A stretch of DNA of 64,000 nt from an uncultured virus (IMG/VR IMGVR_UViG_3300027659_000029) (Duplodnaviria; Heunggongvirae; Uroviricota; Caudoviricetes): the IMG/VR virus record IMGVR_UViG_3300027659_000029, one strand, 5' to 3'. The position numbers and the translations under genes were made by a program. The notes beneath the pieces are model-generated. The model had not been told where the DNA came from. It was given only the letters and a program-made list of their open reading frames with translations, and did not search any database. Shown in pieces: positions 1-64,000 of this stretch; within the stretch, counting starts at the first letter, position 1, and each line of letters begins with the position of its first letter.

Positions 1-17
1 AACACTAATCCCCAATT

Positions 18-266
18 TTATAAATTATTTTTCATTTCATACATCATGTATCCTTCCCCTCGTTTGGCGAATATGCAATAATTTGGTGGCATTACTTGCC
101 TAAGCCTATTTATTTGAACACGAAGAAGTTGTGTATTTTCTACAATTTTTTTATCGTCCCACCCAATAAATAATTCTTTATATGGAACTACTTCACCAAT
201 ATGAAAAAATAATTTATCAAAAATCCATTTTTGTTTATCTGACATTTTATTATTGTAACTACTCAT
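18..266 (-). CDS. Stand-alone OmpR/PhoB-type winged-helix (Trans_reg_C-like) DNA-binding protein
   Basis: GEVVPYKEL...LRVQINRLRQ...IFAKRGEGY matches the OmpR C-terminal recognition helix and wing; no receiver domain. Confidence 0.7.
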   Translation of the reverse strand: MSSYNNKMSDKQKWIFDKLFFHIGEVVPYKELFIGWDDKKIVENTQLLRVQINRLRQVMPPNYCIFAKRGEGYMMYEMKNNL

Positions 267-519
267 TGTCCACCTCCTCTTCTACTATGCCGTCATTGAA
301 ATAACCAAGATAGGCAATACCACCTGACCTCTTCTTGTTGTAAGCAAACATAAGGTCATAACCATCTCTATAATCTTTACATACTAATTCAATATTATCC
401 CACTCCAAAGAAGTTGAACGTGCAGGGTGATTAGAAGTTGTGCCTATTGATTTTGCAAACTGAATAGGCTTCTTTTTTTCTATCGGTGTTTCATCTCCGA
501 TGATAGTTACTTTAGTCAT
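259..519 (-). CDS. Hypothetical protein
   Basis: 86-aa ORF, overlaps the next gene by 8 nt, promoter upstream. Confidence 0.75.
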   Translation of the reverse strand: MTKVTIIGDETPIEKKKPIQFAKSIGTTSNHPARSTSLEWDNIELVCKDYRDGYDLMFAYNKKRSGGIAYLGYFNDGIVEEEVDNE

Positions 520-549
520 TTTAATTTATATTTTTATTTGTAAAAGATA

Positions 550-579
550 CAAATGTAATACTTGATATTTAATAAACAA
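550..579 (-). promoter_or_regulatory. Bacteroidota primary-sigma promoter TTG-N19-TAnnTTTG
   Basis: Minus strand TTG (579-577), 19 nt, TACATTTG (557-550), upstream of ORF 259..519. Confidence 0.7.
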
Positions 580-769
580 GTATTTCTTCAATTATTTTTA
601 AATATAGTGAGATGAATTTGGGAAGTAAATTAAATATTATTTACTCAATAACATTTGGTATCCACCAAGCAAAATTTTTGGGAATACAATGAAATTGGGG
701 TAAGACTAAAAAATAACCACCTTCATTGCCAAAAAATCAACCAACAACCACAAAAAAATACTGCCAAAA

Positions 770-1325
770 TTTTTACCCCCACCAACCCACCACCCAATAT
801 CTATTACTCCAAAAAAAATTTACCAAATTTTACCCCCCCCCACACACACATAACATAATAAAACCAAACACGAATAAATACCAAAACATTCGTTATTGAT
901 CAGGTAACTAATTTTTCTAACGGGTTTTGATTTTTGGATTTTGCTTTTCATTTTGTTGACTAAGGTATCTTTTTTTCTTTTCTTGTGATGCTATAGACAG
1001 ATAGATAGTAGTGAATATGTATTGCCATCTTTATAAACTTGGTGGTGGTGGTGTGTAATGTGGGTGATGGTTACAAAGCATCTGCCATCTATTATGTGAT
1101 GGTGATGGTGATGATGGCAATAACATTTGGTGATGGTGATGGTGATACAATTGCCCTCACAAAGTGATGGTGATAGTGGTGTGATAGTGATGCCTATTTA
1201 GGTGATATTTCGGTGATGCGCATACTGTGGTTGGGCATCTTGGATGATCCATTCTTGATGTATTTTGGGCAATATATTACATAGTTATTGTGGTAATAGT
1301 TAGCGTTATATGTTGGTGGTGAAGT
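770..1325. repeat. Non-coding low-complexity region: C/A-rich block followed by GGTGAT/GGT repeats
   Basis: cccccaccaacccaccaccc and cccccccccacacacaca at ~776-850; many GTGAT/GGTGATGG units at ~1040-1220; lies between divergent gene blocks. Confidence 0.7.
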
Positions 1326-1454
1326 GATAATAATTCGCTAAGTTTAACACACTGAATGTTTAATTTTATTAAATGTGGATAACTTATATAGCCCTTTGTT
1401 TACAATACTTTCAGAGCAATAATTTTACTTTTTAAAGTAACTTTCAAAAAAAGA

Positions 1455-1486
1455 TTTGGAAGTAATGATGTTACGTTTTACCTTGC
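1455..1486 (+). promoter_or_regulatory. Probable Bacteroidota-type promoter for the + strand small-gene block
   Basis: TTTG-N20-TACCTTGC (variant of TAnnTTTG) about 30 nt upstream of the ATG at 1515. Confidence 0.45.
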
Positions 1487-1514
1487 ACTCATTATCAACA
1501 CAAAAAAAATATTT

Positions 1515-1682
1515 ATGTCCAACAAAAAAACATTCGCATTCACTATCTACATCACATCTATTGGTGTGTTATTTGCATCACTATTGTTGCGTAATGTCAC
1601 ACTACTTGGTGTGGCTGAATTGATGAATTTTCCATCATTTGCTTACATTGTATACGCCAATTGCACATCATCTAAAAACTAA
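1515..1682 (+). CDS. Small hydrophobic (membrane) protein, 55 aa, not in ORF track
   Basis: Own translation: MSNKKTFAFTIYITSIGVLFASLLLRNVTLLGVAELMNFPSFAYIVYANCTSSKN; A-rich leader. Confidence 0.55.
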   Translation: MSNKKTFAFTIYITSIGVLFASLLLRNVTLLGVAELMNFPSFAYIVYANCTSSKN

Positions 1683-1694
1683 AAATAATTAACA

Positions 1695-2072
1695 ATGAAC
1701 AATCAAGAATTAGACATCGAATTAAAAAGACTGCTTACATTAAGTGAGATAGCACAATCAAAAGTATTAATGTGTAACAACAGATGCGAAAATCCTAGAC
1801 AACAAGGAGCATCAGCAAGATTGTACCGCAAAGCATTTTATTTTGCCAAAGCGAATGATCTAGATATATTGACTATTCACGAAAATTTGATACACACAAA
1901 GATAGTTACAATTGAAAAATGGATTTTAGACAATAGGGAAATTGTCTATTGGATAATTGACATTGATGGTAATCAGATAGATGGCTTTCGTAAAAAATAT
2001 CAAGCGATAAATGCGATAGAAAGATGGAGGTTAATAAGAATAGACAAAAAAGTAATAGTAAGAAATAATTAA
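1695..2072 (+). CDS. Hypothetical protein (early region)
   Basis: 125-aa ORF, A-rich leader, co-oriented cluster. Confidence 0.75.
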   Translation: MNNQELDIELKRLLTLSEIAQSKVLMCNNRCENPRQQGASARLYRKAFYFAKANDLDILTIHENLIHTKIVTIEKWILDNREIVYWIIDIDGNQIDGFRKKYQAINAIERWRLIRIDKKVIVRNN

Positions 2073-2093
2073 TCACAAAATAAAACTAACAAA

Positions 2094-2600
2094 ATGAACA
2101 AACTAACAAAAGAACAAATTGCTATCTTAGATAGTATTTCAGCGGAATTCGGCAAAATCAACGAAATAAAAACTTCAAAAAACAAGTTTAATTACATTGA
2201 TGTTGAGCCAATACTAACCCTTAAAAAACTTATACAAGAAGAAAAGGAAGTATGCAAATTAATGTTCAATGCGTCACTAACTGCTTTTATGCCATTGGTG
2301 AAAGAAAAATTCGATATGCTCATTAATGACCTATCAATAGTTGAAGGATTGACCTTTAATATAACAAGAGAGCATCAAGCAATGTACTTAAACATTGACG
2401 GTGTGGTGATATATTGCAAGGCTTGGGGCGTAAGCAAGACCCTAAGCGATGGCAGTTCGAGAGAGGTATATGACATTGAGCCTACCTACCATATCAGCCA
2501 CTATGACGGGATGCACTCTCAGTACAACACGTTTGAAGAAATGATATCATCATCAACCTTTAAAAATAAAATTGAAAGAACTATTAACAATTTAAAATAA
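2094..2600 (+). CDS. Hypothetical protein
   Basis: 168-aa ORF in tightly packed cluster. Confidence 0.8.
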   Translation: MNKLTKEQIAILDSISAEFGKINEIKTSKNKFNYIDVEPILTLKKLIQEEKEVCKLMFNASLTAFMPLVKEKFDMLINDLSIVEGLTFNITREHQAMYLNIDGVVIYCKAWGVSKTLSDGSSREVYDIEPTYHISHYDGMHSQYNTFEEMISSSTFKNKIERTINNLK

Positions 2601-2605
2601 CAAAA

Positions 2606-2962
2606 ATGAAAATTACAAAAAACCACAAAGTATTACTATTAGCCGTCTGCCAATCGGATTATTTTAGCGGATACCATTTGCCTTGCATTGCTATTGCAAT
2701 CTATAGAACAATGACATTTAAAGAGATTGCTGACTCATTTGAGGAAGAGTTCGACTCTTGTTACGATTATATCAACCCGAATGATGATAAAGACATCGAA
2801 AAACTATACGATGACTATATCAATGAATTAAGATCAATAGGTGATGTTATATTTTGCGAAACTGAAGATATCTCAGCAAATGATGATATTGATCCACAAT
2901 ACGCATATTTTTCAATAGTAAATATACAATGTTTAAATGGATTAAAATTTCTAAACCCTTAA
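2606..2962 (+). CDS. Hypothetical acidic protein
   Basis: 118-aa ORF, D/E rich. Confidence 0.8.
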   Translation: MKITKNHKVLLLAVCQSDYFSGYHLPCIAIAIYRTMTFKEIADSFEEEFDSCYDYINPNDDKDIEKLYDDYINELRSIGDVIFCETEDISANDDIDPQYAYFSIVNIQCLNGLKFLNP

Positions 2963-2973
2963 AAATAATAAAG

Positions 2974-3231
2974 ATGAAAAAACTACTAACAATTCTAATG
3001 ATTACATTTTGCATCTCATCATATGGTCAAAATGTCAAGATGGATGCTAATGGCAACTATGTTGCTATCAAAAGCGAAAATGCAAGATCATCCTCAGCAA
3101 TATCGACAGGTAAGACCTATACTGATAGCAAAGGAAGAAAATACGATGTATACAAAAGTGAAAGAGGGAAATTATTCATTTTTGTGGTAAGCAAAAGTGG
3201 TAATACTTACAAGAAATATTTATCAATCTAA
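2974..3231 (+). CDS. Small secreted protein (signal peptide)
   Basis: Likely start MKKLLTILMITFCISSYGQ, a Bacteroidota-type signal peptide with Gln at +1. Confidence 0.75.
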   Translation: MKKLLTILMITFCISSYGQNVKMDANGNYVAIKSENARSSSAISTGKTYTDSKGRKYDVYKSERGKLFIFVVSKSGNTYKKYLSI

Positions 3232-3256
3232 TTTTAAAATTTAAAAAAACTGAATT

Positions 3257-3619
3257 ATGAAAATCAAAACAATTGGATATGTCAACATCATATCAAAAAA
3301 ATGCTCAGAGATAGAAGTAACTAAAAAGACAATCAAAGTGAAGATTTATAAGACTCTAAAATCTTTGAGATTTGCACAAGCAAAAAGATATCTTAGCCAG
3401 AAGGCTAAATATGTGAAGATTTCGTATCAAGCATTTCTTCAAAGCTCCCTTTTGGAATCAACGGTGGATAGGGCAAAAAAGAATCTTGCCGACATAAGAA
3501 AGATGGGAATATCAACATCAGAATCATTTTCCGCTTACGTTGATTACATCAAATCAATAACCAATCTTAATAATTACAAATATTCATTGCCTAAGCAAAT
3601 TAGACTAAATTTATTTTAA
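3257..3619 (+). CDS. Hypothetical basic protein
   Basis: 120-aa ORF. Confidence 0.7.
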   Translation: MKIKTIGYVNIISKKCSEIEVTKKTIKVKIYKTLKSLRFAQAKRYLSQKAKYVKISYQAFLQSSLLESTVDRAKKNLADIRKMGISTSESFSAYVDYIKSITNLNNYKYSLPKQIRLNLF

Positions 3620-3646
3620 TTTGTAGGGTAATTAAAAACAAACAAA

Positions 3647-3922
3647 ATGAAAGTATTTCCAACACACCCAATAGAATTGCATAAAATGTTCAAAGAAACA
3701 AATTTAGAAGTTATGAACCCTGAAATAGAAAAAGGGTTGTTTATGGTCAAAATTCACGCTTCAAAGGTTAAACATAAATCAGACCTTGAAAATGCTTTCA
3801 CGAAAATACAAGAAGTATCTAACAAATACGGGTTTACCACTAAACTTAAAAGAATGCAGTCTGATTTTTCTGATTTCAGATTTCACGGAAACTATTACAA
3901 TATATTCTTTTATGCAGAATAA
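3647..3922 (+). CDS. Hypothetical protein
   Basis: 91-aa ORF with A-rich leader. Confidence 0.7.
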   Translation: MKVFPTHPIELHKMFKETNLEVMNPEIEKGLFMVKIHASKVKHKSDLENAFTKIQEVSNKYGFTTKLKRMQSDFSDFRFHGNYYNIFFYAE

Positions 3923-3971
3923 TAAGAAAAGAGAAACAAGGGGAGGATTAATAACAAACAAAATGTAAATT

Positions 3972-4193
3972 ATGACAAATTTAGAAACTTTAGCAAAAAA
4001 AGAAAATGTAAATGTTATATCAATAGGGTATAATATGAAGTGTAAACACGTTATTACAAAATCTGTACTTTATTTTGATGGGAAAAGATTCCATTTGAAA
4101 AATGGTGGAATTGATATGTATTGTGATGATACAAGTGATTTAATGTTAGATACTAAAGAAAATAGAAAAATACTAAAATTACAATGCAATTAA
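3972..4193 (+). CDS. Hypothetical protein
   Basis: 73-aa ORF. Confidence 0.65.
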   Translation: MTNLETLAKKENVNVISIGYNMKCKHVITKSVLYFDGKRFHLKNGGIDMYCDDTSDLMLDTKENRKILKLQCN

Positions 4194-4203
4194 AAAAACA
4201 AGT

Positions 4204-4485
4204 ATGAAACGAATAACAAAACTGCAAAAGCAGATTGCCGATGCCCATTTAAAAGCACATAACACAAAGACATTTGATTCATTAGTTATCAATAATGTAG
4301 AGGAATTGAAAGTAGCATTGATTGATGGCAAGACAATTAAAGAATTGATGGATCAGATTGTCACAAGAAATGTTAGCATAACAAGTCAATTGATGCGTAA
4401 TCAATTTGATTATACATCAGATGCTTACAAAAAAGATGTGTATTGTGGATTCAAAAAATTATTAACCCAACTTAATATCAACTAA
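4204..4485 (+). CDS. Hypothetical protein
   Basis: 93-aa ORF. Confidence 0.7.
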   Translation: MKRITKLQKQIADAHLKAHNTKTFDSLVINNVEELKVALIDGKTIKELMDQIVTRNVSITSQLMRNQFDYTSDAYKKDVYCGFKKLLTQLNIN

Positions 4486-4486
4486 T

Positions 4487-4795
4487 ATGTCAATAAAAGA
4501 AATAACTCAGTATATGGAATCTGAACCAACTTTGGTTGATTTGTTCAGTAACATAATAGACATCAAGAATGGCAAATCAACGATGCGTGATATTTGTACA
4601 GGTATCTTGTCAATGGATAGGAAAGAGCTCAACTTTATTGATTCAGCATATCCATATGACTATGGTAAGCAAATTAGAGAAATTTATCCAAATTTCGACA
4701 ATGGATATAACGTATTTGATTATAATAGAACAATGTTTGGTGAAATGCGAAATTTGAAAAACGATATTGCTAACGTAATCTTAAAACAATTCTAA
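4487..4795 (+). CDS. Hypothetical protein
   Basis: 102-aa ORF, 1-nt gap to previous gene. Confidence 0.75.
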   Translation: MSIKEITQYMESEPTLVDLFSNIIDIKNGKSTMRDICTGILSMDRKELNFIDSAYPYDYGKQIREIYPNFDNGYNVFDYNRTMFGEMRNLKNDIANVILKQF

Positions 4796-4797
4796 AT

Positions 4798-5058
4798 ATG
4801 AAAACTATAAATTTGATTGTCATCAACACAACGGCTTACCAAGATGAAGATATCACACTTGTCACAACATTGACTGAAGAAGAAATAATTCAAGTGATTC
4901 AACCTATTGTCTTAAAATGTAGGGAAGCAGAAGATTGGTTATATTCTAAAATAGTATCAGAAGATTATGATAATGATTCTTTAATATATGCTTTAACCGA
5001 AGCATATCCGAATGATCTGATACAAATGGCAAATTACGATAATTACATCTCAGTATAA
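4798..5058 (+). CDS. Hypothetical acidic protein
   Basis: 86-aa ORF. Confidence 0.75.
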   Translation: MKTINLIVINTTAYQDEDITLVTTLTEEEIIQVIQPIVLKCREAEDWLYSKIVSEDYDNDSLIYALTEAYPNDLIQMANYDNYISV

Positions 5059-5077
5059 ACACTAAAAATAAATAAAA

Positions 5078-5236
5078 ATGCAAACAATTAGAGAAAGAAT
5101 AATAGACGCAATCATTGACCTTGCAAGTGATGAAGTTGAAAGCCTTCAAGATGTATGGAAATATGCAAAGATGAGTGAAGAGCAACTAATATGCGAACTT
5201 ATCAACATTGCTGAATACTATAGAAATAACTGCTAA
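5078..5236 (+). CDS. Small hypothetical protein, 52 aa, not in ORF track
   Basis: MQTIRERIIDAIIDLASDEVESLQDVWKYAKMSEEQLICELINIAEYYRNNC fills the gap; A-rich leader. Confidence 0.65.
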   Translation: MQTIRERIIDAIIDLASDEVESLQDVWKYAKMSEEQLICELINIAEYYRNNC

Positions 5237-5256
5237 ACCTTTAAATTATAAACACA

Positions 5257-5610
5257 ATGCAAAACAAAACAATCCTTACGGCAATTCAATTAGGTTACAA
5301 CCTTAACAATACACAGGCAGATACATTAGATGAACTTGAAAAAGAGGTGATGTATTACCTAAATGAGAATTCATCACTACTTAAAAAACAATACGAAAAA
5401 TGTGAAGTTACCTCACACGGAAATACACAAAACGTAAGTTATGGTGATTTCACCTCATCAGGTCATATAGTTGATTGGTCTTATTACTATTTTGAAAAAC
5501 GTCAGCAAATATTCCATAGTGAATTTGTTTTCATTGAGGAAGATGGCACTCCAGTATTGATTGTATTGTGGTGTTGGAGCAAAGATGAAGAGGAGGTGAC
5601 TAATGCGTAA
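5257..5610 (+). CDS. Hypothetical acidic protein
   Basis: 117-aa ORF. Confidence 0.75.
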   Translation: MQNKTILTAIQLGYNLNNTQADTLDELEKEVMYYLNENSSLLKKQYEKCEVTSHGNTQNVSYGDFTSSGHIVDWSYYYFEKRQQIFHSEFVFIEEDGTPVLIVLWCWSKDEEEVTNA

Positions 5611-5722
5611 GTTACTTTTAACTATAGGCAAAATAATCTTATTTGCCATATTCATATATATCTGCGGATGTATAAGTAAATCAGAATTTAAAGATATGCA
5701 ATCTGACAAAATACAATTATGA
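5603..5722 (+). CDS. Small membrane or lipoprotein-like peptide, 39 aa
   Basis: MRKLLLTIGKIILFAIFIYICGC...; overlaps both neighbours. Confidence 0.5.
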   Translation: MRKLLLTIGKIILFAIFIYICGCISKSEFKDMQSDKIQL

Positions 5723-5892
5723 TCCAATATTATTACATTGTGAAATTGTTTGGCAAAACGGTGAAGACTATTGCCAAAGATGGCAAAGAAGCAAAAAATA
5801 AAGTATGCCAATTTGAAAATATTTTGGCATCTCAAATTAAAAGTACAAAAAGAGGTGAAGCTCTTAATTTTATAGAATTACCTAACGATTAA
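5719..5892 (+). CDS. Small hypothetical protein, 57 aa
   Basis: ATGA overlap with previous ORF; MIQYYYIVKLFGKTVK... Confidence 0.55.
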   Translation: MIQYYYIVKLFGKTVKTIAKDGKEAKNKVCQFENILASQIKSTKRGEALNFIELPND

Positions 5893-5902
5893 AAATATAA
5901 TT

Positions 5903-6403
5903 ATGCAGACAATATTAAAAATCCAAAAACAAGAAGAATTTGACCGAATTGTTTTCATTCATTACAAAAATGATGAGATAATTGGACTCAATTGGCATCA
6001 AGATTGCGAATTAGTAGATTACGCATTTACAAAACCTTGCAATGCATTAACCAATATATTCAACAGGTTGAAAAAAAGTATGCCTTTGCTCAACGATGAA
6101 GGAAGAGTAAACAAGGCAATTGATTTGTATTCAGATGCCTACATATTCCAAGATCAAGATTTGGTGACCATTCCAAATAAACAAACATCCTTAATTCAAA
6201 AAGCATTGAACTACTATGTCAAAATGGCTAAATTCAACACCGATAATAAAATAGACGAAAATGGTGAATTACATTTTGAACTATTCGATATGCAACAATT
6301 GAGCGCAATGATGAATTATGAGATCAGCATTTCCATTTATGAGGAAGATAAAAAATCATTTGCATCAAATCACGGAATTGACTTTCCAATTTACAATTAT
6401 TAA
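5903..6403 (+). CDS. Hypothetical protein
   Basis: 166-aa ORF. Confidence 0.8.
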   Translation: MQTILKIQKQEEFDRIVFIHYKNDEIIGLNWHQDCELVDYAFTKPCNALTNIFNRLKKSMPLLNDEGRVNKAIDLYSDAYIFQDQDLVTIPNKQTSLIQKALNYYVKMAKFNTDNKIDENGELHFELFDMQQLSAMMNYEISISIYEEDKKSFASNHGIDFPIYNY

Positions 6404-6411
6404 AATTACTT

Positions 6412-6699
6412 ATGGCAACCCAAACATACATATTTTACTCAAGTGATATTCATGGATCAACTTATGATAGCAAAGCAAAATTCCTTTTTAACGAAGGAAA
6501 CCACAAAAAAGTATTGGCATTTCTTGAAAACAATTTAGCTGATTATTTTGAAGGTAATCACACAAGACAATATGATTCTTTTAATCATATTTGCAATATG
6601 GTGAAAGATGGGATACCCATCCAAGATGCCATCAATACAAGTAATGATATATGTGGTTATTGCCGTCCTGTTGAATCAATCCAAAATATACAATATTAA
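6412..6699 (+). CDS. Hypothetical protein
   Basis: 95-aa ORF. Confidence 0.75.
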   Translation: MATQTYIFYSSDIHGSTYDSKAKFLFNEGNHKKVLAFLENNLADYFEGNHTRQYDSFNHICNMVKDGIPIQDAINTSNDICGYCRPVESIQNIQY

Positions 6700-6700
6700 T

Positions 6701-6877
6701 ATGACAAAAGAAGTAAAAATGAAAGAGAAGAGCATTTACGGAAATGTGTTAACATATCCTAATTGCGAAACTTCAGAAAAATTTGCACACTTAATTCAAA
6801 AAATGACATTCAGCGAAAGAGATATAACAATTATCAAGATGCTTGGTTACAAAGTTACAATTAAAAAATTATCATAA
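6701..6877 (+). CDS. Small hypothetical protein
   Basis: Likely start MTKEVKMKEKSIYGN just after the previous stop. Confidence 0.65.
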   Translation: MTKEVKMKEKSIYGNVLTYPNCETSEKFAHLIQKMTFSERDITIIKMLGYKVTIKKLS

Positions 6878-6902
6878 TGGAATTTAAAAGTGTGTTAGCA
6901 GA
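6835..6902 (+). repeat. 68-bp perfect direct repeat, copy 1
   Basis: caagatgcttggttac...aaaagtgtgttagcaga, identical to 7556..7623. Confidence 0.95.
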
Positions 6903-7555
6903 AGTTTGATACGAAGAACGAATAAAAACTTTTTTAAAAATGTGCGGTGGAAAATATAATTTCAAATATTTATATATAAAATAAAACTATTTATTAATAT
7001 GGAACAAGATAAAAAACTAAAAAACTTCATTAAAACTACATTAAGAGAGTTTTTGAATGAAAATGTTAATAATGGTAATAATGGTAAAGATGGTACTTTA
7101 TCATTTTGGAATGGTAAATGGAGAGTTAGTTATACAACAGAAAATGGTGATTTTAGAGGTGATTCAGGACTGGAACTACATCCAACACAAGTTGAAGATA
7201 TAAATATTTTCACTCATTATATAAAAAAAAGAGGTGGTGTTGATGTTATTTATAATGTAGTTGATGGATTTGCTAAATTAAATGATACAAATGCCACTCA
7301 TTATAAAATCGTAAAAGATGTAACTGCAAATGAATATGGTTGGAGACAAACATATTTTGTTATTGGTGAATATCCTAATGATAGAATTGTTATAATACCA
7401 AAAAATAGATTTAATGAATGGGAAAAAACTAATCTAAATAAAAAAATAGGTTTTAATAGATATGAAGAAATTGTATCTAAAACAGCAGTAATATAATTTT
7501 AAAAAAGTTTTCTCACTTAACTTAATTTGAAACACTAATGTAGTATTGTGTATAA
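6903..7555 (+). mobile_element. Inserted single-gene cassette between 68-bp direct repeats
   Basis: Interrupts the start of the MEFKSVLA gene; 15-bp inner inverted repeat aaaacttttttaaaa (6925-6939 / 7497-7511); ends GTTAGCAG... and ...GTGTATAAC. Confidence 0.75.
6999..7496 (+). CDS. Hypothetical protein carried by the inserted cassette (N-terminal IKTTLREFLNE motif)
   Basis: 165-aa ORF, only gene of the insert. Confidence 0.8.
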   Translation: MEQDKKLKNFIKTTLREFLNENVNNGNNGKDGTLSFWNGKWRVSYTTENGDFRGDSGLELHPTQVEDINIFTHYIKKRGGVDVIYNVVDGFAKLNDTNATHYKIVKDVTANEYGWRQTYFVIGEYPNDRIVIIPKNRFNEWEKTNLNKKIGFNRYEEIVSKTAVI

Positions 7556-7623
7556 CAAGATGCTTGGTTACAAAGTTACAATTAAAAAATTATCATAATG
7601 GAATTTAAAAGTGTGTTAGCAGA
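7556..7623 (+). repeat. 68-bp perfect direct repeat, copy 2
   Basis: Identical to 6835..6902; supplies the start of ORF 7598..7969. Confidence 0.95.
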
Positions 7624-7969
7624 TGAGGATATATCGTTATATTATATCTACTTAGGATTAGATTTGCCAAAAGGAACTGATGTAAATACATCTTGTTTGG
7701 CAACTATTGACTGGGTTGTAAGCATTGAGGCTAAAAAAGATAGAATTAAAAATATTTCAGCATCAATACTTAATGTTTCTTTACAAATAGAATATTGGTA
7801 TCTAATAGATGCGGATGACGAAAGTAAAGGTATAATTGAAGGAATAAAATATATTACATCTTTAGATGATTATAAAATTGATGACTCTGAATTTAAAATA
7901 TTAAATGAACAATTGTCTATTTGTGATTTAGATGTAGATTTCAAAACAAAAACATTTAAAATAACATAA
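7598..7969 (+). CDS. Hypothetical acidic protein
   Basis: 123-aa ORF starting in repeat copy 2. Confidence 0.8.
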   Translation: MEFKSVLADEDISLYYIYLGLDLPKGTDVNTSCLATIDWVVSIEAKKDRIKNISASILNVSLQIEYWYLIDADDESKGIIEGIKYITSLDDYKIDDSEFKILNEQLSICDLDVDFKTKTFKIT

Positions 7970-8100
7970 CATCATTATTTTTAAAAAACACATCATAACA
8001 AAGACGGATATCAATGAGCAAAAACTTAAATTAATTGATATGCATATAAATAAATATGGTCAAAATAAAATTGACAAACAAAATCAAAAAATAAAAAAAT

Positions 8101-8310
8101 ATGAGCAGAGATTCGCAAAGCAGTCTAACATTGGGACTAATGAAAACAATGAAAAGTGGAGATGTATTTATTTACGATGGATCACCTGAAAGCGCAACAT
8201 CCAAAGCATACAAACTTGGTGTTAAAATAACTACAGAAAAAGTTATAATTTTAAGTAATCTTAAAAGCGAAATAAAAGCAGAGCCTTACATAAAAATTAC
8301 AATTGTATAA
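8101..8310 (+). CDS. Small hypothetical protein
   Basis: 69-aa ORF, A-rich leader. Confidence 0.65.
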   Translation: MSRDSQSSLTLGLMKTMKSGDVFIYDGSPESATSKAYKLGVKITTEKVIILSNLKSEIKAEPYIKITIV

Positions 8311-8574
8311 CAATGTACAAACACTCAAATATCGTAAAAGAAGTGATACTTTTTTTATTAACATTGATTGCAATAATGTTATTATGCATATTATTTATGA
8401 ATTCATTTAGATAAAAATCAATTTAAATATTAATAAAATGGACAACAAATTACTAATGTCATCAAATGCATTTGAATTCCCCAACAAAAAAAAACCAGAC
8501 TACAAGATGTTGGTTCTTGTAACTATTATTTTTATAATCTTAACTATAATCTTAGAAAAACTATTCCTTTAACA

Positions 8575-8784
8575 ATGAGAAAAATCAAACGTAACACCCA
8601 ACTTAAAAATATGCCTTGCTACATTCAAAAGATGTTAAAAATTGCTCAAGTACTGGGCATTCATATTGACGTATTCCAAACTAATTCTCAAAATTGGATA
8701 TTCCATGTAAATGTAGATTTAGAAGTGTTGATACAAGGAGAAGATCATCTGATTGACACTTTTGAGAATTTAATTGATATGTAA
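8575..8784 (+). CDS. Small hypothetical protein
   Basis: 69-aa ORF. Confidence 0.65.
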   Translation: MRKIKRNTQLKNMPCYIQKMLKIAQVLGIHIDVFQTNSQNWIFHVNVDLEVLIQGEDHLIDTFENLIDM

Positions 8785-8817
8785 TCAAGCATAATTATTA
8801 CCACAAAAAAAAATACA

Positions 8818-9162
8818 ATGAACGCAAGAGAATCAATAATACATATGTGCCTACTTAAAATTTATGATATTTATAAAGACGGTAGCGACATTCCAACAAC
8901 TACTATATTTAGGCAACAAGCATTGCATACAAACTACGCCAGAATTCTAAAAAATGATGGCAGATTATTAACAACTAATGGACACACAAAATGGAATGGG
9001 TTAATGCCTTCTGAATTATACACAATTAAATTGATGTCTATTCATTCAAATTATAGTTCTGGGTATCAAAAAAAAATACAATCGGGTACGAAATCAGATT
9101 TAAAAGAACTGCATAGAAAAATAAATCTTATCTTAGAGCATTTAAATATAAAAATTTATTAA
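8818..9162 (+). CDS. Hypothetical protein
   Basis: 114-aa ORF. Confidence 0.7.
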   Translation: MNARESIIHMCLLKIYDIYKDGSDIPTTTIFRQQALHTNYARILKNDGRLLTTNGHTKWNGLMPSELYTIKLMSIHSNYSSGYQKKIQSGTKSDLKELHRKINLILEHLNIKIY

Positions 9163-9171
9163 ACATATAAG

Positions 9172-9501
9172 ATGTCAAAAAATTATAATTCATTCGATAG
9201 GATACAAATGTTTATTCAAATGCAACTTCCACAGCAGATAATAAAAAATAGGTATACACTACTTGGGGTTCATTACAATGGAGACGCTGATTTTTTAGAT
9301 GCTAACATAGGTAATTGCACCATACAACTTAAAGCTCTTAAAAATGATACGCATATTGAATTGATTAAATTTAATGAACGAAATGATTATATGTTGAATA
9401 CAAACTATAAAGATTATAAAAGGTTGTTGATACGTCAATGTAATGAACGTATTAGAATGCTGTTTGTAAACCAGATCAATCTTTCATTTAGCGAAAATTA
9501 A
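9172..9501 (+). CDS. Hypothetical protein
   Basis: 109-aa ORF, last of the + strand block. Confidence 0.7.
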   Translation: MSKNYNSFDRIQMFIQMQLPQQIIKNRYTLLGVHYNGDADFLDANIGNCTIQLKALKNDTHIELIKFNERNDYMLNTNYKDYKRLLIRQCNERIRMLFVNQINLSFSEN

Positions 9502-9517
9502 TTATAATTTACTATAC

Positions 9518-9554
9518 AAAAGCCCCACTATCACGATTGATGTGGGGCTTTTTT
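9518..9554. terminator. Bidirectional intrinsic terminator
   Basis: aaaagccccac...gtggggctttttt hairpin between convergent gene blocks. Confidence 0.85.
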
Positions 9555-9597
9555 ATAATGAAAACAACAATTAGAAAACAAAAATACATTTTTTTAA

Positions 9598-10143
9598 TTA
9601 TATAAAAAAATCTTCAGGGAGTTTTGAAGCAATTTCGCTGATTAGATGTGAGAATATTCTTGCTCTTTTGACCGCCACCTCCCAAATTGGCATTCCTTTT
9701 GCTTTCCCCCAGTTATTATCGTAATCAGAATGACATTGACTACACATAAGAAGATGGTTATGCTTGTTGGTGGCTACAGACGGGAACTTACTTTTTGGAA
9801 CGATATGGGCATGAGTACTTCTATTTACCCATACCTCTGTGGATTTTAACTGATACAGCACAGAAGTGCCACAATTTTCGCATATTGGTCTTGGGTTAAG
9901 TAATGCCTTTAGTGTTTGGAAATCAAACCATTTTTCAAGCAATTCACGTTTTTCTGTTTCTATTGCTTTATCCTCATCACTTTTTTTGGGGGATACTCTT
10001 GGTATTTGAATAGGTTTCATTTCTTCTACAACTTCTTCAATTGTATTCCATTTTTTACAAGCTCTGCATTGACCGCCCCATTGAACTGTGTGATTCTTAC
10101 AACTACTGCACTCAAAATACTTTTTTGCTTTTTTTTGAATCAT
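9598..10143 (-). CDS. RadA/Sms-type Zn ribbon fused to an HNH-like Zn-finger nuclease domain
   Basis: FECSSCKNHTVQWGGQCRACKKWNT (RadA-like) plus CENCG...HAHIVPKS...NHLLMCSQCH (HNH-like). Confidence 0.7.
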   Translation of the reverse strand: MIQKKAKKYFECSSCKNHTVQWGGQCRACKKWNTIEEVVEEMKPIQIPRVSPKKSDEDKAIETEKRELLEKWFDFQTLKALLNPRPICENCGTSVLYQLKSTEVWVNRSTHAHIVPKSKFPSVATNKHNHLLMCSQCHSDYDNNWGKAKGMPIWEVAVKRARIFSHLISEIASKLPEDFFI

Positions 10144-10330
10144 TGTTTTTAGATTTATAAACAACATAAATCAATACATTGTTTGGGTTAATTATTCCAC
10201 GTTCACCAACTTCTTGTAAATACAAATCTATTTTTGATTGTACATACTGATTTGCTTCTCTGCCTATTGGGATGTGGTGAAGTACCTTATTATTGATGGT
10301 AAATATTAATGTTGTTTTGGGTGGATACAT
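10112..10330 (-). CDS. Small hypothetical protein
   Basis: 72-aa ORF abutting neighbours. Confidence 0.55.
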   Translation of the reverse strand: MYPPKTTLIFTINNKVLHHIPIGREANQYVQSKIDLYLQEVGERGIINPNNVLIYVVYKSKNNDSKKSKKVF

Positions 10331-10555
10331 TTAAAATGGTATTTTTTCTTTTTTTATTAATTCTACGTTTTCATTTATTTTTTTCTGTGGGATAAATTCA
10401 GATGAGATCCACCATCCAATAACCCCATTTTTAATTGTTTTTTTTATAACTACTCCTCTTTTAATATTTATTACTTTTTTACATTTAGTCATTATATATT
10501 TTGGATGTTTTTTAAATACCCATTTATCTTCATAACTTATTGATATTATTATCAT
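10331..10555 (-). CDS. Small basic hypothetical protein
   Basis: Likely start MIIISISYEDKWVFK; ORF track start at 10597 overlaps the cassette end. Confidence 0.65.
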   Translation of the reverse strand: MIIISISYEDKWVFKKHPKYIMTKCKKVINIKRGVVIKKTIKNGVIGWWISSEFIPQKKINENVELIKKEKIPF

Positions 10556-10587
10556 TACCGAGATGTGTTTATAGATGTAGCCAATAG

Positions 10588-10812
10588 TTAGGCACAATTA
10601 AGAAGTTTACCTTCCAATCTACCTATAACTTCAACCCATTGGCTGCTTTCAATATTCATCGCTTCGTCAGTTTGTCCTATGTCTGCAAAGTTTTTACATA
10701 GTTTGGCTAATTCTATTGCAGCCAATGTGTTTTCCCTCTTGGATAGTTTTCCAGTATAAGGGTTGTTGTCAGATGAACGCATCATCAAGTTTACTAATTT
10801 TAGTGTTGTCAT
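10588..10812 (-). CDS. Hypothetical protein in cassette A
   Basis: 74-aa ORF bounded by inverted ends gttaggcacaattaa / ttaactgtgcctaac; its stop codon lies in the core site. Confidence 0.75.
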   Translation of the reverse strand: MTTLKLVNLMMRSSDNNPYTGKLSKRENTLAAIELAKLCKNFADIGQTDEAMNIESSQWVEVIGRLEGKLLNCA

Positions 10813-10829
10813 AATTTATAATTAACTGT

Positions 10830-10925
10830 GCCTAACAACGTATATAAGAGATACGCCAATAAGCGGTTTTACATTTATTTAAGTTTGTCGGTGGCGTACC
10901 TCTCATATACGCAGCCGTTATAGGC
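10830..10925 (+). mobile_element. attC-like recombination site 1
   Basis: GCCTAAC-aa-[cgtatataagagatacgcca]...[tggcgtacctctcatatacg]-cagcc-GTTATAGGC; 20-bp arms with 2 mismatches. Confidence 0.75.
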
Positions 10926-10937
10926 AAATAAATTTTA

Positions 10938-11141
10938 CTACCTTTTGAAGTAACTCTTATTATCCCCTTCGTAATTGTCATATCCCATTGCCATTGCTAT
11001 GCACAAAAATCTGCTTCTGCCATTGTAGCTTTGCATATAATCTATTGCTTCATACAATACCTCGTTCTTTTCTTTTAAGCTAAGTGCAGCATATTTTTTG
11101 TTTATTTCCTCGCTTGTGTAATATTTTGTTTTCGTTTCCAT
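10938..11141 (-). CDS. Hypothetical protein in cassette B
   Basis: 67-aa ORF bounded by 22-bp inverted ends (20/22 match). Confidence 0.75.
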   Translation of the reverse strand: METKTKYYTSEEINKKYAALSLKEKNEVLYEAIDYMQSYNGRSRFLCIAMAMGYDNYEGDNKSYFKR

Positions 11142-11159
11142 AATCCGTAAAATTTATCA

Positions 11160-11293
11160 GCCTATAACATACGCTATACAAAAGTGGGGCTGTGTGCCAA
11201 ATCTGTACAGTTGTGCATCTAATTTGCTTTTGTGCGGTAAGCAAGGGTTGTGCATCTTAATCCCCACCTTCGTATAGCGTCAGCCGTTAGCAG
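11160..11293 (+). mobile_element. attC-like recombination site 2
   Basis: GCCTATAAC-at-[acgctatacaaaagtgggg]...[ccccaccttcgtatagcgt]-cagcc-GTTAGCAG; 19-bp arms with 2 mismatches. Confidence 0.75.
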
Positions 11294-11299
11294 AAAGCA

Positions 11300-11863
11300 C
11301 TACCTGCGTATTCCAAAATCAGATTTTCGTAATTTACACATACGACCATCTGTCTTATGATGAAATACAATACCCTCAATGTCTACTTTCTCTAAGTAAT
11401 CTTTTAGGTTTTCAAATGTCATTGGGTTAATCAATCCTTGCAAAACTTTTGCTCCGTGCCTTACCAAATGATGTCCTTCTATTTTTTCGGGATTGCCTTG
11501 TACTTTTTCGCCTATTAATTCATAAGTGCCATCTTCAACTTTGCCAAGTTTAGCAAGTGAATTGAAGCCTTCAAAAAAGTATTTATCCTCGTTTTTATCG
11601 TGGCTACATTTTAACCAATGTGGATGATGTCCTGTTATTAAATCTGCTTCTTGACAAGGTATTGCACCATCAGGAACTTGTCTGCCTTTCTTCACATCGT
11701 ATCTTTTGTAAAGTTCGCCATTAATAATAGCGGTTGATGTACCATCATATTTTCTTGTTGGTATTCCATCTGTAAAAACCCATTTATTTTCAGGGTTTAC
11801 TTCATTGATTACCCTGCCCAAATCTTGCGAGTCTTTCTTAAATAATGTGCTGATTTTTTTCAT
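11300..11863 (-). CDS. RNA-ligase-like nucleotidyltransferase (DUF5565-like)
   Basis: TRKYDGTS (KxDG motif I), GTYELIGEKVQGNPE, EGIVF (motif IV), terminal K(L)R. Confidence 0.7.
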   Translation of the reverse strand: MKKISTLFKKDSQDLGRVINEVNPENKWVFTDGIPTRKYDGTSTAIINGELYKRYDVKKGRQVPDGAIPCQEADLITGHHPHWLKCSHDKNEDKYFFEGFNSLAKLGKVEDGTYELIGEKVQGNPEKIEGHHLVRHGAKVLQGLINPMTFENLKDYLEKVDIEGIVFHHKTDGRMCKLRKSDFGIRR

Positions 11864-11911
11864 TTGTATTTAATTTATCATTTATATTCATATCAATATT
11901 TTAATGAGATT

Positions 11912-12730
11912 TTAACAATAAGGGCTGATAATACCTATAAGTTCTTTTATTGATATTGGGCATGAGCTATTGACAATTACAAATTGGTCAAAAACTGCAT
12001 TTGCAATTTTAGTAGCCATCATTTCTTTTGGATCACGCCCTGACATCTTTTCTACTTTTTCTGCGGTAACCTTTCCTACTTTATTTTCAGATATTGTTTT
12101 TTTGATAGCTTCTTTTCGTTCCGTTGGAGAGGTGATTGTTTTTTGCAATTTCACCACCGTTGAGACTGCAATATTCCCTTTTTCAACTTCGTCTTTCACC
12201 TCTTTGGATTCATTGGCATATGATAGCATTTGTGACACATACGAATACGTTTTACCTACTTTACTTGCTACTTCTGTTGGGGTGTATCCCAAGTTTACTA
12301 ATCGTCTGAAAAGTTCAGCCATTTCGTGTGGAAGAAGTGGTTTTGAATCTTGGGTGGTGAACATCTGAATTATCCTTTGTTCTTCACTTGTTTTCTTACC
12401 ATTCACAATAGCTTTGAATACAACATCATTTCCTTGCTCTTTAAGTAGAAATAATGCTTGTACTCTACGATGACCTTCAACGAGTAAGAAACGCCCATCT
12501 TCAAGCACGTCTACTCTACCTGCTACCGTTTGACCATTTTCAATAATTGATTGCGCTAATCCCTCAATATCACCGTAATCTGTTCGGACGTTAAACCCTT
12601 CACGAATTACAAGTTTATTGAGTTGAATTTTTACAATTTCTTCACCTCTTTGTGAATTTTTACGGATCGTTTCGACATTACCTAACATGTCTTGATTTAA
12701 TTCTTTGATGTCTAGTGTTAATTGACTCAT
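11912..12730 (-). CDS. ParB/Spo0J-family protein with HTH
   Basis: FNVR.DYGDIEGLAQSIIENG, LVEGHRR arginine patch, HTH GYTPTEVASKVGKTYSYVSQML. Confidence 0.85.
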   Translation of the reverse strand: MSQLTLDIKELNQDMLGNVETIRKNSQRGEEIVKIQLNKLVIREGFNVRTDYGDIEGLAQSIIENGQTVAGRVDVLEDGRFLLVEGHRRVQALFLLKEQGNDVVFKAIVNGKKTSEEQRIIQMFTTQDSKPLLPHEMAELFRRLVNLGYTPTEVASKVGKTYSYVSQMLSYANESKEVKDEVEKGNIAVSTVVKLQKTITSPTERKEAIKKTISENKVGKVTAEKVEKMSGRDPKEMMATKIANAVFDQFVIVNSSCPISIKELIGIISPYC

Positions 12731-12885
12731 GGTTTCTTTTTTTTATTGGTGATTGCTTTTTTTATTTTCGATTGTTTTACAATTGGAATATTTTTCTTGT
12801 AGTCCCATTCATACTCCACCTTGCTATCTTTTGTCTTAATGATGATGCCACCAAATAACTTCGCTATATTTTTTAATCCTGCCAT
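12727..12885 (-). CDS. Small basic hypothetical protein, 52 aa, not in ORF track
   Basis: MAGLKNIAKLFGGIIIKTKDSKVEYEWDY...; ATGA overlap with the ParB gene. Confidence 0.6.
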   Translation of the reverse strand: MAGLKNIAKLFGGIIIKTKDSKVEYEWDYKKNIPIVKQSKIKKAITNKKKKP

Positions 12886-12889
12886 TGTT

Positions 12890-13891
12890 CTATTTTACCT
12901 TGTTTGAAAATCTGCCGTTATAAAAACTAACTTTACCATTTTTCCCAAACTCAATTTCATACTTCCCTGTTTGGTGCATTGATGTGGCTAATTGTGATTT
13001 AAGTTCAATTTCTTCTTCCTCAATTTTCTTCTTTTTATCTCTCAGTTTCAAAAGTTTTTTTGCTTTTTCAAGCATTAATTCATCACCTTTTATTGAGATT
13101 GTTTGTTGTTTTGTCTTGGCAATATCTGTTAGGTAATCAAAATATGCTTCTGTATTGTCTGGAGGTGGTTCAAGTTGAAGAATTTCGTATTCTAATTCTG
13201 ATACTAATTTATTGTTATAATTATTTTTTGCGTTTTCAATTTGGTTAATATATACCCTTGCTTGTTCTACGTTATTCCAAAATTTATTTGCTGACTTTAC
13301 AATAACTGATTCCATTGAAAGTGAATCCTTATATGACATTGGCAATACCTCCATTTCTACATTATCAATAAAATATGCGATTTCAGAATATTGGTATTCG
13401 CTTATTAAATTTTGTTGAGCAAGTTGACAAACTTCTACTGGATTCATTTTGTCTGTAAACTGCTTATAGCTTAAAGATGTTTTGTTTTTTAATTCAAGAT
13501 TACACCACCCTTCATACCTATCGTCTTTGAATCTTCTATCAAGTGATACAAATAGATTTGGATACTTGTCATTGTACATATATCCTTTTACATCTTCGCA
13601 TCTTCTTACTTTTATTCTGTTGGTGACATTGTTATTGAATTTTATCTTATCTCTATCCCAATACTCCCACAATTCCGCTATTAATGGTTCACTCATATGA
13701 CCCAAATTCATTCTTAAACTCATTGGCCTTTGCTTCAACCTTCCAATTTTAAGATGGAATAACTCAAGGCTTGATTGATATTTGTTCACCCCTAATATAG
13801 TGCCGATTTCAGAAGCTCCTATACCTCTATGCCTGTATGATAACCATTCTTCTCTTGACCACCCTTCTGTACTCACAAAATTAACTGCCAT
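12890..13891 (-). CDS. YqaJ-like viral recombinase exonuclease (lambda-exonuclease fold)
   Basis: EEWLSYRHRGIGASEIGTILGVNKYQS, GHMSE, SLDR, LELK; likely start MAVNF. Confidence 0.9.
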   Translation of the reverse strand: MAVNFVSTEGWSREEWLSYRHRGIGASEIGTILGVNKYQSSLELFHLKIGRLKQRPMSLRMNLGHMSEPLIAELWEYWDRDKIKFNNNVTNRIKVRRCEDVKGYMYNDKYPNLFVSLDRRFKDDRYEGWCNLELKNKTSLSYKQFTDKMNPVEVCQLAQQNLISEYQYSEIAYFIDNVEMEVLPMSYKDSLSMESVIVKSANKFWNNVEQARVYINQIENAKNNYNNKLVSELEYEILQLEPPPDNTEAYFDYLTDIAKTKQQTISIKGDELMLEKAKKLLKLRDKKKKIEEEEIELKSQLATSMHQTGKYEIEFGKNGKVSFYNGRFSNKVK

Positions 13892-13893
13892 AT

Positions 13894-14008
13894 TTAAAAA
13901 AGCCCCCAAATAACAAAGGCTATCCGACGGTAAGATAAACTCACGGTGGCAATGTTAAATGGGGGAATGTTTTTGGGTGTTTTCATATCGGATAGCATGG
14001 CAAAAGTA
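13894..14008 (-). promoter_or_regulatory. Promoter plus structured leader (attenuator-like) upstream of the YqaJ gene
   Basis: TACTTTTG box (14008-14001); GCTATCCGA/TCGGATAGC pair overlapping a CCCCCA..TAACA/TGTTA..TGGGGG-polyT stem; 30-codon leader ORF 13986-13894. Confidence 0.55.
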
Positions 14009-14019
14009 ATACAATTTAC

Positions 14020-15420
14020 TTAAACTCCTAATTCTTTGACAATAAATTTTGAAACAATTTCATTAACCTCTTTAATTAAGTCTATGTTTTGAAAATTTGG
14101 GACAGGTACACTTTTTAATAAAAATATGTAGTTGTTGAATTTTTCAGTATCGTTTAATTTAGATACTCTCATTTCTTCCATTTTTGCATCCCAAAAGCCA
14201 TTTATATCATTGATGTGTGCCTGCCATTCAACAATAGTTAATTGATCCAACCGACAAGCAAATTTATAATCAATATGAGGACATACCCACAATCCATTTT
14301 CGCTCTTATGGAATTGTAATTCGATAAGTTCAAGTTCTCTGTTTTTAAGCAGTTCCTCAAGTCTTATTTTTTCATCTTCATTTTCTTTCAATTGGGTGAA
14401 TTCGGAAACTATTTTTTGTGAATCGGCAAGTAATTCATCACCACCTTTAATCATTGAAGACTTATGTATTTTATGGGTGTTACTTCCTATGGTAAGCACC
14501 CAAACCTCTTGACCAAAATCATATTTATACCCAATGGCTTCAAACGATTTTGCGTTGACAGATAATTGCTGATGTTCTTCCGCCATTTTTTGCTCTCTTT
14601 CTTGCTTCTCCTTAGCTTCATATGCTTCTCTTTGTTTTTGGGCAAATTCGTCTTGTTGTTGCTTGAATTGACGCTGTTGTTCAGCAAATTCGTCTTGTTG
14701 TTTTTTCAGTTCTAATTCCTTGCGTTCATTTTCTTTTCGTATGTCCTCTTGACGTTGACGCTCTATTTCATTTTCTTCATCTTGTTTACGCTTGGCTTCA
14801 ATATTTTTTTCGTTTTCTAACTTTACTTTTGTAATCATTAACTCCCATTGTTCTTGAGTGGATTCTTCAATTTGTTGAACACCCAATGAGATGTCATTTA
14901 TTTGCCACCAATTCCCTTTAAATGGACACCCATTACTCTCCAATTCAGAAATTCGATATTGCTTTAATTGTTCCTTTTCCGCAAGTATTTTCTCTTCCGC
15001 TTCTTTTTTTAAATTATCAATCTCTTCAAGTTTTTTATCAGCATCATCTTCAATTGGATTTATAAGAAGCTGGAATGTGTTGGCTAATTCATCGATTTTT
15101 TTACCAACTATTATATAATCAGCCTTTTGCTCTTTTCTTCTAGCTTCAATTGCAATTCTCAATTTTGAAGATTCTTTTGAAATCTCCTTTACTTTCTTGT
15201 AGTTATCCTTATCTTCAATCCCATTAATTGTGATTTTTTTAAGTTGAACTTTTAACTCTTTAGCCCTTTTGTCTATATTGCTGTCTTTTACTAATTCAGC
15301 AAATGATCTTTCGGCATTTTGTATAGCCGCTTGTACTCTGTCAATTACTATTACCTCCGCTTTAGTATCAACAGTATTATTTTCTTGTTGCGTTGATGGT
15401 GTCTGATTCAATTCATTCAT
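14020..15420 (-). CDS. Long coiled-coil protein (DUF1351-like) of the recombination module
   Basis: KLRIAIEARRKEQKADY...GKKID...PIE; E/K/Q-rich coiled coil; lies between SSAP and exonuclease. Confidence 0.6.
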   Translation of the reverse strand: MNELNQTPSTQQENNTVDTKAEVIVIDRVQAAIQNAERSFAELVKDSNIDKRAKELKVQLKKITINGIEDKDNYKKVKEISKESSKLRIAIEARRKEQKADYIIVGKKIDELANTFQLLINPIEDDADKKLEEIDNLKKEAEEKILAEKEQLKQYRISELESNGCPFKGNWWQINDISLGVQQIEESTQEQWELMITKVKLENEKNIEAKRKQDEENEIERQRQEDIRKENERKELELKKQQDEFAEQQRQFKQQQDEFAQKQREAYEAKEKQEREQKMAEEHQQLSVNAKSFEAIGYKYDFGQEVWVLTIGSNTHKIHKSSMIKGGDELLADSQKIVSEFTQLKENEDEKIRLEELLKNRELELIELQFHKSENGLWVCPHIDYKFACRLDQLTIVEWQAHINDINGFWDAKMEEMRVSKLNDTEKFNNYIFLLKSVPVPNFQNIDLIKEVNEIVSKFIVKELGV

Positions 15421-15445
15421 AATGTTTTATTTTTTTTAATTGTTA

Positions 15446-15943
15446 TTAATTGCGTTCTTCTTGTTTTCTAAGTATATCACCAATCCCTTTTTTTATTGGT
15501 GATTTTTTTGGTGATTTTTGTGGCGTAAAATCCCCATTTTCAATTTGTTTTAATGTTTGAATATCCAACATCCCTTGATTAAGTGACATTCCATATTTAT
15601 CCCCAATATGCTTTACTGCATTTTTGATGCATTCTGATTTTAGTGTAGCAATAAAATGTTCGTTTTCCGCATACCTTTTAAGATTAAAATTTGCACCGCC
15701 AATAAACGTATGTTCACCGCAGTCGGAATCTATGATTGTAAGTGATAGGCTACCCGACAATATGCAATCTTGACCACGTTGAAGGTATTCAAAATGGAAA
15801 TTAGTTGTGGAATATTTTTCAAAGTCTTCTCCCATCATTTCAATTATTCGGTAGATGGGTATATGAAACACCCCACTTTCTTTTGGGAATTCAATTGCAT
15901 AGCTTTCTGGAATTCCTTGTTTGTATTTTTCTTGTAGTTTCAT
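15446..15943 (-). CDS. Sak/Rad52-like single-strand annealing protein
   Basis: HIPIYRIIEMM and LKSECIKNAVKHIGDKYGMSLN resemble Rad52-fold motifs; clustered with YqaJ. Confidence 0.6.
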   Translation of the reverse strand: MKLQEKYKQGIPESYAIEFPKESGVFHIPIYRIIEMMGEDFEKYSTTNFHFEYLQRGQDCILSGSLSLTIIDSDCGEHTFIGGANFNLKRYAENEHFIATLKSECIKNAVKHIGDKYGMSLNQGMLDIQTLKQIENGDFTPQKSPKKSPIKKGIGDILRKQEERN

Positions 15944-15967
15944 TTTAAATAAAATTTATTTCGATTA

Positions 15968-16168
15968 TTACCTATCAAACATTTCTTTATCCGATAATGA
16001 ATATTCTTTTTGTATTGTTGAATAAACGCCAAACAATGTAACCATTAGGCTATTTTCTTTAAGCCATTTTTTAATTGTTTGCGTTGACTTGTTTACCTCT
16101 TTAGCTATTTTAGCTATAGTTACTTCATCAGACAATGTTCTGTCTATTACTTTTTGTTTTATTTTCAT
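15968..16168 (-). CDS. Small HTH (Cro-like) protein
   Basis: IAKIAKEVNKSTQTIKKWL; first gene after a promoter. Confidence 0.6.
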   Translation of the reverse strand: MKIKQKVIDRTLSDEVTIAKIAKEVNKSTQTIKKWLKENSLMVTLFGVYSTIQKEYSLSDKEMFDR

Positions 16169-16187
16169 TTTAATATTAATTTAAATG

Positions 16188-16217
16188 CAAAGTTAATTCT
16201 TATTTTCATATTTCAAA
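16188..16217 (-). promoter_or_regulatory. Bacteroidota-type promoter
   Basis: TTTG-N18-TAACTTTG, directly after a terminator and before the HTH gene. Confidence 0.7.
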
Positions 16218-16228
16218 ATATATTTTAT

Positions 16229-16260
16229 AAAAAAAGCCTCCCGACCACAGGGAGGCTTTT
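16229..16260 (-). terminator. Intrinsic terminator of the lysis block
   Basis: aaaaaaagcctccc-gaccaca-gggaggctttt hairpin. Confidence 0.85.
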
Positions 16261-16286
16261 ACCTTAAAACTAACACTATGAACGAA

Positions 16287-16556
16287 CTACTTTTTTTTGA
16301 CCTTTATAAACGGCATTATGGCCACAAATACCCTTGATAACCATCTTAATATTTTACCAGTATTTGTTTTTGGAGAGGTACTTGCATATTCTGTAAGTAT
16401 ATTGCTTAACGCATTTCTTACCAAATCCTCCATATTTGGCTTACCTGATGCAACTGAATAAGCTGAATTAAATGTATCATCGTATGATAACCCAATTTTT
16501 TCAAGTTTTGGGGCAAACTCTGGGTAAAGTGCTGTGTATAATTGTTCTTTTTCCAT
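16287..16556 (-). CDS. Hypothetical protein with amphipathic/basic C-terminus (lysis block)
   Basis: 89-aa ORF. Confidence 0.7.
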   Translation of the reverse strand: MEKEQLYTALYPEFAPKLEKIGLSYDDTFNSAYSVASGKPNMEDLVRNALSNILTEYASTSPKTNTGKILRWLSRVFVAIMPFIKVKKK

Positions 16557-16561
16557 TATTT

Positions 16562-16816
16562 TTATTCTGTTAGTGACGAATCTTTTTTACCGCTAAATGT
16601 GGTTGCTCCCACTAATATCACGGTGGACATTTTAAGTATCCATATCACCCAAGCATCTATTTTTGTTGTTACTTCAATTGGGGCTTGGTGGATAATATTA
16701 AGAACTTGAGGGGCAAATATTGTCAAAAAAGTAATTGCACTTGTCAATAGTGACAAAATGCTATTAGGCTCTTTATTCCAATTTTCAAATTTAAAATTTA
16801 TATTTTTCATTTTCAT
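16562..16816 (-). CDS. Putative holin
   Basis: 84 aa, two hydrophobic segments, M-K-M dual start, near lysozyme. Confidence 0.55.
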   Translation of the reverse strand: MKMKNINFKFENWNKEPNSILSLLTSAITFLTIFAPQVLNIIHQAPIEVTTKIDAWVIWILKMSTVILVGATTFSGKKDSSLTE

Positions 16817-17214
16817 TGATTTTTTTTGTTGTTGTAATTTATCACATCATAAGTTGAAGCATCAATGGTATCTTTTCGTATATGCGCTCCTCTTGATGTA
16901 AATATAGTGTAAACTATTTTTTTGTAAACAGTATTGCTAACGAGTATTTTTCTATCTATATAAGTAGGGACATAACGTACCGAAAATTTACAAGGAGTAA
17001 CGCTATTGATATTTCTAAAAGAATGTATAGTATCCAACAAATAATTTTGCGCTTTTTCATATTTATTATTATGTTGATTCAATAAATCTTTTGTATTACT
17101 TACATTGGAATCAAAATATGCAAAATTTGGTTCGTATTTATCTTCATTTTCTGAAGAAGATAAACATAAAAAAGACACTAATCCTATTGCAATAAATGTT
17201 AACGTACTTTTCAT
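16813..17214 (-). CDS. Membrane-anchored or secreted protein (possible spanin component)
   Basis: N-terminal hydrophobic segment; lysis cluster. Confidence 0.45.
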   Translation of the reverse strand: MKSTLTFIAIGLVSFLCLSSSENEDKYEPNFAYFDSNVSNTKDLLNQHNNKYEKAQNYLLDTIHSFRNINSVTPCKFSVRYVPTYIDRKILVSNTVYKKIVYTIFTSRGAHIRKDTIDASTYDVINYNNKKNQ

Positions 17215-17486
17215 TTTTTGATTAATTTTTTATATATTTCATTTTGAGCATCTGATTTTGCTAAAGCCACTTTTAATTCTGTTATTAAAGAATCCGCTGT
17301 TTTGATTCTTGGTTCAAACTCTGTTATATACCTTTCTTTAATCATTTCTATCTTAACTTCTGTTGTTCGATAACTATCCACCCATTTGTATGTTGAGTAT
17401 AATGTTGATACCAAGAATAAAAACGCCAATAACGTAATGTGGTCTTTTTTGAATTCTATATAAGCGTACATCAAATATTGTATCAT
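17211..17486 (-). CDS. Single-TM coiled-coil protein (lysis block)
   Basis: ITLLAFLFLVSTLYSTY followed by coiled coil. Confidence 0.55.
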   Translation of the reverse strand: MIQYLMYAYIEFKKDHITLLAFLFLVSTLYSTYKWVDSYRTTEVKIEMIKERYITEFEPRIKTADSLITELKVALAKSDAQNEIYKKLIKK

Positions 17487-17630
17487 TTACAATTTTTATT
17501 TTTACTTGAGTTTTTAAATCTTATTACAAATATAGTTATATCTATCAATAATATAATCACAATTAATCCCCCAAGCAATATATTATTTACATATAAATAT
17601 TTTATATATTAAAATATTAAATTTATTAAA

Positions 17631-18074
17631 CTATTGAAAATATAATTCCGCTTCCGCCTTACGTCTGCGTGTTAGCCCTTTTTCAAATGAACTGCCTTTA
17701 TTCACCCATCGCATAAACTCATCACGGATACTTATATCATTTGGATTAGAATTTACTTTTTTAAGTAATGTTGATTTATCTAAATTCCCAAAACCAATAT
17801 TATAAGTTAAAGACACCAATGAATCAAACATACTTTGCGTAAAATCACACCTTAGACGTTTAATAACTCCAGTTTCAAACCTACTAAGTATTGATGAAAA
17901 TAACTCATCCGCACGTTGCTGAGTAAGTACATCTCCCTTCTTCACACTTGTGCCATTTTCATACTGAGTGTTTCCCCAGCCAATAGTCCAAATATTTTTG
18001 CTATCTTGATACGCTTTTAATCTGCAAGATTCAAAGGTTTGAATAAGTTTAATTCCTGTGGTGGATACTTTCAT
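17631..18074 (-). CDS. Phage lysozyme (GH24 endolysin)
   Basis: FESCRLKAYQDSKNIWTIGWGNT (E-x8-D-x5-T triad), FDSLVSLTYNIG, GLTRRRKAE. Confidence 0.95.
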   Translation of the reverse strand: MKVSTTGIKLIQTFESCRLKAYQDSKNIWTIGWGNTQYENGTSVKKGDVLTQQRADELFSSILSRFETGVIKRLRCDFTQSMFDSLVSLTYNIGFGNLDKSTLLKKVNSNPNDISIRDEFMRWVNKGSSFEKGLTRRRKAEAELYFQ

Positions 18075-18135
18075 TATTATGTGTTATTTTTATCCAAGAT
18101 CTGTATCTTGTTTAAGTATATTATTTGAATTTTTG

Positions 18136-18143
18136 CAAATGTA
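18136..18143 (-). promoter_or_regulatory. TAnnTTTG box upstream of lysozyme
   Basis: TACATTTG on minus strand; a similar TATATTTG at 17534-17527 precedes the next gene. Confidence 0.5.
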
Positions 18144-18165
18144 TTTCAAAGTAAAAATTATTTCT

Positions 18166-18606
18166 TTATTTATTTTTTTTCCATATAGTCCCATTAAATT
18201 TTTTTTTAAATATTGAATCTGATAATTTTATTCTCTTAACATTTAATGAATTTACAAATAATACTGATTTAGATTTTATTGATGATTTGATATTTGGTAT
18301 ATTTTTATAATTTATAAAGTTGTATTTGTATTTTAAAATAATTGTATTACTATCAACTCGTTCAATTTTTGTTATGTTTTTTTTGAACAATTGTAAATTT
18401 GTATCTTTATTAGGCGTATTGGTAAGTCTGTTTGGTATTTTGATATAAGGTGTATTGCTAATATTTATAAAAGAATCTTTATTATTTACATTTTTTAAAA
18501 TATTATTTTTTGTTTGAGATTTGGTAGATATTGTAAGTACTATGAATATTGTAAATATGATTATTTTGAATAACAATATAAATATTGTGAAGATTATATT
18601 TTTCAT
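18166..18606 (-). CDS. Extremely AT-rich, K/N/I-rich paralog of 18801..19205
   Basis: Colinear with the neighbour (TISTKSQTKNNILKN vs TIATQAQTKARILEN; SDSIFKKKFNGTIWK vs SDWILGQTFDGSTWK). Confidence 0.6.
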   Translation of the reverse strand: MKNIIFTIFILLFKIIIFTIFIVLTISTKSQTKNNILKNVNNKDSFINISNTPYIKIPNRLTNTPNKDTNLQLFKKNITKIERVDSNTIILKYKYNFINYKNIPNIKSSIKSKSVLFVNSLNVKRIKLSDSIFKKKFNGTIWKKNK

Positions 18607-18646
18607 TTTATTATTGAAAATCAAAATTGTTTATTATAATTATTTA

Positions 18647-18808
18647 TTAATTTGTATATTGTTGGGTATATAGTTGCCGAACTTCAGTTGCCGATAATGC
18701 ACGATTCCAAATCATTAGATTTTTTAAAAGACCATTCCATTTAAAAGTACCTAAAGTATATGATCCAGTAGTACCTATTGTTAATACGCCTCTGATTAGG
18801 TTACTCAT
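18647..18808 (-). pseudogene. C-terminal fragment of a LamG/concanavalin-like domain
   Basis: WNGLLKNLMIWNRALSATEVRQLY is the typical LamG_3 C-terminal signature; rest of the domain absent. Confidence 0.6.
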
Positions 18809-19205
18809 CGTTCTTCCAAGTAGAGCCATCGAATGTTTGACCTAATATCCAATCCGATGCGTTGATTTGTATCGTGTTCAATTTACTCAATAATGCTAAC
18901 CATTTGGTTTGTATGAACGCTTTAATACTCGCTTCGTTTTGATAGTTGTAAAACTTATCATTACATCTAAATACAACCATATTGCCGTCAATACGTTCTA
19001 TCTCAGGTATCTCTTGTTTTAAAGATTGAAAGGTTGCATCCTTATCAGGAATGGCAATGAATTTAGCAGGAATCGTTATGTATAGTTCATAACGTAGATT
19101 AAAAGTAGAATCATCGTTCTTTAAGTTTTCTAAAATTCTTGCCTTAGTTTGGGCTTGTGTTGCGATTGTTAACAGCATCAATGCTGTAATGATTATGTAT
19201 CTCAT
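18801..19205 (-). CDS. Secreted hypothetical protein
   Basis: Signal peptide MRYIIITALMLLTIATQAQ. Confidence 0.75.
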   Translation of the reverse strand: MRYIIITALMLLTIATQAQTKARILENLKNDDSTFNLRYELYITIPAKFIAIPDKDATFQSLKQEIPEIERIDGNMVVFRCNDKFYNYQNEASIKAFIQTKWLALLSKLNTIQINASDWILGQTFDGSTWKNDE

Positions 19206-19216
19206 ATATTTATTAT

Positions 19217-21841
19217 TTACCAAGTTTCAGTCCATTCGATTGTTACAAAACAAGCACCACCTGTCATAGTCACTCCTCCAAAATTTAATGATAATGCTTG
19301 TGATGCTGAATTGAGTATTATAGGTTTGCCTCTTAATCCAAAGTCAAACACATATTTTTCAGGTTGTGTTGCCGTAGTTGAGCAAAATATAGGCACAGTT
19401 TCAACCGAACCAATCGTAGTGCCAAGTGTAGGATTAGCAGTATAATATTGAACAATTGAACGTGCATCAGCATCTGAGGCATCAAGTGGTACTGCCGTCA
19501 TAGTTGTTGCCGTTCCTAATGTATTAGCCGTAGACCTTTTAATTAATGCAACATTGAATGTGCTACCTGCCGTTTGCGTAGCAGAGAATATAATCTTAGT
19601 TATCATTATTGTCTTAGATGCAACACCTGAAATTGTGAATATATCTGTGGCTAATGCAGCAGGACTAAAACTACCTGATGATGCACGATATGTTACACGA
19701 TGACGCATCTCATCTTTGGTTAATAATACACCACTTTTAGTAGTAGTTATTTGAGACCAATCTCCATTTGCTGATGTTGTTGATGATGTCAATGTATCAC
19801 CTCTAATACCCAAAATCTTATTACCACCAAAAGCATCCGCAGAAGCAAAATCTTCTTGAACAAATTGAGAAGTATTACTAAATGCGCTTACCCCACTTGC
19901 CGTTGTGGCTACATTTAGTGAAGCCTGCTGATTAAGATTTAAATAAACCATATTATTTGCCGTATTCAAAACTATAAATACAGTTGCCGTTCCTGTCATT
20001 GCAGATAATCCTGTAAATCTAATTCTTTTTGCGCCCATTGTTGGCATAAAATACAAAGATGTATCTCCGCTACTAACTGTTGCACTTGTACCTGCACCTG
20101 ATACTGTGTATCTTGTTAACAAATTTGTAGATGCAGTTGTCCAAGTCGAATCGTCATTACTAAATTGAACTGATAATGCACCTGTGTAAACTCCTCTAAC
20201 TTTTATTGATGCGTTTGTATATCCATCACACAATGCCAATACCGCACTACCTGCCGTTGCCGTTCGAGTTGGTGTTAAGTTTTGTGTAGTAATAGTACCG
20301 CTTACCGAATACGTTGGTACTGATGATGTAAAAGTACCTGTAACCGCTTGTGTTGCAGGGAAGTTGCCAATATTTATAGTACTTCTACTTCCTGTTGTAC
20401 TATCGGAAAATGTTGTTACTTCGGTTGTACCATTCATTATAACTACTCTTTGTGCGCCTTTACCATTTAAAGACAAAGGATGTAATGTTGAATCAGCAGG
20501 TGCAGTTGCCATATATGATACTGCACCTAAAACCATTGGGCCTTTAACAGCTGTTGATGATGCGCCTTTCCCGTAACTTAAATTTGTTTTTATTTCATTC
20601 AATGTACTTTCAGTTGCCGCATCTGTTGGAAGCGAAATTGTACCGCTTACGTTATTCAAATTCCAAGTGCCTGACTGGGTTGCATCAACAGTCAACGCAC
20701 CTGATGGGTTAACTTTTACATCAACATATCCACCACCACTACCTGTTGTCAAGCCGTGCATAACCGCATTCACAACTAATCCTGTATCTGCCGATACTAC
20801 TGCCGTACCTAATGTTTTCTTAGTCACATCTGATATGGTTGTGTTAACATTACCTGATAATGATACAGGTTGTGTTACCCCACTACCGTCAACTAATAAC
20901 CTAGTTGATGTCACCGTTAATCCTGATGGTAGCCTTGATGTATTTGTAGCCGTATTTGCAAGATTAGTGGAATCTACTGCATCTAAACTTGTTGTCCCAC
21001 CACTACCACCACTTCCAAACCCATTAGTTGCAAAAACCCTAATACTATCAGGACTATAAATAGCAAGTCTATTTCCAGCAGTTGATAAATTTGATGGCAC
21101 TTTGCTATTTAAAGCGGATAGAGTTGTTTCAGTTGACGCACCTGTTGGAAGTGATATAGTACCGCTTACGTTATTTACATTCCAAGTCCCTGATTGAGTA
21201 GCTTGTACAGCAAAAGTACCTGCATTAGTTACTGCGTGACTACCAACTGTTAACGTACCTCCTAACTTACTATTGATACCTGATATGTTAGTACTATCAG
21301 TTGCATCAAGACTCGCAGTAAGTGTATCCGTTGATGATTTTAAACGAGTAAATGTAACTGGTGTAGATGGCATTGTAGCTATTGATACTGGTTGTGTTGC
21401 CTGATAAAATGTTCCACTTACCGCTTGTGTAGCAGGAAAGTTACTAATCTTCATAGTACCTCTCTGAGTTGCACTATCCAATGTGGTAGTAACACCTGTA
21501 CCTAACTTGGCAAGGTTAACACTATCTTGGTTCATACGCATGTATACACTATCCGTTTTTAATTTTATTAAAGAAAGATTTGTTGAATCAATTGCATCTA
21601 AACTACCACCTCCAGTTACAGTAATAGTTCCTGCAAGTTTTGTATTTATACTATTTAAATAAAATTGTGATATACTATCATACACACTTAGCCAAAATTT
21701 ATTTGGGGCGGTGGAGTCTATGTTTACAGAATGCCTAATCCCTTTTACTGTTTTACCAGATATTTCCCCGCCTGTTTGTGCTTGAGAATACCCTAAAATT
21801 GTTATTGCGATTAACGCAAGTGTTATTATTATTTTTTTCAT
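19217..21841 (-). CDS. T/S/G-rich repeat, fibre-like protein with N-terminal signal peptide
   Basis: MKKIIITLALIAITILGYSQAQ; repeats SLDAxDSTN x3, ATQSGTWNxNNVSGTISLPT x2, NFPATQAVxGTF x2. Confidence 0.7.
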   Translation of the reverse strand: MKKIIITLALIAITILGYSQAQTGGEISGKTVKGIRHSVNIDSTAPNKFWLSVYDSISQFYLNSINTKLAGTITVTGGGSLDAIDSTNLSLIKLKTDSVYMRMNQDSVNLAKLGTGVTTTLDSATQRGTMKISNFPATQAVSGTFYQATQPVSIATMPSTPVTFTRLKSSTDTLTASLDATDSTNISGINSKLGGTLTVGSHAVTNAGTFAVQATQSGTWNVNNVSGTISLPTGASTETTLSALNSKVPSNLSTAGNRLAIYSPDSIRVFATNGFGSGGSGGTTSLDAVDSTNLANTATNTSRLPSGLTVTSTRLLVDGSGVTQPVSLSGNVNTTISDVTKKTLGTAVVSADTGLVVNAVMHGLTTGSGGGYVDVKVNPSGALTVDATQSGTWNLNNVSGTISLPTDAATESTLNEIKTNLSYGKGASSTAVKGPMVLGAVSYMATAPADSTLHPLSLNGKGAQRVVIMNGTTEVTTFSDSTTGSRSTINIGNFPATQAVTGTFTSSVPTYSVSGTITTQNLTPTRTATAGSAVLALCDGYTNASIKVRGVYTGALSVQFSNDDSTWTTASTNLLTRYTVSGAGTSATVSSGDTSLYFMPTMGAKRIRFTGLSAMTGTATVFIVLNTANNMVYLNLNQQASLNVATTASGVSAFSNTSQFVQEDFASADAFGGNKILGIRGDTLTSSTTSANGDWSQITTTKSGVLLTKDEMRHRVTYRASSGSFSPAALATDIFTISGVASKTIMITKIIFSATQTAGSTFNVALIKRSTANTLGTATTMTAVPLDASDADARSIVQYYTANPTLGTTIGSVETVPIFCSTTATQPEKYVFDFGLRGKPIILNSASQALSLNFGGVTMTGGACFVTIEWTETW

Positions 21842-21847
21842 AAAAAA

Positions 21848-22504
21848 TTATTCAGTAATTACCAATTTTGAATCAATCATTTGTATTCTTGTGCAATTTC
21901 TACCAAGCAATTGATCCGCTATTTCAGCACCACCAAAATAATATACGCTTATTGGAGAGAAACTAATTTTATACGTTTCATCTTGATAGCAATATTCATT
22001 TATAGTAGCCACAGCACTCATGTCAATTGTTTTATCTGATGTTAACACACCAAGAGGTATGTTATACCCTTTATTGTCTTCCGCAATAAACACGCCAGCT
22101 ACGAAGTCAGCATCTGATAATGTTTGCCAAGTGATGCTTGTGCCACCACCACCTCCACCAGTACAAGTTACATTTACATTTGTAGATGGTGATACTTGTT
22201 GAAATGATTGCCCATTTGAATCAATAAGTATTGACTGCCCTGCCAATAAACTAAAGCATGGCAAAAGTAAATTTTCATCAACATAAATACATATTCCAGT
22301 CACTGTTGATGCTGATGTATTTTTAAGTGCTATAGAATGTACTTGTATTGCATCAATATATGCGGTGGCAAATATTGTTTTATCCGTATCTAAAAAATCA
22401 GATGAAGGATTCATACCTTGCTCATACACAACAGTGCAGTAAATAACATCTGCGGTTGATGCTATTGCCCAAATTTTACTATTTTTTGCTAATGTAAAAT
22501 ACAT
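21848..22504 (-). CDS. Putative virion structural protein
   Basis: 218 aa, beta-rich, poly-Gly hinge; immediately after portal. Confidence 0.55.
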   Translation of the reverse strand: MYFTLAKNSKIWAIASTADVIYCTVVYEQGMNPSSDFLDTDKTIFATAYIDAIQVHSIALKNTSASTVTGICIYVDENLLLPCFSLLAGQSILIDSNGQSFQQVSPSTNVNVTCTGGGGGGTSITWQTLSDADFVAGVFIAEDNKGYNIPLGVLTSDKTIDMSAVATINEYCYQDETYKISFSPISVYYFGGAEIADQLLGRNCTRIQMIDSKLVITE

Positions 22505-22505
22505 A

Positions 22506-24854
22506 TTATATAAGTGCTTCTTTTTCTTTTTTAGCCATTTCTAATTGAGCCAAATGGTCTGCTTGGCTTTTTTTGTTTTCTGATGAATTATCTTGTACTG
22601 CCTTTTTACCTTCTGTTTTTAATTGTTCTTGCAACGCCAATAATTGAGTTTGTGTTTGTGTTTGTTTTTGTTGCATTTGTTCATTAAATTGTGCTTGTTG
22701 TTGTTGTGATTGCTGTTGAGCTTGTTGCTGTTGTTGCATTAGTGATTGTTGGTTTTCAATAGCTATTCGTTGCTGTCTTTTTATTGATGCCGTAACGAAT
22801 AAATTAGCCAATTTGAAATTATCAATTCCTTGAATAATAACTAATGTCCCAATTGGTATTTTTTGTTGCAGTTCAAGTTGCATTACATAATTCATAAATG
22901 CAATTCTATCTTGTTCTGTTGGTACGCTTTCTACATCTAATATACATCTTTGCTCTGGCATATCTCTATATACTTCCAACCAATTAATTCCTTTTGTTCC
23001 TAATATAGCATACATTTCTTTTGCTCTATCTGATGTTGGTTTAAGGTTTTTATCAAATTCAGATATAACTTGTTGATTATAATATAACATTCTTTCGCCA
23101 AATTCAGTATTTGCAAACTCATACGCCTCTTCAATATCCATTGTAGCAAATTGTGAACTTGCGGTTGCTCCTTGAATGCTTTTATTTGTTGTTCTTGGTT
23201 TTGGTTCTTGTGCTAATCTATTAGGATTTATACCCAATGACATTAAGCACATATTGTATATTGTCATTAATTGTTGAACCAACCCTACACAATCGTTAAG
23301 TATTCTATTTTCCATTATTGATGTAGGATTATCTAATCTTTCCTCATCATTTTCACCCTTTCTTTTTTTGGCAATATAACTACCGCTTTGTTTAACTCTT
23401 CGTATTATTTTAGCTTGTATATTTTGGGCTGCATTTTGGTCAATATCTATATCATTATTTTGCATCTCTGATATAATTTCATCAGCTAATGCCCTTAGTG
23501 GTTCTTCCGCAAATATTACGCCTTGTGGTATAAATGAAGCAAATGTGTTTAAATATTGATTATAAATTTTATTCATTCTTGAGAAATCAACATTCATAAT
23601 ATCATAAAAACTCATTCTCGTACCGTCTCTTCTTACAATTAATGAAGTTTTAGCATCTACCAAATTTGTTCCATTTCTATACATATCTTGCAAATTTCCT
23701 AGATCAAGTATGTATTTCTCATCAAGACTTTGCGATGATAATGGAAGGTAATAAAATTTCTTAATTACATTGTAATAATTACCTGTATTTTCATCTTTTT
23801 CGTGCTTTTTAATCTCCATATATCCCAAACGAATATTGGTATTCAAAAATCCAAATGTTGGTTGTATTACATTATCATCAAAATTAGGCCAGTCGCTATT
23901 GCCCCATGTAAGTCTATTTTTTTCATATACCATTTTATTCCTTTCATCATCCATTTTGCCCCCTACCATTTTCATATAATTGACCCAAGTAGTTACAAAT
24001 TCATAACTCCAATAGTCTAAATCACCACCATTTTTTTGTTTAAAATTTGATGTGTAAATATTTACTGGGTCAATATATGTAACCTCTGGCAATCCATTCA
24101 TTGCGGATGTATAAAACCTATAACATAATGCATTGACGTGCATATAGTCTGATATAATTCTTTCCGATACTATGTCATCAAATTCAACATCATCACGATA
24201 ATGCGAAATCATTTCTTCGTGTGCAATTTCGACTCCATCTTTTAACATTCCACTTTCTGATAACAAGGCATAGTCCCAATCATCTTGTGATTCAGCTTTT
24301 ATTTGCGCTAAAAGATTAGGCGTTTCCTCTTCGCCATTTTCACTAGGTATAAGTAGTTTATCTAAATTTGCATCATAACTTATAGGTGGGTGATTTGTCA
24401 ATGCAAGGATATCATTAATGGTATCTACCATATTCCTTTTATTGAGTATCCTTAATTTTTCTTTCGCTTTTTTATCTACTGAAATTTTATCAGTACCCCT
24501 TACGGATAAACTTGAAATACCACTTTTGATTTGTTTTTTAATTATATTGACCAAAGATTGAACTGCTGGACACGGTTTCCAATCTGTTCTCATAAATTCT
24601 GCCGTGCCTCCTTCGCCAGTTTCTCTATTTTTAGGATCAAAATAATTTTTTAATTCAGCTAATGATTCCGCATCAAGTATCCCTTTATCAATGTCTCTAT
24701 ACTTTTTAATTTTAACGCCATCAATAAATAGTGTTCTAGTAATATATATTCTCCTTAAAAATTCTAACGCCCACTTTTCATCGACTTTCATGTCAATGTC
24801 TTGAACTATACTTTGAACTTGTGGTAATACTTTATTTTTGGTCTGTTTTGCCAT
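22506..24854 (-). CDS. Portal protein
   Basis: 782 aa; DWKPCPAVQSLVNII, YIDPVN, LGINPNR and Q-rich C-terminal tail typical of Bacteroidota podophage/crAss-like portals. Confidence 0.75.
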   Translation of the reverse strand: MAKQTKNKVLPQVQSIVQDIDMKVDEKWALEFLRRIYITRTLFIDGVKIKKYRDIDKGILDAESLAELKNYFDPKNRETGEGGTAEFMRTDWKPCPAVQSLVNIIKKQIKSGISSLSVRGTDKISVDKKAKEKLRILNKRNMVDTINDILALTNHPPISYDANLDKLLIPSENGEEETPNLLAQIKAESQDDWDYALLSESGMLKDGVEIAHEEMISHYRDDVEFDDIVSERIISDYMHVNALCYRFYTSAMNGLPEVTYIDPVNIYTSNFKQKNGGDLDYWSYEFVTTWVNYMKMVGGKMDDERNKMVYEKNRLTWGNSDWPNFDDNVIQPTFGFLNTNIRLGYMEIKKHEKDENTGNYYNVIKKFYYLPLSSQSLDEKYILDLGNLQDMYRNGTNLVDAKTSLIVRRDGTRMSFYDIMNVDFSRMNKIYNQYLNTFASFIPQGVIFAEEPLRALADEIISEMQNNDIDIDQNAAQNIQAKIIRRVKQSGSYIAKKRKGENDEERLDNPTSIMENRILNDCVGLVQQLMTIYNMCLMSLGINPNRLAQEPKPRTTNKSIQGATASSQFATMDIEEAYEFANTEFGERMLYYNQQVISEFDKNLKPTSDRAKEMYAILGTKGINWLEVYRDMPEQRCILDVESVPTEQDRIAFMNYVMQLELQQKIPIGTLVIIQGIDNFKLANLFVTASIKRQQRIAIENQQSLMQQQQQAQQQSQQQQAQFNEQMQQKQTQTQTQLLALQEQLKTEGKKAVQDNSSENKKSQADHLAQLEMAKKEKEALI

Positions 24855-24858
24855 AATG

Positions 24859-24866
24859 CAAATTTA
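24859..24866 (-). promoter_or_regulatory. TAnnTTTG box 4 nt before the portal ATG (possible leaderless mRNA)
   Basis: Minus strand TAAATTTG-CATT-ATG. Confidence 0.55.
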
Positions 24867-24881
24867 TGAAATTTTCTTGAA

Positions 24882-27800
24882 TTATTTTTTTTGTTTATCA
24901 GGTACTAACCATCTTAACCCAAAATTATTCATAGCCCTATTACCCCACGTTGATCTATCCACTTCTCTGTTACCGTCTGTCATTTGTTGTACATCACTTA
25001 TTGACCCTAAATATGGTAATTGAGGGTTAACAAATGGAAGCCCCATATTGTTATTTAATAAAGGCACACTCATGCTTAACCCTGCTCTTATATCTGATAA
25101 CAATGCTAACCCTGCGGCTGTTGTACTTACTTTTGATTTAAATTCTTCATCAGACATATTATCACCTTCCTCTTTGCCTTTCTCCATTCCCATTACAAAT
25201 CTACGTTTATAAACTTCAATTGAATTACCTGCCACCAATGCAGGATAAAAAGCAGGGCTATGCTCTACCATCCTTTCAGCTACTTTGCCTGCGTACCCTT
25301 CTTTTGCCAAATCTACACCAAATAATTCAAGTTCACCTTGTTTCATTGCACCTTTCTTTCTATTTCGGTCATCTTCATTTTGGAATCCACCAAATTTCAT
25401 ATTACCCATTGCCGCTAATGCAAATATTACTAAACCTAATCCACCTTTACGATAACATCTAAAAATTAAATCAATATCTTCTTGTGGCATTTCGGATATA
25501 TGTTGCTTGATTGCATCTTTAAGTGGGATACCTTGCTCAATCCCTTTTCTTGCCCCTTTTATGTTTTCTATTAAATGTCTGCCCCCACCTGTGAATGCTC
25601 CAAGCATATATTCTACAATTGCCTCTCTTGCAATGTTGACAGGTGTTCTTACAATTGGATATTTTGTTTTAAATGCTGCTGAAGCAATTTTGCCTAATTC
25701 TGTATTCTTTTTACTTTTGTCAACGCTATAACTTGCGGGTTCGCTATACCCAAGAATTCTTGTTATCTCATTCATTTTTGAGGTTACATAGTTATCTTCT
25801 TGATATTTACCTCTTAAAAAGTTGACATAACTTTCATTTATGCTACTTAATATTACATCTGGGTTTGAAATATCATCCCCACGTCTTGCTTTCTGTTCAA
25901 GTCTTGCGGTATACGCTGCTGCAAATTCAGCTCTAGCGGAGAAACTTTTAAGGAATCCATGAAGTCCACCCATTAAACTAATTCCCAACTCCCATTTTTC
26001 AAATGTTGTTCTGTCTTTCCAAGATACTTGTACGTCATTTCCAAGCAATGCATCTAATTGATTTGCTCCTTTAATCATTGCATCCATACCGTCTTTAAAT
26101 GATTTCCCACCTATCCAATTATATAAGTTATTTGATTGGTGGTCAAGCAATGCATTTTGGGCAATTGTTTTTGAAAAATTAAAGTTATTTTGCAATTTTT
26201 TGTCATTAGGGGATGCATCTAATGCGTCTTTTGCATCTTTCAGTCTTAATAAAGATACATCAAGTTTTACTTGTGTCTTTTCCCACATTTTTCTCATCCC
26301 TTCTTCGCCTATATTAAAATAATGAGCCTTATACCTATGAGCCTCTTGCCTCCAAGAGAATGGAGCTTCGCTACCTGCATAAAGACTTAAAGTAGGATTT
26401 AAAATATGTGCTACATTACCAAATGTAGCATTGGTTATTGTATTTAAAGGTTGTTTTGTTAAGCCTGAGAACCCAACTGCCGCTGCTGTAGTTAGATGAC
26501 CTATTAACCCTTGAATATAAATAGTACCTGCCATTGATCCTGCTTTCTCATACCATTTTTTATTTTGAGATTCAGCCAATTGTTGCTCCCTTCTATATTT
26601 AGCTTCAATTTTTTTAGCTTCAATTTCTAATTTTACAACTTCTGAATCAGTCTTTTTTCTTACAGGTTGTGGGCTATCTGTAAACTCTTCCGCATCAATT
26701 TTTCTTTGTGCTTCTTTCCCTCTATTTACAAGATTTTTTTTGTGACGAATTAGCAATATATCTTGTTCTGCGTTTTTCATATCACGTTCTAACTGCCAAA
26801 TGTTATTTGATGAAGATTTTAATATATCTTCAAATTGAGTTACATCTAATGATGATACTCTTAATTTTTTCAATGATTTGTCAAGTACATCTTCAATTCT
26901 TTGAGATGTTTCAATATCAACTTTTGATAATTCTATATTTGTCTTGAAGTTTTGTAAATCTTTTATAGAAGAAGATGATAATGAATTATCTTTTAATTTT
27001 TCATCAACAAGATTTATTAATTTGTCAATTCTTGAATTATGTTCTTCGGCAATTCTTTTTTTCACATCTCTCTCATCTTTTGGAGACCTATCAATTCTAA
27101 TATTTCTTTTATTTAATTCTGTTTTAAATTCATTTCTCAATAAGTCTTCTTCTGTTGTGGCTTGTCTTTTTTCTTGTTCAGTTCTTGCGTCTACTTGATT
27201 TTTTTTAGCCTTTTCTATTTTTGTTTCAAGTTTTGCTATATTTCTTAATTCGTTCCTTGCATCATTTATTTCTTTATTTATATCTTTTTGTGTTGACAAT
27301 TTGTAATCACCTGATTTCAAATAAGCATCTCTTATTTGTTGATCTGTCATTCCTTTGTATATTGATTGCAAATCTTCTTTCACATTTTCAAATACATCTT
27401 TACCACGAACTCCATTATCAATATGGTGATTAATAAGTTTATTTACTAACCCTTTGGCTACCGCTTCAATACTTAAATTATTATCTGAATATGATTTTAT
27501 TTTATTTAGTATGTCATTTTTATCAAGTCCACTTATAATATGATCTGTAATTTCTTTTTCTTTTAATGTACTAAATCTTGCATCTTTATACAATACTTCA
27601 CTTATTGCTTGTGCAAGTGTACTTCCTTTTTCTACTAATTGTGCAATTGCTTCAACGGCAAGGTTTCTTAACCCAAAAGTCAAATCGGTGGCAAGTGTTG
27701 AATTGTCAATTTTTAATTCCCTAATTCTATCCGCAATATCTTTACCTGATTTGCTAAGTGTTTTTTCTCTTCCTGTTTTTTTAGATTCAGTTTGTTTAAT

Positions 27801-30800
27801 ATCCTTTGCCCTTCTTTTTACTTCTTCATCTACTGCTGTATCAAAATCCTCTTGACTCCACTTTGGCAATTCTTTTGTTGCTGATTCAATTAATTTTTTA
27901 TGTTCACTCGCTATTTTAAGTATTGCATTTTCTTGCGCTTCAGTTAGTGGCTTACCTCCTTGATTACGAATAATATTCATTCTTCTAATAACAAGATTGT
28001 TATCAGCATCCATTTTAGCTACCATTTGTCGTATATAGAATGATCGCCCAGCTACTTTACCTGTTTCAGATAATACTTTATCGACATTAAGTAATTCAGC
28101 TTGTAATACTTTAGCTTGTGCTAATGCTAACTCTCTATTTGCATCATCAAGTGATGACATTCTATCATTAAGTTTCCCAATTTCTTCATTGATATGTGTA
28201 CGATAATATGACATCACCGCTAAATCTTCATCTGTTGGATTAAATGTTGACTTACCTTTTTCATCAATTTCATTTTCAATCTTTTCTCTCCAATCACTAA
28301 TTCTGTTTTTTGCTACGTCTGTAAGTGATTGACCTTTTTTAGCCGCATTAGCAAGGCTGTTTATTGCACCTTTTACACTTTCATCCCATGTAACAACATT
28401 CCCAGTACTATTATATTTTTTTGCAAGTTCTTCCGCAACTGTGATATCATTTTTATTGATATGGGTATACTCGCTATCCGCTTTTTCTTGTGGCGTTTCA
28501 CTTATTTCGTCTGTGGCATCCACCTTTGGCACTTCCGCAATTTTTAAAGCACTATCAATTTCTTCTTGTGAATTACCTTTTCTTTTAAGTATGGACTCAA
28601 TCTCTTTGTCATTTGCTCCTTCACCCCTTAGTTCATCAATGAATGATGTAAGTTCTTTTTTAGGTACTGCGGTGAATAATGGCAAACCACTTTCAACTTG
28701 TGATTTAAGTTCTGGTGTGATGTCTATGGAGTGTTGGGTGGAAGTTACTTCTTTTATTTCATTGTCTTTTGTTGTTTTTGCCCTTCGGGCTTCAATATAT
28801 GATGTAAATACCCCTAATTTATTTCCATTACCGTCAATAACAGTATAAATACGGTCAGACTTGAACCTATTTGGTTGCGTCTCTTCAATTTTTGATGGCT
28901 TACTTAAACCAAGTTTCTCGCCACTATTTATTTTAACCGTTTTCGGCTCTTGCTTAAACAAACTCTTAGCTACATTACCTACTATACCTAAACTTCCTTC
29001 TGTTGGACTTCCATAAAATCCCTTCATGCCTTTGCCGCCTAATTTTAACCCATCACCACTAAATATACTTTTACCTTCATTTATAACTTTGTCCGCTATT
29101 TCTTTCCCAACATAATCAGTAAGTTCCTTTTCATTTCTCATTAACCCTTTATGTTCTTCCCCATACAAATCCGTTGTGGTAACATCAAATGTATCGTCCT
29201 CTAAATGATTGATTTCAATTCTTTTTACTTGCTTACTCAAATCATACCTTTCATTCTGCTGCTCTCCTGTACTCCAAGCAATCTTATCAGCCCCTTGTTT
29301 TACTGCTTCTTTAAGGGCTACTTTTAAGCCTAATTTAGTCCATGCGTTTGTGTCGGTTACGAAGGGGGCAGATGAAATAATTGATTCTTTTGATTTACTA
29401 ATTGTCCAATTTGCAGTATTTTTAAGTCTTTCTTGTCTTATTATATACTCTTTAGCTTCTTTTTCTGAACCAAAATACCCATCAATAACACCTTTACTAT
29501 CTAATACGATAAACTCCTTAACATCAAACCCTTCTTTCTTTCCTTTTTGCCCCCAATCGGTTTGTACTTCTTCCAAAAACAATACCTTGCTGCCATCTGC
29601 TGCTGTACGGGTGTTCATGCGAAGATGAACAAGTATGTTGGGTTCGTCAAAGTGAGAAGATTTGAATTTTGCGGGGACTTCGGCTATCCCACTATTCCTA
29701 ATTTCGACTGTGCTTGGTAATTTACTCCTTATATCATCAAGTTTCCAACCAAGTCTATAATGTTCATCCTTTTGTGATTCAGTTGGCATATCTAAACCAA
29801 GTTCAGCCTCTATTTCTTCCCTACGTCTTACTATGGCATTATGTTCATCAATCAATGGTTGCTCCTTATTAGGCAAAGTAACCAATACCTCTTTGTAGTT
29901 TTCTTTTTCCCCTTCTAATTGGTATTGAGAGTATTTGGTTTGTGAAAAATACCCTTCTTCCTCATATAATTCTTTTGCCTCTTTTAATGCTTCTTCTTTT
30001 GTATTTGCAAATATATTTGTTGGGTTGCCATCGCCATCAAGAACTATCCAATCACCTTTTTTCAAATTTTCATTTCCAGCAATTATTTCTTTGTCAAAAT
30101 TCTTACCATCATATTGCTTGACTACTGCTTCAAAACCCTCTCTTTTTACCAATTCAACAACTTGTATTCTATTATCCTTTAAGTATTGTTGTATATCTGT
30201 TTTAGATACAGAACCTTCTTGTTGTGCCAACCAATTAGATAACCCAGTCCACTTAGCCTCATCGCCCTTTCCAAATTTTTCAATCCATTGCTTTGCAGGT
30301 AATTTATCTAATTTTGTTTCTGAAATAGTTTTTTCAAGTGGGGAGTAAAACCCATTTACAACATCAGGTGCGGTTGGCTTTACTTTAACTTTCTCACCAT
30401 TGAACATAATTGTTTTTTCACCTGCTTTTTGTTCTTGTTTTTTCAATTTTAGGTATTCTCCTTTTGCAAGAGAGTTTGACGAACGATTAAGTAATTCTTC
30501 AATTGTAAGTGATTGCAAATCGGTGGTGTCTTTTAGCCCAAGTTTTTCAGCAAACCATTTTTTAACTGCTTGTATAAAATTCTTGACTTTACCGCCACTT
30601 GCCTCTTCAAATTTCTTTGCATTGATAGGTGCTTGTAGATATGCCCACATTTCATTTCTTACCCTTTCACGATATTCGTTTGGTGATTCACCTTTTTCCT
30701 TACGATAAACATCACTACTTAAATCAATTCTTTGTTCGCCAATCCTTACTACTTTTTGTCCACTTTCTATTTGGTCAATGGCTTCCTTTAAAATACTATC

Positions 30801-33800
30801 AAACCTTCTTAGGATTGCGGTGGCTTGTACATCACCACCATCACTTGCTATCTTAATTGCTTGTTGTTGTACATGTGTTAATTCGTGCCATGTTGTTTCA
30901 GGTGTTAACGCATCAGGGTTCAAATATATTTTACCATTATGATAGAATCCAAGTACATCGCCATTTGGCTTTTTTATTTCATTTACATTCCCATATCCAA
31001 TTTCTTTCAATTTGCTTGAAAATTCCGAAAGCGGTGCAAATACTTTTATATTTAATCCTTTTTGTATAAAGTCTGTTATTTTTTCTACTTGTTTTTGTTG
31101 ATTTGGAGTTGTTTTATTTTCACCTACTGCATTTGTGGCAAATTGTGTCCGTTCTCCTTCTTCTGAAATATTTTTTTCAATTACTTTTTTAATTCCTTCA
31201 GTTGCTTTTTTTATAATTGCATCTTTATCTGTTTTCCCTTTTGCATTTCTATAATCAGATACTGCTTTATCAAAAATTTCTCTTACTCCTTTTTCATTTA
31301 TACTTCTATCAAATAAAGCTGCTGCAAGTTTTGATTTTTCACCTTCTTTTGCGGTGGCTTCTGTATCTACTTTACTATTTGCTTGTTCAAGTACGTCCGC
31401 ATTTCTAGATGCTGATTTCAAAAGTCTTGCATCATCCTTTAAATTAGAAACAATGTCACTTTGCACTTCCGCCATTGCTTGTGTATCTAATTCAAATTCT
31501 TGACCAAACATCCCTTGCTGAACTGATACATCCGCATTTTCATTCCCAATAGACCTTTCCGTTAATACCGCAAAACGATTAAGTTTATCTTGACTTGCAT
31601 TTGGGTTATTTGCGTATTTGGCTACTGAATTTCTAAGTTTTGCTTGATTTTCTTTTTTTACATTTGATAATGCAATGGCTGTATTCATTTTCATATTACC
31701 AGTTGCCACTTCTTCAAACATATCATCACTCAACTTGGATAATGCCAAACCTTCTTTTGCAACTTTACTATTTGGAGCAATCAGTCCTTTCATTAATTCT
31801 GGGTTCTCTCTTATGACCTTTGCCGCATCAACTGAAGTCCCTTTGCCTTGTTTTATATTTGTTCTTGCGGCCACAACCATTGCATCTTTTGCTGTTGGTG
31901 CATCAATAAAAAACACGTTCATATTTTCCACGTTATCTTTCATTGCTCTTTCTGTTCGATGGTGTCCATCAACAACATAAATTTCACCTTTACCTTTACC
32001 TAATTCATTATCTACATCTCTCCATACACCAATAGCACCTGCGTCATTAGGATCAAACTTATCTTGTATTTGTTCGTTTTCATTTGTGCCACTTTTATTT
32101 TTAGACGCTTTGTATTGGAATACTTTTGGCTCAACAATAAGGCTTTCTGTTGGTAATGTGGCAACTTTAATGCCTGAAGCTACTATTACTTGGTCGGCTT
32201 CTTTGTCTGCTTGATTGAGTCTAATTTCGCTTTTACTTTCTGCTTTACTTTCTGCGCTTGTAAGAATAGGTGTAATTTCTCCGATTCTTCTTGATGGTTG
32301 TAGTTGTTCTTTTTCATTTTCGTTATTTTTAAGTTGTTCTTTTGTGGCATTTTCTACTTTTTTTTGTTCAGTAGGGCTTACCATTTCAATTGATTCATTC
32401 GACTTAAAGTGATTACTTATATCTTCTTCGGTGGAATATTTTTTTATTTCTCCATTTATTAATGGTTTATACCCACCATTTAATAAATCATAAGCCCTAG
32501 CTTCTCTTACTTGTACTGATTTTTTTTCTAAAATAGCTGCATCAAATACTACTATATTTTCAACACCTGCCTTGTTTCTAAGCGTTATATCCTCATCTGT
32601 AAATGATGCTGCATCAAACCCTTTTCTTTTTAAATTGTCAAATATTTTAGATTGTTCTTTTTCGTTCAAAGCCGTATTGAACCTATCATCTACTAATTCG
32701 TGCAATTTCAATTCATCATTTACAACTATACCTTCTTCTTCAATTGCTTTACGAAAATCTTTTTCAGATGCTACTTTTGATTTTTCTATTTTATATTTTA
32801 TCAAATCACCACCATTACCTTTAGCATATTCACCTCCTTGATTTGCATCTTCGGTGACGTATATTCTACCAGATTTATCTCCGTACTCGCCACCATGATA
32901 AACAGTAATATATTCTTTTTCAATTTTCAATTCATCTTTATTTGCATTTATACCACCACTATTTTCTTTTAGTGTTTCCGATTTAATGCCTAATTCATCT
33001 AATATTGATTTCTTTATTTTATCTATAAATTCTTTTGCGCTAGGAACTTCTTTCTCTAATTTTCCATTTAAAATATCGTTAATAAATTCTTTTTTAGAAA
33101 GCGTCTGTTTCCCCGTACCACTTCTTGTGTCTATCCATTCAAGTTTTTCGGTATTAGGATTATATTCAGCCCCCCAATCAGCTAGTAAACCATAAATACC
33201 ATAATCATCCGTTTCGTGTTCATCTTTTAAAAGCCTATTAAATACTTTTGATATATCCTTATTGCTTTTTACATCTATTACATCACCATTAGCTTCTTTT
33301 AGTGTTTCTGTTGATTTACCTAATTTTATATCCGTAATTATTGGGAGTGTGCCGTTAGTTTTTATTTGATTTGCTATAGTTTCAATTTCATTTAATTTTG
33401 ATTCAAGCCCTTTGATATTGTTATTTATTAAATCAAGGACTAAGTCAACTGCTAACTTTTGTTCTTTTGTATATGTAGGGATTGCTTCGTATTCACTTCT
33501 TATTCTATCAAGAATAGATGAATTGAATTTTTCAATATATTCTCTACTATCTACTGCATCACTCCATTTTAAGTTTGTTTTTTCAAACTCTTCTATTGTT
33601 TTAATAGATTTATGAATAGGCGTGTACCCTTCTTTACTTTTAGTAATCCAATCTCTAAGTTTTTTAACTTTTTCCATTAAATACCCAATATCGGGTCTAT
33701 CCCCTCTTGATGATAATTCCCGCAGTATATCACCTGCGTTTTCAATTCGCTCTCTCCATACTTGCGCTTCCCCCCACAAACTTTTTGTACTAATGGTTCT

Positions 33801-36800
33801 TTCTGCGGTTGCATCTTGGATATCAAATGCTGTGCCGAACTTTACACCACTTATTTTTTCCTCCTCACTCAGCTGTTGCTTGGACTTAGGAGTTTCTGCG
33901 ATGGATTGTTCAACTGCTTTGATTTTATTATCCCAAAAAGACGTATCAGAAGATATAAAAACTCCTTTTTCGGAAATAAACTTTCCCTCTTCTTTCCCTC
34001 CTTCTTCAAAATCGGCTAATTGTTTTTGCTTATTGTTTTTATAGGATTTTAATAAAGCCTCATAATCGGCTTTTGTGGCAGAAGTAATTATTGGGTTTTC
34101 TCTTGTGCCTGTTAATTTATTTCTTTCCTCTTGACCAATTCCTTCTTCTCTGAGCCTTGTTTTTATTACATTTGCTAAATCTGCATCCACATCCCCTTTT
34201 GCACCACTATTCTCCTCATCACTCAGCTGTTGCTTGGACTTAGGAGTTTCTGCGATGGATTGTTCTTGTAATTTATCTAAATCAAATATTAAATAATGGG
34301 TATCTCCATCAACTTTTCTTTTTACCCCATCAAAACCTTGTTCTATTAGTTTTTCAGCACGTTCTTTTTCTGAATACTTTAATAAAGGAAAATATTCTTT
34401 ATCGGTAGCAAGTTTTAATTTATCAATATTAATTATTTTACTAATTATATTTTTACCTTTTGCTCTTGCCCCCATAGGAGAATATTCATTAGTAGTAAAC
34501 CAAGTACCTTCTGGTCTGCTCTTAATATTACTTAAATCATTTTGCGTATGATGATATATTAATTTTTCTCCCTTTTGTAGCTTTACATCTCCCCCTACAC
34601 CACTACCTTTCTCCTCCTCACTCAGCTGTTGCTTGGACTTAGGGACTTCTGTAAGGGATTGTTCTACTGCTTTGTTGTCAAAATTATTATCAATAAAACG
34701 AATTGCATCTCTATGTAGCCCTTGTTTTTCTAATTTAGATATAACTTCTTCTTTGGTAGTTGCTCCATCTTTAATTGCTGAATTAATATACTCTTGTCCT
34801 TTTGCAATCTTATCATCAAATGATACATCTTTTTCTATAAACACAGGAATTAACTTCTCTCCTTTTTCCCTTGCAACAACTGCTCTATTTCTGCCCTCTT
34901 GACTAAACTTGCCATCTTTAGTAGATATAAATGGCATATCAATTTTATTCCCATCATTTATAGCTTCATTTATTTTATTTTTTTTATCTTCTATTATATT
35001 AGCATCTTCTTTTGTCTTTAACCCCTCTCTTACTTTTTTTAAATATTGATCTGGGGACATCATTACAACTTCACCGCTTACTCCTTTATAAAAATAATTA
35101 TACCCATCATCTTTAAGTAAAACGTCTAACCCACTTATTCCTGTTTTTTTAGGATTAAATATTCCTTTGTAATCTTTCACATCTCCCCCTACACCACTAC
35201 CTACTACCTTATCCTTTACTTCTTGGGTGGGTAGGGATTGTTCTTTTTCAAAGTTTTTTCTTAGTGCTTGATACGCTTCTGCCCTAACTTCCATAGGTAC
35301 ATAATTCATGTATGTATCTTCCAAATTAGAAATAGCCCTTTTTTCATCCCTATCATTTAATGTTTCATTAAATAACTTTGCTAACCCTTCTTTTATATTT
35401 TCCCCTTTATATTTTTCTTGATGCTTTTTATCTATTTCATTTAATAAAAAGTTCCCATAATCACTAACTACTCCCCCTGCTGCTGCTTCGGCTTGGGTGG
35501 GTAGGGATTGTTCTACTGCTTCCAGATTGTCTAAATTATATACTTCTACTTTTATTGTATTTTCCCCATTGTTTATAGCGTTTTGTGTTTTATGGTGTCC
35601 ATCCATTAAATATTTATTACCTTTAAAAATAATTACGATTGGTTGTTTTATATCTCTTTGCTGTTTATTTAAAAGAGTTTTATCAAAATGTTTATATACA
35701 TTTGGTTGTGTTGGAATCAGTTCTTTTATATTGACTGTTTCTATTTTTGATTTATGTTTCCCATAATCAAATCCTAATACATCTCCTTTTTCGTGGTCAA
35801 TATTTAATAATTCTTCTGGTAACTCTTGATATTCTATTACTTTTTTATTCCAATTTATTGGTATTTCTTCATTACTTTTCACATCTCCTACACCACTACC
35901 TTCTTGGGTAGTTGCTTTGAGGGATTGTTCTAATACTTTTATAATGGCATCGGAATCACCTAATTCAAATTTTATTATTTCCCTTATTTCTTTGTCGTTT
36001 TTACCCTCATCACGAAGGTCTTTTACAATGTCATTCATATCTGATGACATATCCTTGCCTAAATCACCAACAACATCAAACTTATGTGCTGAATTACTCA
36101 TTTCAGCCAATTCTTTACTTGATAGTTTACTTACTTCTTTACCACTTAATAAGTCCTTTAAAACTGAATTTGTAAAATCGCCTAAAGTTAGATTTTGGAA
36201 TTTTTCCGCTGACATATTTCCAAATCCTAAAACACCTTTCATGGCATTGTACAACTCAGTAATATATTTTACAAAATTTCTTTTTTGCGCTTCGTTTACA
36301 AATAATTCTCCTTTATCACCTATTGCTTTTGCAAGAGCCTCATCAGCAATAGACTCTTTAATAGCGTTAGAATCACTATGGGATTCATTTACTTTATATT
36401 TACCCGTTGCCTTGTCTATTATAAAAGCATCATCCCCATATATTTGTTCAGATAACTTTCTATATTTTAGATTATTTATAACCTTATCATAATACCTTGA
36501 ATTATTAGTATCTATAATTAAGTCAATCCCCTTTTTATAAATTTTTGGGTTGTATTTTTTAGCGTATTGATTCCATACATGACCCATTTCATGTATAGGA
36601 GTATTATTATTTAAAAATTCTGGATTAAGATATATCTTTCCCGTTTCACCATCTACAACCCCAAATGTTTTATCATTTTTATTTAATAGCTTTTGATTTT
36701 TAAGATCTTTATCTTTTTCCGCATATGCTACTTTATCAATAATTACATCAATATTAGGAAACGCCTTGTTTACCCATATAACTAATTTTTGTTGTGCAGT

Positions 36801-39800
36801 TATTTGTGGGTTTTTGAAAAAGTTAATAATGCCTACTTTTGCTTTTTGCATTAAATTAGCAGTATTACTTCCAGAAATATTTTGAGTATATGGTTCTTTA
36901 GATGCTTCGCTAACAACGTAACCTTGTTTTTTCAATTCTTGAATGACCGCTTCTTTTGAATTGAATGTAAGTACATTCCCTGATTCTTTAATTGATCCAC
37001 CATTAGCATTATAAAACTTACCATCTGTTTTAGTAAAAACACCTTTTTTATCAGTAAATTGTAATTTAGTTGCACCCTTACCTAATTCGGCAGTATAATT
37101 ACCACTACTATCATGTGAAATAGATATTCTTGAAGTTTCTTTTGTTCCTTTTACTTTTACATTTTCGTCTACAGATGTAGTAGATGTTTTAACATATGTA
37201 TCCATCATTTCGGGTGATAAATGATGCATTTGTGATGTTTCACTATATAATCCTATTGGGAATCCTTCAACACCAAAAGCATAATTTGGATGTCTTTCTC
37301 TATTAACATCTTCAATAACTTTAGAATTAGGGTCAATTGCTAATAATATCATTGGTTGACCAGCATCAATACCATCCATTATTGGCTCACTTAATGTCTT
37401 TGAAATCCCTTCTGTATTAATCCCTTTATCCTTTAATATTTTAGCTAATGGATTTACTTTTTCAGATGATGCAGTACCCTCTGAAGATAAGAATACCATA
37501 TTCATTATTTCTGACTTAGTTCCCAAACTCATATCAGATTTATCCCCATTAAGTATTGCTTCTAATTCTGTAAAATTTTTTGCTTTTAACAATAATGGTA
37601 AATATTTTTCTTTTGGCGAAACTCCTGTATTTTTATCTTTTTCCTCGCCCCACTTTATTGTTTCTAATCTGCCTTTTACACCATTTGCTCCATGTATTAT
37701 TTCAAAAACTTTACTTTTCTCATCAGCGGTTAAATTAACATCCATTAATCTGAATGCTTCTTTAGCAAAGGCTTCATTACTTTTTATGCCATCTTCTCCC
37801 ATTTTGTAGATAGTTACTAACCCAAATTCTTTATTGTTGGGTATAGCGTTTTCTATCCTTTGCTTTTGCTCATCTGTTAAATTAAGATTTTCAAAATAAT
37901 GTGCTTTAAGTTCTTTGCCACTTATTTTTTTAGCTGATTTTGCTGCATTAAGCATAGCACTTGCAGCACCAGCCTTTACTGCTGCCCACCCATATATTTT
38001 TTGACCAGTTTTTAATGTTCCATCTATTAAATCATTAAGTGATTTAAAAGGATACCCTATACCACCCTCATCTCTGATAGTTTTTTCAATAGGGTTGCCA
38101 TTAGCATCTAACTCTGCTACTTTTCTGTCTCCTGTTCTTAGTGGGTCGGACATACCAAGACCTACTTTTTCACCTCTAAGCCAATCGGACATTTCTATTC
38201 TTAACTTGCCCATTAGGGTTGCTTCTGGCCTTGTATCTGTTGGGCTAACTTCGATTTTTTGTTTAGGAACATCAGCATCCTGAGGTTCGGTCATTGTAAC
38301 AGGACGGTTTTGCGTATTATTATCCTCAATTGCAGCTCTGTCAAAAACCCCTTTTACTTCTTCATTTGCTTGTCTTAACGCTTCTACATCTTGGTCATAT
38401 AATGCTTTTTCAACTTTATATTTATCTAATTCTTTTTGATAATTTTTATTAGAAGTGCCGTCTTTTTTTGTTTTGCTTGGTTTTTTAGGTTCTTCGGCAT
38501 TGCTTATGTCTACTTGAAATTTGCCAGAATGATTCTTTTTAAACTGCTCTAATTTACTCTTTACCTTATCATTCACTATTTTCTTCTCTTCACCAAATAA
38601 TTTATTTTCAACTTCTTTTTTAAGTTCATTTACTTGTTTTTGAAGTTTGGGTATAAGGGCATCTGATTCAGCTTTTGTTTGAGATTCGTATTTTTTTATT
38701 AGGTTATTGAGGTGATTACCTTTTCTTACCCTTCTGCCATTTAAAGTGGCTTCATAAGTACCGTCTTCTTTTTTCTCAACAAGATAAGTTTTATTATTTT
38801 CGTATTGAATTAATTTTGCTTTTATTTCAACATTTTTCAAATCTTCAAGTGCAGTTTGCTCTATTAGATTTATTTCGTCAACGGCTTCTTGTAGCCTAAT
38901 TTCTTGTTCTGACTTTGTTGGTGTTGTTCCATCAGTTTTACTAACTCCTTCTTGGGTAGTTTGCGTAGTTTTTCCTTTGCGTTCATTTTGTTTTAGTATT
39001 TGTTCAGCCTCTTGCTCACTCAATTGTTCCATTGTGTGAAGTGCTGATTGGTATTTTAATTCTTCAATTACAGATGGGGTGGAATTTAATTTTATAGAAC
39101 CGTCTTCTTTTACAAGTACCGCTCTTTCATTTCCTTTTTCGTCTTTATCAAAACGTACTTCTGAATACACTTCACCATTAACTTGTATGCCATCAATATT
39201 ATCCGCTAATCTTACAGGTGATTCGTAATCGACATAAGGTTGATCAGGTCGCAATTCAATTATCTTATTACCTGATGTAATTGTAGCCTTGCCGCCTTCA
39301 TCAACTTCAACAATACCAGTTATTGCCTTGCCCCCAACATTTACAGTTAATGTTTCTCCTTTTCTTTCTGTTATTGGAATTTTTACTATAGGTAATTCTT
39401 CTTCTTGTTTTGGCTGTTCAGTTATTGGTTCATTTTTAGTTTCAATAGAGGTTTTATTGCCACTACCTACTTCTTTGTCTATTATTTCTTTTACTTTTGG
39501 GATTGATAGCAAATATTCACTTTTGTCTTTAGCTCTTTCGTAATCAAGATTTTGCTTTGGAGTTAATTCATCAACAAGTGATGATTCATTCTTAACTATA
39601 TACTCATCAATTTTAGCTTTAGTTTCTAAATCTTTTTGGTTAGTATCTACATCAATACTACCTGCTTCATCAATTTTAGATAATTGCCATTCAAGGTTTT
39701 TTATTTTTGCTTTCTGTTTCTTATTTGCATCTTTAAAAACATTTTCCGAAAAAGGATAAGTACCGTCATTAAATGCTTTTTCAGAATCACTTAATGCTTT

Positions 39801-42800
39801 TTTAGTTTTTTCTAATTCTTTTTGTACTTCGCCTCTTTCTGTAAGTAGCTCCGCTTTAGTTTTTTGCTTTTTTATTGTGTTTTTGTCAATGCGTTCTTTG
39901 TTAGTTTTGTCCACTTTAACAAAAACTTCATTTTCAATACCTTTAACTACTACTGAAATATCTGATGGATTAACTCTTACCTCAATTATATCAGAACTTA
40001 ACCCTTGCTTTTTTCTTTCAGAAGCAATAATTTCTGCCATTTTTCTACTTGTAGTAGCAGGGTTATGCCCGTCTTGCATTGTGCCACTTCTAAATACCGT
40101 TATTGTACCATCATCATTTTTTTCTAATTGTGCCACTTGGTTTTCAACAAATTCTTTTCCTTCTTTTGTTTCAGCCTGTTCAACAAGTGCTTGTTTTTTA
40201 TTTTTAGCATCTTCACTACTACCCAATTCAGTTGCCTTATAAGCATTGGTAGCTTCTGCATAAGCCTTTGGTTCTTGTACTTTCACATCTCCCCCTACGA
40301 CAACACTACCTGTTTGGGGTGTTTCTTTGAGGGATTGTTCTACTGCTTTTACAAGTTCAGGGTTGCTGCCGTCTACTTTTGCCTTGTGATAGGCTTCGGC
40401 AATATTTTTAATAGAAATATAAGAACCACCTTCTTCATCTCGTACTTTAAACCCATTATTATCTTCACTAATACCTTTGTTTAATTCAATAGTTTTTGTG
40501 TTACCAAATTCATCTATAGATGTAAATGTAAATGGTATACGATTTTTAGCAATTTCTTGTAATGCTTTAGTTGTACTCTCTACATCTTTTAACGCAGGTG
40601 TGTTATTAGTAGGTTCTGATTTTTTATTTTTATTTAATTCATAATCAGCTAATGACTGAGCCACTGTGACTTTTACAAACGGTACTCCATTTTTTTCTCC
40701 GCTACTTGAAATTTTATCTTTAAATATTTCTGGAACTTCTGATTCATTGTTATATGTAAATGATGCTGTTCTACCTGCATTTACATCTTCCAATTGTTTT
40801 TCCATAGAAGGCTTTTCTATTGATGCGGTTTCAGAAGGTGCAGTTTTTGTATTTTTGACTAACTCACCATTTAAAATAATTTCATTTCTTTTGTTTAATG
40901 TAACTACTTTATCCGTATTTCCTATGGTCATATAATCACCATAATCCACATATTCAACTCCATCATAAGAGTAAACATATTCTCCTTGTACACTTTCAGC
41001 TGTAGGCGTTTGATTAACTTTCTCTTGTTCGTTTTTAACTTGATTATTTGCTTCGTCAACGGTGATGATATTATAATCAGGTGTAACAACAACTTCCCTT
41101 CCTAATATCTTATCTCTAATGTCTTGACTTTCTGAAATTTTGTCAATGTATTTGTTTATTAAAACTTTATCAGTTGTATTTTCAATTGCATTGCTTAATA
41201 TTTTTTCATTGAGCAATTGAATTGAATAAATATCTTGTTCGTTTTGAGTAAGTTTTTTTATGCCCATTACTTTAGGCATTTCTGTTTTATTTATATCTTG
41301 AAGTGTTGATACTATTTTAATTCTTTTTATAGCAACTTCTTCTGATATATTGCCTTTGTCTCTTTGTGCATTTATTATATCAATAAATCTATCTCCTGTT
41401 TCCTTGTCACCTAATGCTGCAATATTTTTAACATCATATGGTCTACTATTTCCCCACCTTGCTGCACCTCCAATTACATTTACTACTAACATATCTAATG
41501 GAGTATTTACAAGAACGTGTTTTATTGCTTCGTTTGCGTGTTCGGCATTCCAGTTTTTGTCAGCCCATGATTCAACACCATATTGCTTAAATGCTTCAAT
41601 TCCCCCCATTTCCGCTGTGACTTTTGCGGTATTGGTGGCAACATCTTTTACATATAACCCAGCATTCTCCATTATTTTTTGGAGTGTAGTTTTTGCTAAT
41701 TCTTCAGATATTTTCTTTTCGCTTATCCCTTCTGCAAGATTTACTAATTGCTGTTCAACATTAGGAGTTATTTTGCTAAATACTTTTTCTAATGGCATAA
41801 TCCTTGAAGCTAATGCCCATGCCGATGTCATTAATGCCGTATAAATACCACGTTGTACTGTTTGATTATCATCAGGCATTAATTCAACTGAACGCTTAAT
41901 TTGTTCACCCATCATATTGACTCCCATTGTTAAAGCCCCACTTGTCCCCTGTATTTTATTTAAAACTGATACATACTTTTCAATTTCTAATGCGGTTGCA
42001 TTTGTTTTTTGTAATATACTCAGCCCCTCCACAGTTGCGCCACCCACAGTTCCACTTATGGAATTTGCAACACCACCCATCATATACGATTGCATAGCAA
42101 TTGAAGCCACCATACCTACTGTACCTGCTGCTTTATTTACAAAGTTGTATGATACAGGTATGATACCTAAAAACTTATCATTCGGTATATTACTTATTGT
42201 TGAACGTGCATCATTGTATTGATTCAATTCTTCATAAGTAAGTGGTTTTGTTTTTATTTTTTCATTTAATGCTTCTATTGTGGCTTTTGATTGTTCTTCA
42301 TCAAATACTGCTTGATCATGGATATCGATACCGCTTAATACTTCATTTGCTATTTTTTCTTTTGATGTAAACAATTTAATTACACCATTAATTGGGGCTT
42401 TAGTTGTTAGTACAAATTCATTTACTAATTGATTTATAGCACCTTGCGGATTCATTAATTTAATTCTTGGGGTATCTTCCGATGGTGACATATCACCCCA
42501 CTTTTTATTTTTATCAACCGCTTCTTTCCTTAGTCTATTGTAATAATTCTGTTTGTAAATGCTAGGTAAATTATTTGCTATTTTATCTAATGCTGATACA
42601 TCTACATTTTGTTGATTATACGCATAACTTAAACCTGTTTGTTTAAAGTATTCTTGTGACAATCTTTTTAGCGTCTCATCGTCTAATTGTTTTGGATATT
42701 TTTTATAAAATGATGATTCTTCTGTGTTTGCTATTTTATTCAATTCAGATATACCAGATTGTCTAAACGCTTCGATACCAAGTTTTGTAATTGTTGCTTT

Positions 42801-43997
42801 TACTTCTTCTGATTGACTACCACCTCCTTTGAATAACTTATATGTGCTTGAATTTTGATATTTAAGGCTTTCTTCACCTACATAATCTAATGATTTTTTA
42901 CCAGCAATAATATCATCTTTTGATTTAATAGCTATTGCCGTAGCGTGAACTGCCCCAAGTGATGAATTTATTGCGTTATATTTTTCATTTAATTTTAATA
43001 CTTCATTATAATATGATTGTGGCCTTTCTTCAGTAGTAGTTTGGAAATCATTACCATAATTTGGATACCCTACTGTTTTTTTAGGATACTTTAATTCAAT
43101 TGCTTTTAGTTCATTTTCTTTTTGTAATTCTTGTTTTTGCGACAAGCTACTAACTACATTGCCATCCGAAATATCAATTGGGTTGCTTGGTGATACTACA
43201 TTAAGTTTTAAAAGAAGATTTCTTTGAGCCTCACTATATGCAACTGCATCTTTGGCTTGTTGTTCTTGATACTTTTCTCTGTTGTTATTGATTGATGTTT
43301 GTAAATCAATACCTTCTGGAATTAATTCGTTTGATGCTTTGGGGGCTACTTCTTTGAGGTATTTTAAATCTTCTGGGTCAATATCATTACCTTTTGTAAT
43401 ACCATCTAAATAATCTGCCGTTTTCCCTAATCTGCTTTGTGCTATTTCATTTATATTATTTGGATTTTGAAGTACAAGTTTTTGTCTTTCTTCTATTATT
43501 CTCGATGCAGGTGCAACGGCAATAAAATTATCCCACGCTTCTTTTTGTTTTACCTTTTCGGTTAAACTATTTGAAAGTTTTGGAGCATTGCTTACTGATG
43601 ATTCCGCTATTGATTCTAAGTCATTATCAGATACAGATGGTGCAAAAGGTTGATTTTTATACGCTTTTTTAAACGCATCTATTTTTTCTTTTTTTGAATA
43701 TTGTGGTTGTTCAGGCACATCACCACGAAATGACATTTGATTAAACTGACTATTTAATGCTGATGTGAATAATAATGGAGAAACGGGTGGTGTGCTTGAA
43801 TCGCTCGTAGGTAAACTTGTACCTACCAATGGCGTAGCACCACTTTTTTTTTTATCCAATGAATCATCTACTCCAAATTGCTCAACAAAAGCATAAGCCA
43901 TTTGTTGAATTTCATCTTGTGATGCACCTTTTTGAGATAATAAATTAGAATTTTCTTCTAACTTAGTCATTAATTCAGGGGTTAACTTCTTCGCCAT
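24882..43997 (-). CDS. Giant (6371 aa) polyvalent internal virion/ejection protein: 2 zincin metallopeptidase, 3 ParB-like and 3 ADP-ribosyltransferase-like domains plus unknown modules
   Basis: HEMGH (~36585), HELTH (~30880); DGHH (~35600), EGRNR (~34890), VVDGHHR (~31965); YHHT..GTWFT..GFDG, YHGG..IYVT..GFDA, VFRSG..TTS..ENE; located after the tail and ejection genes. Confidence 0.85.
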   Translation of the reverse strand: MAKKLTPELMTKLEENSNLLSQKGASQDEIQQMAYAFVEQFGVDDSLDKKKSGATPLVGTSLPTSDSSTPPVSPLLFTSALNSQFNQMSFRGDVPEQPQYSKKEKIDAFKKAYKNQPFAPSVSDNDLESIAESSVSNAPKLSNSLTEKVKQKEAWDNFIAVAPASRIIEERQKLVLQNPNNINEIAQSRLGKTADYLDGITKGNDIDPEDLKYLKEVAPKASNELIPEGIDLQTSINNNREKYQEQQAKDAVAYSEAQRNLLLKLNVVSPSNPIDISDGNVVSSLSQKQELQKENELKAIELKYPKKTVGYPNYGNDFQTTTEERPQSYYNEVLKLNEKYNAINSSLGAVHATAIAIKSKDDIIAGKKSLDYVGEESLKYQNSSTYKLFKGGGSQSEEVKATITKLGIEAFRQSGISELNKIANTEESSFYKKYPKQLDDETLKRLSQEYFKQTGLSYAYNQQNVDVSALDKIANNLPSIYKQNYYNRLRKEAVDKNKKWGDMSPSEDTPRIKLMNPQGAINQLVNEFVLTTKAPINGVIKLFTSKEKIANEVLSGIDIHDQAVFDEEQSKATIEALNEKIKTKPLTYEELNQYNDARSTISNIPNDKFLGIIPVSYNFVNKAAGTVGMVASIAMQSYMMGGVANSISGTVGGATVEGLSILQKTNATALEIEKYVSVLNKIQGTSGALTMGVNMMGEQIKRSVELMPDDNQTVQRGIYTALMTSAWALASRIMPLEKVFSKITPNVEQQLVNLAEGISEKKISEELAKTTLQKIMENAGLYVKDVATNTAKVTAEMGGIEAFKQYGVESWADKNWNAEHANEAIKHVLVNTPLDMLVVNVIGGAARWGNSRPYDVKNIAALGDKETGDRFIDIINAQRDKGNISEEVAIKRIKIVSTLQDINKTEMPKVMGIKKLTQNEQDIYSIQLLNEKILSNAIENTTDKVLINKYIDKISESQDIRDKILGREVVVTPDYNIITVDEANNQVKNEQEKVNQTPTAESVQGEYVYSYDGVEYVDYGDYMTIGNTDKVVTLNKRNEIILNGELVKNTKTAPSETASIEKPSMEKQLEDVNAGRTASFTYNNESEVPEIFKDKISSSGEKNGVPFVKVTVAQSLADYELNKNKKSEPTNNTPALKDVESTTKALQEIAKNRIPFTFTSIDEFGNTKTIELNKGISEDNNGFKVRDEEGGSYISIKNIAEAYHKAKVDGSNPELVKAVEQSLKETPQTGSVVVGGDVKVQEPKAYAEATNAYKATELGSSEDAKNKKQALVEQAETKEGKEFVENQVAQLEKNDDGTITVFRSGTMQDGHNPATTSRKMAEIIASERKKQGLSSDIIEVRVNPSDISVVVKGIENEVFVKVDKTNKERIDKNTIKKQKTKAELLTERGEVQKELEKTKKALSDSEKAFNDGTYPFSENVFKDANKKQKAKIKNLEWQLSKIDEAGSIDVDTNQKDLETKAKIDEYIVKNESSLVDELTPKQNLDYERAKDKSEYLLSIPKVKEIIDKEVGSGNKTSIETKNEPITEQPKQEEELPIVKIPITERKGETLTVNVGGKAITGIVEVDEGGKATITSGNKIIELRPDQPYVDYESPVRLADNIDGIQVNGEVYSEVRFDKDEKGNERAVLVKEDGSIKLNSTPSVIEELKYQSALHTMEQLSEQEAEQILKQNERKGKTTQTTQEGVSKTDGTTPTKSEQEIRLQEAVDEINLIEQTALEDLKNVEIKAKLIQYENNKTYLVEKKEDGTYEATLNGRRVRKGNHLNNLIKKYESQTKAESDALIPKLQKQVNELKKEVENKLFGEEKKIVNDKVKSKLEQFKKNHSGKFQVDISNAEEPKKPSKTKKDGTSNKNYQKELDKYKVEKALYDQDVEALRQANEEVKGVFDRAAIEDNNTQNRPVTMTEPQDADVPKQKIEVSPTDTRPEATLMGKLRIEMSDWLRGEKVGLGMSDPLRTGDRKVAELDANGNPIEKTIRDEGGIGYPFKSLNDLIDGTLKTGQKIYGWAAVKAGAASAMLNAAKSAKKISGKELKAHYFENLNLTDEQKQRIENAIPNNKEFGLVTIYKMGEDGIKSNEAFAKEAFRLMDVNLTADEKSKVFEIIHGANGVKGRLETIKWGEEKDKNTGVSPKEKYLPLLLKAKNFTELEAILNGDKSDMSLGTKSEIMNMVFLSSEGTASSEKVNPLAKILKDKGINTEGISKTLSEPIMDGIDAGQPMILLAIDPNSKVIEDVNRERHPNYAFGVEGFPIGLYSETSQMHHLSPEMMDTYVKTSTTSVDENVKVKGTKETSRISISHDSSGNYTAELGKGATKLQFTDKKGVFTKTDGKFYNANGGSIKESGNVLTFNSKEAVIQELKKQGYVVSEASKEPYTQNISGSNTANLMQKAKVGIINFFKNPQITAQQKLVIWVNKAFPNIDVIIDKVAYAEKDKDLKNQKLLNKNDKTFGVVDGETGKIYLNPEFLNNNTPIHEMGHVWNQYAKKYNPKIYKKGIDLIIDTNNSRYYDKVINNLKYRKLSEQIYGDDAFIIDKATGKYKVNESHSDSNAIKESIADEALAKAIGDKGELFVNEAQKRNFVKYITELYNAMKGVLGFGNMSAEKFQNLTLGDFTNSVLKDLLSGKEVSKLSSKELAEMSNSAHKFDVVGDLGKDMSSDMNDIVKDLRDEGKNDKEIREIIKFELGDSDAIIKVLEQSLKATTQEGSGVGDVKSNEEIPINWNKKVIEYQELPEELLNIDHEKGDVLGFDYGKHKSKIETVNIKELIPTQPNVYKHFDKTLLNKQQRDIKQPIVIIFKGNKYLMDGHHKTQNAINNGENTIKVEVYNLDNLEAVEQSLPTQAEAAAGGVVSDYGNFLLNEIDKKHQEKYKGENIKEGLAKLFNETLNDRDEKRAISNLEDTYMNYVPMEVRAEAYQALRKNFEKEQSLPTQEVKDKVVGSGVGGDVKDYKGIFNPKKTGISGLDVLLKDDGYNYFYKGVSGEVVMMSPDQYLKKVREGLKTKEDANIIEDKKNKINEAINDGNKIDMPFISTKDGKFSQEGRNRAVVAREKGEKLIPVFIEKDVSFDDKIAKGQEYINSAIKDGATTKEEVISKLEKQGLHRDAIRFIDNNFDNKAVEQSLTEVPKSKQQLSEEEKGSGVGGDVKLQKGEKLIYHHTQNDLSNIKSRPEGTWFTTNEYSPMGARAKGKNIISKIINIDKLKLATDKEYFPLLKYSEKERAEKLIEQGFDGVKRKVDGDTHYLIFDLDKLQEQSIAETPKSKQQLSDEENSGAKGDVDADLANVIKTRLREEGIGQEERNKLTGTRENPIITSATKADYEALLKSYKNNKQKQLADFEEGGKEEGKFISEKGVFISSDTSFWDNKIKAVEQSIAETPKSKQQLSEEEKISGVKFGTAFDIQDATAERTISTKSLWGEAQVWRERIENAGDILRELSSRGDRPDIGYLMEKVKKLRDWITKSKEGYTPIHKSIKTIEEFEKTNLKWSDAVDSREYIEKFNSSILDRIRSEYEAIPTYTKEQKLAVDLVLDLINNNIKGLESKLNEIETIANQIKTNGTLPIITDIKLGKSTETLKEANGDVIDVKSNKDISKVFNRLLKDEHETDDYGIYGLLADWGAEYNPNTEKLEWIDTRSGTGKQTLSKKEFINDILNGKLEKEVPSAKEFIDKIKKSILDELGIKSETLKENSGGINANKDELKIEKEYITVYHGGEYGDKSGRIYVTEDANQGGEYAKGNGGDLIKYKIEKSKVASEKDFRKAIEEEGIVVNDELKLHELVDDRFNTALNEKEQSKIFDNLKRKGFDAASFTDEDITLRNKAGVENIVVFDAAILEKKSVQVREARAYDLLNGGYKPLINGEIKKYSTEEDISNHFKSNESIEMVSPTEQKKVENATKEQLKNNENEKEQLQPSRRIGEITPILTSAESKAESKSEIRLNQADKEADQVIVASGIKVATLPTESLIVEPKVFQYKASKNKSGTNENEQIQDKFDPNDAGAIGVWRDVDNELGKGKGEIYVVDGHHRTERAMKDNVENMNVFFIDAPTAKDAMVVAARTNIKQGKGTSVDAAKVIRENPELMKGLIAPNSKVAKEGLALSKLSDDMFEEVATGNMKMNTAIALSNVKKENQAKLRNSVAKYANNPNASQDKLNRFAVLTERSIGNENADVSVQQGMFGQEFELDTQAMAEVQSDIVSNLKDDARLLKSASRNADVLEQANSKVDTEATAKEGEKSKLAAALFDRSINEKGVREIFDKAVSDYRNAKGKTDKDAIIKKATEGIKKVIEKNISEEGERTQFATNAVGENKTTPNQQKQVEKITDFIQKGLNIKVFAPLSEFSSKLKEIGYGNVNEIKKPNGDVLGFYHNGKIYLNPDALTPETTWHELTHVQQQAIKIASDGGDVQATAILRRFDSILKEAIDQIESGQKVVRIGEQRIDLSSDVYRKEKGESPNEYRERVRNEMWAYLQAPINAKKFEEASGGKVKNFIQAVKKWFAEKLGLKDTTDLQSLTIEELLNRSSNSLAKGEYLKLKKQEQKAGEKTIMFNGEKVKVKPTAPDVVNGFYSPLEKTISETKLDKLPAKQWIEKFGKGDEAKWTGLSNWLAQQEGSVSKTDIQQYLKDNRIQVVELVKREGFEAVVKQYDGKNFDKEIIAGNENLKKGDWIVLDGDGNPTNIFANTKEEALKEAKELYEEEGYFSQTKYSQYQLEGEKENYKEVLVTLPNKEQPLIDEHNAIVRRREEIEAELGLDMPTESQKDEHYRLGWKLDDIRSKLPSTVEIRNSGIAEVPAKFKSSHFDEPNILVHLRMNTRTAADGSKVLFLEEVQTDWGQKGKKEGFDVKEFIVLDSKGVIDGYFGSEKEAKEYIIRQERLKNTANWTISKSKESIISSAPFVTDTNAWTKLGLKVALKEAVKQGADKIAWSTGEQQNERYDLSKQVKRIEINHLEDDTFDVTTTDLYGEEHKGLMRNEKELTDYVGKEIADKVINEGKSIFSGDGLKLGGKGMKGFYGSPTEGSLGIVGNVAKSLFKQEPKTVKINSGEKLGLSKPSKIEETQPNRFKSDRIYTVIDGNGNKLGVFTSYIEARRAKTTKDNEIKEVTSTQHSIDITPELKSQVESGLPLFTAVPKKELTSFIDELRGEGANDKEIESILKRKGNSQEEIDSALKIAEVPKVDATDEISETPQEKADSEYTHINKNDITVAEELAKKYNSTGNVVTWDESVKGAINSLANAAKKGQSLTDVAKNRISDWREKIENEIDEKGKSTFNPTDEDLAVMSYYRTHINEEIGKLNDRMSSLDDANRELALAQAKVLQAELLNVDKVLSETGKVAGRSFYIRQMVAKMDADNNLVIRRMNIIRNQGGKPLTEAQENAILKIASEHKKLIESATKELPKWSQEDFDTAVDEEVKRRAKDIKQTESKKTGREKTLSKSGKDIADRIRELKIDNSTLATDLTFGLRNLAVEAIAQLVEKGSTLAQAISEVLYKDARFSTLKEKEITDHIISGLDKNDILNKIKSYSDNNLSIEAVAKGLVNKLINHHIDNGVRGKDVFENVKEDLQSIYKGMTDQQIRDAYLKSGDYKLSTQKDINKEINDARNELRNIAKLETKIEKAKKNQVDARTEQEKRQATTEEDLLRNEFKTELNKRNIRIDRSPKDERDVKKRIAEEHNSRIDKLINLVDEKLKDNSLSSSSIKDLQNFKTNIELSKVDIETSQRIEDVLDKSLKKLRVSSLDVTQFEDILKSSSNNIWQLERDMKNAEQDILLIRHKKNLVNRGKEAQRKIDAEEFTDSPQPVRKKTDSEVVKLEIEAKKIEAKYRREQQLAESQNKKWYEKAGSMAGTIYIQGLIGHLTTAAAVGFSGLTKQPLNTITNATFGNVAHILNPTLSLYAGSEAPFSWRQEAHRYKAHYFNIGEEGMRKMWEKTQVKLDVSLLRLKDAKDALDASPNDKKLQNNFNFSKTIAQNALLDHQSNNLYNWIGGKSFKDGMDAMIKGANQLDALLGNDVQVSWKDRTTFEKWELGISLMGGLHGFLKSFSARAEFAAAYTARLEQKARRGDDISNPDVILSSINESYVNFLRGKYQEDNYVTSKMNEITRILGYSEPASYSVDKSKKNTELGKIASAAFKTKYPIVRTPVNIAREAIVEYMLGAFTGGGRHLIENIKGARKGIEQGIPLKDAIKQHISEMPQEDIDLIFRCYRKGGLGLVIFALAAMGNMKFGGFQNEDDRNRKKGAMKQGELELFGVDLAKEGYAGKVAERMVEHSPAFYPALVAGNSIEVYKRRFVMGMEKGKEEGDNMSDEEFKSKVSTTAAGLALLSDIRAGLSMSVPLLNNNMGLPFVNPQLPYLGSISDVQQMTDGNREVDRSTWGNRAMNNFGLRWLVPDKQKK
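32941..35935 (-). repeat. In-frame linker repeats (EQSL/EQSI...GSGVGGDVK family) separating variable modules; one further copy at 40281..40349
   Basis: Copies at ~35878-35932, 35461-35520, 35175-35244, 34581-34673, 34186-34265, 33841-33920, degenerate at 33271-33310 and 32941-32980; 47-bp identity 33865-33911 = 34219-34265; 23-bp identity 35222-35244 = 35492-35514. Confidence 0.9.
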
Positions 43998-44001
43998 TTA
44001 A

Positions 44002-45900
44002 TTATTGTGTTTTTAATGAACCATCAGGATTAAACATACCTGTATAGGGATTCTTTTTTGTAGATTTTTTATTCTTTGGGGTTGGTGATTTTTGGGTTGT
44101 GGTCTCATCCGCAAATGGGGATTTCCCTTCAGTTATTCTTTTCCTTGCATGATCTATTGCTTTTTTTGCAATCGCTTCACCTATTGCACTTCTGTCATTG
44201 GGATCATTACCTTTTAATAACCATTGTTTTTCTGATTCAGAAAGTGTTGGTACTAATGTTGGTATTTCCGTTTCTTTCCCATTAATTTCAACTCCTATTG
44301 CAATTTCAGTTGCTTCCTTATTGCTACCATCTTTCATTTTTAAAACTCCAAAATATCCATTACCCTTTTTAGTACCATCAGCCCTTTTGTCCCATGTGCT
44401 TTTGTCATTATAATCTTTGGGAGTTTGTTCTTGTTGTGCTTGTGTTGACTCTTCATTATTTACATTATCCCAATTTGTGCCATATCTTTTTTCCCATTTA
44501 CTTATTTCGGATTCACTAGATACCGCTGCGTGAACTAACCCAGCTTTAGTATATGGCCTTTCTTTATCCGCTTTAAGTATATACTTAACTTTACCTTCCC
44601 CATCTTCAATTTCCCCTACATACGCAGGATAGTATGTAGCCTTTCCATTTTCGTCTACAAATTTCATTATATTATTTGGGAACATTTCTTTAACATGACC
44701 ATACCCATCATCAGATATAACTATTTTACTTGATCTAAATTCTTTTTTCAATGTTTCCGCATCTCTAAAATTTCCAGACACGGATATTTTACCATTTCTT
44801 GGGAATCCTAATATTTCAGCTCCTTTTGGAACTGTATACTGAGATTCTTTACTATCTAAATCATCTTCTATTTCTTTTAACCTTTGTGTGGCTGCAGCTA
44901 TTTCAGGAAATTCATTTTCATTTGTGTGAGATGCCTTGTACATTACAGCAAAATTCCTTGATTCTGCATTTATTATAGCCACATCAATTCTATTTTGCCC
45001 TTTTAATTTTTCAATATTTGTTTTTTGAATATATTCATATTCTTTATTTGTAACTACTTTTGCTTTAGATACAAGTTTTTGACCTTGTTGAAATTCCGCA
45101 TCAGCATTTGCACTTATATATGCATCTACACCACCTTTATCGTCCCACATTTGTTGTAGTTTAGGTGATGTCAAATAATCCCTTGTATCATACTCACCTT
45201 TTGACATTCTGTACCCAGCTTCAAATTCTTTCTTATCATAATTACCTATTTCCGTTTCAATCCAAGTCCCCTTATCGCTTGGGTTCTCAGCGTATTGTAA
45301 AGTACTATTTACTGCTTTTTTCCAATATGTATTTTTAAATAATTGCCAATCTTTATTCCCACTTGCTATTGGGGTCAATTGCGATGCATCCCTATCTTGT
45401 ATTGGTGTTTTCCTAAATATTTCATACTGACGATTATTTACCTCATTATTCATGTCGTTATCAGTATTAACTTTCTTTAAATACTCTTTAGCTAATACGT
45501 TCATTGATTTTGACATGTCTACTGCTGATGCGTAATCACCTATTTTAGATTGAATAGAAATTGCTAAATCTGGATTTTTAACTATGGCATCCGATGTCAT
45601 TGATTGTGGATTGTTTATTATATCCGCAATTAATTTATTTCTTTGTTCATTTACATAAGGCATATCCTCTGGCAATACGCCTTCTGTATTTTGTGCTTTT
45701 GCAATTGCATTTACTGTATTATCGTGCCAAGTTTTAAAATCTGTCTCTTTTTTTTTGATAATATAATCACCAAAATCTTTAAGTGATGTTTGAGTTTCAG
45801 CGTTTAACGTAAGGTTAGGTGCAAAGTTCCCATTACCAAACGCTTGTTCGGCATTACCCTTGTAATTGAGTATTTCCCCTAATGATAATTCATTTGCCAT
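44002..45900 (-). CDS. Putative internal virion/ejection protein
   Basis: 632 aa between the pilot-like gene and the giant protein. Confidence 0.6.
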   Translation of the reverse strand: MANELSLGEILNYKGNAEQAFGNGNFAPNLTLNAETQTSLKDFGDYIIKKKETDFKTWHDNTVNAIAKAQNTEGVLPEDMPYVNEQRNKLIADIINNPQSMTSDAIVKNPDLAISIQSKIGDYASAVDMSKSMNVLAKEYLKKVNTDNDMNNEVNNRQYEIFRKTPIQDRDASQLTPIASGNKDWQLFKNTYWKKAVNSTLQYAENPSDKGTWIETEIGNYDKKEFEAGYRMSKGEYDTRDYLTSPKLQQMWDDKGGVDAYISANADAEFQQGQKLVSKAKVVTNKEYEYIQKTNIEKLKGQNRIDVAIINAESRNFAVMYKASHTNENEFPEIAAATQRLKEIEDDLDSKESQYTVPKGAEILGFPRNGKISVSGNFRDAETLKKEFRSSKIVISDDGYGHVKEMFPNNIMKFVDENGKATYYPAYVGEIEDGEGKVKYILKADKERPYTKAGLVHAAVSSESEISKWEKRYGTNWDNVNNEESTQAQQEQTPKDYNDKSTWDKRADGTKKGNGYFGVLKMKDGSNKEATEIAIGVEINGKETEIPTLVPTLSESEKQWLLKGNDPNDRSAIGEAIAKKAIDHARKRITEGKSPFADETTTQKSPTPKNKKSTKKNPYTGMFNPDGSLKTQ

Positions 45901-45959
45901 TTCTTATTTTAAACTTTTATTTTTTTATCTGACATTAATTAGATATTTGCGTGTTACAA

Positions 45960-45967
45960 CAAAGTTA
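45960..45967 (-). promoter_or_regulatory. TAnnTTTG box
   Basis: TAACTTTG in the intergenic gap upstream of 45900; a similar TATATTTG at 46635-46628. Confidence 0.55.
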
Positions 45968-45978
45968 TTATTATATGT

Positions 45979-46602
45979 TTATTTCCATTTATCTTCAAAT
46001 ACTTTTTCAATATCAGGTATTGGTTCATCCGCATTCACACTATTTTTCTCACCAGTTGGTTCTTTATCCGCAATATAATATTTACCTATTTGAGCTGCGC
46101 CTTGAATACTTGTATTAAGACCTGAATTAATCATACCATTAGCCCCTGAAAGCATAAGTGCCGCTGCTGCTTTTTGGTCTTGCATTTTCTTGTACTTGTT
46201 GATTGCCCATTGTTGTGTTTGTTCTCTTGCAAGTGCGCTTCTATCACTTATAAGCTGTGTTACTTTTAACATTTTCATCTTGTCACCTTCTAATGAAAAA
46301 GTTTTATTTTGTGCGGCAAAGTTTGAGTATAATGAATTAAAATCATTCACGCCTCCACCACCTTGTAAAAGTGCATTTGATTGACTTGCCAATGCGGCTT
46401 GTGATTGTTGAGAAAAATAATTTGAAGATTCTGCGCTCCAGCCTGTTTGGGCTTGGTTTTCAGAAAGACCTACATTATCATAATAAAGTTGTGATATATT
46501 ATATGGCGCATCTGAAATAGAATTATACGCTTTTTTTGCTTGACCTTTTTGGTAAGCACCATAGCCCATTTGCGCCAAACCGAGAATTAAGGATGCCCAC
46601 AT
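45979..46602 (-). CDS. Putative DNA ejection/pilot protein
   Basis: 207 aa, A/G/Q/S-rich helical with hydrophobic N-terminus; directly after the tail nozzle gene as in podophages. Confidence 0.6.
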   Translation of the reverse strand: MWASLILGLAQMGYGAYQKGQAKKAYNSISDAPYNISQLYYDNVGLSENQAQTGWSAESSNYFSQQSQAALASQSNALLQGGGGVNDFNSLYSNFAAQNKTFSLEGDKMKMLKVTQLISDRSALAREQTQQWAINKYKKMQDQKAAAALMLSGANGMINSGLNTSIQGAAQIGKYYIADKEPTGEKNSVNADEPIPDIEKVFEDKWK

Positions 46603-46652
46603 TTTTACCTATTTTTTTTCTATACGACAAATATAATCAATTTATATAAAAA

Positions 46653-49600
46653 CTAATCATTTTTTTGTTGAATTTGTGGTTTTCCTGATAACTCACTACC
46701 AGTTAATAAGCACCACAAACGACCAAGTTCGTTATATGTATCTACATTTGAATCAATCATCACAAATCTAATCAAAGCATACTTACCAAACATTCGTTTG
46801 CCCTCTATTAATGTGCTTAATTGCATAAAATTAGGGTCAAAATAACTACTCATATCTCTTAAAATCTCTGAATAGAATGTATTTTCTTCTCTTGACCAAT
46901 AATTTTGTGGAATATAACTAAATGAATTTTTTTCAGATGTCAAAATCCTGTCTACAAAAAAGTTATTTGGTAATGATTCTTGTGTAAGTGATAAAAATAC
47001 TTTTTCCTTTCCTGCGTTTGAGTTTACAGATATTTCTATTACGGATGTTTGCTTTTCCCCATAAAAAGTATTGTAACTTCCTTGCACGTTGTTATGGAAG
47101 TATCCGTTGCCGTTTGCAAAACTTACAAATTGGCTTCCACTTTTTGCATTACGAAGTTTTGAGTAAAATTCTGGAGTATATCCTCTAAAATTAACCCATT
47201 TTTTCATATGTGTATTATACACAATAGTTTCACTATCTTCAATAATCACTTCTCTATGGTTATTTATAAACCCACTAGACCGCTTTCTAAATGTAAGGTG
47301 GTATTCATAATGCATTGGATCAAAACCTGCAACCACTTCAAACATATTGTCTAATCCTACTTGCAATTTATTGTAATCGGTAATAAATTTATTTTTTGAT
47401 ATTAACCACCCTTTTACGCCTTGAACAGCTATATCTTCTGAATCACGATAGTCACTCATTATGACGTTTGAATTATTGGAATCAAACCAAAACACCATTC
47501 CCTCATAATAAACTATTGAACTTTTGTGTTCAAGTTTGCAGCCAAAGTTTTTTCCGACTTTCATTACTGGGTCTCCAAGATTGTCGGATAAATTTGCAAG
47601 TACAAATCCACTTTTTGTTGCTTTTAGATAATTATACTCATACGGTGCAGTAAACCAATCATGCACACATATTACAATTAAAAGATTTCTTTCTGCGTGA
47701 ATTGATACAATACCCCCCCAATCTTGACCTTTGTAGTTTTTTACATTTTCATTTCTGAATGTTGCCAAACCATTTATTTTCCCGTTGTTTATCCATTCAT
47801 TTGATTTTGCAATTTCATTTTCTACCCATAATCTTTCCGCATAAGGATTTACGGACAATACACGACCACCACTAACTACTAATTTACCCCAAAAATCTGT
47901 TACATTATTTGAAAAATATGGATCATCATTTGGGTTTTGTGTACATGCTTTTATCTTCCCAATATTTCTATAAATTTTATATGTATCAAATGCATCAATT
48001 ATTCCATTGTTTATTTGTGGCACACCATCAATTACTGCAATTGATTGTATTTGTTCAAAGAATGGATTTAAATTATTTTCACATTTGTAAGGTCTGATTA
48101 TTTCTATTTTAATAGAACACTTACTTAGGAGATCATCAATTTGATTATCGTATGGAATGATTATTGTACTTCCGTTATCGGTGGCAAAATTTGTTTTTGT
48201 GGTTGATGTACCTGCGCTATTTGCAAGTGTCAATGTGGTTTCTTGAAGTGCTGTTGTTGCTGTTGTGCCAAATGTTGTACCGCTTACTAAATAGTAAATT
48301 GGATTATCACAATCATCAATTATTTTCAATGTATCACCTTGTACAAATTGATATGTTGAAAGTGTATTAAAATTATGATTTTTATTGTAATTTATTAATG
48401 ATGAAACATCAACTGCAACAGCTTGTGCAATACCTTTGTTAGTGGTAATATTACCTTCTGAATCAAGTAACTGAAATTTATCAGCTACCCATTGTAACAT
48501 TGTCCCATTAAGATTTTGTGTAATTGAAAATGTAAGCCATTTTATTTCTTTTGGCAAAAGCCCACCTGCGTAATTCCATTTTAATAATGGATGAACACCC
48601 CAACATTCATTAATATCAAAATAATCAATTAAATTTACCCCACCAGTCACAATACGACCATAATAATCCCAACCCTCAACACCTATTCCATAACGTCCTT
48701 TTAATCCCTTGTCTGGTTGATTTACTTTTTGTAATTGTATTACTCCTTTATCAATAATAATATCGGTACAGTTTACGCATGATGGTAAGCACGTTGATTG
48801 ATACAATTCATCACAACAAGACCTGCATCCAACACAAACTACTTGACAAGACCCACCACTATTTGAAATTATAAAATTATCACACCTTGTACGTTCATCT
48901 ACTGCATAGTGAGCATATACCTTAAATCCACCGAATCCGTCTGTCTTTACAAATTGTGTTTGTTCATAACCGACTGTAATACCTGTTAAGGCTTTCCCAT
49001 TTTGGTCAATCAACCTTCCTTTAATAAGAACTCTGTCACATTTTTTGGTATCAGTACCTAAAGATTTTTGTGCAGTACCATTAAGGCATTTCATTCCAAC
49101 ACCTGCGTAATTTGAAAAAAATGTTACCGCTGGGGTTACTTTAGTTTTACCTATGTTAAAATAATCAGTACTTTTAGTACCGCATTCATCAACATAATTT
49201 ATTTTTAATTTACCAAAAACAGGCTCTTTAAATATAGCTGTAAAATCTATTATTCCAATTGGGCCTACAGGTAACCGAAACGTCCTCAGTCTCCAAAATC
49301 TTTCTCTATGATATACAAAACCATTGTGATCTGTTGTTTTATCATCAGTAGTTCCATCCCTTAATCCAATTGCAGTAATCAATCCTAACAGTGTTAATGG
49401 TATAACCAAAGGAGCTTGACTCCACTTTGTAACACCTGTAAGCAAATCTGTAACAGTACCTTCTTCATAAGATATTGTTTGCATTTCGCATGGGATAGAA
49501 AAAGAAGAATCTTCGTATACATATAATTCTCTTACAATATTATAATCAATAACATTGTTATCAGCTTCTTGTGAAATTGTTTCAAAATCTGGTAATGTAT

Positions 49601-51605
49601 TATCTTCAAGTATTAATACACTTCCATTATCTTGTAGTGAATTATATCCATCATTACACACATCAATAGTCCATTCAAATGTATTTTTTAATGGAACAGA
49701 TTGATTTGGGAATTCATTTATATCGCAAACATTTAATTCAGTACTACCTTGTATATATGTGCTTGTTTTTTCATACCCAACATCTATTCCTGTTCTATGT
49801 CCTGCAACTCTAAATACATACTTTCCTGCGGCCACATCTTCAAAAACAAACTTTTGTAAAAAAACATACTCCCCTGTATACAAAGCATTTATAACATCAT
49901 CAAAACTTCCATTTTTATTACCCATTTTGGTAACATCTCTAAATAATATACCAAAATTTTCTTCTGTACAATCTGTAAGATTAAATTTAACTTGCGTTGA
50001 TATTGCATACCTATTTGTACCAGCCAACAGCCCAACAAAACCGCCAACTACTCCATCTACAGTTTCTGGTACATATTGTTTATAATCTTTCCATCTATCA
50101 TCTACTGCTATTTTAGGAGTGTTTGTTAAGTCCCCCTTTTTGTTTCTTTTGCCAAATCCACCAAAATAATAATGACCATCAATAGCACTATCAGTTCCTT
50201 TTGAATTATCCCCCCACAAGAATCCATACTCATCCCCATTCCCATCCGCATCGTATGTTGCATTTTTAATCAACATATAAACTACAATCTTTCTCTTTTC
50301 TATTTTGCATGGCGAATCAGGTTGTGGTTGTACTGATGCTGAAAATCTTTCAATTATTTCGCATGGTAGGTTATTACTATCACGAAGATTATTCCCAAGC
50401 AATAATGCATCACCAGCAGGCGTTAATGCCTGACTTGCAAAAGGTACTGAATTCTCAATATGTGTAAATAGTGATTGGTCAACTGGAGTACATTGTTTGT
50501 TGTTGCAAAACGTGTACGTTATTTCGTTTTTTGATTTATTATATCCGAAATCATTCCATTGTGAATTAATATCTCTTTCCCAATAGTTAATATTGTCTTC
50601 ACAATCAAACTTTTCAATTGTATCATAAAGTGTCCACGTTCCATCTGGAGCATCTCTTTTAAAAATATTAATTTTTTCTACATGGGCATTACCAACCCAA
50701 AATGTAACATCAGCACATCTTGGTTGTGTTTCTGGCACTTGTTCCGCACAATCAGTTCCACCAACTATTATTGGAGCTGAATACATCGATACAGAACTTT
50801 GTCTTTCATCTGTATATATGAATTGATAACTTAATTGAATAGCATTATTAAACAATTTGTTTGGTAAATCTTTATCTAAAGAATGACCTGTACCAATACC
50901 ATTTCCATCTATTTGTTCCGTCCTGTCTAATAACTTGAATGTGGGTGCGTATATAGGTGCTATTGGGGCTAATGTAATTAAATCGGCACGTTCTTCCAAA
51001 TGAGGGTATACTGGTGCGTAATAGTCAGTATTAAAACTACCGCTTCCAATACTTGCCAATACATTTACTTGGCGAATATTATTTTTACCATCTGTAAAAA
51101 TTAGTTCTTTTTCAAATATTTTTTTATTGCTTATTACACCAACTCCTTCATCTATAGTATCCGCATAATACGCTATTTTTAAAAAAACCGTATGTTCTGG
51201 TATTGTATGTGCTGAATCTTTATCAAGGTTTAAAAAGTTTCCTGTATAGACTCTTTTTATTAATCCATTATCACTATTGCATAGATTAATTGTATCATCA
51301 CCATTACTATTTTGTACAATCCAATATATTTCATTTAATTCTTTGAACTCATATGCGCCAATTGTTTTATTAACCCCATCTGGAAGTTGTGTTCCTGAAA
51401 TAAGTTGAGTTGATATTAATGGAGTTATTTTACCAACATTACTTCCTATTGATGCCCCATTACCGCTATTATTTGAATTATTGTCATTACTATTTAGAAG
51501 AAATCTAGTATTCTTTATAAATGAAGATTGTGATGCACTCAATCTTGAGACATCTAAATCCATGTTTAATTCAATGGGTAAATATGATTCGTTTATTTGT
51601 TCCAA
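46653..51605 (-). CDS. Tail nozzle/stabilization protein (crAss muzzle / P22 gp10-like)
   Basis: 1650 aa; LNMDLD..NTR N-terminus, FTDGKNNIRQVN, YQFIYTD..S..S, GFDP..EYHLT, WVNFRGYTPEFY, EGKRMFGKY; TTG start. Confidence 0.7.
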   Translation of the reverse strand: MEQINESYLPIELNMDLDVSRLSASQSSFIKNTRFLLNSNDNNSNNSGNGASIGSNVGKITPLISTQLISGTQLPDGVNKTIGAYEFKELNEIYWIVQNSNGDDTINLCNSDNGLIKRVYTGNFLNLDKDSAHTIPEHTVFLKIAYYADTIDEGVGVISNKKIFEKELIFTDGKNNIRQVNVLASIGSGSFNTDYYAPVYPHLEERADLITLAPIAPIYAPTFKLLDRTEQIDGNGIGTGHSLDKDLPNKLFNNAIQLSYQFIYTDERQSSVSMYSAPIIVGGTDCAEQVPETQPRCADVTFWVGNAHVEKINIFKRDAPDGTWTLYDTIEKFDCEDNINYWERDINSQWNDFGYNKSKNEITYTFCNNKQCTPVDQSLFTHIENSVPFASQALTPAGDALLLGNNLRDSNNLPCEIIERFSASVQPQPDSPCKIEKRKIVVYMLIKNATYDADGNGDEYGFLWGDNSKGTDSAIDGHYYFGGFGKRNKKGDLTNTPKIAVDDRWKDYKQYVPETVDGVVGGFVGLLAGTNRYAISTQVKFNLTDCTEENFGILFRDVTKMGNKNGSFDDVINALYTGEYVFLQKFVFEDVAAGKYVFRVAGHRTGIDVGYEKTSTYIQGSTELNVCDINEFPNQSVPLKNTFEWTIDVCNDGYNSLQDNGSVLILEDNTLPDFETISQEADNNVIDYNIVRELYVYEDSSFSIPCEMQTISYEEGTVTDLLTGVTKWSQAPLVIPLTLLGLITAIGLRDGTTDDKTTDHNGFVYHRERFWRLRTFRLPVGPIGIIDFTAIFKEPVFGKLKINYVDECGTKSTDYFNIGKTKVTPAVTFFSNYAGVGMKCLNGTAQKSLGTDTKKCDRVLIKGRLIDQNGKALTGITVGYEQTQFVKTDGFGGFKVYAHYAVDERTRCDNFIISNSGGSCQVVCVGCRSCCDELYQSTCLPSCVNCTDIIIDKGVIQLQKVNQPDKGLKGRYGIGVEGWDYYGRIVTGGVNLIDYFDINECWGVHPLLKWNYAGGLLPKEIKWLTFSITQNLNGTMLQWVADKFQLLDSEGNITTNKGIAQAVAVDVSSLINYNKNHNFNTLSTYQFVQGDTLKIIDDCDNPIYYLVSGTTFGTTATTALQETTLTLANSAGTSTTKTNFATDNGSTIIIPYDNQIDDLLSKCSIKIEIIRPYKCENNLNPFFEQIQSIAVIDGVPQINNGIIDAFDTYKIYRNIGKIKACTQNPNDDPYFSNNVTDFWGKLVVSGGRVLSVNPYAERLWVENEIAKSNEWINNGKINGLATFRNENVKNYKGQDWGGIVSIHAERNLLIVICVHDWFTAPYEYNYLKATKSGFVLANLSDNLGDPVMKVGKNFGCKLEHKSSIVYYEGMVFWFDSNNSNVIMSDYRDSEDIAVQGVKGWLISKNKFITDYNKLQVGLDNMFEVVAGFDPMHYEYHLTFRKRSSGFINNHREVIIEDSETIVYNTHMKKWVNFRGYTPEFYSKLRNAKSGSQFVSFANGNGYFHNNVQGSYNTFYGEKQTSVIEISVNSNAGKEKVFLSLTQESLPNNFFVDRILTSEKNSFSYIPQNYWSREENTFYSEILRDMSSYFDPNFMQLSTLIEGKRMFGKYALIRFVMIDSNVDTYNELGRLWCLLTGSELSGKPQIQQKND

Positions 51606-51608
51606 TTA

Positions 51609-52619
51609 TCAATAATGTGTTTGTTTATTAATAGACATAACCCCAAGCGAATCCATTAATTTATCCCAATTAATAGGATTAAGACGTTTTTTAAGTTTTT
51701 GCAACTCCGCTGTGTATACTCTATGCGTGATGCTATTTTGCCCCCTCATTGCACCTGCAATTTTATTATCATCTAATGCTCTATAATATTTAACTCCTCT
51801 TATCATTGCCTCCAATGCTATTGCTGGTATTTCGTAATCTTTTGAATTATTTATTGCAGTTATGTATTTTATAATTACATAATTTTTATTGTAATTTGGT
51901 GACATCACAAGTAATCTACCTTGCATATCAATATTATATGTATTTTCTGATATTGGGTTACAACAATCAATAGAATACGAACCGCAATTTGTACTAAGTG
52001 AACAATTGTTTGTACAAAGCAAATTAATTTTTATTGTATTTGATTCATTTTTTGCTATGCACCCACAAGGCAACGCATCAAGTACACATACTTCTTCTTG
52101 TTCATCAACAATCAATACTATTTCATTAAAGTTATCTACACCCCATTGTTTTGTAGTTTTAATTACAGTGCCGTCATTTAAAATTGTAGTTTTTACAGAA
52201 TTTGTTTTTTCAATACCATTTATTGTAACAACTTCTTCAACTTCATCAAAACTTTTTATTAAACCGCAACTTGTATTTTCTTCTCCACAAGTATTGCAAT
52301 TGCATGGCAAACTATTTTCAAATAAAAGGGGTAATGGTATTTTTTCGTTATACCAAATTGGCTTTATATTCCCACAATTATCATAATACCCAAGACCAAC
52401 AACAAGTAAACAATCATTTGGGAGTACAAGACTATTATTGGCTAAATCAAGATGGTATTTTTTTGTTGTAGCCTTTTTGGTAACATTAAACCTTAAATCA
52501 TTATAAACAGCAGGTAAATACGATGAGTAAATAGATGCCATACTCATATTATTATCCCCTTCACGAAGGCAAAGTGTTTTTATTACTTCTGAAACTGGTA
52601 TGTGTGAAATATTTACCAT
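51609..52619 (-). CDS. Tail tubular/ring protein
   Basis: LVLPNDCLLVVGLG and YVIIKYI...YEIP..ALEA pattern; adjacent to nozzle. Confidence 0.6.
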   Translation of the reverse strand: MVNISHIPVSEVIKTLCLREGDNNMSMASIYSSYLPAVYNDLRFNVTKKATTKKYHLDLANNSLVLPNDCLLVVGLGYYDNCGNIKPIWYNEKIPLPLLFENSLPCNCNTCGEENTSCGLIKSFDEVEEVVTINGIEKTNSVKTTILNDGTVIKTTKQWGVDNFNEIVLIVDEQEEVCVLDALPCGCIAKNESNTIKINLLCTNNCSLSTNCGSYSIDCCNPISENTYNIDMQGRLLVMSPNYNKNYVIIKYITAINNSKDYEIPAIALEAMIRGVKYYRALDDNKIAGAMRGQNSITHRVYTAELQKLKKRLNPINWDKLMDSLGVMSINKQTHY

Positions 52620-53236
52620 TATGCTATTGCTTCGGGTTGATTGATTAATTGTCGTATTTGATTTTTAATGGCATCTTCATTATTATTACCATCGGCACTT
52701 GAATCTAATTTAGATGTCTCACTAAGTTGACCAATTTTCATAACTTGTTGAATAATAAGGAATGCAATATCTTCACTTACTATATCATCTTCACTTGATC
52801 CTGCAATAGTAAAAAGTTTTATTTTTTTCGCATTTTTTGGCAAATTTTTAAACTCTATAAAACTTTGATTTGGCAAGTAATATGTAAAAATACTATTTGA
52901 TATAAGGTGACTTGCACTTGGGGATAATGGCATTATCATATCCTCCATTTCGTACCCGCTTAAATCAATTAATACAGCCCCATCAATACCTTGTATGTTA
53001 AAATTTTCTTCAAGTATTGCTTTCCCATTTTTAATATCATATTCTTTCGGAACTTGTACTACTTGAGAATTTGTTAATGTCAAATTGCCTACTTTTCTTT
53101 GATAAAGTATATAATCCCGCGCTGAAAAAACAAGGTCTGTATAATCTTGTGATGTAAGATTAGTATTGCTATTAATAACACCATTTTCAACTAATCGTTG
53201 AATTAATTCACCTAATTGACCTATTGTTTTACCCAT
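52619..53236 (-). CDS. Putative tail ring/adaptor protein
   Basis: 205 aa, structural operon context. Confidence 0.5.
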   Translation of the reverse strand: MGKTIGQLGELIQRLVENGVINSNTNLTSQDYTDLVFSARDYILYQRKVGNLTLTNSQVVQVPKEYDIKNGKAILEENFNIQGIDGAVLIDLSGYEMEDMIMPLSPSASHLISNSIFTYYLPNQSFIEFKNLPKNAKKIKLFTIAGSSEDDIVSEDIAFLIIQQVMKIGQLSETSKLDSSADGNNNEDAIKNQIRQLINQPEAIA

Positions 53237-53874
53237 TAGTCTTTTGAAATTTTATAGATGATAGAATTTACGGCAACAAGGCAAAAACAATATAAAATCC
53301 ACATTGGAACAATAACACAATTTTCGTATTTAATAAATCCTACATGTGCGGAAAACTTTGTACCAATAGCAAATAAAATAGTACCCCAAAAAGATGCATA
53401 GCATTTGTAACACCCTATTAATGGTTTGTAGATTATTGATGGCAATACAAACACATTGTATTGTTTTTTTATTTTAATCAATCCATCGTTATCTAATTCA
53501 ACAATTATATTGTATTTTTCTTCAGCTTTAAATAATACATCTTCCCACAATCCTTTATGTGAATTATTTATTTCAATACATCCATTATGCAAAATACATT
53601 TTTTCAATTCCTCTCTTTCATCAAATGAGCAAGACTTTATTATTTTTTCAAAAAATAATTTCAATTGTTCACCTTGATAATAAACGTAATTTATTTTAGT
53701 GGCACATATTAATTTTGTCAATGGGTACAAGATCATTGCCCACAAATCTACCTTAGTTCCATTTGGGGATATTTCTGTTTCACCTCTTGATGAAATAAAT
53801 AATCCATTGCAAAAAAGACCGCCAACAATTAGCAGTACAAAAAAATGAATTATATATTGATAATAACATTCCAT
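53236..53874 (-). CDS. Membrane protein with CxxC (DUF1360-like)
   Basis: KPLIGCYKCYASFWG plus hydrophobic segments. Confidence 0.55.
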   Translation of the reverse strand: MECYYQYIIHFFVLLIVGGLFCNGLFISSRGETEISPNGTKVDLWAMILYPLTKLICATKINYVYYQGEQLKLFFEKIIKSCSFDEREELKKCILHNGCIEINNSHKGLWEDVLFKAEEKYNIIVELDNDGLIKIKKQYNVFVLPSIIYKPLIGCYKCYASFWGTILFAIGTKFSAHVGFIKYENCVIVPMWILYCFCLVAVNSIIYKISKD

Positions 53875-53987
53875 TACGCAGCCTTTTTAATGCTTTTTGT
53901 TTTTATTATTTTAATAAAAATTGGCATTTGTGTAATAATACATCCACCGCCATTACCGCAAGAATTTTTAATTTTTATTGTTTTCAT
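53874..53987 (-). CDS. Small basic peptide, 37 aa, not in ORF track
   Basis: MKTIKIKNSCGNGGGC...; TAATG overlap with next gene; TATATTTG box at 54028-54021. Confidence 0.45.
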   Translation of the reverse strand: MKTIKIKNSCGNGGGCIITQMPIFIKIIKTKSIKKAA

Positions 53988-54029
53988 GATTTTATTTTTT
54001 TAGTTTTTTAATAAGTACCACAAATATAA

Positions 54030-54806
54030 TTAAAACAATCCAATTTGATTCAATTCTTTATTCCAATTTACCAAACTTCCATCACGGGTGTGAATTGAGT
54101 AAAGTGAAGTAAACGCCTTAAAAAATTCAGGGAATATATTTCTTTCCCACTCAAGTTCAATATGTGATGTAGATGACGTATCAATTTGCCAAGTATCGTC
54201 AGGCATTAGTTTGTAACCTATTTCACTTTTTAATGGTTGTTTTAGATATCTAATTTCTATATGGGTTACTGTTCTTGGGCAAACCTTGAATGTAGTTCTA
54301 TCAATAAACATTCCAATAGGTGAATTATATGTAGGTGGCCTTAATTTACTTATACTTCTTAAATCATACTCGTCTGATGACAAAATATCAAGTTTTCTAT
54401 ATGTACAAGATTCGGTACGTTTTCCATTTTCAAATAATCCGCTATTTGTTTCATCTATTGGATCATCCCCACAATCATCACAATCTTTTGGTGGGCAACT
54501 GCAAGGTGCTGTTTTGTTTTCGTTTGTTGCTATCGATATAGTCAATACGTTCCTATAATCTTCTGGGATTACAACTAATCCATTTTCAACATTAAGTAAT
54601 TTACGTTTAAGGAATGGTCTTGCTTTATCAACTATCCTATCATTATTTGGATAAATCCTTGCAATAGAATCAAGCAAAAAGTCAGTAACCAACCTACCTG
54701 CATTTGAGGCGATATGTGGTGGGAAATGTGCATTTTGTTCTTTATTCCCTACAAGATTTGATGTTGCTAATACCACTTCTTGCCATGTCAATATTGTATT
54801 TGCCAT
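54030..54806 (-). CDS. Putative head-tail adaptor/ring protein
   Basis: NKEQ, IPEDYR, PTYNSPI, IRYLKQP motifs typical of crAss-like ring proteins. Confidence 0.6.
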   Translation of the reverse strand: MANTILTWQEVVLATSNLVGNKEQNAHFPPHIASNAGRLVTDFLLDSIARIYPNNDRIVDKARPFLKRKLLNVENGLVVIPEDYRNVLTISIATNENKTAPCSCPPKDCDDCGDDPIDETNSGLFENGKRTESCTYRKLDILSSDEYDLRSISKLRPPTYNSPIGMFIDRTTFKVCPRTVTHIEIRYLKQPLKSEIGYKLMPDDTWQIDTSSTSHIELEWERNIFPEFFKAFTSLYSIHTRDGSLVNWNKELNQIGLF

Positions 54807-54809
54807 TCA

Positions 54810-57800
54810 TTATGATATTAGTAGTTCGTAATTTGTATCAACAATTTGTGTATACGGCTGTTTTGTTGCTATTGCGCTATCTGCGCCAGATTCATTTGCA
54901 TAAAGAATGTAATTACCTGATGAATTCCCTGTTACTATGGCTTGTGTTGTATTTATTGCGGATAACTTTCTAATACCTCCCACTAATGGGAATTCATAAT
55001 ATCTTGATTTGACAGGATGCCAAAACATACCAAGAGTAACCCCATTCGCTTGTACATTATTACCAAATGTAGAATAATCAACGCCATTGTCAGCAACAAG
55101 TGTAATTATTCTATAACTACTTGCAAGTGTTGGATTTGCTGTTGAGGTATCAAAACCTCTAAGTTTCATACCGCCAGCTGGTGGCGCACCGCCTGCATAC
55201 TCTTCACTAAATACATAAACACTTTTGCCGTCATAATTTATTTTAGATAATGTTATTGGGTAACGTATTTGTGCAACTCCTGTGCCTACACCACCGCTAA
55301 CACTACAAGTACCATCAACAGTCCCAACGGTATTACTAATTACATCAATTCCTATGTATTGAGCGGAATCTGTAATATCTGTTAAAGATGTTAAACTGCC
55401 TTTAAAATAGTATTTTTTTATAGCCCCAAGCCCAAATACATAAATTACTTGAATATTTGTATATGTATTCCCCTCATATGTGTACGTTTCTGTATCAATG
55501 TTTATGTTGCCCCCAACAGATGAACCTATATAATCAAGACCCAATGCTTTTACATTCCAATTTGAACTTGTTGTTACTGTTCCAGATACATAATATACAA
55601 AATCAAGTCTTGATGCACCTGTATTGTATATTATAAAACTTGGTTGCCCATTTATAGTCCCCATTCTTTTTGATCCATATGGTTGATTAAATCTTGCAGC
55701 ATTTCCCAAATTAGGGACACTTGCAATACCACCATCACAAGCTCCAGCCAATACATAATTTCTCCAATTTGCTCTTTCATCGCATTCAGTACTTCTTTCA
55801 CGAATTAATTTACAAAATACACCACCGAATGTAACAAAATATATTGCAGGGTGACCATTTGTAATTTCATTTCTATCTACATAGATTGATGAAGGATAAT
55901 AGTATGTTACAGTATCACCATATGTTGGAGTTGTTGGGGTTACAATTGGCAAACTTGCATTTAAATTACCAGCAATTTGAAATACTTCTTTTGTAACTGT
56001 ATTATATGCTCTAATGCACCCGTTGCCTTTTGCGTCAACATTGTTTATATAAATATAATCACCATAATAAGGCAAATCATTTATTTGTGGATTATATCTA
56101 TATGGATACATATACCTTTCTGAATAGTCTACTCTTGGGTATGATGATGTTTTTTGTGTTGTTAACTTACACCCTTTGTTTGTTGTTGTTTCAATTATAA
56201 ATGTACCAGTTTTTGATACCAAATCTCTTGCACATTGGCTATTTGCTGCCAGTGTATAATCATCACCACCTGCATTTGTATTATATGTTGCAGGTATTGT
56301 TGATTCTGAAATATTTATGTTGGCAATTGTATCGCCTGTTATTGTCGTATTATCATGTAATTGGAAGTCAACTATCTTATCTGATTTTGTAAAATATTTA
56401 CTATTTAAAACAGCATAGTATGTACTCAATCTATTGACATCCATAATTAAAGGTGTGCCGTTTACAATTACCGAACTGCTACATGTTTCGTATAACCAAA
56501 CAACAACTGTACAAGAGCCATTCGTAGGCACATAGCTTGATATTATACCTGTTTCGTCAGGAGATAAGGAAAATGTACCATATACATTTGTTAAGTCTGA
56601 ATTGGCATTTAAATCATCAACAAGCATTGATATTGATGTAACTGTTATTGGCTCAAACGTAACAATATTACCCCCACAAATTGTAACTTGACTAAATGAT
56701 AATGGATTTGTTTCTGTTGGTGGCAATCCAGTTTGGCTTATAACAATTACATTTGTTTTACAAGGACAAGTATTTATACCTAATACTTCTTGCCAAGCTG
56801 CTACTGCACCTGCTGTGGAAGATATTGCATTTAAAATATTGTTTTGTAATATAGCAAAATTTACAGAAAGACACCAAGTTTTACTACATCCGTCTTGTGA
56901 TGGAGTAAAGCTAAACCCACTTGTATTATCACATACATCTACTATTGTATTTTTTGCGGTTATATATATTACGCCATCTCCGCCTGTTGTAATATCAACA
57001 GCACACAAACCTGCCAATGTTTTCTCACCAAATGATATTGGGTTCTTAGTTATTTGTAACCCTTTTTGGCACTTGCAATCACAACCTAAAATATCTTGAA
57101 TTTGTTTTACTATTTTTTCACTATTTTTCCCATTTGCTTCTTGAAGCCATGCCATCCCAAATAGCACTTCTACATCTTTAAGTTTTTCTTCCATTTGCTT
57201 ACCTACCACACCGCCTTTTTCCGCAATTTCAAGTGACTGAGTATAACAGCAAAGAAGAGTAGATAAAGCACCTGAGCAAGACACCTGTTCCGCCCAATTA
57301 GTAATATATGTGATGTCCATATAATTATGACAACTATCAATTTTATATCTTGCAGTTGTAATAACTTTCACTTGATATAGCCCTGTTATGCTACCATCTA
57401 AATCTTGTGAATATGGAACGTAATTGAATGTTTTTTGCTCAATGTAATTGTCTGGGTATGTAAGTTTACCAACAAATGTTTTACTTTCAGGTGATAGCCC
57501 ATTGTATTTAAAATTTGTTTGTTCCTTAATAACCATTTTAGCAGTAGTGCAGTTTGTATCAACCGAAATACAACCCTGTATATGATTATCAACTTCTAAT
57601 CTTGGATCATAACAAACAGATACATTAAAAGAACCATCAACATAACTAATTAAATCCAAAACATATCTATATTCTATGGTATAATTTCCAAAAAATAATT
57701 CACCTGATGAAGATAATGGGATGGTAATATCTGTTTCGCCCAAATTTAAATCTAAAAAATAAGTGCCAGAAACAGGAGGAACAATATCACCTACAATATT

Positions 57801-57983
57801 CCCATTTGGGTCTTTTACAACAAAAATAATTCCTAACGGATTTGATGCTTGGAAATCTGATAACTCGGCCGTATTAATATACAGCGTTTTATCATACGGA
57901 TTAAATACTGTTGTAAATCCAAGTTTATCTATAAAACCTGATACTGTATTGTTTATTGATTTAGGGTTATTACAAGTAGCCAT
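54810..57983 (-). CDS. Large Cys-rich virion protein with probable C-terminal beta-propeller (fibre/spike-like)
   Basis: 1057 aa; NHL-like motifs (IAGN, ARFNQPYG, AQIRYP). Confidence 0.55.
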   Translation of the reverse strand: MATCNNPKSINNTVSGFIDKLGFTTVFNPYDKTLYINTAELSDFQASNPLGIIFVVKDPNGNIVGDIVPPVSGTYFLDLNLGETDITIPLSSSGELFFGNYTIEYRYVLDLISYVDGSFNVSVCYDPRLEVDNHIQGCISVDTNCTTAKMVIKEQTNFKYNGLSPESKTFVGKLTYPDNYIEQKTFNYVPYSQDLDGSITGLYQVKVITTARYKIDSCHNYMDITYITNWAEQVSCSGALSTLLCCYTQSLEIAEKGGVVGKQMEEKLKDVEVLFGMAWLQEANGKNSEKIVKQIQDILGCDCKCQKGLQITKNPISFGEKTLAGLCAVDITTGGDGVIYITAKNTIVDVCDNTSGFSFTPSQDGCSKTWCLSVNFAILQNNILNAISSTAGAVAAWQEVLGINTCPCKTNVIVISQTGLPPTETNPLSFSQVTICGGNIVTFEPITVTSISMLVDDLNANSDLTNVYGTFSLSPDETGIISSYVPTNGSCTVVVWLYETCSSSVIVNGTPLIMDVNRLSTYYAVLNSKYFTKSDKIVDFQLHDNTTITGDTIANINISESTIPATYNTNAGGDDYTLAANSQCARDLVSKTGTFIIETTTNKGCKLTTQKTSSYPRVDYSERYMYPYRYNPQINDLPYYGDYIYINNVDAKGNGCIRAYNTVTKEVFQIAGNLNASLPIVTPTTPTYGDTVTYYYPSSIYVDRNEITNGHPAIYFVTFGGVFCKLIRERSTECDERANWRNYVLAGACDGGIASVPNLGNAARFNQPYGSKRMGTINGQPSFIIYNTGASRLDFVYYVSGTVTTSSNWNVKALGLDYIGSSVGGNINIDTETYTYEGNTYTNIQVIYVFGLGAIKKYYFKGSLTSLTDITDSAQYIGIDVISNTVGTVDGTCSVSGGVGTGVAQIRYPITLSKINYDGKSVYVFSEEYAGGAPPAGGMKLRGFDTSTANPTLASSYRIITLVADNGVDYSTFGNNVQANGVTLGMFWHPVKSRYYEFPLVGGIRKLSAINTTQAIVTGNSSGNYILYANESGADSAIATKQPYTQIVDTNYELLIS

Positions 57984-58008
57984 GCTATTGATTGTTTATT
58001 TTTTAATT

Positions 58009-58053
58009 TAAAAAAAGGAAAGGACTAAAGGCTTTTCGCCAATAGCCCTTCCC
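58009..58053 (-). terminator. Intrinsic terminator after the capsid genes
   Basis: Minus strand ggaagggcta-ttggc-gaaaa-gcctt-tagtcctttcc-ttttttt. Confidence 0.65.
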
Positions 58054-58083
58054 AAAGGTGTAACCCTTATATATGCGAGTTTA

Positions 58084-58776
58084 CTATAAAAGCGTCCAAG
58101 TCATTCCGTAGATAATAGTTCCGCCATTTGCCGTTACTGCTGAAATTGTTGCAGGAATACCAATTGATGCAATTGTGTTAGACAAACAAACTTTGTACGT
58201 TGTTGTTGTCAGGTCATTTGCTGTATCAGGATACATTGTTATTTCCCCAATTCTATACTCTCCGACATAGGTTTGAAGTTGTCTTCTAGCAAGTGTAGTT
58301 TGCCCATCACCCGTTACAACAACTTTGTAACAATATGTTGTAGCGGTAAACGAAGGATAGTTTGTGGCATTTTCAAATTGACCAGCAATAACTTGAGTTG
58401 ATCCCGTACAATCTAAACATTGATTGTTCAATGCATAGACAATGTTTGTCATTTTATCATTAGGGGTATCTGTTGTTGGAGTATAGGCTATACCAGTAAT
58501 CCCAGTTCCAGAAATATCCCAAAATGTAAGTACGCCTTGACCTTCAGTATCTTCTGTAACAATACCACTAATTGCCTTAGCTCCATTTACATCTGGGTAA
58601 GTTGCTGAGGTTATATTGTCAACAAGATTGTATTGAATTTCACCATTCATACCAGTTTGTGGTTGAAGTTGTGCAGGTCGTGGGTTTATACCTGTTAGTG
58701 TGCGTAATACGGTTGATGTGGCATTAAAACCATCATTGCTGTCCCATACTTTATACGCTTGAAATAAACTTGCCAT
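58084..58776 (-). CDS. Putative capsid decoration/auxiliary structural protein
   Basis: 230 aa, T/G-rich, downstream of MCP and before a terminator. Confidence 0.5.
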   Translation of the reverse strand: MASLFQAYKVWDSNDGFNATSTVLRTLTGINPRPAQLQPQTGMNGEIQYNLVDNITSATYPDVNGAKAISGIVTEDTEGQGVLTFWDISGTGITGIAYTPTTDTPNDKMTNIVYALNNQCLDCTGSTQVIAGQFENATNYPSFTATTYCYKVVVTGDGQTTLARRQLQTYVGEYRIGEITMYPDTANDLTTTTYKVCLSNTIASIGIPATISAVTANGGTIIYGMTWTLL

Positions 58777-58789
58777 TTTATGTATTTTT

Positions 58790-59719
58790 TTATGTTAATT
58801 GTAATAATTTACTTTCCATTTTTTTCCATTCAAGGAAACTTTTTTTATCAGTCATAGAATAGATTGCCAATTCTTCCGCTATTTCTGATGGTTTTTCTGA
58901 TTTGAACGTGTTTGGGTGAACTGTTTTTTTGTTTTCGTTTTCGATAATTTTACCTTTCAGCATACTTACCGACCCCTCTTTGAACAAATACTCTGTTTGA
59001 TTTTCTATCTTAGATTTGATTTTATCAATTTTATTAATAAACTCAACTCCTTGACTTGCCAATAAGTCTGTAAGCATATCTCTTCGTGTATCTAAATCAT
59101 ATCCACTAGATATTTCAAAGATTTCAGAAAGAACTTCTACATACTCATCGTTTTCCATCAAATTCTTTTTGACATCAAACAAAAGTTGTTCTTTTTTGAA
59201 CAATTCTTTTTTGCTGTTAACGGATTTTGTTCCGTCAAGTTCAACAAATAGAATTCTTGTGTTTTTGTCACGTCTTTCGTAAGAGCCATTGTATGGTGCG
59301 TGTTTAAAAAACTCTAACATCAATGGTGGTGTATTTTCTATTTCAAATTCAATTTGGTAATTGCCTCTGTACTCCCACCCAATTTGTTCTGTTTCTGTTA
59401 TTGCGTCATACTTTTTAAGTTCTTGGTATTTCACATCAAGTGATGGGCATGAATTAAGAAATCTTATTTCAATAATTTCAGCACCTTCATCTCCAATACC
59501 ACAAAACTTTATTTTCCCTTCATACTCCCCCTTTGCATTATACTGCTTTTGAACGGCATGTTCGTAGCCATTTGGCAGCCAAATTTCTGGTGGTTGTACT
59601 TCTACTTGAATAGTTGTCCCTCTTTTGTTTCCATTTTCGTCCAACTCCCCACGTTCCATTAATGTAGGTTTCAAATCTGGGGTAATGTGAATCCTATAAA
59701 AGTCTGATTTGTTTTGCAT
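58790..59719 (-). CDS. Hypothetical protein following MCP
   Basis: 309-aa ORF. Confidence 0.75.
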   Translation of the reverse strand: MQNKSDFYRIHITPDLKPTLMERGELDENGNKRGTTIQVEVQPPEIWLPNGYEHAVQKQYNAKGEYEGKIKFCGIGDEGAEIIEIRFLNSCPSLDVKYQELKKYDAITETEQIGWEYRGNYQIEFEIENTPPLMLEFFKHAPYNGSYERRDKNTRILFVELDGTKSVNSKKELFKKEQLLFDVKKNLMENDEYVEVLSEIFEISSGYDLDTRRDMLTDLLASQGVEFINKIDKIKSKIENQTEYLFKEGSVSMLKGKIIENENKKTVHPNTFKSEKPSEIAEELAIYSMTDKKSFLEWKKMESKLLQLT

Positions 59720-59735
59720 ATATAAAAATTAAAGA

Positions 59736-61166
59736 TTACGGTGTTGTTTGTTGCGAATTACCATTGATTAAACCAAAGTAACCCACACCATGTATATCAA
59801 ATCCGAATTGATTTCGTGCGTACACATCTAATGTACGACCACCTCTCACACGAGTATCATCATACCAAATAGATGCATTTGTTCCATTTTGTGCGGATAC
59901 TTGCATACCGTCACATCCTTTCAATTTAACAATCTCCATGTTAGGAATTTTGCCACCTGTTGATGAGTTAAATGTCATGTCAGGAATCAACAATGCAAAG
60001 TTACGCATAATTGAACGATCATAATCCATTTGTTCCCAACCAGTAAATCGTGCAAATTTAAAGTCAAATCCAAGACCTAAGAAGTTTTTAATACCTCCAA
60101 ATCCATACCAATTCAACCAGCCGTTTGCATCACCACCCCAAATTGGCAAATTGTAGTTATTTGTACCAACGATACGAGCAGCAGCTTTATTCAAATTGCT
60201 ATACATCTCTTGGTCACACCAAATTGTTGCACTTGTGATACCTTCTCTAATAAATCGTTTTGAAATAGCAGTCAATGAAGCTACAATAGAATTATAGTTA
60301 TTGCTGTTGATTGTCATATTGAATTTACCTCTACGAGCAACACTTGTCAACAAACCATCTGTACCCGAATCAGTAGCCATATTATATGAACCAATCATCA
60401 TTTGAATGAATTGACCATACATCATATCGTTTGCAATTTGTTGTTGCACACCTGAGCGTAAGCAAAATGTATCAATTTCTTGACCAGTGATAGTATCCAA
60501 CATACGCATTGGCGTAGGGATGTTATCATGACCATAATGCGAAATAGCATCTTGGCAAATTGTTTTACCATTTTCGTATTCTTGGATAACACCATGACCA
60601 ATGTTTGGTTGTGTTTGCGTGAAACCATTTTTTGCAATATTTCCTGAACACGCTTTTTGATAAGTGACATTTGGGTCAAACTGCCAAATATATTTTTTAG
60701 CTGACAAATCTAATACAGCTCCATCGTTACGATTAAGTGTAACAGTCCCATTAACTGACGCTTTAACGGTGGCTTGAACAATTACACCTGCAATATTTGT
60801 AAAACATTGCGCTCCTACTGGTGGAACAAAAGTACCTGTTGGTGCAGTTGGTGCTGATACAGTACATGCTACATCCGCTCCTGCACTACCAGCAGCGGTA
60901 ACGGCAGTTGTGAAGTTATAAGAAAGTTTATTTGACAGAATCTCTTCCCACATATATTTTCTTGTAGTTACCTCACGATGACCTGCGCCAAGCAAATTTA
61001 ATCGTTGGTCAAAAATATACATTAGAAAATTAGGCATATTGCCTCTTAGGATTCTTTCTTGTCTTACATCTGGGCGCAAGAAAATATCGGCATACTCGTT
61101 GTATATCGGGAATCCTTGCGAAATCTGTGCGCTTGATAGGGTTTGTATTGGACTTTGATTTGCCAT
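59736..61166 (-). CDS. Major capsid protein
   Basis: 476 aa; YMWEE, GTDGLLTSVARRG, YGF, size and position after an acidic scaffold-like gene. Confidence 0.75.
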   Translation of the reverse strand: MANQSPIQTLSSAQISQGFPIYNEYADIFLRPDVRQERILRGNMPNFLMYIFDQRLNLLGAGHREVTTRKYMWEEILSNKLSYNFTTAVTAAGSAGADVACTVSAPTAPTGTFVPPVGAQCFTNIAGVIVQATVKASVNGTVTLNRNDGAVLDLSAKKYIWQFDPNVTYQKACSGNIAKNGFTQTQPNIGHGVIQEYENGKTICQDAISHYGHDNIPTPMRMLDTITGQEIDTFCLRSGVQQQIANDMMYGQFIQMMIGSYNMATDSGTDGLLTSVARRGKFNMTINSNNYNSIVASLTAISKRFIREGITSATIWCDQEMYSNLNKAAARIVGTNNYNLPIWGGDANGWLNWYGFGGIKNFLGLGFDFKFARFTGWEQMDYDRSIMRNFALLIPDMTFNSSTGGKIPNMEIVKLKGCDGMQVSAQNGTNASIWYDDTRVRGGRTLDVYARNQFGFDIHGVGYFGLINGNSQQTTP

Positions 61167-61188
61167 TTTTTAGTTTTTTATATTTTAA

Positions 61189-62202
61189 TTATAGACTATC
61201 TAAATAATTTTTGTATTGTTGTCTTGAATCAACTGTTTTTGTTGCTTCGGTAATATTTTTTGGTGGTGCTGTAAATGGTGATTTTGCTCCTATTGCCAAT
61301 GATTTAAAACGGTCATCTGCTTTTTGCCATACAGCATCAGCAACTGCTTGTAAAACATCTTGTTTTTTACCTGCCATTTCACCAAGTAATTGACCAAGTA
61401 TTTTTTCGGATGCATTTCTATCTTCTACAAATGCGGAAAACAACCAATCGTTTTGAACCTTACCTTCTTCTGTATTTGTAAAGTGATTTTTTAAATCATC
61501 AAATGATATATTAGGTTTTACTTCAACCTGTATTTTTTCACCATTTACAATTACATCTTTTACAATAGGGTGGTTATTAAATTCAGAAATAATAGTTTCT
61601 TGTTGTTTTCTGTAATCACCCATATTGGTCATTGCAACAAATTCACTTTTAATTCCATGCACCTTATCTGTAATAGGCTTACGAATTTCAGAAGCCTCTT
61701 TTTCAATTAATGATTTACCTAAAGCTACAATTTTTTCATTTGAGCTATTTAAGTTGTACTCATCTTCAAACGCCTCTTTTATTTCATCTTCAGTTAACGT
61801 GTCATCATTTTCTAATTGTTCAGCTTTGAACTTTTCGTATACTAATGAGTTATCATCAACTTTACTTATTGATTCAAATTTCAATACTTCATCTTTTGAC
61901 AATTTATTGCTTTTGATCCCATAGTTTACTAATTCCGCAAAAGCCATTTCCTCTTTAGGTGGTTTGGACTTTTCTTCTTTTACCTTTTTTAGTTCGGCAA
62001 TGTCTTCGGCAGTCAAACCTTGTTCTTTTAACATTTCTGCGTAAGCAGTTTCTTTTGAAAAGGTGGTTTGTTGTTCGGCAGATTTAATTGCCTCCGCTGA
62101 ACCAGCATCAATTGATTGTGTAGATTGTGGTACAATCGTTTCGGCAGAAGGTGTTTTAACTCCTTCTATTAATGTTTCGATATTTTGTGTTTCTGTACTC
62201 AT
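61189..62202 (-). CDS. Putative scaffolding protein
   Basis: Acidic helical protein directly upstream of MCP; likely start MSTETQ. Confidence 0.6.
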   Translation of the reverse strand: MSTETQNIETLIEGVKTPSAETIVPQSTQSIDAGSAEAIKSAEQQTTFSKETAYAEMLKEQGLTAEDIAELKKVKEEKSKPPKEEMAFAELVNYGIKSNKLSKDEVLKFESISKVDDNSLVYEKFKAEQLENDDTLTEDEIKEAFEDEYNLNSSNEKIVALGKSLIEKEASEIRKPITDKVHGIKSEFVAMTNMGDYRKQQETIISEFNNHPIVKDVIVNGEKIQVEVKPNISFDDLKNHFTNTEEGKVQNDWLFSAFVEDRNASEKILGQLLGEMAGKKQDVLQAVADAVWQKADDRFKSLAIGAKSPFTAPPKNITEATKTVDSRQQYKNYLDSL

Positions 62203-62229
62203 TTTTTTTGCATATATTAGATTACAACC

Positions 62230-62271
62230 CAAAAGTAATTATTGTTTTATATATCAATATTTGTATATTTG
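62230..62271. promoter_or_regulatory. Overlapping divergent Bacteroidota-type promoters
   Basis: + strand TTG(62242)-N19-TATATTTG(62264); - strand TTG-N17-TACTTTTG(62237-62230). Confidence 0.7.
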
Positions 62272-62296
62272 CGTTATACAATATAATATTGTAAAT

Positions 62297-62791
62297 ATGG
62301 CAAAATCAAATAGCTTCACAATGTTCATGGGTAAAAAAGTAAAACCTAAGAACAATAGCGTACCACAATACTACGATGAATCAGAGTATATACAGCTTTT
62401 AATTGACGCTGAAAACGCAGGGCTAACCCCAAGTAAATTTAAATCTATTCTATCACAGCCATGCCAATGTTGTGGCAACGATAAAGTGATGTTAGAGTTG
62501 ATTAAAAAAGATATGAGAAAGAAATCAAATGGGCATAGTGTTCATTTGTTTATATATCAATCATCTGACATAAATAAACATACTGAATTAACCGAATTAA
62601 AAATTGATTGCATTTTATCATCTATGCTTCGTGTTGGGGCAAGTTCAAAAGTATATACACCAAAAGAAACTCATAAATATAAAGAGGGTAAAAAAGATGC
62701 CACAATAACTGTATTTAAAGATGGAATAAGGGGCAGTACGGTTAATTGCATAATAAAAGAAAACACAATTTATCCTAATGAAAATATTTGA
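62297..62791 (+). CDS. Hypothetical protein (PCQCCG motif)
   Basis: Likely start MAKSNSF downstream of the promoter. Confidence 0.65.
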   Translation: MAKSNSFTMFMGKKVKPKNNSVPQYYDESEYIQLLIDAENAGLTPSKFKSILSQPCQCCGNDKVMLELIKKDMRKKSNGHSVHLFIYQSSDINKHTELTELKIDCILSSMLRVGASSKVYTPKETHKYKEGKKDATITVFKDGIRGSTVNCIIKENTIYPNENI

Positions 62792-63428
62792 AGAAATACT
62801 CACCAATATTGAAGACTTAAAAAAAGAATCATACATCAAGTCTATTCTTTTAGAGTACAATTTATCTACTATTTTTTCTCCTATATATGCAACAAACAAA
62901 GAGGTGCAGAGATTTGGTGATGTCTGCACTTCTTTTATTATTTTAGCTTACTCAAATGGTTGTAAATGGCTTGATTATAGAAAGGATAGAAAGACTGTTA
63001 AAATGGAAGTAATGAAGTCTGTTCTACAATATACCAAAGTTCAAATTGATGATAATTACCAAGTATTGATATCAAAAGTAATTGATGGTCAATTAGAGGA
63101 AGTTGAAATGGTTATATACGATTTTGTAAGATGGCAACGTAATGGATTATTTGAAACATATGTGGCATTATCTACACAAATATCTCTTTGTAGAAGAGAA
63201 GCAAGTAGCACATTTGGAGTAAATGCAAAAACTTTAAATGATAGAGCAAAATTTCTTGAAAATTTAAGGGCATTAGAAAAAGATTTAAAAGATGTTGTCA
63301 ATGAAATTGAAAGAGAATTTATATCACTTGACGAATCACTTAAACAAGAAAATAAAAAACAAGTATCGGCACAAACAGACTTTTATTCATGGGAAGATGT
63401 CGTTAAAGGATTAGACCAAACAAAATAA
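62778..63428 (+). CDS. Helical hypothetical protein, possibly terminase-associated
   Basis: 216 aa, coiled-coil C-terminus, convergent with TerL. Confidence 0.6.
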   Translation: MKIFEEILTNIEDLKKESYIKSILLEYNLSTIFSPIYATNKEVQRFGDVCTSFIILAYSNGCKWLDYRKDRKTVKMEVMKSVLQYTKVQIDDNYQVLISKVIDGQLEEVEMVIYDFVRWQRNGLFETYVALSTQISLCRREASSTFGVNAKTLNDRAKFLENLRALEKDLKDVVNEIEREFISLDESLKQENKKQVSAQTDFYSWEDVVKGLDQTK

Positions 63429-63429
63429 T

Positions 63430-64000
63430 TTACCAAAAACTTTTGTATAATGCAGTTGCACCTAAATTACCAATAACTGTATTTTTTAAACTACTTGCCG
63501 CTAAAAAACATTGAATCATTGCAGCAATTAAATCATGTGAACGCAACTTATCCCTTGTAAACGATTCTAATTGAGTTAATGTATTTGGGAATACAATTGT
63601 TTCAAGATAATCAATCTCTCCTTCTTGCGGTTTTTTTATATAGTTTGCAATCAACTCCATACCATCTCTAACTGGATTATTTTTTTCTGAATTTGAATGG
63701 ACTCTTATGCCTTTACCGCCATCATAAGGGCTATCGTAAATCATTTTGTTATACCCTTTCTTTTTAAAATAGTTTACACCTACATTGCTTTCTGGACACA
63801 TTAAAAAACCAAAATATTCGGATGCCATTGCAAATTGTTCGTGGTCATCATCATTTACATTTTGTCTACCAAAATACTCACCTATTAATTCATTTTGAAT
63901 TCCATTTTGAGAATAGTGGTCAAACTTTTTAAACAATAACATTGCTGCGTTAGATATATTCTGAGAAATGGTATCTTCTTTATCCATTCTTACAGGATCA
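63430..64000 (-). CDS. terL: Terminase large subunit, C-terminal nuclease domain (partial; runs off window)
   Basis: Frame open to the edge (DPVRMDK), MASEYFGFLMCPESNVG and RSHDLIAAM match crAss-like TerL nuclease motifs. Confidence 0.75.
   Translation of the reverse strand, partial: DPVRMDKEDTISQNISNAAMLLFKKFDHYSQNGIQNELIGEYFGRQNVNDDDHEQFAMASEYFGFLMCPESNVGVNYFKKKGYNKMIYDSPYDGGKGIRVHSNSEKNNPVRDGMELIANYIKKPQEGEIDYLETIVFPNTLTQLESFTRDKLRSHDLIAAMIQCFLAASSLKNTVIGNLGATALYKSFW

Follow-up and report, generated by a model that had tools for sequence, protein, structure and literature searches.

A foreign single-gene cassette between two copies of a 68-bp duplication in the genome of an uncultured phage

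We have found a foreign gene in an uncultured freshwater phage. The two junctions can be read in the sequence, as can the target that was duplicated and the family of the donor. It lies in an insert of 653 bp (6903..7555, plus strand) of the window, the whole stretch of 64,000 nt that was analysed (IMG/VR record IMGVR_UViG_3300027659_000029, Caudoviricetes). The insert carries one ORF of 165 amino acids, is flanked by two perfect copies of a 68-bp sequence and belongs to a family of single-gene cassettes, of which it is a truncated member. Joints in phage mosaics are almost always too old to show the route of entry. In this case a gene seems to have moved from an integron-like array of large phages into an unrelated phage with no use of the cassette machinery; promoter-like signals of its own came with it, and both neighbours stayed intact.

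In a repeat search, 71 nt at 6832-6902 recur in direct orientation at 7553-7623 with a single mismatch. The perfect core of this repeat consists of 68 bases, at 6835-6902 and 7556-7623, with a spacing of 721 nt. A perfect 68-mer repeated within 64 kb is far beyond chance. The repeat comprises the last 43 nt of gene A and the first eight codons plus 2 nt of gene B, the stop codon of the former and the ATG of the latter overlapping in TAATG. Since it spans the end of one gene and the start of the other, gene A is complete at the left copy (6835..6902, plus strand) and gene B at the right copy (7556..7623, plus strand), which gives gene B its native 42 nt upstream and its start. In the left copy, the codons of gene B run into a stub of ten codons (MEFKSVLAEV, followed by a stop). 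According to the ORF listing, gene A (6701..6877, plus strand) codes for 58 amino acids from the ATG at 6701, a longer frame starting at 6608, and gene B (7598..7969, plus strand) codes for 123 amino acids. An earlier, sequence-only reading had described 653 bp between two identical 68-bp copies, with both neighbours intact and no transposase: the repeat search and the ORFs confirm this arrangement, and the ORF of the insert (6999-7496) has no Pfam match and a weak PHROG match (E 0.008).

Genes A and B belong to no Pfam or PHROG family, and the same databases give no family for the four genes neighbouring the insert. Gene B has no relatives in IMG/VR, and the exact 68-mer has no match there. 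Neither an empty-site allele nor a relative of the window phage was found in IMG/VR or in public contigs, so the ancestral state is deduced from the repeat itself. With its two repeats, the insert could be excised as a 721-bp circle.

The same allele is found in contigs from public runs of three studies. The sequence-only reading had called for confirmation of both junctions: the insert with the left junction is present in the three studies, the right junction in two of them. In run X1, possibly the source of the window, unitig depths are 25 on the gene A side, 48.7 in the 68-nt repeat, 23.6 for the left junction and insert, 26 for the insert and right junction, and 21.5 on the gene B side. 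The repeat has twice the depth of insert and flanks: the duplication is real, at a depth ratio of 1:2:1. In run X2, from another study, a single contig (6000-7043) joins gene A to the insert across the repeat. In run X3, from a third study (2024), 6835-7138 and 7351-7585 are covered with 100% identity. Depths of insert and flanks are 24-26 vs 21.5-25 in X1, about 3.4-3.75 vs 4.3 in X2 and about 8.4-9 vs 7-8 in X3. No contig of run X3 lies beyond 7596, and run X4 contains the region in pieces only; such coverage gaps prove nothing. Unitigs (k=31) stop at the repeats and cannot link across both copies, so the linkage of gene A, repeat, insert, repeat and gene B rests on the window assembly and the 1:2:1 depth. 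The insertion had been called recent. As an allele it stands, but its dating needs care, as the same allele appears in runs dated 2017 and 2024; it now looks fixed.

The insert begins with a conserved 5' leader (6903..6998, plus strand), whose motifs TAATTTCA (6957-6964) and AATATTTATATATAA (6965-6979) make it promoter-like; the latter motif is found in 18 of the 26 distinct loci that contain this family. An element reported earlier upstream of the ORF, AATATTTATATA, is indeed present, from 6965. The leader is about 89-91% identical to L003, L043, L044 and L047 over about 170 nt (blastn). It contains the left arm of a 15-nt inverted repeat (6925..6939, plus strand), which pairs perfectly with 7497-7511, as had also been noticed. 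Each arm is found in 19 of the 26 loci, and the inverted repeat is an internal feature conserved in the family and does not mark the end of a transposon. In the ORF (6999..7496, plus strand), codons 1-22 (6999-7064) correspond to the conserved N-terminal helix of the family, MEQDKKLKNFIKTTLREFLNEN, and the translation does contain the N-terminal IKTTLREFLNE motif noted before. A conserved 3' block (7497..7556, plus strand) follows, 60 nt which are 84-94% identical to the family (blastn). The inverted repeat has its right arm there (7497-7511), followed by a promoter-like box directed at gene B (AACTTAATTTGAAACAC, 7519-7535) and by the half-site R'' (GTATTGTGTATAAC, 7543-7556); the hairpin which normally comes next is absent. 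Judging from these motifs, the leader and the 3' box would function as promoters; a sigma-70 scan tells little here, since the DNA is AT-rich (23 sites vs 15 expected).

The ORF has no protein match in INPHARED phages, and the region 5900-8400 has no DNA match in the same collection, about 50,000 sequenced phage records. Rfam gives only sub-threshold chance rows for 6000-12000, near 9.5 kb. An AlphaFold model from the single sequence is poor (pLDDT 39), while an alignment of 12 sequences gives a pLDDT of 75.6. The cargo of the ORF is two small beta modules, at about residues 30-96 and 101-164. With this model, Foldseek finds no match at E <= 0.001 in PDB or BFVD, and ESM Atlas gives nothing usable. 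The best VIA-align match has a Z of 5.6, under the caution level of the tool; its rows are SH3/KOW-like for 101-165 and OB/cold-shock-like for 25-96, also below that level. We claim no fold or function from these models.

The foreign look of the insert is borne out by its distribution. Its leader and 3' block motifs have no second copy elsewhere in the 64-kb window, and a blastn comparison of the window with loci L001-L052 gives matches only at 6895-7562 and at one hairpin. The 3' 20-mer is found exactly in 34 IMG/VR stretches, 26 of them distinct; in 19 of these 26 loci the 5' arm is also present, 340-700 nt upstream, and 17 carry one of two conserved N-terminal leaders joined to unrelated cargo. 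In the 26 loci, leader and 3' block frame single-gene cassettes in dense arrays of TAAC...GTTA hairpins: homologs do lie between attC-like hairpins, a point that the sequence-only reading had proposed to check. A script scan finds 103 distinct hairpins of this type in the loci, all on the gene strand and spaced 300-1000 nt. We compared, for 54 distinct cassettes, the 10 nt following GTTA with the 10 nt that precede TAAC: the mean number of paired positions is 6.96 of 10 at the cassette's own 3' site, against 4.41 with the hairpin holding the start and 3.69 with random partners (Wilcoxon p 8e-7). Two donor records have a recombinase of 268-269 amino acids adjoining the array, downstream and co-oriented; the one of 268 amino acids in L051 lies at 4957-5763. 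These recombinases look Xer-like, and they reach 151 and 153 bits on TIGR02249, matched in two stretches, against a cut-off of 265. The donors carry single-gene cassettes in long arrays, the paired cores being specific to each cassette and an Xer-like recombinase lying next to the array; such arrays have so far been seen only in uncultured phage contigs.

The upstream element and the N-terminal motif had been likened to features of large T4-like phages, and some donors are T4-like: Gp23 was found in two of the five donor records. No Gp23-type capsid gene was found among the window ORFs scanned. The portal protein of the window gave 0 matches in the five donor records, an empty answer which, according to a warning of the tool, shows nothing. 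The 3' 20-mer has four matches in genome contigs, all in contigs of 2.6-5.8 kb from MAGs of four unrelated phyla, so no host can be read from them. L040 presents a second, independent capture of the same cargo, with 93% DNA identity and other breakpoints. Foreign origin and membership of the cassette family are thus shown for the insert; its source is probably the cassette arrays of large phages in the same waters.

Comparison with the family also shows that both ends are incomplete. The conserved block is longer on the left by about 27 nt, reaching the GTTA core, in 17 of the 19 aligned relatives. For example, L007 has the fuller left end GTTATACACAGTAC, while similarity in the window begins only at AGAAGTTTG: the leader of the insert starts inside the conserved block. 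The cognate 5' end, which comes after GTTA and pairs with the cassette's own inverse core, is absent from the window copy, which is therefore a truncated member of the family. On the right, 16 of the 26 relatives have a stem of 12-22 pairs after TATAAC. In the window (TATAAC at 7551-7556) the best stem has 8 Watson-Crick pairs, with a control mean of 7.8, and folding of 7492-7640 gives a z of 0.61. By these comparisons, the cassette is truncated at both ends. Eight of the 26 relatives also end at TATAAC without a hairpin, and the minus-strand array of the window ends likewise, at ...GTGCCTAAC near 10593. This recurrent end exactly at TAAC is compatible both with a replication stall and with site-specific cutting at R''.

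The junctions themselves are precise. GTTAGCAGAA occurs in the 64-kb window only at 6894-6903 and 11286-11295 (0.12 expected), which agrees with the earlier remark that the left junction repeats the right core of an attC-like site. The right junction, GTGTATAAC, ends at 7556. It had been described as inverse-core-like, and the donor cassettes identify it as R'' of a TAAC...GTTA site: it lies exactly at the hairpin base, after TATAAC, and within 1 nt of the R'' core. The left junction (6902/6903) lies 8 nt 3' of G/TT (6894/6895). The target contains an R'-type core found by sequence search, GTTAGCAGA (6894..6902, plus strand; also 7615-7623 in copy 2), whose complement exactly matches the R'' flank of the window hairpin at 11165-11289. 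The insert joins at the 3' edge of this core, away from G/TT. A core sequence named in the sequence-only reading, GTTAGCAG, is a real but rare R' type, present in two of the 103 donor hairpins. By a rough estimate, the probability that a 9-nt R'-type core abuts a junction by chance is about 3e-4; it hints that a recombinase or its binding site played some part.

At the left junction, microhomology with the target amounts to 3 nt (AGA) with most donors and 6 nt (TTAGCA) with L044, which is too short for significance alone. No donor with the exact left-junction sequence was found in IMG/VR; a scan with a 17-mer of this junction gives 14 matches there, all in unrelated coding sequence. We have also considered the target as a degenerate attC and rejected it: TATAAC (6825-6830) and GTTAGC (6894-6899) are properly spaced, with no pairing between them (z 0.32 and 1.41), and the target does not fold. 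Both 4-mers are common in this composition.

The window has two attC-like hairpins of its own, both on the minus strand. Hairpin 1 (10833..10920) consists of TAAC, a spacer, a stem of about 22 and GTTA, with a z of -3.4. Hairpin 2 (11165..11289; z -2.7) comes directly after an RNA-ligase gene and shares 79% identity over 130 nt with the hairpin located after a family cassette in L007. The insert had been attributed to the same system as the array at 10.6-11.3 kb. The hairpins (10.8-11.3 kb) do belong to the same class, but insertion by that system is unsupported. No tyrosine recombinase was found with Pfam among the 25 ORFs of at least 150 amino acids in the 64-kb window, and tblastn of the donor recombinases against it gives a best E of 1.7.

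We consider that the insert was probably captured as a broken-off cassette by an illegitimate event, outside the site-specific G/TTA route of the cassettes. The right end would have been set at the hairpin base, after TATAAC, and the left end inside the leader, at the microhomology of 3-6 nt (AGA, or TTAGCA with a donor of the L044 type). In the simplest one-step path, replication in a mixed infection would have switched templates twice (a double template switch). The growing strand would leave the window genome at 6902 and copy the donor cassette until it reaches the folded hairpin, then rejoin the window genome 68 nt behind its point of departure; such a return would duplicate 68 bp. Selection may have kept the outcome because it spares the end of gene A as well as the start of gene B and the native region upstream of it. 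The insert brings a promoter-like leader of its own, an ORF whose first 22 codons or so belong to the conserved leader, and a 3' block with an outward promoter-like box and R''.

Insertion by the cassette recombinase is not supported. The sequence-only reading had proposed a cassette insertion at a GTT site, possibly by the system of the window's array. The results speak against this proposal: the whole hairpin and the first 27 nt or so are missing, the left junction is 8 nt off G/TT, the target is unfolded and the 64-kb window has yielded no tyrosine recombinase. The perfect 68-bp duplication also disagrees with a complete cassette inserted by site-specific recombination, as insertion of cassettes by tyrosine recombinases is not known to give a target duplication.

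A softened form of the same idea, with one or both junctions site-directed, is unlikely in our opinion. In this form, the cassette recombinase would have cut R'' (TATAA/C) and acted at or near GTTAGCAGA, the rest being filled by repair. This would account for a right junction within 1 nt of the R'' core, for the same end in eight of the 26 relatives and in the window's own array, and for the 9-nt R'-type core next to the left junction; Xer-like recombinases do adjoin donor arrays. IntI1 can recombine phage attC sites, top strands less often (PMC9892861), and cassettes are able to insert outside att sites (bioRxiv 10.1101/2022.09.11.507474). On the other hand, the same defects count against it: the 8 nt between the left junction and G/TT, the missing first 27 nt and hairpin body, the unstructured target and the lack of a recombinase among the genes found in the 64-kb window. 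Moreover, known cassette insertion is a single-strand exchange of whole cassettes, and "duplication" has 0 occurrences in the available text of the attG preprint.

Direct repeats flanking an insert are also the signature of a single crossover. A small circle with the gene and one 68-bp copy could have integrated by homologous recombination of the Campbell type, and the phage encodes a YqaJ/RecE-like exonuclease (12890-13909). T4-type phages make and package mini-circles with promoter cassettes (PMC2839356). Nevertheless, we find this quite improbable: to combine the foreign gene with 68 bp of the phage in one circle, the same two illegitimate joins would already be required, so that a step is added and none explained, the depth of the insert equals that of its flanks with no sign of free circles, and no cassette motif has a second copy in the window with which a circle could recombine. 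Finally, the k=31 unitig graph would be the same if the true genome were A-repeat-B, and insert plus repeat a separate molecule threaded in by the assembler, an artefact or episome which we consider extremely unlikely, as insert and flanks have matching depths in each of the three studies, run X1 shows the repeat at 2x, both junctions are present as contigs, and a 721-bp episome with 68 bp of phage would hardly have exact genome copy number in three places.

Other candidates were discarded. An IS or transposon does not agree with the lack of a match to any transposase family, nor with the place of the 15-nt inverted repeat, which is internal, at 22 and 44 nt from the ends of the insert; the target duplications of such elements are usually short and of fixed length, 68 bp being far beyond their range. 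Retro-insertion of a transcript is rejected because the insert holds its own promoter region and stops before the hairpin instead of after it, and a tandem duplication because only 68 bp are doubled.

A broader and tentative suggestion, which we regard as possible rather than probable, is that hairpin-bounded cassettes of large phages may spread by two routes, site-specific exchange and a recurrent "half-site" cut or stall at TAAC, which would drop hairpin-less genes into unrelated co-infecting phages without a recombinase. If so, genes delivered in this way would be immobile by the cassette route, yet ready for expression, with a promoter and an N-terminal tag. The insert flanked by 68 bp would be a freshly preserved example, and older ones would be found in the hairpin-less ends of eight of the 26 relatives and in the end of the window array. 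Should a reaction produce the exact TAAC end, the way in which cassettes leak between phage lineages becomes directly testable.

Clusters of attC sites (CALINs) have been reported in virulent phages (Qi et al. 2023, PMC9892861). The donor arrays resemble integron cassettes in several features: single-ORF units, imperfect TAAC...GTTA hairpins, organization in arrays, a tyrosine recombinase beside some of them and a cassette 5' end complementary to its own 3' inverse core. The window also has two such hairpins. There are differences: the donor recombinases are below the cut-off for integron integrases, the paired core is about 14 nt and cassette-specific, and donor cassettes carry their own promoter-like leader and start codon. 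The insert itself differs from integron cassettes, as it has only the inverse-core half-site, with no hairpin, a truncated 5' end and 68-bp flanks. Loot et al. (bioRxiv 10.1101/2022.09.11.507474) describe attC x attG recombination, by which cassettes can also settle at places other than the canonical att sites. In that route whole cassettes with attC are involved, with a single bottom-strand cleavage of a double-stranded site; here the cassette is truncated at both ends and 68 bp are duplicated.

The PeSL regulatory cassettes of T4-type phages (Arbiol et al. 2010, PMC2839356) likewise are small, conserved, promoter-bearing blocks beside ORFans in plastic regions of large phages, and it has been proposed that circles carry them from one phage to another. 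As presented there, PeSL shuffling is a homologous exchange among many copies in one genome. The leader and 3' block motifs occur only once in the window, and shuffling of this type is rejected as the origin of the insert. Unlike PeSL, the donors have hairpin sites with an integron-like logic. PeSL cassettes are reportedly also treated by Comeau et al. 2014 (PMC4122927). The insert flanked by 68 bp could likewise loop out.

Another comparison is with the internal proteins of T4, which are said to share a capsid-targeting N-terminus fused to unrelated cargo (Mullaney and Black 1996 and Repoila et al. 1994 reportedly describe them). The cassette family also has a conserved promoter, start and N-terminal helix followed by unrelated cargo. 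The likeness is in sequence only: the end of the helix, L-N-E, resembles the L/I-x-E cleavage motif of the T4 prohead protease.

Template switching of the FoSTeS/MMBIR type produces foreign insertions, short microhomology at the junctions and duplications beside the point of departure. The insert resembles such events, as well as the illegitimate-recombination model of phage mosaicism. These FoSTeS/MMBIR models come mainly from cellular genomes, whereas in this phage one of the breakpoints is a structured recombination site.

The 653 bp insert (6903–7555) lies between two perfect copies of a 68 bp sequence, at 6835–6902 and 7556–7623, which we have found both by reading the region 6500–8000 and with a repeat finder. 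The repeat extends to 71 nt if one mismatch is allowed. It contains the last 43 nt of gene A, on the left of the insert, and the first eight codons of gene B, on its right. Gene A ends at 6877, where its stop codon overlaps the ATG of gene B (TAATG). Gene A is whole at the first copy and gene B (7598–7969) at the second, which confirms the duplication with intact neighbours described in the sequence-only reading. The inverted repeat reported around the ORF is also present, with 15 nt arms at 6925–6939 and 7497–7511 which the repeat finder gives as perfect. The left junction was said to share 10 nt with the core of hairpin 2, one of the attC-like sites of the window: GTTAGCAGAA is indeed found at 6894 and 11286, the only occurrences in the window.

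The single ORF of the insert (6999–7496, 165 aa) has no Pfam family and one weak PHROG match, to a PHROG of unknown function. Nothing similar to the insert region has been detected in DNA and protein searches of about 50,000 sequenced phage records; IMG/VR does contain relatives. A first protein-guided scan of IMG/VR gave two contigs, which have only the first 20–22 residues of the ORF in common with it. The DNA alignment shows about 150 nt of conserved sequence, which run from the region upstream of the ORF across its start to codon 20. Beyond them the ORFs are fully divergent. About 60 nt past the stop codon are conserved as well, in a block ending in ...GTATTGTGTATAAC, whose last 20 nt have exact matches in 34 IMG/VR stretches (26 distinct); the contigs concerned measure 3 to 349 kb. 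Of the 26 distinct loci, 19 have the 5' arm of the inverted repeat 340–700 nt upstream and 18 the AATATTTATATATAA box. In 17 of them the encoded protein begins with a conserved helix of one of two types (MEQDKK...FLNEN or MSKEMR...FLNEN), after which comes unrelated cargo of 60–190 aa. In L002:4001-4240, an extra T in a T run shifts the frame of the leader ORF after codon 18, and the cargo is read in the following frame; slippage, decay or an error of sequencing could account for it.

These family motifs are absent from the rest of the window in motif searches within the 64 kb. When the whole window is compared by blastn with the loci L001–L052, the only matches are 6895–7562 and one hairpin (11161–11289). 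The insert is therefore foreign to this phage, as its appearance had suggested, and belongs to a family of small gene units that is widespread.

In donor contigs, the units of this family are packed in dense arrays, with long imperfect hairpins between them. Hairpins have the syntax TAAC, 3–6 nt, stem, loop, stem, 0–4 nt, GTTA. A script scan of the loci gave 127 calls, 103 of them distinct, all on the gene strand and one per 300–1000 nt; L001 has nine within 6.8 kb. Two donor records, G001 and G004, contain arrays of seven to nine single-gene cassettes with TAAC...GTTA hairpins between them (L051:289-5763 and L052:3121-7656). Homologs of the insert do lie between attC-like hairpins, the point that the proposed check had raised, and the suggested origin of the insert in the world of such cassettes is borne out. 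Just downstream of the array, and co-oriented with it, both records have a tyrosine recombinase of 268–269 aa. The two enzymes are 62% identical and their best score is Xer-like; with the integron-integrase model TIGR02249 they reach 151 and 153 bits, below its cut-off of 265, in two-stretch matches. A T4-type major capsid gene is found in two of five donor records. A different type of cassette (L073, L093, L100, L101, L108 and others), recognised by eye among 38 distinct loci, has the 17-mer promoter-like box AACTTAATTTGAAACAC and the ATG of its gene inside the hairpin loop, and its ORF reads outward across the 3' arm and the GTTA core.

Each unit shows complementarity between its two ends: the 10 nt after its starting GTTA pair with those before its own terminal TAAC. 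A script applied to 54 distinct units from loci L001–L047 gave a mean of 6.96 paired positions out of 10 (mode 9), with one constant G-T position. The controls gave means of 4.41, against the hairpin holding the start, and 3.69, against random partners (Wilcoxon p 8e-7). In L029, both paired sides of one unit have a matching change. This is the logic of integron cassettes: crossover occurs at G|TT, and the circular form restores the unit's own core.

The window has a short cassette array of its own on the minus strand (10588–11300): an RNA-ligase gene, hairpin 2, a 67 aa ORF, hairpin 1 and a 74 aa ORF, with no hairpin after it. In both small cassettes the start is complementary to the cassette's own inverse core, at 8/10 and 9/10 positions; the start GTTA|GGCACAGTTA pairs 9/10 with the core flank of ...GTGCCTAAC. 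The TAA of this ...GTGCCTAAC is the stop codon of the 74 aa ORF and unrelated sequence follows, so the array ends like the insert. Hairpin 2 (11161–11289) is 79% identical to L007:1517-1645, the hairpin after a family cassette in a donor contig. The similarity begins exactly at TAAC and the flanking genes are different, hence the hairpin body acts as an independent module.

Other features of the window may be mentioned. A strong G+C-rich stem-loop at 9530–9575, with flanking A and T runs (fold z -6.5), sits where plus-strand and minus-strand gene blocks converge, and looks like a two-way terminator. One open frame of 6371 aa occupies 24882–43997 on the minus strand. Apart from a portal-like gene (22506–24854, PHROG 6547), the large genes have almost no family matches; the phage looks like a member of a poorly charted lineage.

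Both ends of the cassette are missing from the copy in the window. Among 19 aligned relatives, 17 have a conserved block that begins some 27 nt before the left end of the insert, at the GTTA core (e.g., GTTATACACAGTAC in L007). The similarity of the window to the family starts only at AGAAGTTTG, so the left junction lies inside the cassette unit. This junction has microhomology with the target: AGA for most donors, TTAGCA for an L044-type leader, a type that the public run X1 also contains, as a loose end. On the right the insert stops at TATAAC, directly before the place of the hairpin body. After it, the window has 8 Watson-Crick pairs, the control level, against 12–22 in 16 of 26 relatives, and no folding is detected in the right-junction region (z 0.6). 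The target is unstructured as well in folding (z 0.32 and 1.41), and the left junction lies 8 nt past the G|TT of its GTTAGCAGA. Profile searches and searches with the donor recombinases show no tyrosine recombinase in the visible 64 kb. Cassette insertion by tyrosine recombinases transfers whole cassettes and is not known to leave a target duplication. The accessible part of the attG preprint (Loot et al., bioRxiv 10.1101/2022.09.11.507474) does not mention a duplication. The cassettes' own route therefore fails to explain the insertion, and the proposal that the cassette system inserted it at a GTT site is not supported.

Both joints are illegitimate; the right one is nonetheless non-random. 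An end at TATAAC without a hairpin is also found in 8 of 26 relatives. In a less biased set, obtained from the upstream 17-mer, three of four hairpin-less family ends lie at TATAA(C/T) and one lies earlier, as read from the listing. L040, a metagenome contig of 1019 nt, has the same cargo: 93% DNA identity begins at codon 29 and stops within the 3' block, 11 nt before TATAAC, while the N-terminus and the genomic context are different. It is a second, independent capture of this cargo with other breakpoints. In our reading, the insert was captured illegitimately when two phages infected the same cell, the hairpin base setting one end. The simplest single-step path would be a double template switch. 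The growing strand would depart from the window genome at 6902, copy the donor leader, gene and 3' block, encounter the folded donor hairpin, and re-enter the window genome 68 nt behind the departure point. Selection would keep such a product, because the duplication preserves both neighbours, including the 42 nt before gene B. The right end is equally compatible with cleavage of the inverse core by a recombinase, or with the action of a structure-specific nuclease and subsequent joining.

Recombinase-assisted insertion appears rather improbable. We retain it mainly because of the R'-type core match GTTAGCAGA abutting the left junction, nine bases which are the complement of the inverse-core flank of hairpin 2 (TCTGCTAAC). 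By a rough estimate, the chance of such a match at a junction is about 3 in 10,000; GTTAGC-type cores are found in 13 of 103 hairpins and GTTAGCAG itself in 2. The first codons of gene B probably contain what is left of a cassette core, or a sequence that looks like one, and this core may have attracted the event.

Twelve public runs contain part of the stretch, and contigs from four have been compared. In X1, a possible source run, de Bruijn unitigs split exactly where the 68 nt repeat predicts. Depths are 25 on the A side, 48.7 in the repeat, 23.6 for the left junction and insert, 26 for the insert and right junction, and 21.5 on the B side. A single contig of X2, from a different study, covers 6000–7043 and links gene A to the insert across the repeat. 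X3, from a third study (2024), has 6835–7138 and 7351–7585 with 100% identity. Contigs joining A to B without the insert are absent, the 31-mer graph being blind to such an allele; depths alone are informative, and they leave little room for it. A genome without the insert, accompanied by a separate circle of insert and repeat, would be compatible with the same unitig graph, but it is unlikely, because insert and flank depths are equal in runs of three studies. The insertion had been called recent, which needs qualification: since runs of 2017 and 2024 both contain the allele, it has existed for some years. The window also encodes a YqaJ/RecE-like recombination exonuclease (12890–13909, minus strand). 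Such an enzyme would promote deletion of the insert by way of the 68 bp repeats, so that the persistence of the insert hints at selection.

The cargo has two modules (about residues 30–96 and 101–164), found elsewhere behind other N-terminal helices ending in L/I-N-E or fused to other domains. An alignment-based structure model of the ORF has a pLDDT of 75.6, and structure searches gave no significant match for it. The resemblance of the N-terminal helix of the ORF to the T4 capsid-targeting tag offers a possible lead. The 17-mer AACTTAATTTGAAACAC (7519–7535) recurs in other loci, shortly upstream of start codons (by eye), and we take its TTAATTTG core to resemble the Bacteroidota TAnnTTTG promoter box, so the insert may now drive gene B from this putative promoter.

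Virulent phages with clusters of attC sites have already been described (Qi et al. 2023, PMC9892861). What the donors use is an integron-like variant, found so far in uncultured contigs only. As pairing involves the 10 nt beside GTTA and TAAC, the core spans about 14 nt and is specific to each cassette, longer than the classical integron core of 7 nt. Illegitimate acquisition of genes between phages is known in general; here one such event is preserved in an unusually readable form.

What the first reader, a model, noticed from the sequence alone, without database searches (positions are those of the whole stretch)
10587..11293. Integron-like cassette array in a phage: attC-like hairpins, self-complementary cassette ends, no integrase in window
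Seen: two sites share one geometry, YAAC + 2 nt + 19-20-bp arm ... arm + CAGCC + GTTA, while arm and loop sequences differ. All four arm mismatches are A:C on the top strand, so G:T on the bottom strand; one is at arm position 13 in both sites. Each intervening unit carries one ORF and starts and ends with matching inverted sequence: GTTAGGCACAATTAA/TTAACTGTGCCTAAC (14/15) and GTTATAGGCAAATAAATTTTAC/GTAAAATTTATCAGCCTATAAC (20/22). Established: integron cassettes are bounded by GTTRRRY and RYYYAAC cores that pair in the excised circle, and IntI recombines the folded bottom strand. Atypical here: end complementarity extends far beyond 7 bp, no obvious extrahelical bases, and, if the 2-nt/5-nt spacer asymmetry marks the + strand as top strand, the ORFs face opposite to the usual cassette orientation, in line with the phage operon. 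Inference: a phage gene-capture system using a tyrosine recombinase in trans.
Basis: partly seen in the sequence, partly recalled or inferred. Interest (0 to 1): 0.88.

Follow-up and report, generated by a model that had tools for sequence, protein, structure and literature searches.

The report
Phage integron-like gene cassette array
This stretch of a freshwater phage genome is a fragment of an integron-like array, in which small genes are separated by folded DNA sites; related phages carry the same kind of array beside a dedicated recombinase, which suggests that phages swap accessory genes this way.

Summary
Two hairpin sites (window 10833-10920 and 11165-11289) and the complementary ends of the two genes between them are real. 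Genes here lie on the minus strand, so the G:T wobbles sit on the gene-sense strand.

The sites belong to a large family: 19-bp covarying arms, invariant TAAC/GTTA, and G.T at arm position 13 in 28 of 30 and 60 of 60 sites. A model built without the window scores them at 72.6 and 56.1 bits (next best 16.1).

Across 113 cassettes in other contigs, each cassette's ends form a 15-bp helix, GTTA-N6-G-N4 against N4-T-N6-TAAC.

In 47 viral loci encoding a 275-aa Xer/IntI-like tyrosine recombinase, all 83 sites lie upstream of it and co-oriented; none lie downstream. A conserved TAAC-N3-5-TATATGTA site precedes the gene.

A true relative of this phage (L122) has such a platform elsewhere and lacks window 10331-11911.

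My reading is a recombinase-less fragment of a new integron-like system. Its recombinase lacks the IntI extra domain, and the cassette genes are inverted relative to classical integrons. Recombination itself is inferred, not shown.

The parts
11286..11886 (-). RNA-ligase cassette, 5'-truncated. Gene 11300-11863. The 3' end half-helix is GTGCTTTCTGCTAAC at 11300->11286. There is no upstream hairpin and no GTTA start in the window.
   Evidence: PF17720 7.8e-7; phrog_14301 RNA ligase 8e-70. Homology to 52 other contigs is limited to this unit and breaks at 11285-11287 in L001, L002, L003 and L006. In L001/L002/L006/L069 the unit starts GTTAGCAGATGGCAC, which is complementary to its end.
11165..11289 (-). 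attC-like site 2, long class (125 nt). Sense strand reads TAAC + GGCTG + 19-bp arm + 72-nt loop + arm + AT + GTTA. Arms at 11171-11189/11262-11280. G.T wobbles at arm positions 10 and 13.
   Evidence: R1 89.4 bits (it was a seed). Independent model R2 72.6 bits, E 7e-13. DNA fold -21.7 kcal/mol, z -4.3.
10917..11168 (-). Cassette 2: ORF2 (10938-11141, 67 aa, no family). The ends GTTATAGGCTGATAAATTTTAC and GTAAAATTTATTTGCCTATAAC pair over 22 nt, with a T.T mismatch at position 10 and G.T at position 11.
   Evidence: row winrc. No reliable Pfam family (one weak sub-threshold match, CASP_C, E 0.005, 16.5 bits against a 28-bit cut-off); no PHROG family and no usable Atlas hit.
10833..10920 (-). 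attC-like site 1, short class (88 nt). Sense strand reads TAAC + GGCTG + 20-bp arm + 33-nt loop + arm + TT + GTTA. Arms at 10839-10858/10892-10911. G.T wobbles at arm positions 8 and 13.
   Evidence: R1 67.1 bits (seed). R2 56.1 bits, E 2e-9. DNA fold -15.1 kcal/mol, z -3.8. It is 76% identical over 88 nt to a site in G004/L020.
10587..10836 (-). Cassette 1: ORF1 (10588-10812, 74 aa, no family). The ends GTTAGGCACAGTTAA and TTAATTGTGCCTAAC form the family-typical 15-bp helix with G.T at position 11. No hairpin and no attI-like site follow it.
   Evidence: Only weak Atlas leads, score 0.77 at best. A profile of 36 attI-like regions finds nothing here; the best window hit is E 0.31, elsewhere.
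10331..11911 (-). Block that is present in the window but absent from the related phage contig L122: ligase, site 2, cassette 2, site 1, cassette 1 and an 88-aa ORF (10331-10597).
   Evidence: In L122 the ParB gene (87% aa identity) ends at 6819, and the homologue of window ORF 10112-10330 starts at 6821.

Best explanation
The region is a recombinase-less fragment of a phage-borne integron-like cassette array. Each unit is a small gene whose two ends (GTTA-N6-G-N4 and N4-T-N6-TAAC) are complementary. Units are separated by a hairpin whose inner arms repeat the same pattern (GCTA-N6-G.. / ..T-N6-TAGC). On an excised single-stranded circle, the cassette's 3' end, the hairpin and the cassette's 5' end would stack into one bulged hairpin. 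That hairpin has two pseudo-symmetric half-sites around an unpaired centre (5 nt against 1-2 nt), which is the R''-L''-L'-R' layout of an attC site. A small Xer/IntI-like tyrosine recombinase is encoded directly after such arrays in relatives and preceded by a conserved TAAC-N3-5-TATATGTA site. I infer that it binds the folded gene-sense strand and exchanges strands at the TAAC/GTTA core, so excising, inserting and reshuffling cassettes. Shown here: the anatomy, the covariation, the cassette-end rule, the genetic linkage to the recombinase, the presence/absence polymorphism and the context-independent spread of the ligase cassette. Inferred: that the recombinase acts on these sites, that the DNA rather than the RNA folds, and where the crossover lies. 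In this window the recombinase is absent, so the two sites could only be used in trans.
For: Family and structure. In 30 sites (A1), 93.8% of cells are paired against 62.0% in shuffles, 17 of 19 arm pairs show compensatory changes, and the covariation score is 0.71 against 0.15. TAAC/GTTA is invariant, and G.U at arm position 13 occurs in 28 of 30. In 60 further sites from recombinase loci, 93.9% of cells are paired and G.U occurs in 60 of 60 (that alignment was fitted to the model).

Cassette ends. In 50 cassettes the mean helix is 15.0 bp, against 7.2 bp in 2450 mismatched start/end pairs. A helix of 10 bp or more occurs in 43 of 50 cassettes against 21% of controls. In 63 independent cassettes, position 11 is G.T in 51 of 63, positions 5-10 are Watson-Crick in 45-53 of 63, positions 12-15 in 42-50 of 63, and position 16 in only 6 of 63. 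The ends of the ligase cassette covary among homologues: GCAGA/TCTGC, TACGC/GCGTA, TGCGC/GTGCA.

Linkage to a recombinase. In 47 IMG/VR loci with the 275-aa recombinase, 83 of 83 model hits are on its strand and upstream of it. None are downstream, although 248,929 nt lie downstream and 161,764 nt upstream. 32 of 47 loci have at least one site, and 7 of the 15 loci without a site have under 260 nt of upstream sequence. A conserved TAAC-N3-5-TATATGTA motif lies about 50-60 nt before the start codon in the 36 regions aligned. The last cassette abuts it without a hairpin.

The recombinase. PF00589 3.2e-37. NF040815 XerA/integron integrase 210.5 bits (cut-off 220); TIGR02249 integron integrase 180.8 bits (cut-off 265).

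Mobility. The window shares only the ligase with five whole site-bearing phage records. Homology to the window ends at the TAAC/GTTA core (11285-11287) in 4 of the 52 matching loci. G001 has hairpin A directly followed by the ligase, whereas L069 has hairpin A, a 97-aa cassette, hairpin B and then the ligase. L122 lacks the whole block and has its own array elsewhere. In two metagenomes, contigs share the 30 nt up to 11289 and then diverge.

DNA rather than mRNA. In a Flavobacterium chromosome the same sites lie antisense to the flanking small genes.

Prior experiment. A site of the same geometry in Polaribacter phage P12002L was predicted as attC by HattCI (PMC9892861, section 3.4 and supplementary Table S3, read; located).
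Against: No excision circle, deletion variant or recombinant junction was seen. The runs laid were contigs only and showed no joint that skips a cassette.

Only 1 of 5 whole site-bearing phage records encodes any tyrosine recombinase, and none was found in the window.

P12002L_attC1, the published site most like these, was the one of six phage sites that did not give a verified IntI1 recombinant (PMC9892861).

The recombinase lacks the IntI additional domain.

Among ligases about 90% identical, neither the upstream nor the downstream hairpin is conserved. A single fixed crossover point would not predict that.

The window block as a whole is bounded by gene ends, not by GTT cores.

The G.T polarity on the sense strand, and genes that start inside hairpin loops, would also fit an RNA role in phages.
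Confidence: 0.78

Rival explanations
1. RNA structures. In the polycistronic phage transcript each cistron's 5' and 3' ends pair, and the inter-cistronic hairpins are double-strand RNase (RNase III-like) processing or stabilising sites. The mosaic boundaries would arise only because selection keeps each cistron with its own two ends.
For: All wobbles are G.U on the gene-sense strand. In phages, sites are always co-oriented with the genes. The pseudo-symmetric G.U pairs 11-13 bp from the centre would suit a dimeric dsRNA enzyme (inference). Start codons and A-rich leaders lie in the loops of long-class sites.
Against: In a Flavobacterium chromosome the same sites lie antisense to the neighbouring genes. 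The strict one-sided linkage to a tyrosine recombinase and a conserved terminal site has no RNA rationale. Start-codon position relative to the structure is not fixed. No Rfam family matches.
Confidence: 0.1
2. Recombination hot spots without a dedicated site-specific enzyme. Like the T4 promoter/stem-loop cassettes (PeSLs), the hairpins would be shared regulatory modules. Phage homologous or structure-specific enzymes (annealase, exonuclease, NinG/Rap, endonuclease VII) would exchange flanking genes at them.
For: The window and several site-bearing phages encode RecE-like, Rad52-like, NinG or EndoVII proteins. Hairpins assort independently of the ligase on both sides. Loops carry translation-start modules.
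Against: Mean column identity between sites is only 51%, which is too low for homologous exchange. Breaks fall at a 4-nt core. NinG is present in only 2 of 5 records. This model does not explain the cassette-specific 15-bp end helix with a fixed wobble or the recombinase linkage.
Confidence: 0.08
3. Ends or targets of a single-strand (HUH) transposon such as the IS91 or IS200/IS605 families. These also use hairpins next to a conserved tetranucleotide.
For: In Flavobacterium G007, 3 of 4 inspected copies of an IS91-like element (tyrosine recombinase + Y2 transposase) start exactly after the ..GTTG core of such a site.
Against: The fourth copy has no hairpin, so the hairpin is a target and not part of the element. 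Y1 transposase is found in 0 of 5 phage records. No Y2 transposase follows the recombinase in L122.
Confidence: 0.03

Closest known systems
Integrons (IntI integrase, attI, attC cassettes) and CALINs, clusters of attC sites lacking an integrase
   Same: Cassettes are bounded by ..AAC and GTT.. cores. Each cassette's start is complementary to the inverse core at its own end. Sites are conserved in structure rather than sequence, with two imperfect inverted half-sites, an unpaired centre and a terminal loop of 5 to about 80 nt. One strand folds better than the other. A tyrosine recombinase of the Xer/IntI branch lies next to a distinct terminal site at one end of the array. Cargo is small accessory genes.
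   Different: The recombinase is 275 aa and lacks the IntI additional domain. The R-type helix is 15 bp with a fixed G.T wobble instead of 7 bp. There are no bulged extrahelical bases. The arms are 19-20 bp. Cassette genes and the recombinase gene read in the same direction, with the recombinase after the array, so the ORFs are inverted relative to the sites. The hosts are phages of Bacteroidota, a phylum in which IntegronFinder 2.0 reported a complete integron only in Salinibacter ruber (PMC9024848, passages read).
attC clusters reported in phage genomes (Qi et al. 2023, PMC9892861), including Polaribacter phage P12002L
   Same: P12002L_attC1 (TAAC + GGCTA + arm .. arm + AT + TGTTAGG) has the same geometry. 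It lies between two co-oriented methyltransferase genes. The model finds two more sites in that phage, at 38879-38936 and 39122-39245. Methyltransferase cassettes are also common here.
   Different: That study found 17 such clusters in 10,705 genomes with integron tools and did not describe this family, the 15-bp end helix or a linked recombinase. attC1 gave no verified recombinant with IntI1. P12002L has no homologue of the recombinase.
PeSLs of T4-type phages (PMC2839356 and PMC4122927; search listing and start of abstracts only)
   Same: Repeated stem-loop modules flank small variable genes in phage plastic regions and are proposed to mediate modular shuffling.
   Different: By their titles and abstracts, PeSLs are promoter-terminator sequence motifs acting through homology. 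Here sequence is not conserved, each gene's ends pair with each other, and a tyrosine recombinase is linked.
Xer recombination on folded single-stranded phage DNA (CTX-phi type; recalled, not tested here)
   Same: A Xer-family recombinase would act on a site formed by folding one DNA strand.
   Different: That system integrates a whole phage at the host dif site. This one is an array of gene-sized units inside phage genomes.

Membership tests
Integron attC site | Inverse core ..AAC (R'') and core GTT.. (R') at the two ends | tested here: met
   AAC/GTT are invariant in 30 of 30 and 60 of 60 sites. The full RYYYAAC/GTTRRRY consensus is only partly met; for example GTTATAG and GTTATGT occur.
Integron attC site | The start of a cassette is complementary to the inverse core at the end of the same cassette | tested here: met
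   A helix of 10 bp or more in 43 of 50 cassettes. The 15-bp pattern is seen in 63 further cassettes. It extends to 15 bp, well beyond the 7 bp of classical sites.
Integron attC site | Inner L''/L' boxes with extrahelical (bulged) bases that mark the recombined strand | tested here: not met
   The arms are continuous 19-20-bp helices without a conserved bulge. The strand asymmetry is instead G.T at arm position 13 (28/30, 60/60), a frequent C.A at position 4 (9/30; 28/60 unpaired) and a 5-nt against 1-2-nt central loop.
Integron attC site | Recognised by the attC covariance model of IntegronFinder / HattCI | not testable with these tools
   Those models are not held here. A site of the same geometry (P12002L_attC1) was called by HattCI in PMC9892861.
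Integron integrase (IntI) | Tyrosine recombinase carrying the IntI-specific additional domain | tested here: not met
   Alignment to VchIntIA (2a3v) falls in two stretches: query 7-175 to IntI 6-179, and query 200-272 to IntI 247-319. The query has 24 residues where IntI has 67. TIGR02249 scores 180.8 bits, below its 265 cut-off.
Integron platform | Integrase gene next to a primary site (attI) at one end of a co-oriented array of attC sites | tested here: met
   Met in relatives: 83 of 83 sites lie on one side, and a conserved TAAC-N3-5-TATATGTA site precedes the gene. Not met in the window itself: no recombinase and no attI-like match.
Integron platform | Recombination shown: excision circles, or insertion at G|TT | not testable with these tools
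   Only contigs could be laid, and no skipping joints were seen. Indirect evidence: one cassette plus one hairpin more in L069 than in G001.
CALIN (cluster of attC sites lacking an integrase) | Two or more attC sites close together with no integrase nearby | tested here: met
   Two sites lie 245 nt apart. No PF00589 hit in 52 window ORFs. This holds only if the sites are accepted as attC analogues.
T4-type PeSL | Conserved promoter plus terminator sequence motif shared by the copies | tested here: not met
   Mean column identity is 51%, and conservation lies in pairing rather than sequence. No promoter test was run.
Known RNA families (Rfam 15) | Match at the family gathering score | tested here: not met
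   0 matches in the window. The only weak hit is RAGATH-35 at 16.7 bits, against 38.9 needed.

The most novel reading that the evidence does not exclude
Bacteroidota and their phages possess a previously undescribed integron-like class. It has an additional-domain-less Xer/IntI-type recombinase and a TAAC-TATATGTA primary site. Its folded sites are built from two 15-19-bp half-sites, each marked by a G.T wobble instead of bulged bases. Unrelated phage families (crAss-like, lambdoid-like, Incheonvirus) use it as a common currency to trade anti-defence genes such as methyltransferases and RNA-repair enzymes. The window holds a stranded three-cassette piece of it.
Probability: 0.6. Interest if true: 0.9.

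Novelty: new variant of a known kind. Interest (0 to 1): 0.82.

Why it matters
Integrons are the textbook gene-capture machines of bacteria. They are regarded as rare in Bacteroidota and only marginal in phages.

If these arrays work as inferred, phages of very different families share a site-specific system for acquiring and reshuffling accessory genes. The cargo seen here is methyltransferases, RNA ligase and an RNA-repair phosphatase domain. That would help explain the fine-grained mosaicism of phage plastic regions.

The system also offers a natural experiment on how a tyrosine recombinase reads folded single-stranded DNA without the IntI extra domain and without bulged bases. The covariance models and the recombinase profile made here give a direct way to survey it.

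Tried and rejected
Known RNAs: Rfam gave 0 hits at gathering score, and one chance-level hit at E 4.3. No tRNA or tmRNA was found.

Whole genome of the window: not held, so an integrase outside the 64 kb cannot be excluded.

Relatives through ParB in IMG/VR: only one distant locus. The metagenome scan gave L122.

A universal partner protein: Y1 transposase in 0 of 5 records, NinG in 2 of 5, and any tyrosine recombinase in 1 of 5. blastp found nothing but the ligase shared between the window and the five records.

Ligase neighbourhoods in bacterial chromosomes: no sites lie next to the Flavobacterium ligase homologues. Sites occurred in only 3 small contigs of 52 loci.

An attI-like remnant after cassette 1 in the window: I suspected one from the spacing. 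A profile of 36 attI-like regions does not find it; the best window hits are E 0.31 or worse and lie elsewhere. No recombinase remnant was found by tblastn.

Laid contigs: no joint skips a cassette. Stretches without cover carry no weight.

Model R2 with default filters found nothing in the window. The sites appear only with filters off.

Function of ORF1 and ORF2: no reliable Pfam family (only a weak sub-threshold CASP_C match for ORF2) and no PHROG family; Atlas scores reach 0.77 at most.

Which hairpin travels with a cassette is not settled. The hairpin-less end of the arrays and ORFs that start in the upstream loop favour 'upstream hairpin + cassette'. The G001/L069 comparison fits either reading, and the ligase is found with different hairpins on both sides.

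They count among the misses.
Full report
WHAT IS IN THE WINDOW

There are two hairpins with arms at 10839-10858/10892-10911 and 11171-11189/11262-11280. There are also two longer-range inverted repeats that bracket one ORF each: 10587-10601/10822-10836 and 10917-10938/11147-11168.

The ORFs lie on the minus strand. In order they are a ParB-like gene (11912-12730), an RNA-ligase-like gene (11300-11863), ORF2 (10938-11141) and ORF1 (10588-10812).

Read on the gene-sense strand, each site is TAAC + GGCTG + arm + loop + arm + 1-2 nt + GTTA. The four arm mismatches are G.T wobbles. As single-stranded DNA the sense strand folds about 3 kcal/mol better than the + strand.

The window is a phage with a lysozyme, a terminase fragment, a weak crAss muzzle match and a 6371-aa ORF. 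No whole genome is held.

THE SITES BELONG TO A LARGE FAMILY

The ligase protein fetched 53 viral loci. Fifty-two of them matched the window by blastn. In 49 of those the match is confined to the ligase; L002 and L020 also match hairpin 1, and L016 also matches through hairpin 2. In 4 of them (L001, L002, L003, L006) the match ends at 11285-11287, on or one base from the TAAC/GTTA core; in the others it ends within or just past the ligase gene.

A simple scan for AAC-spacer-stem-spacer-GTT gave 85 hits in these loci, against 14 in shuffled copies. Thirty clear sites were aligned (A1). In that alignment:
- 93.8% of cells are paired, against 62.0% in shuffles.
- 17 of 19 arm pairs carry compensatory changes.
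- The covariation score is 0.71, against 0.15 in shuffles.
- TAAC/GTTA is invariant.
- Arm position 13 is G.U in 28 of 30 sites.

Sites come in three sizes, about 61, 88 and 125 nt.

The covariance model R1 found 45 hits at E up to 0.1 in 471 kb. All but one weak duplicate lie on the gene-sense strand, and only the two known sites lie in the window. Five whole viral records carry 12, 11, 6, 4 and 2 sites, in clusters.

A second model, R2, was built only from 60 sites of other contigs. It recovers the two window sites at 72.6 and 56.1 bits, with the next hit at 16.1 bits. This works only with filters off.

THE CASSETTE-END RULE

I took 50 units lying between consecutive sites. Their first and last bases form a helix of mean length 15.0 bp, against 7.2 bp for 2450 mismatched start/end pairs. 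A helix of 10 bp or more occurs in 43 of 50 units, against 21% of controls.

In 63 further units from recombinase loci, after I dropped six near-duplicate loci (L135, L137, L141, L154, L156, L157), the pattern is sharp:
- GTTA, then positions 5-10 Watson-Crick in 45-53 of 63.
- Position 11 is G.T in 51 of 63.
- Positions 12-15 are paired in 42-50 of 63.
- Position 16 is paired in only 6 of 63.

So a cassette is GTTA-N6-G-N4 ... N4-T-N6-TAAC. The window's two cassettes obey this rule.

The inner arms repeat the motif as GCTA-N6-G / T-N6-TAGC. Position 4 is often C.A, which makes the 3' arm read TAAC. A cassette end, a hairpin and the same cassette's start would therefore stack into a pseudo-two-fold R''-L''-L'-R' structure around an unpaired centre. 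This last step is inference.

Homologous ligase cassettes keep the pairing through compensatory changes.

LINKAGE TO A TYROSINE RECOMBINASE

A metagenome scan with ParB found L122, a true relative of this phage. ParB is 87% identical at the protein level, and the recombination-gene region is 75-78% identical at the nucleotide level.

In L122, ParB is followed at once by the homologue of window ORF 10112-10330. Window 10331-11911 is therefore an insertion.

L122 has its own two sites between methyltransferase genes. These are followed by a 200-aa gene and then a 275-aa tyrosine recombinase. That recombinase's only homologue among the loci then held (57% identity) lies directly after the array of G004/L020.

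A search with the two recombinases returned 47 viral loci. In them:
- All 83 model hits at E up to 0.001 are co-oriented with the recombinase and upstream of it.
- None lies in the 249 kb downstream.
- 32 of 47 loci have at least one site.
- 7 of the 15 loci without a site have under 260 nt of upstream sequence.

Each recombinase gene is preceded, about 50-60 nt before its start, by ..TAAC-N3-5-TATATGTA(T/A)T. The last cassette abuts this motif with no hairpin in between.

The enzyme scores best against the XerA/integron-integrase model, at 210.5 bits against a cut-off of 220. It lacks the IntI additional domain.

MOBILITY

The window shares only the ligase with five whole site-bearing records. 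Those five also share little with each other. They include lambdoid-like phages with NinG, Rad52-like and primase-helicase genes.

Cargo includes C5 and N6/N4 methyltransferases, an RNA-repair HAD domain, YopX and the RNA ligase.

G001 has hairpin A followed by the ligase. L069 has the same hairpin A, then a 97-aa cassette, hairpin B, and then the ligase.

In freshwater runs the window's arrangement recurs unchanged. In two runs other contigs share the 30 nt up to 11289 and then run on into unlike sequence.

DNA OR RNA?

In phages the sites are always sense, which would also fit an RNA role. In the chromosome of a Flavobacterium (G007) the model finds 12 sites; only 150 of about 8000 candidates were scored. 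Those inspected lie antisense to the neighbouring small genes.

Three of the four inspected copies of an IS91-like element begin exactly after the ..GTTG core of such a site. A group II intron reverse transcriptase sits in one of these arrays. A 345-aa recombinase with the best match to the phage enzyme (E 5e-67) lies beside two sites.

Together with the recombinase linkage, this favours a DNA-level site.

COMPARISON WITH WHAT IS KNOWN

The layout matches integrons in many respects, but it fails two defining tests: there are no bulged bases, and the recombinase has no IntI additional domain.

If the strand opposite to the genes is taken as the top strand, the recombinase, primary site and array stand as in a classical integron, but the cassette genes are inverted.

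Qi et al. 2023 (PMC9892861; abstract, section 3.4, Table 2 and supplement read) reported 17 attC clusters in 10,705 phage genomes. One of their sites, P12002L_attC1, has this geometry and lies between two co-oriented methyltransferase genes. It was the one site that gave no verified IntI1 recombinant. R1 finds two further sites in that phage.

IntegronFinder 2.0 reports a complete integron in Bacteroidetes only for Salinibacter ruber (PMC9024848, passages).

Four full-text searches found no description of this family, of its recombinase or of the 15-bp end helix. Papers outside the held library cannot be excluded.

VERDICT

The integron-like reading is supported by independent comparative evidence.

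The window itself holds only a stranded, recombinase-less three-cassette fragment. The recombination chemistry, the strand used and the crossover point remain inferred.

Noticed in passing
window 24882-43997 (-): A single ORF of 6371 aa. One part matches a PHROG annotated as portal protein (1e-24); no Pfam family. The neighbouring 1650-aa ORF (46653-51605) has a weak crAss muzzle C-terminal match (E 5e-4). This suggests a crAss-like phage with a giant virion protein.
   Followed up: partly
L069 1-4991: A 4991-nt contig from a MAG bin has a 141-nt terminal direct repeat, so it assembles as a 4850-nt circle. The circle is made only of cassettes (two methyltransferases, the ligase, small ORFs) and seven sites. 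It could be a multi-cassette circle, a tandem duplication or an assembly loop.
   Followed up: partly
L015 726-2914: Three unrelated genes start inside the loop of the upstream long-class hairpin with the same leader (MKND[NK]..). They read through the 3' arm and the GTTA core in different frames. The loops look like portable translation-start modules.
   Followed up: partly
L176 3134/3135; L177 2466/2467 and 5720/5721; L180 about 1760: In a Flavobacterium chromosome a multi-copy IS91-like element (279-aa tyrosine recombinase + Y2 transposase) begins AACTAAACC.. directly after GTTG. In three of the four copies inspected that GTTG is the core of a hairpin site.
   Followed up: partly
L178 4019-5242 (-): A group II intron reverse transcriptase/maturase (RVT_1 2.6e-42, GIIM) lies inside a chromosomal cluster of the sites. 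This recalls group IIC introns that target attC sites (recalled, not tested).
   Followed up: no
G008 (genome of locus L085), many small contigs: A Lutibacter MAG gives 43 model hits spread over many short contigs. This could be a large fragmented chromosomal array or binned phage DNA.
   Followed up: no
window 9598-10167 (-): A 189-aa zinc-ribbon/HNH protein lies just past the inserted block. No similarity to the NinG proteins of G001/G003 appeared in the blastp at 1e-5.
   Followed up: partly
window 11157-11267 (-): The loop of site 2 holds a 36-aa ORF that reads through the 3' arm and stops at TGATAA just after the GTTA core, 14 nt before the ORF2 start. It may be a decayed loop-encoded leader.
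   Followed up: no
L125, L129, L131-L133, L165: Six recombinase loci with 6 kb of upstream sequence keep the TAAC-TATATGTA-like site but show no model hit. They may be empty platforms or carry more divergent sites.
   Followed up: no
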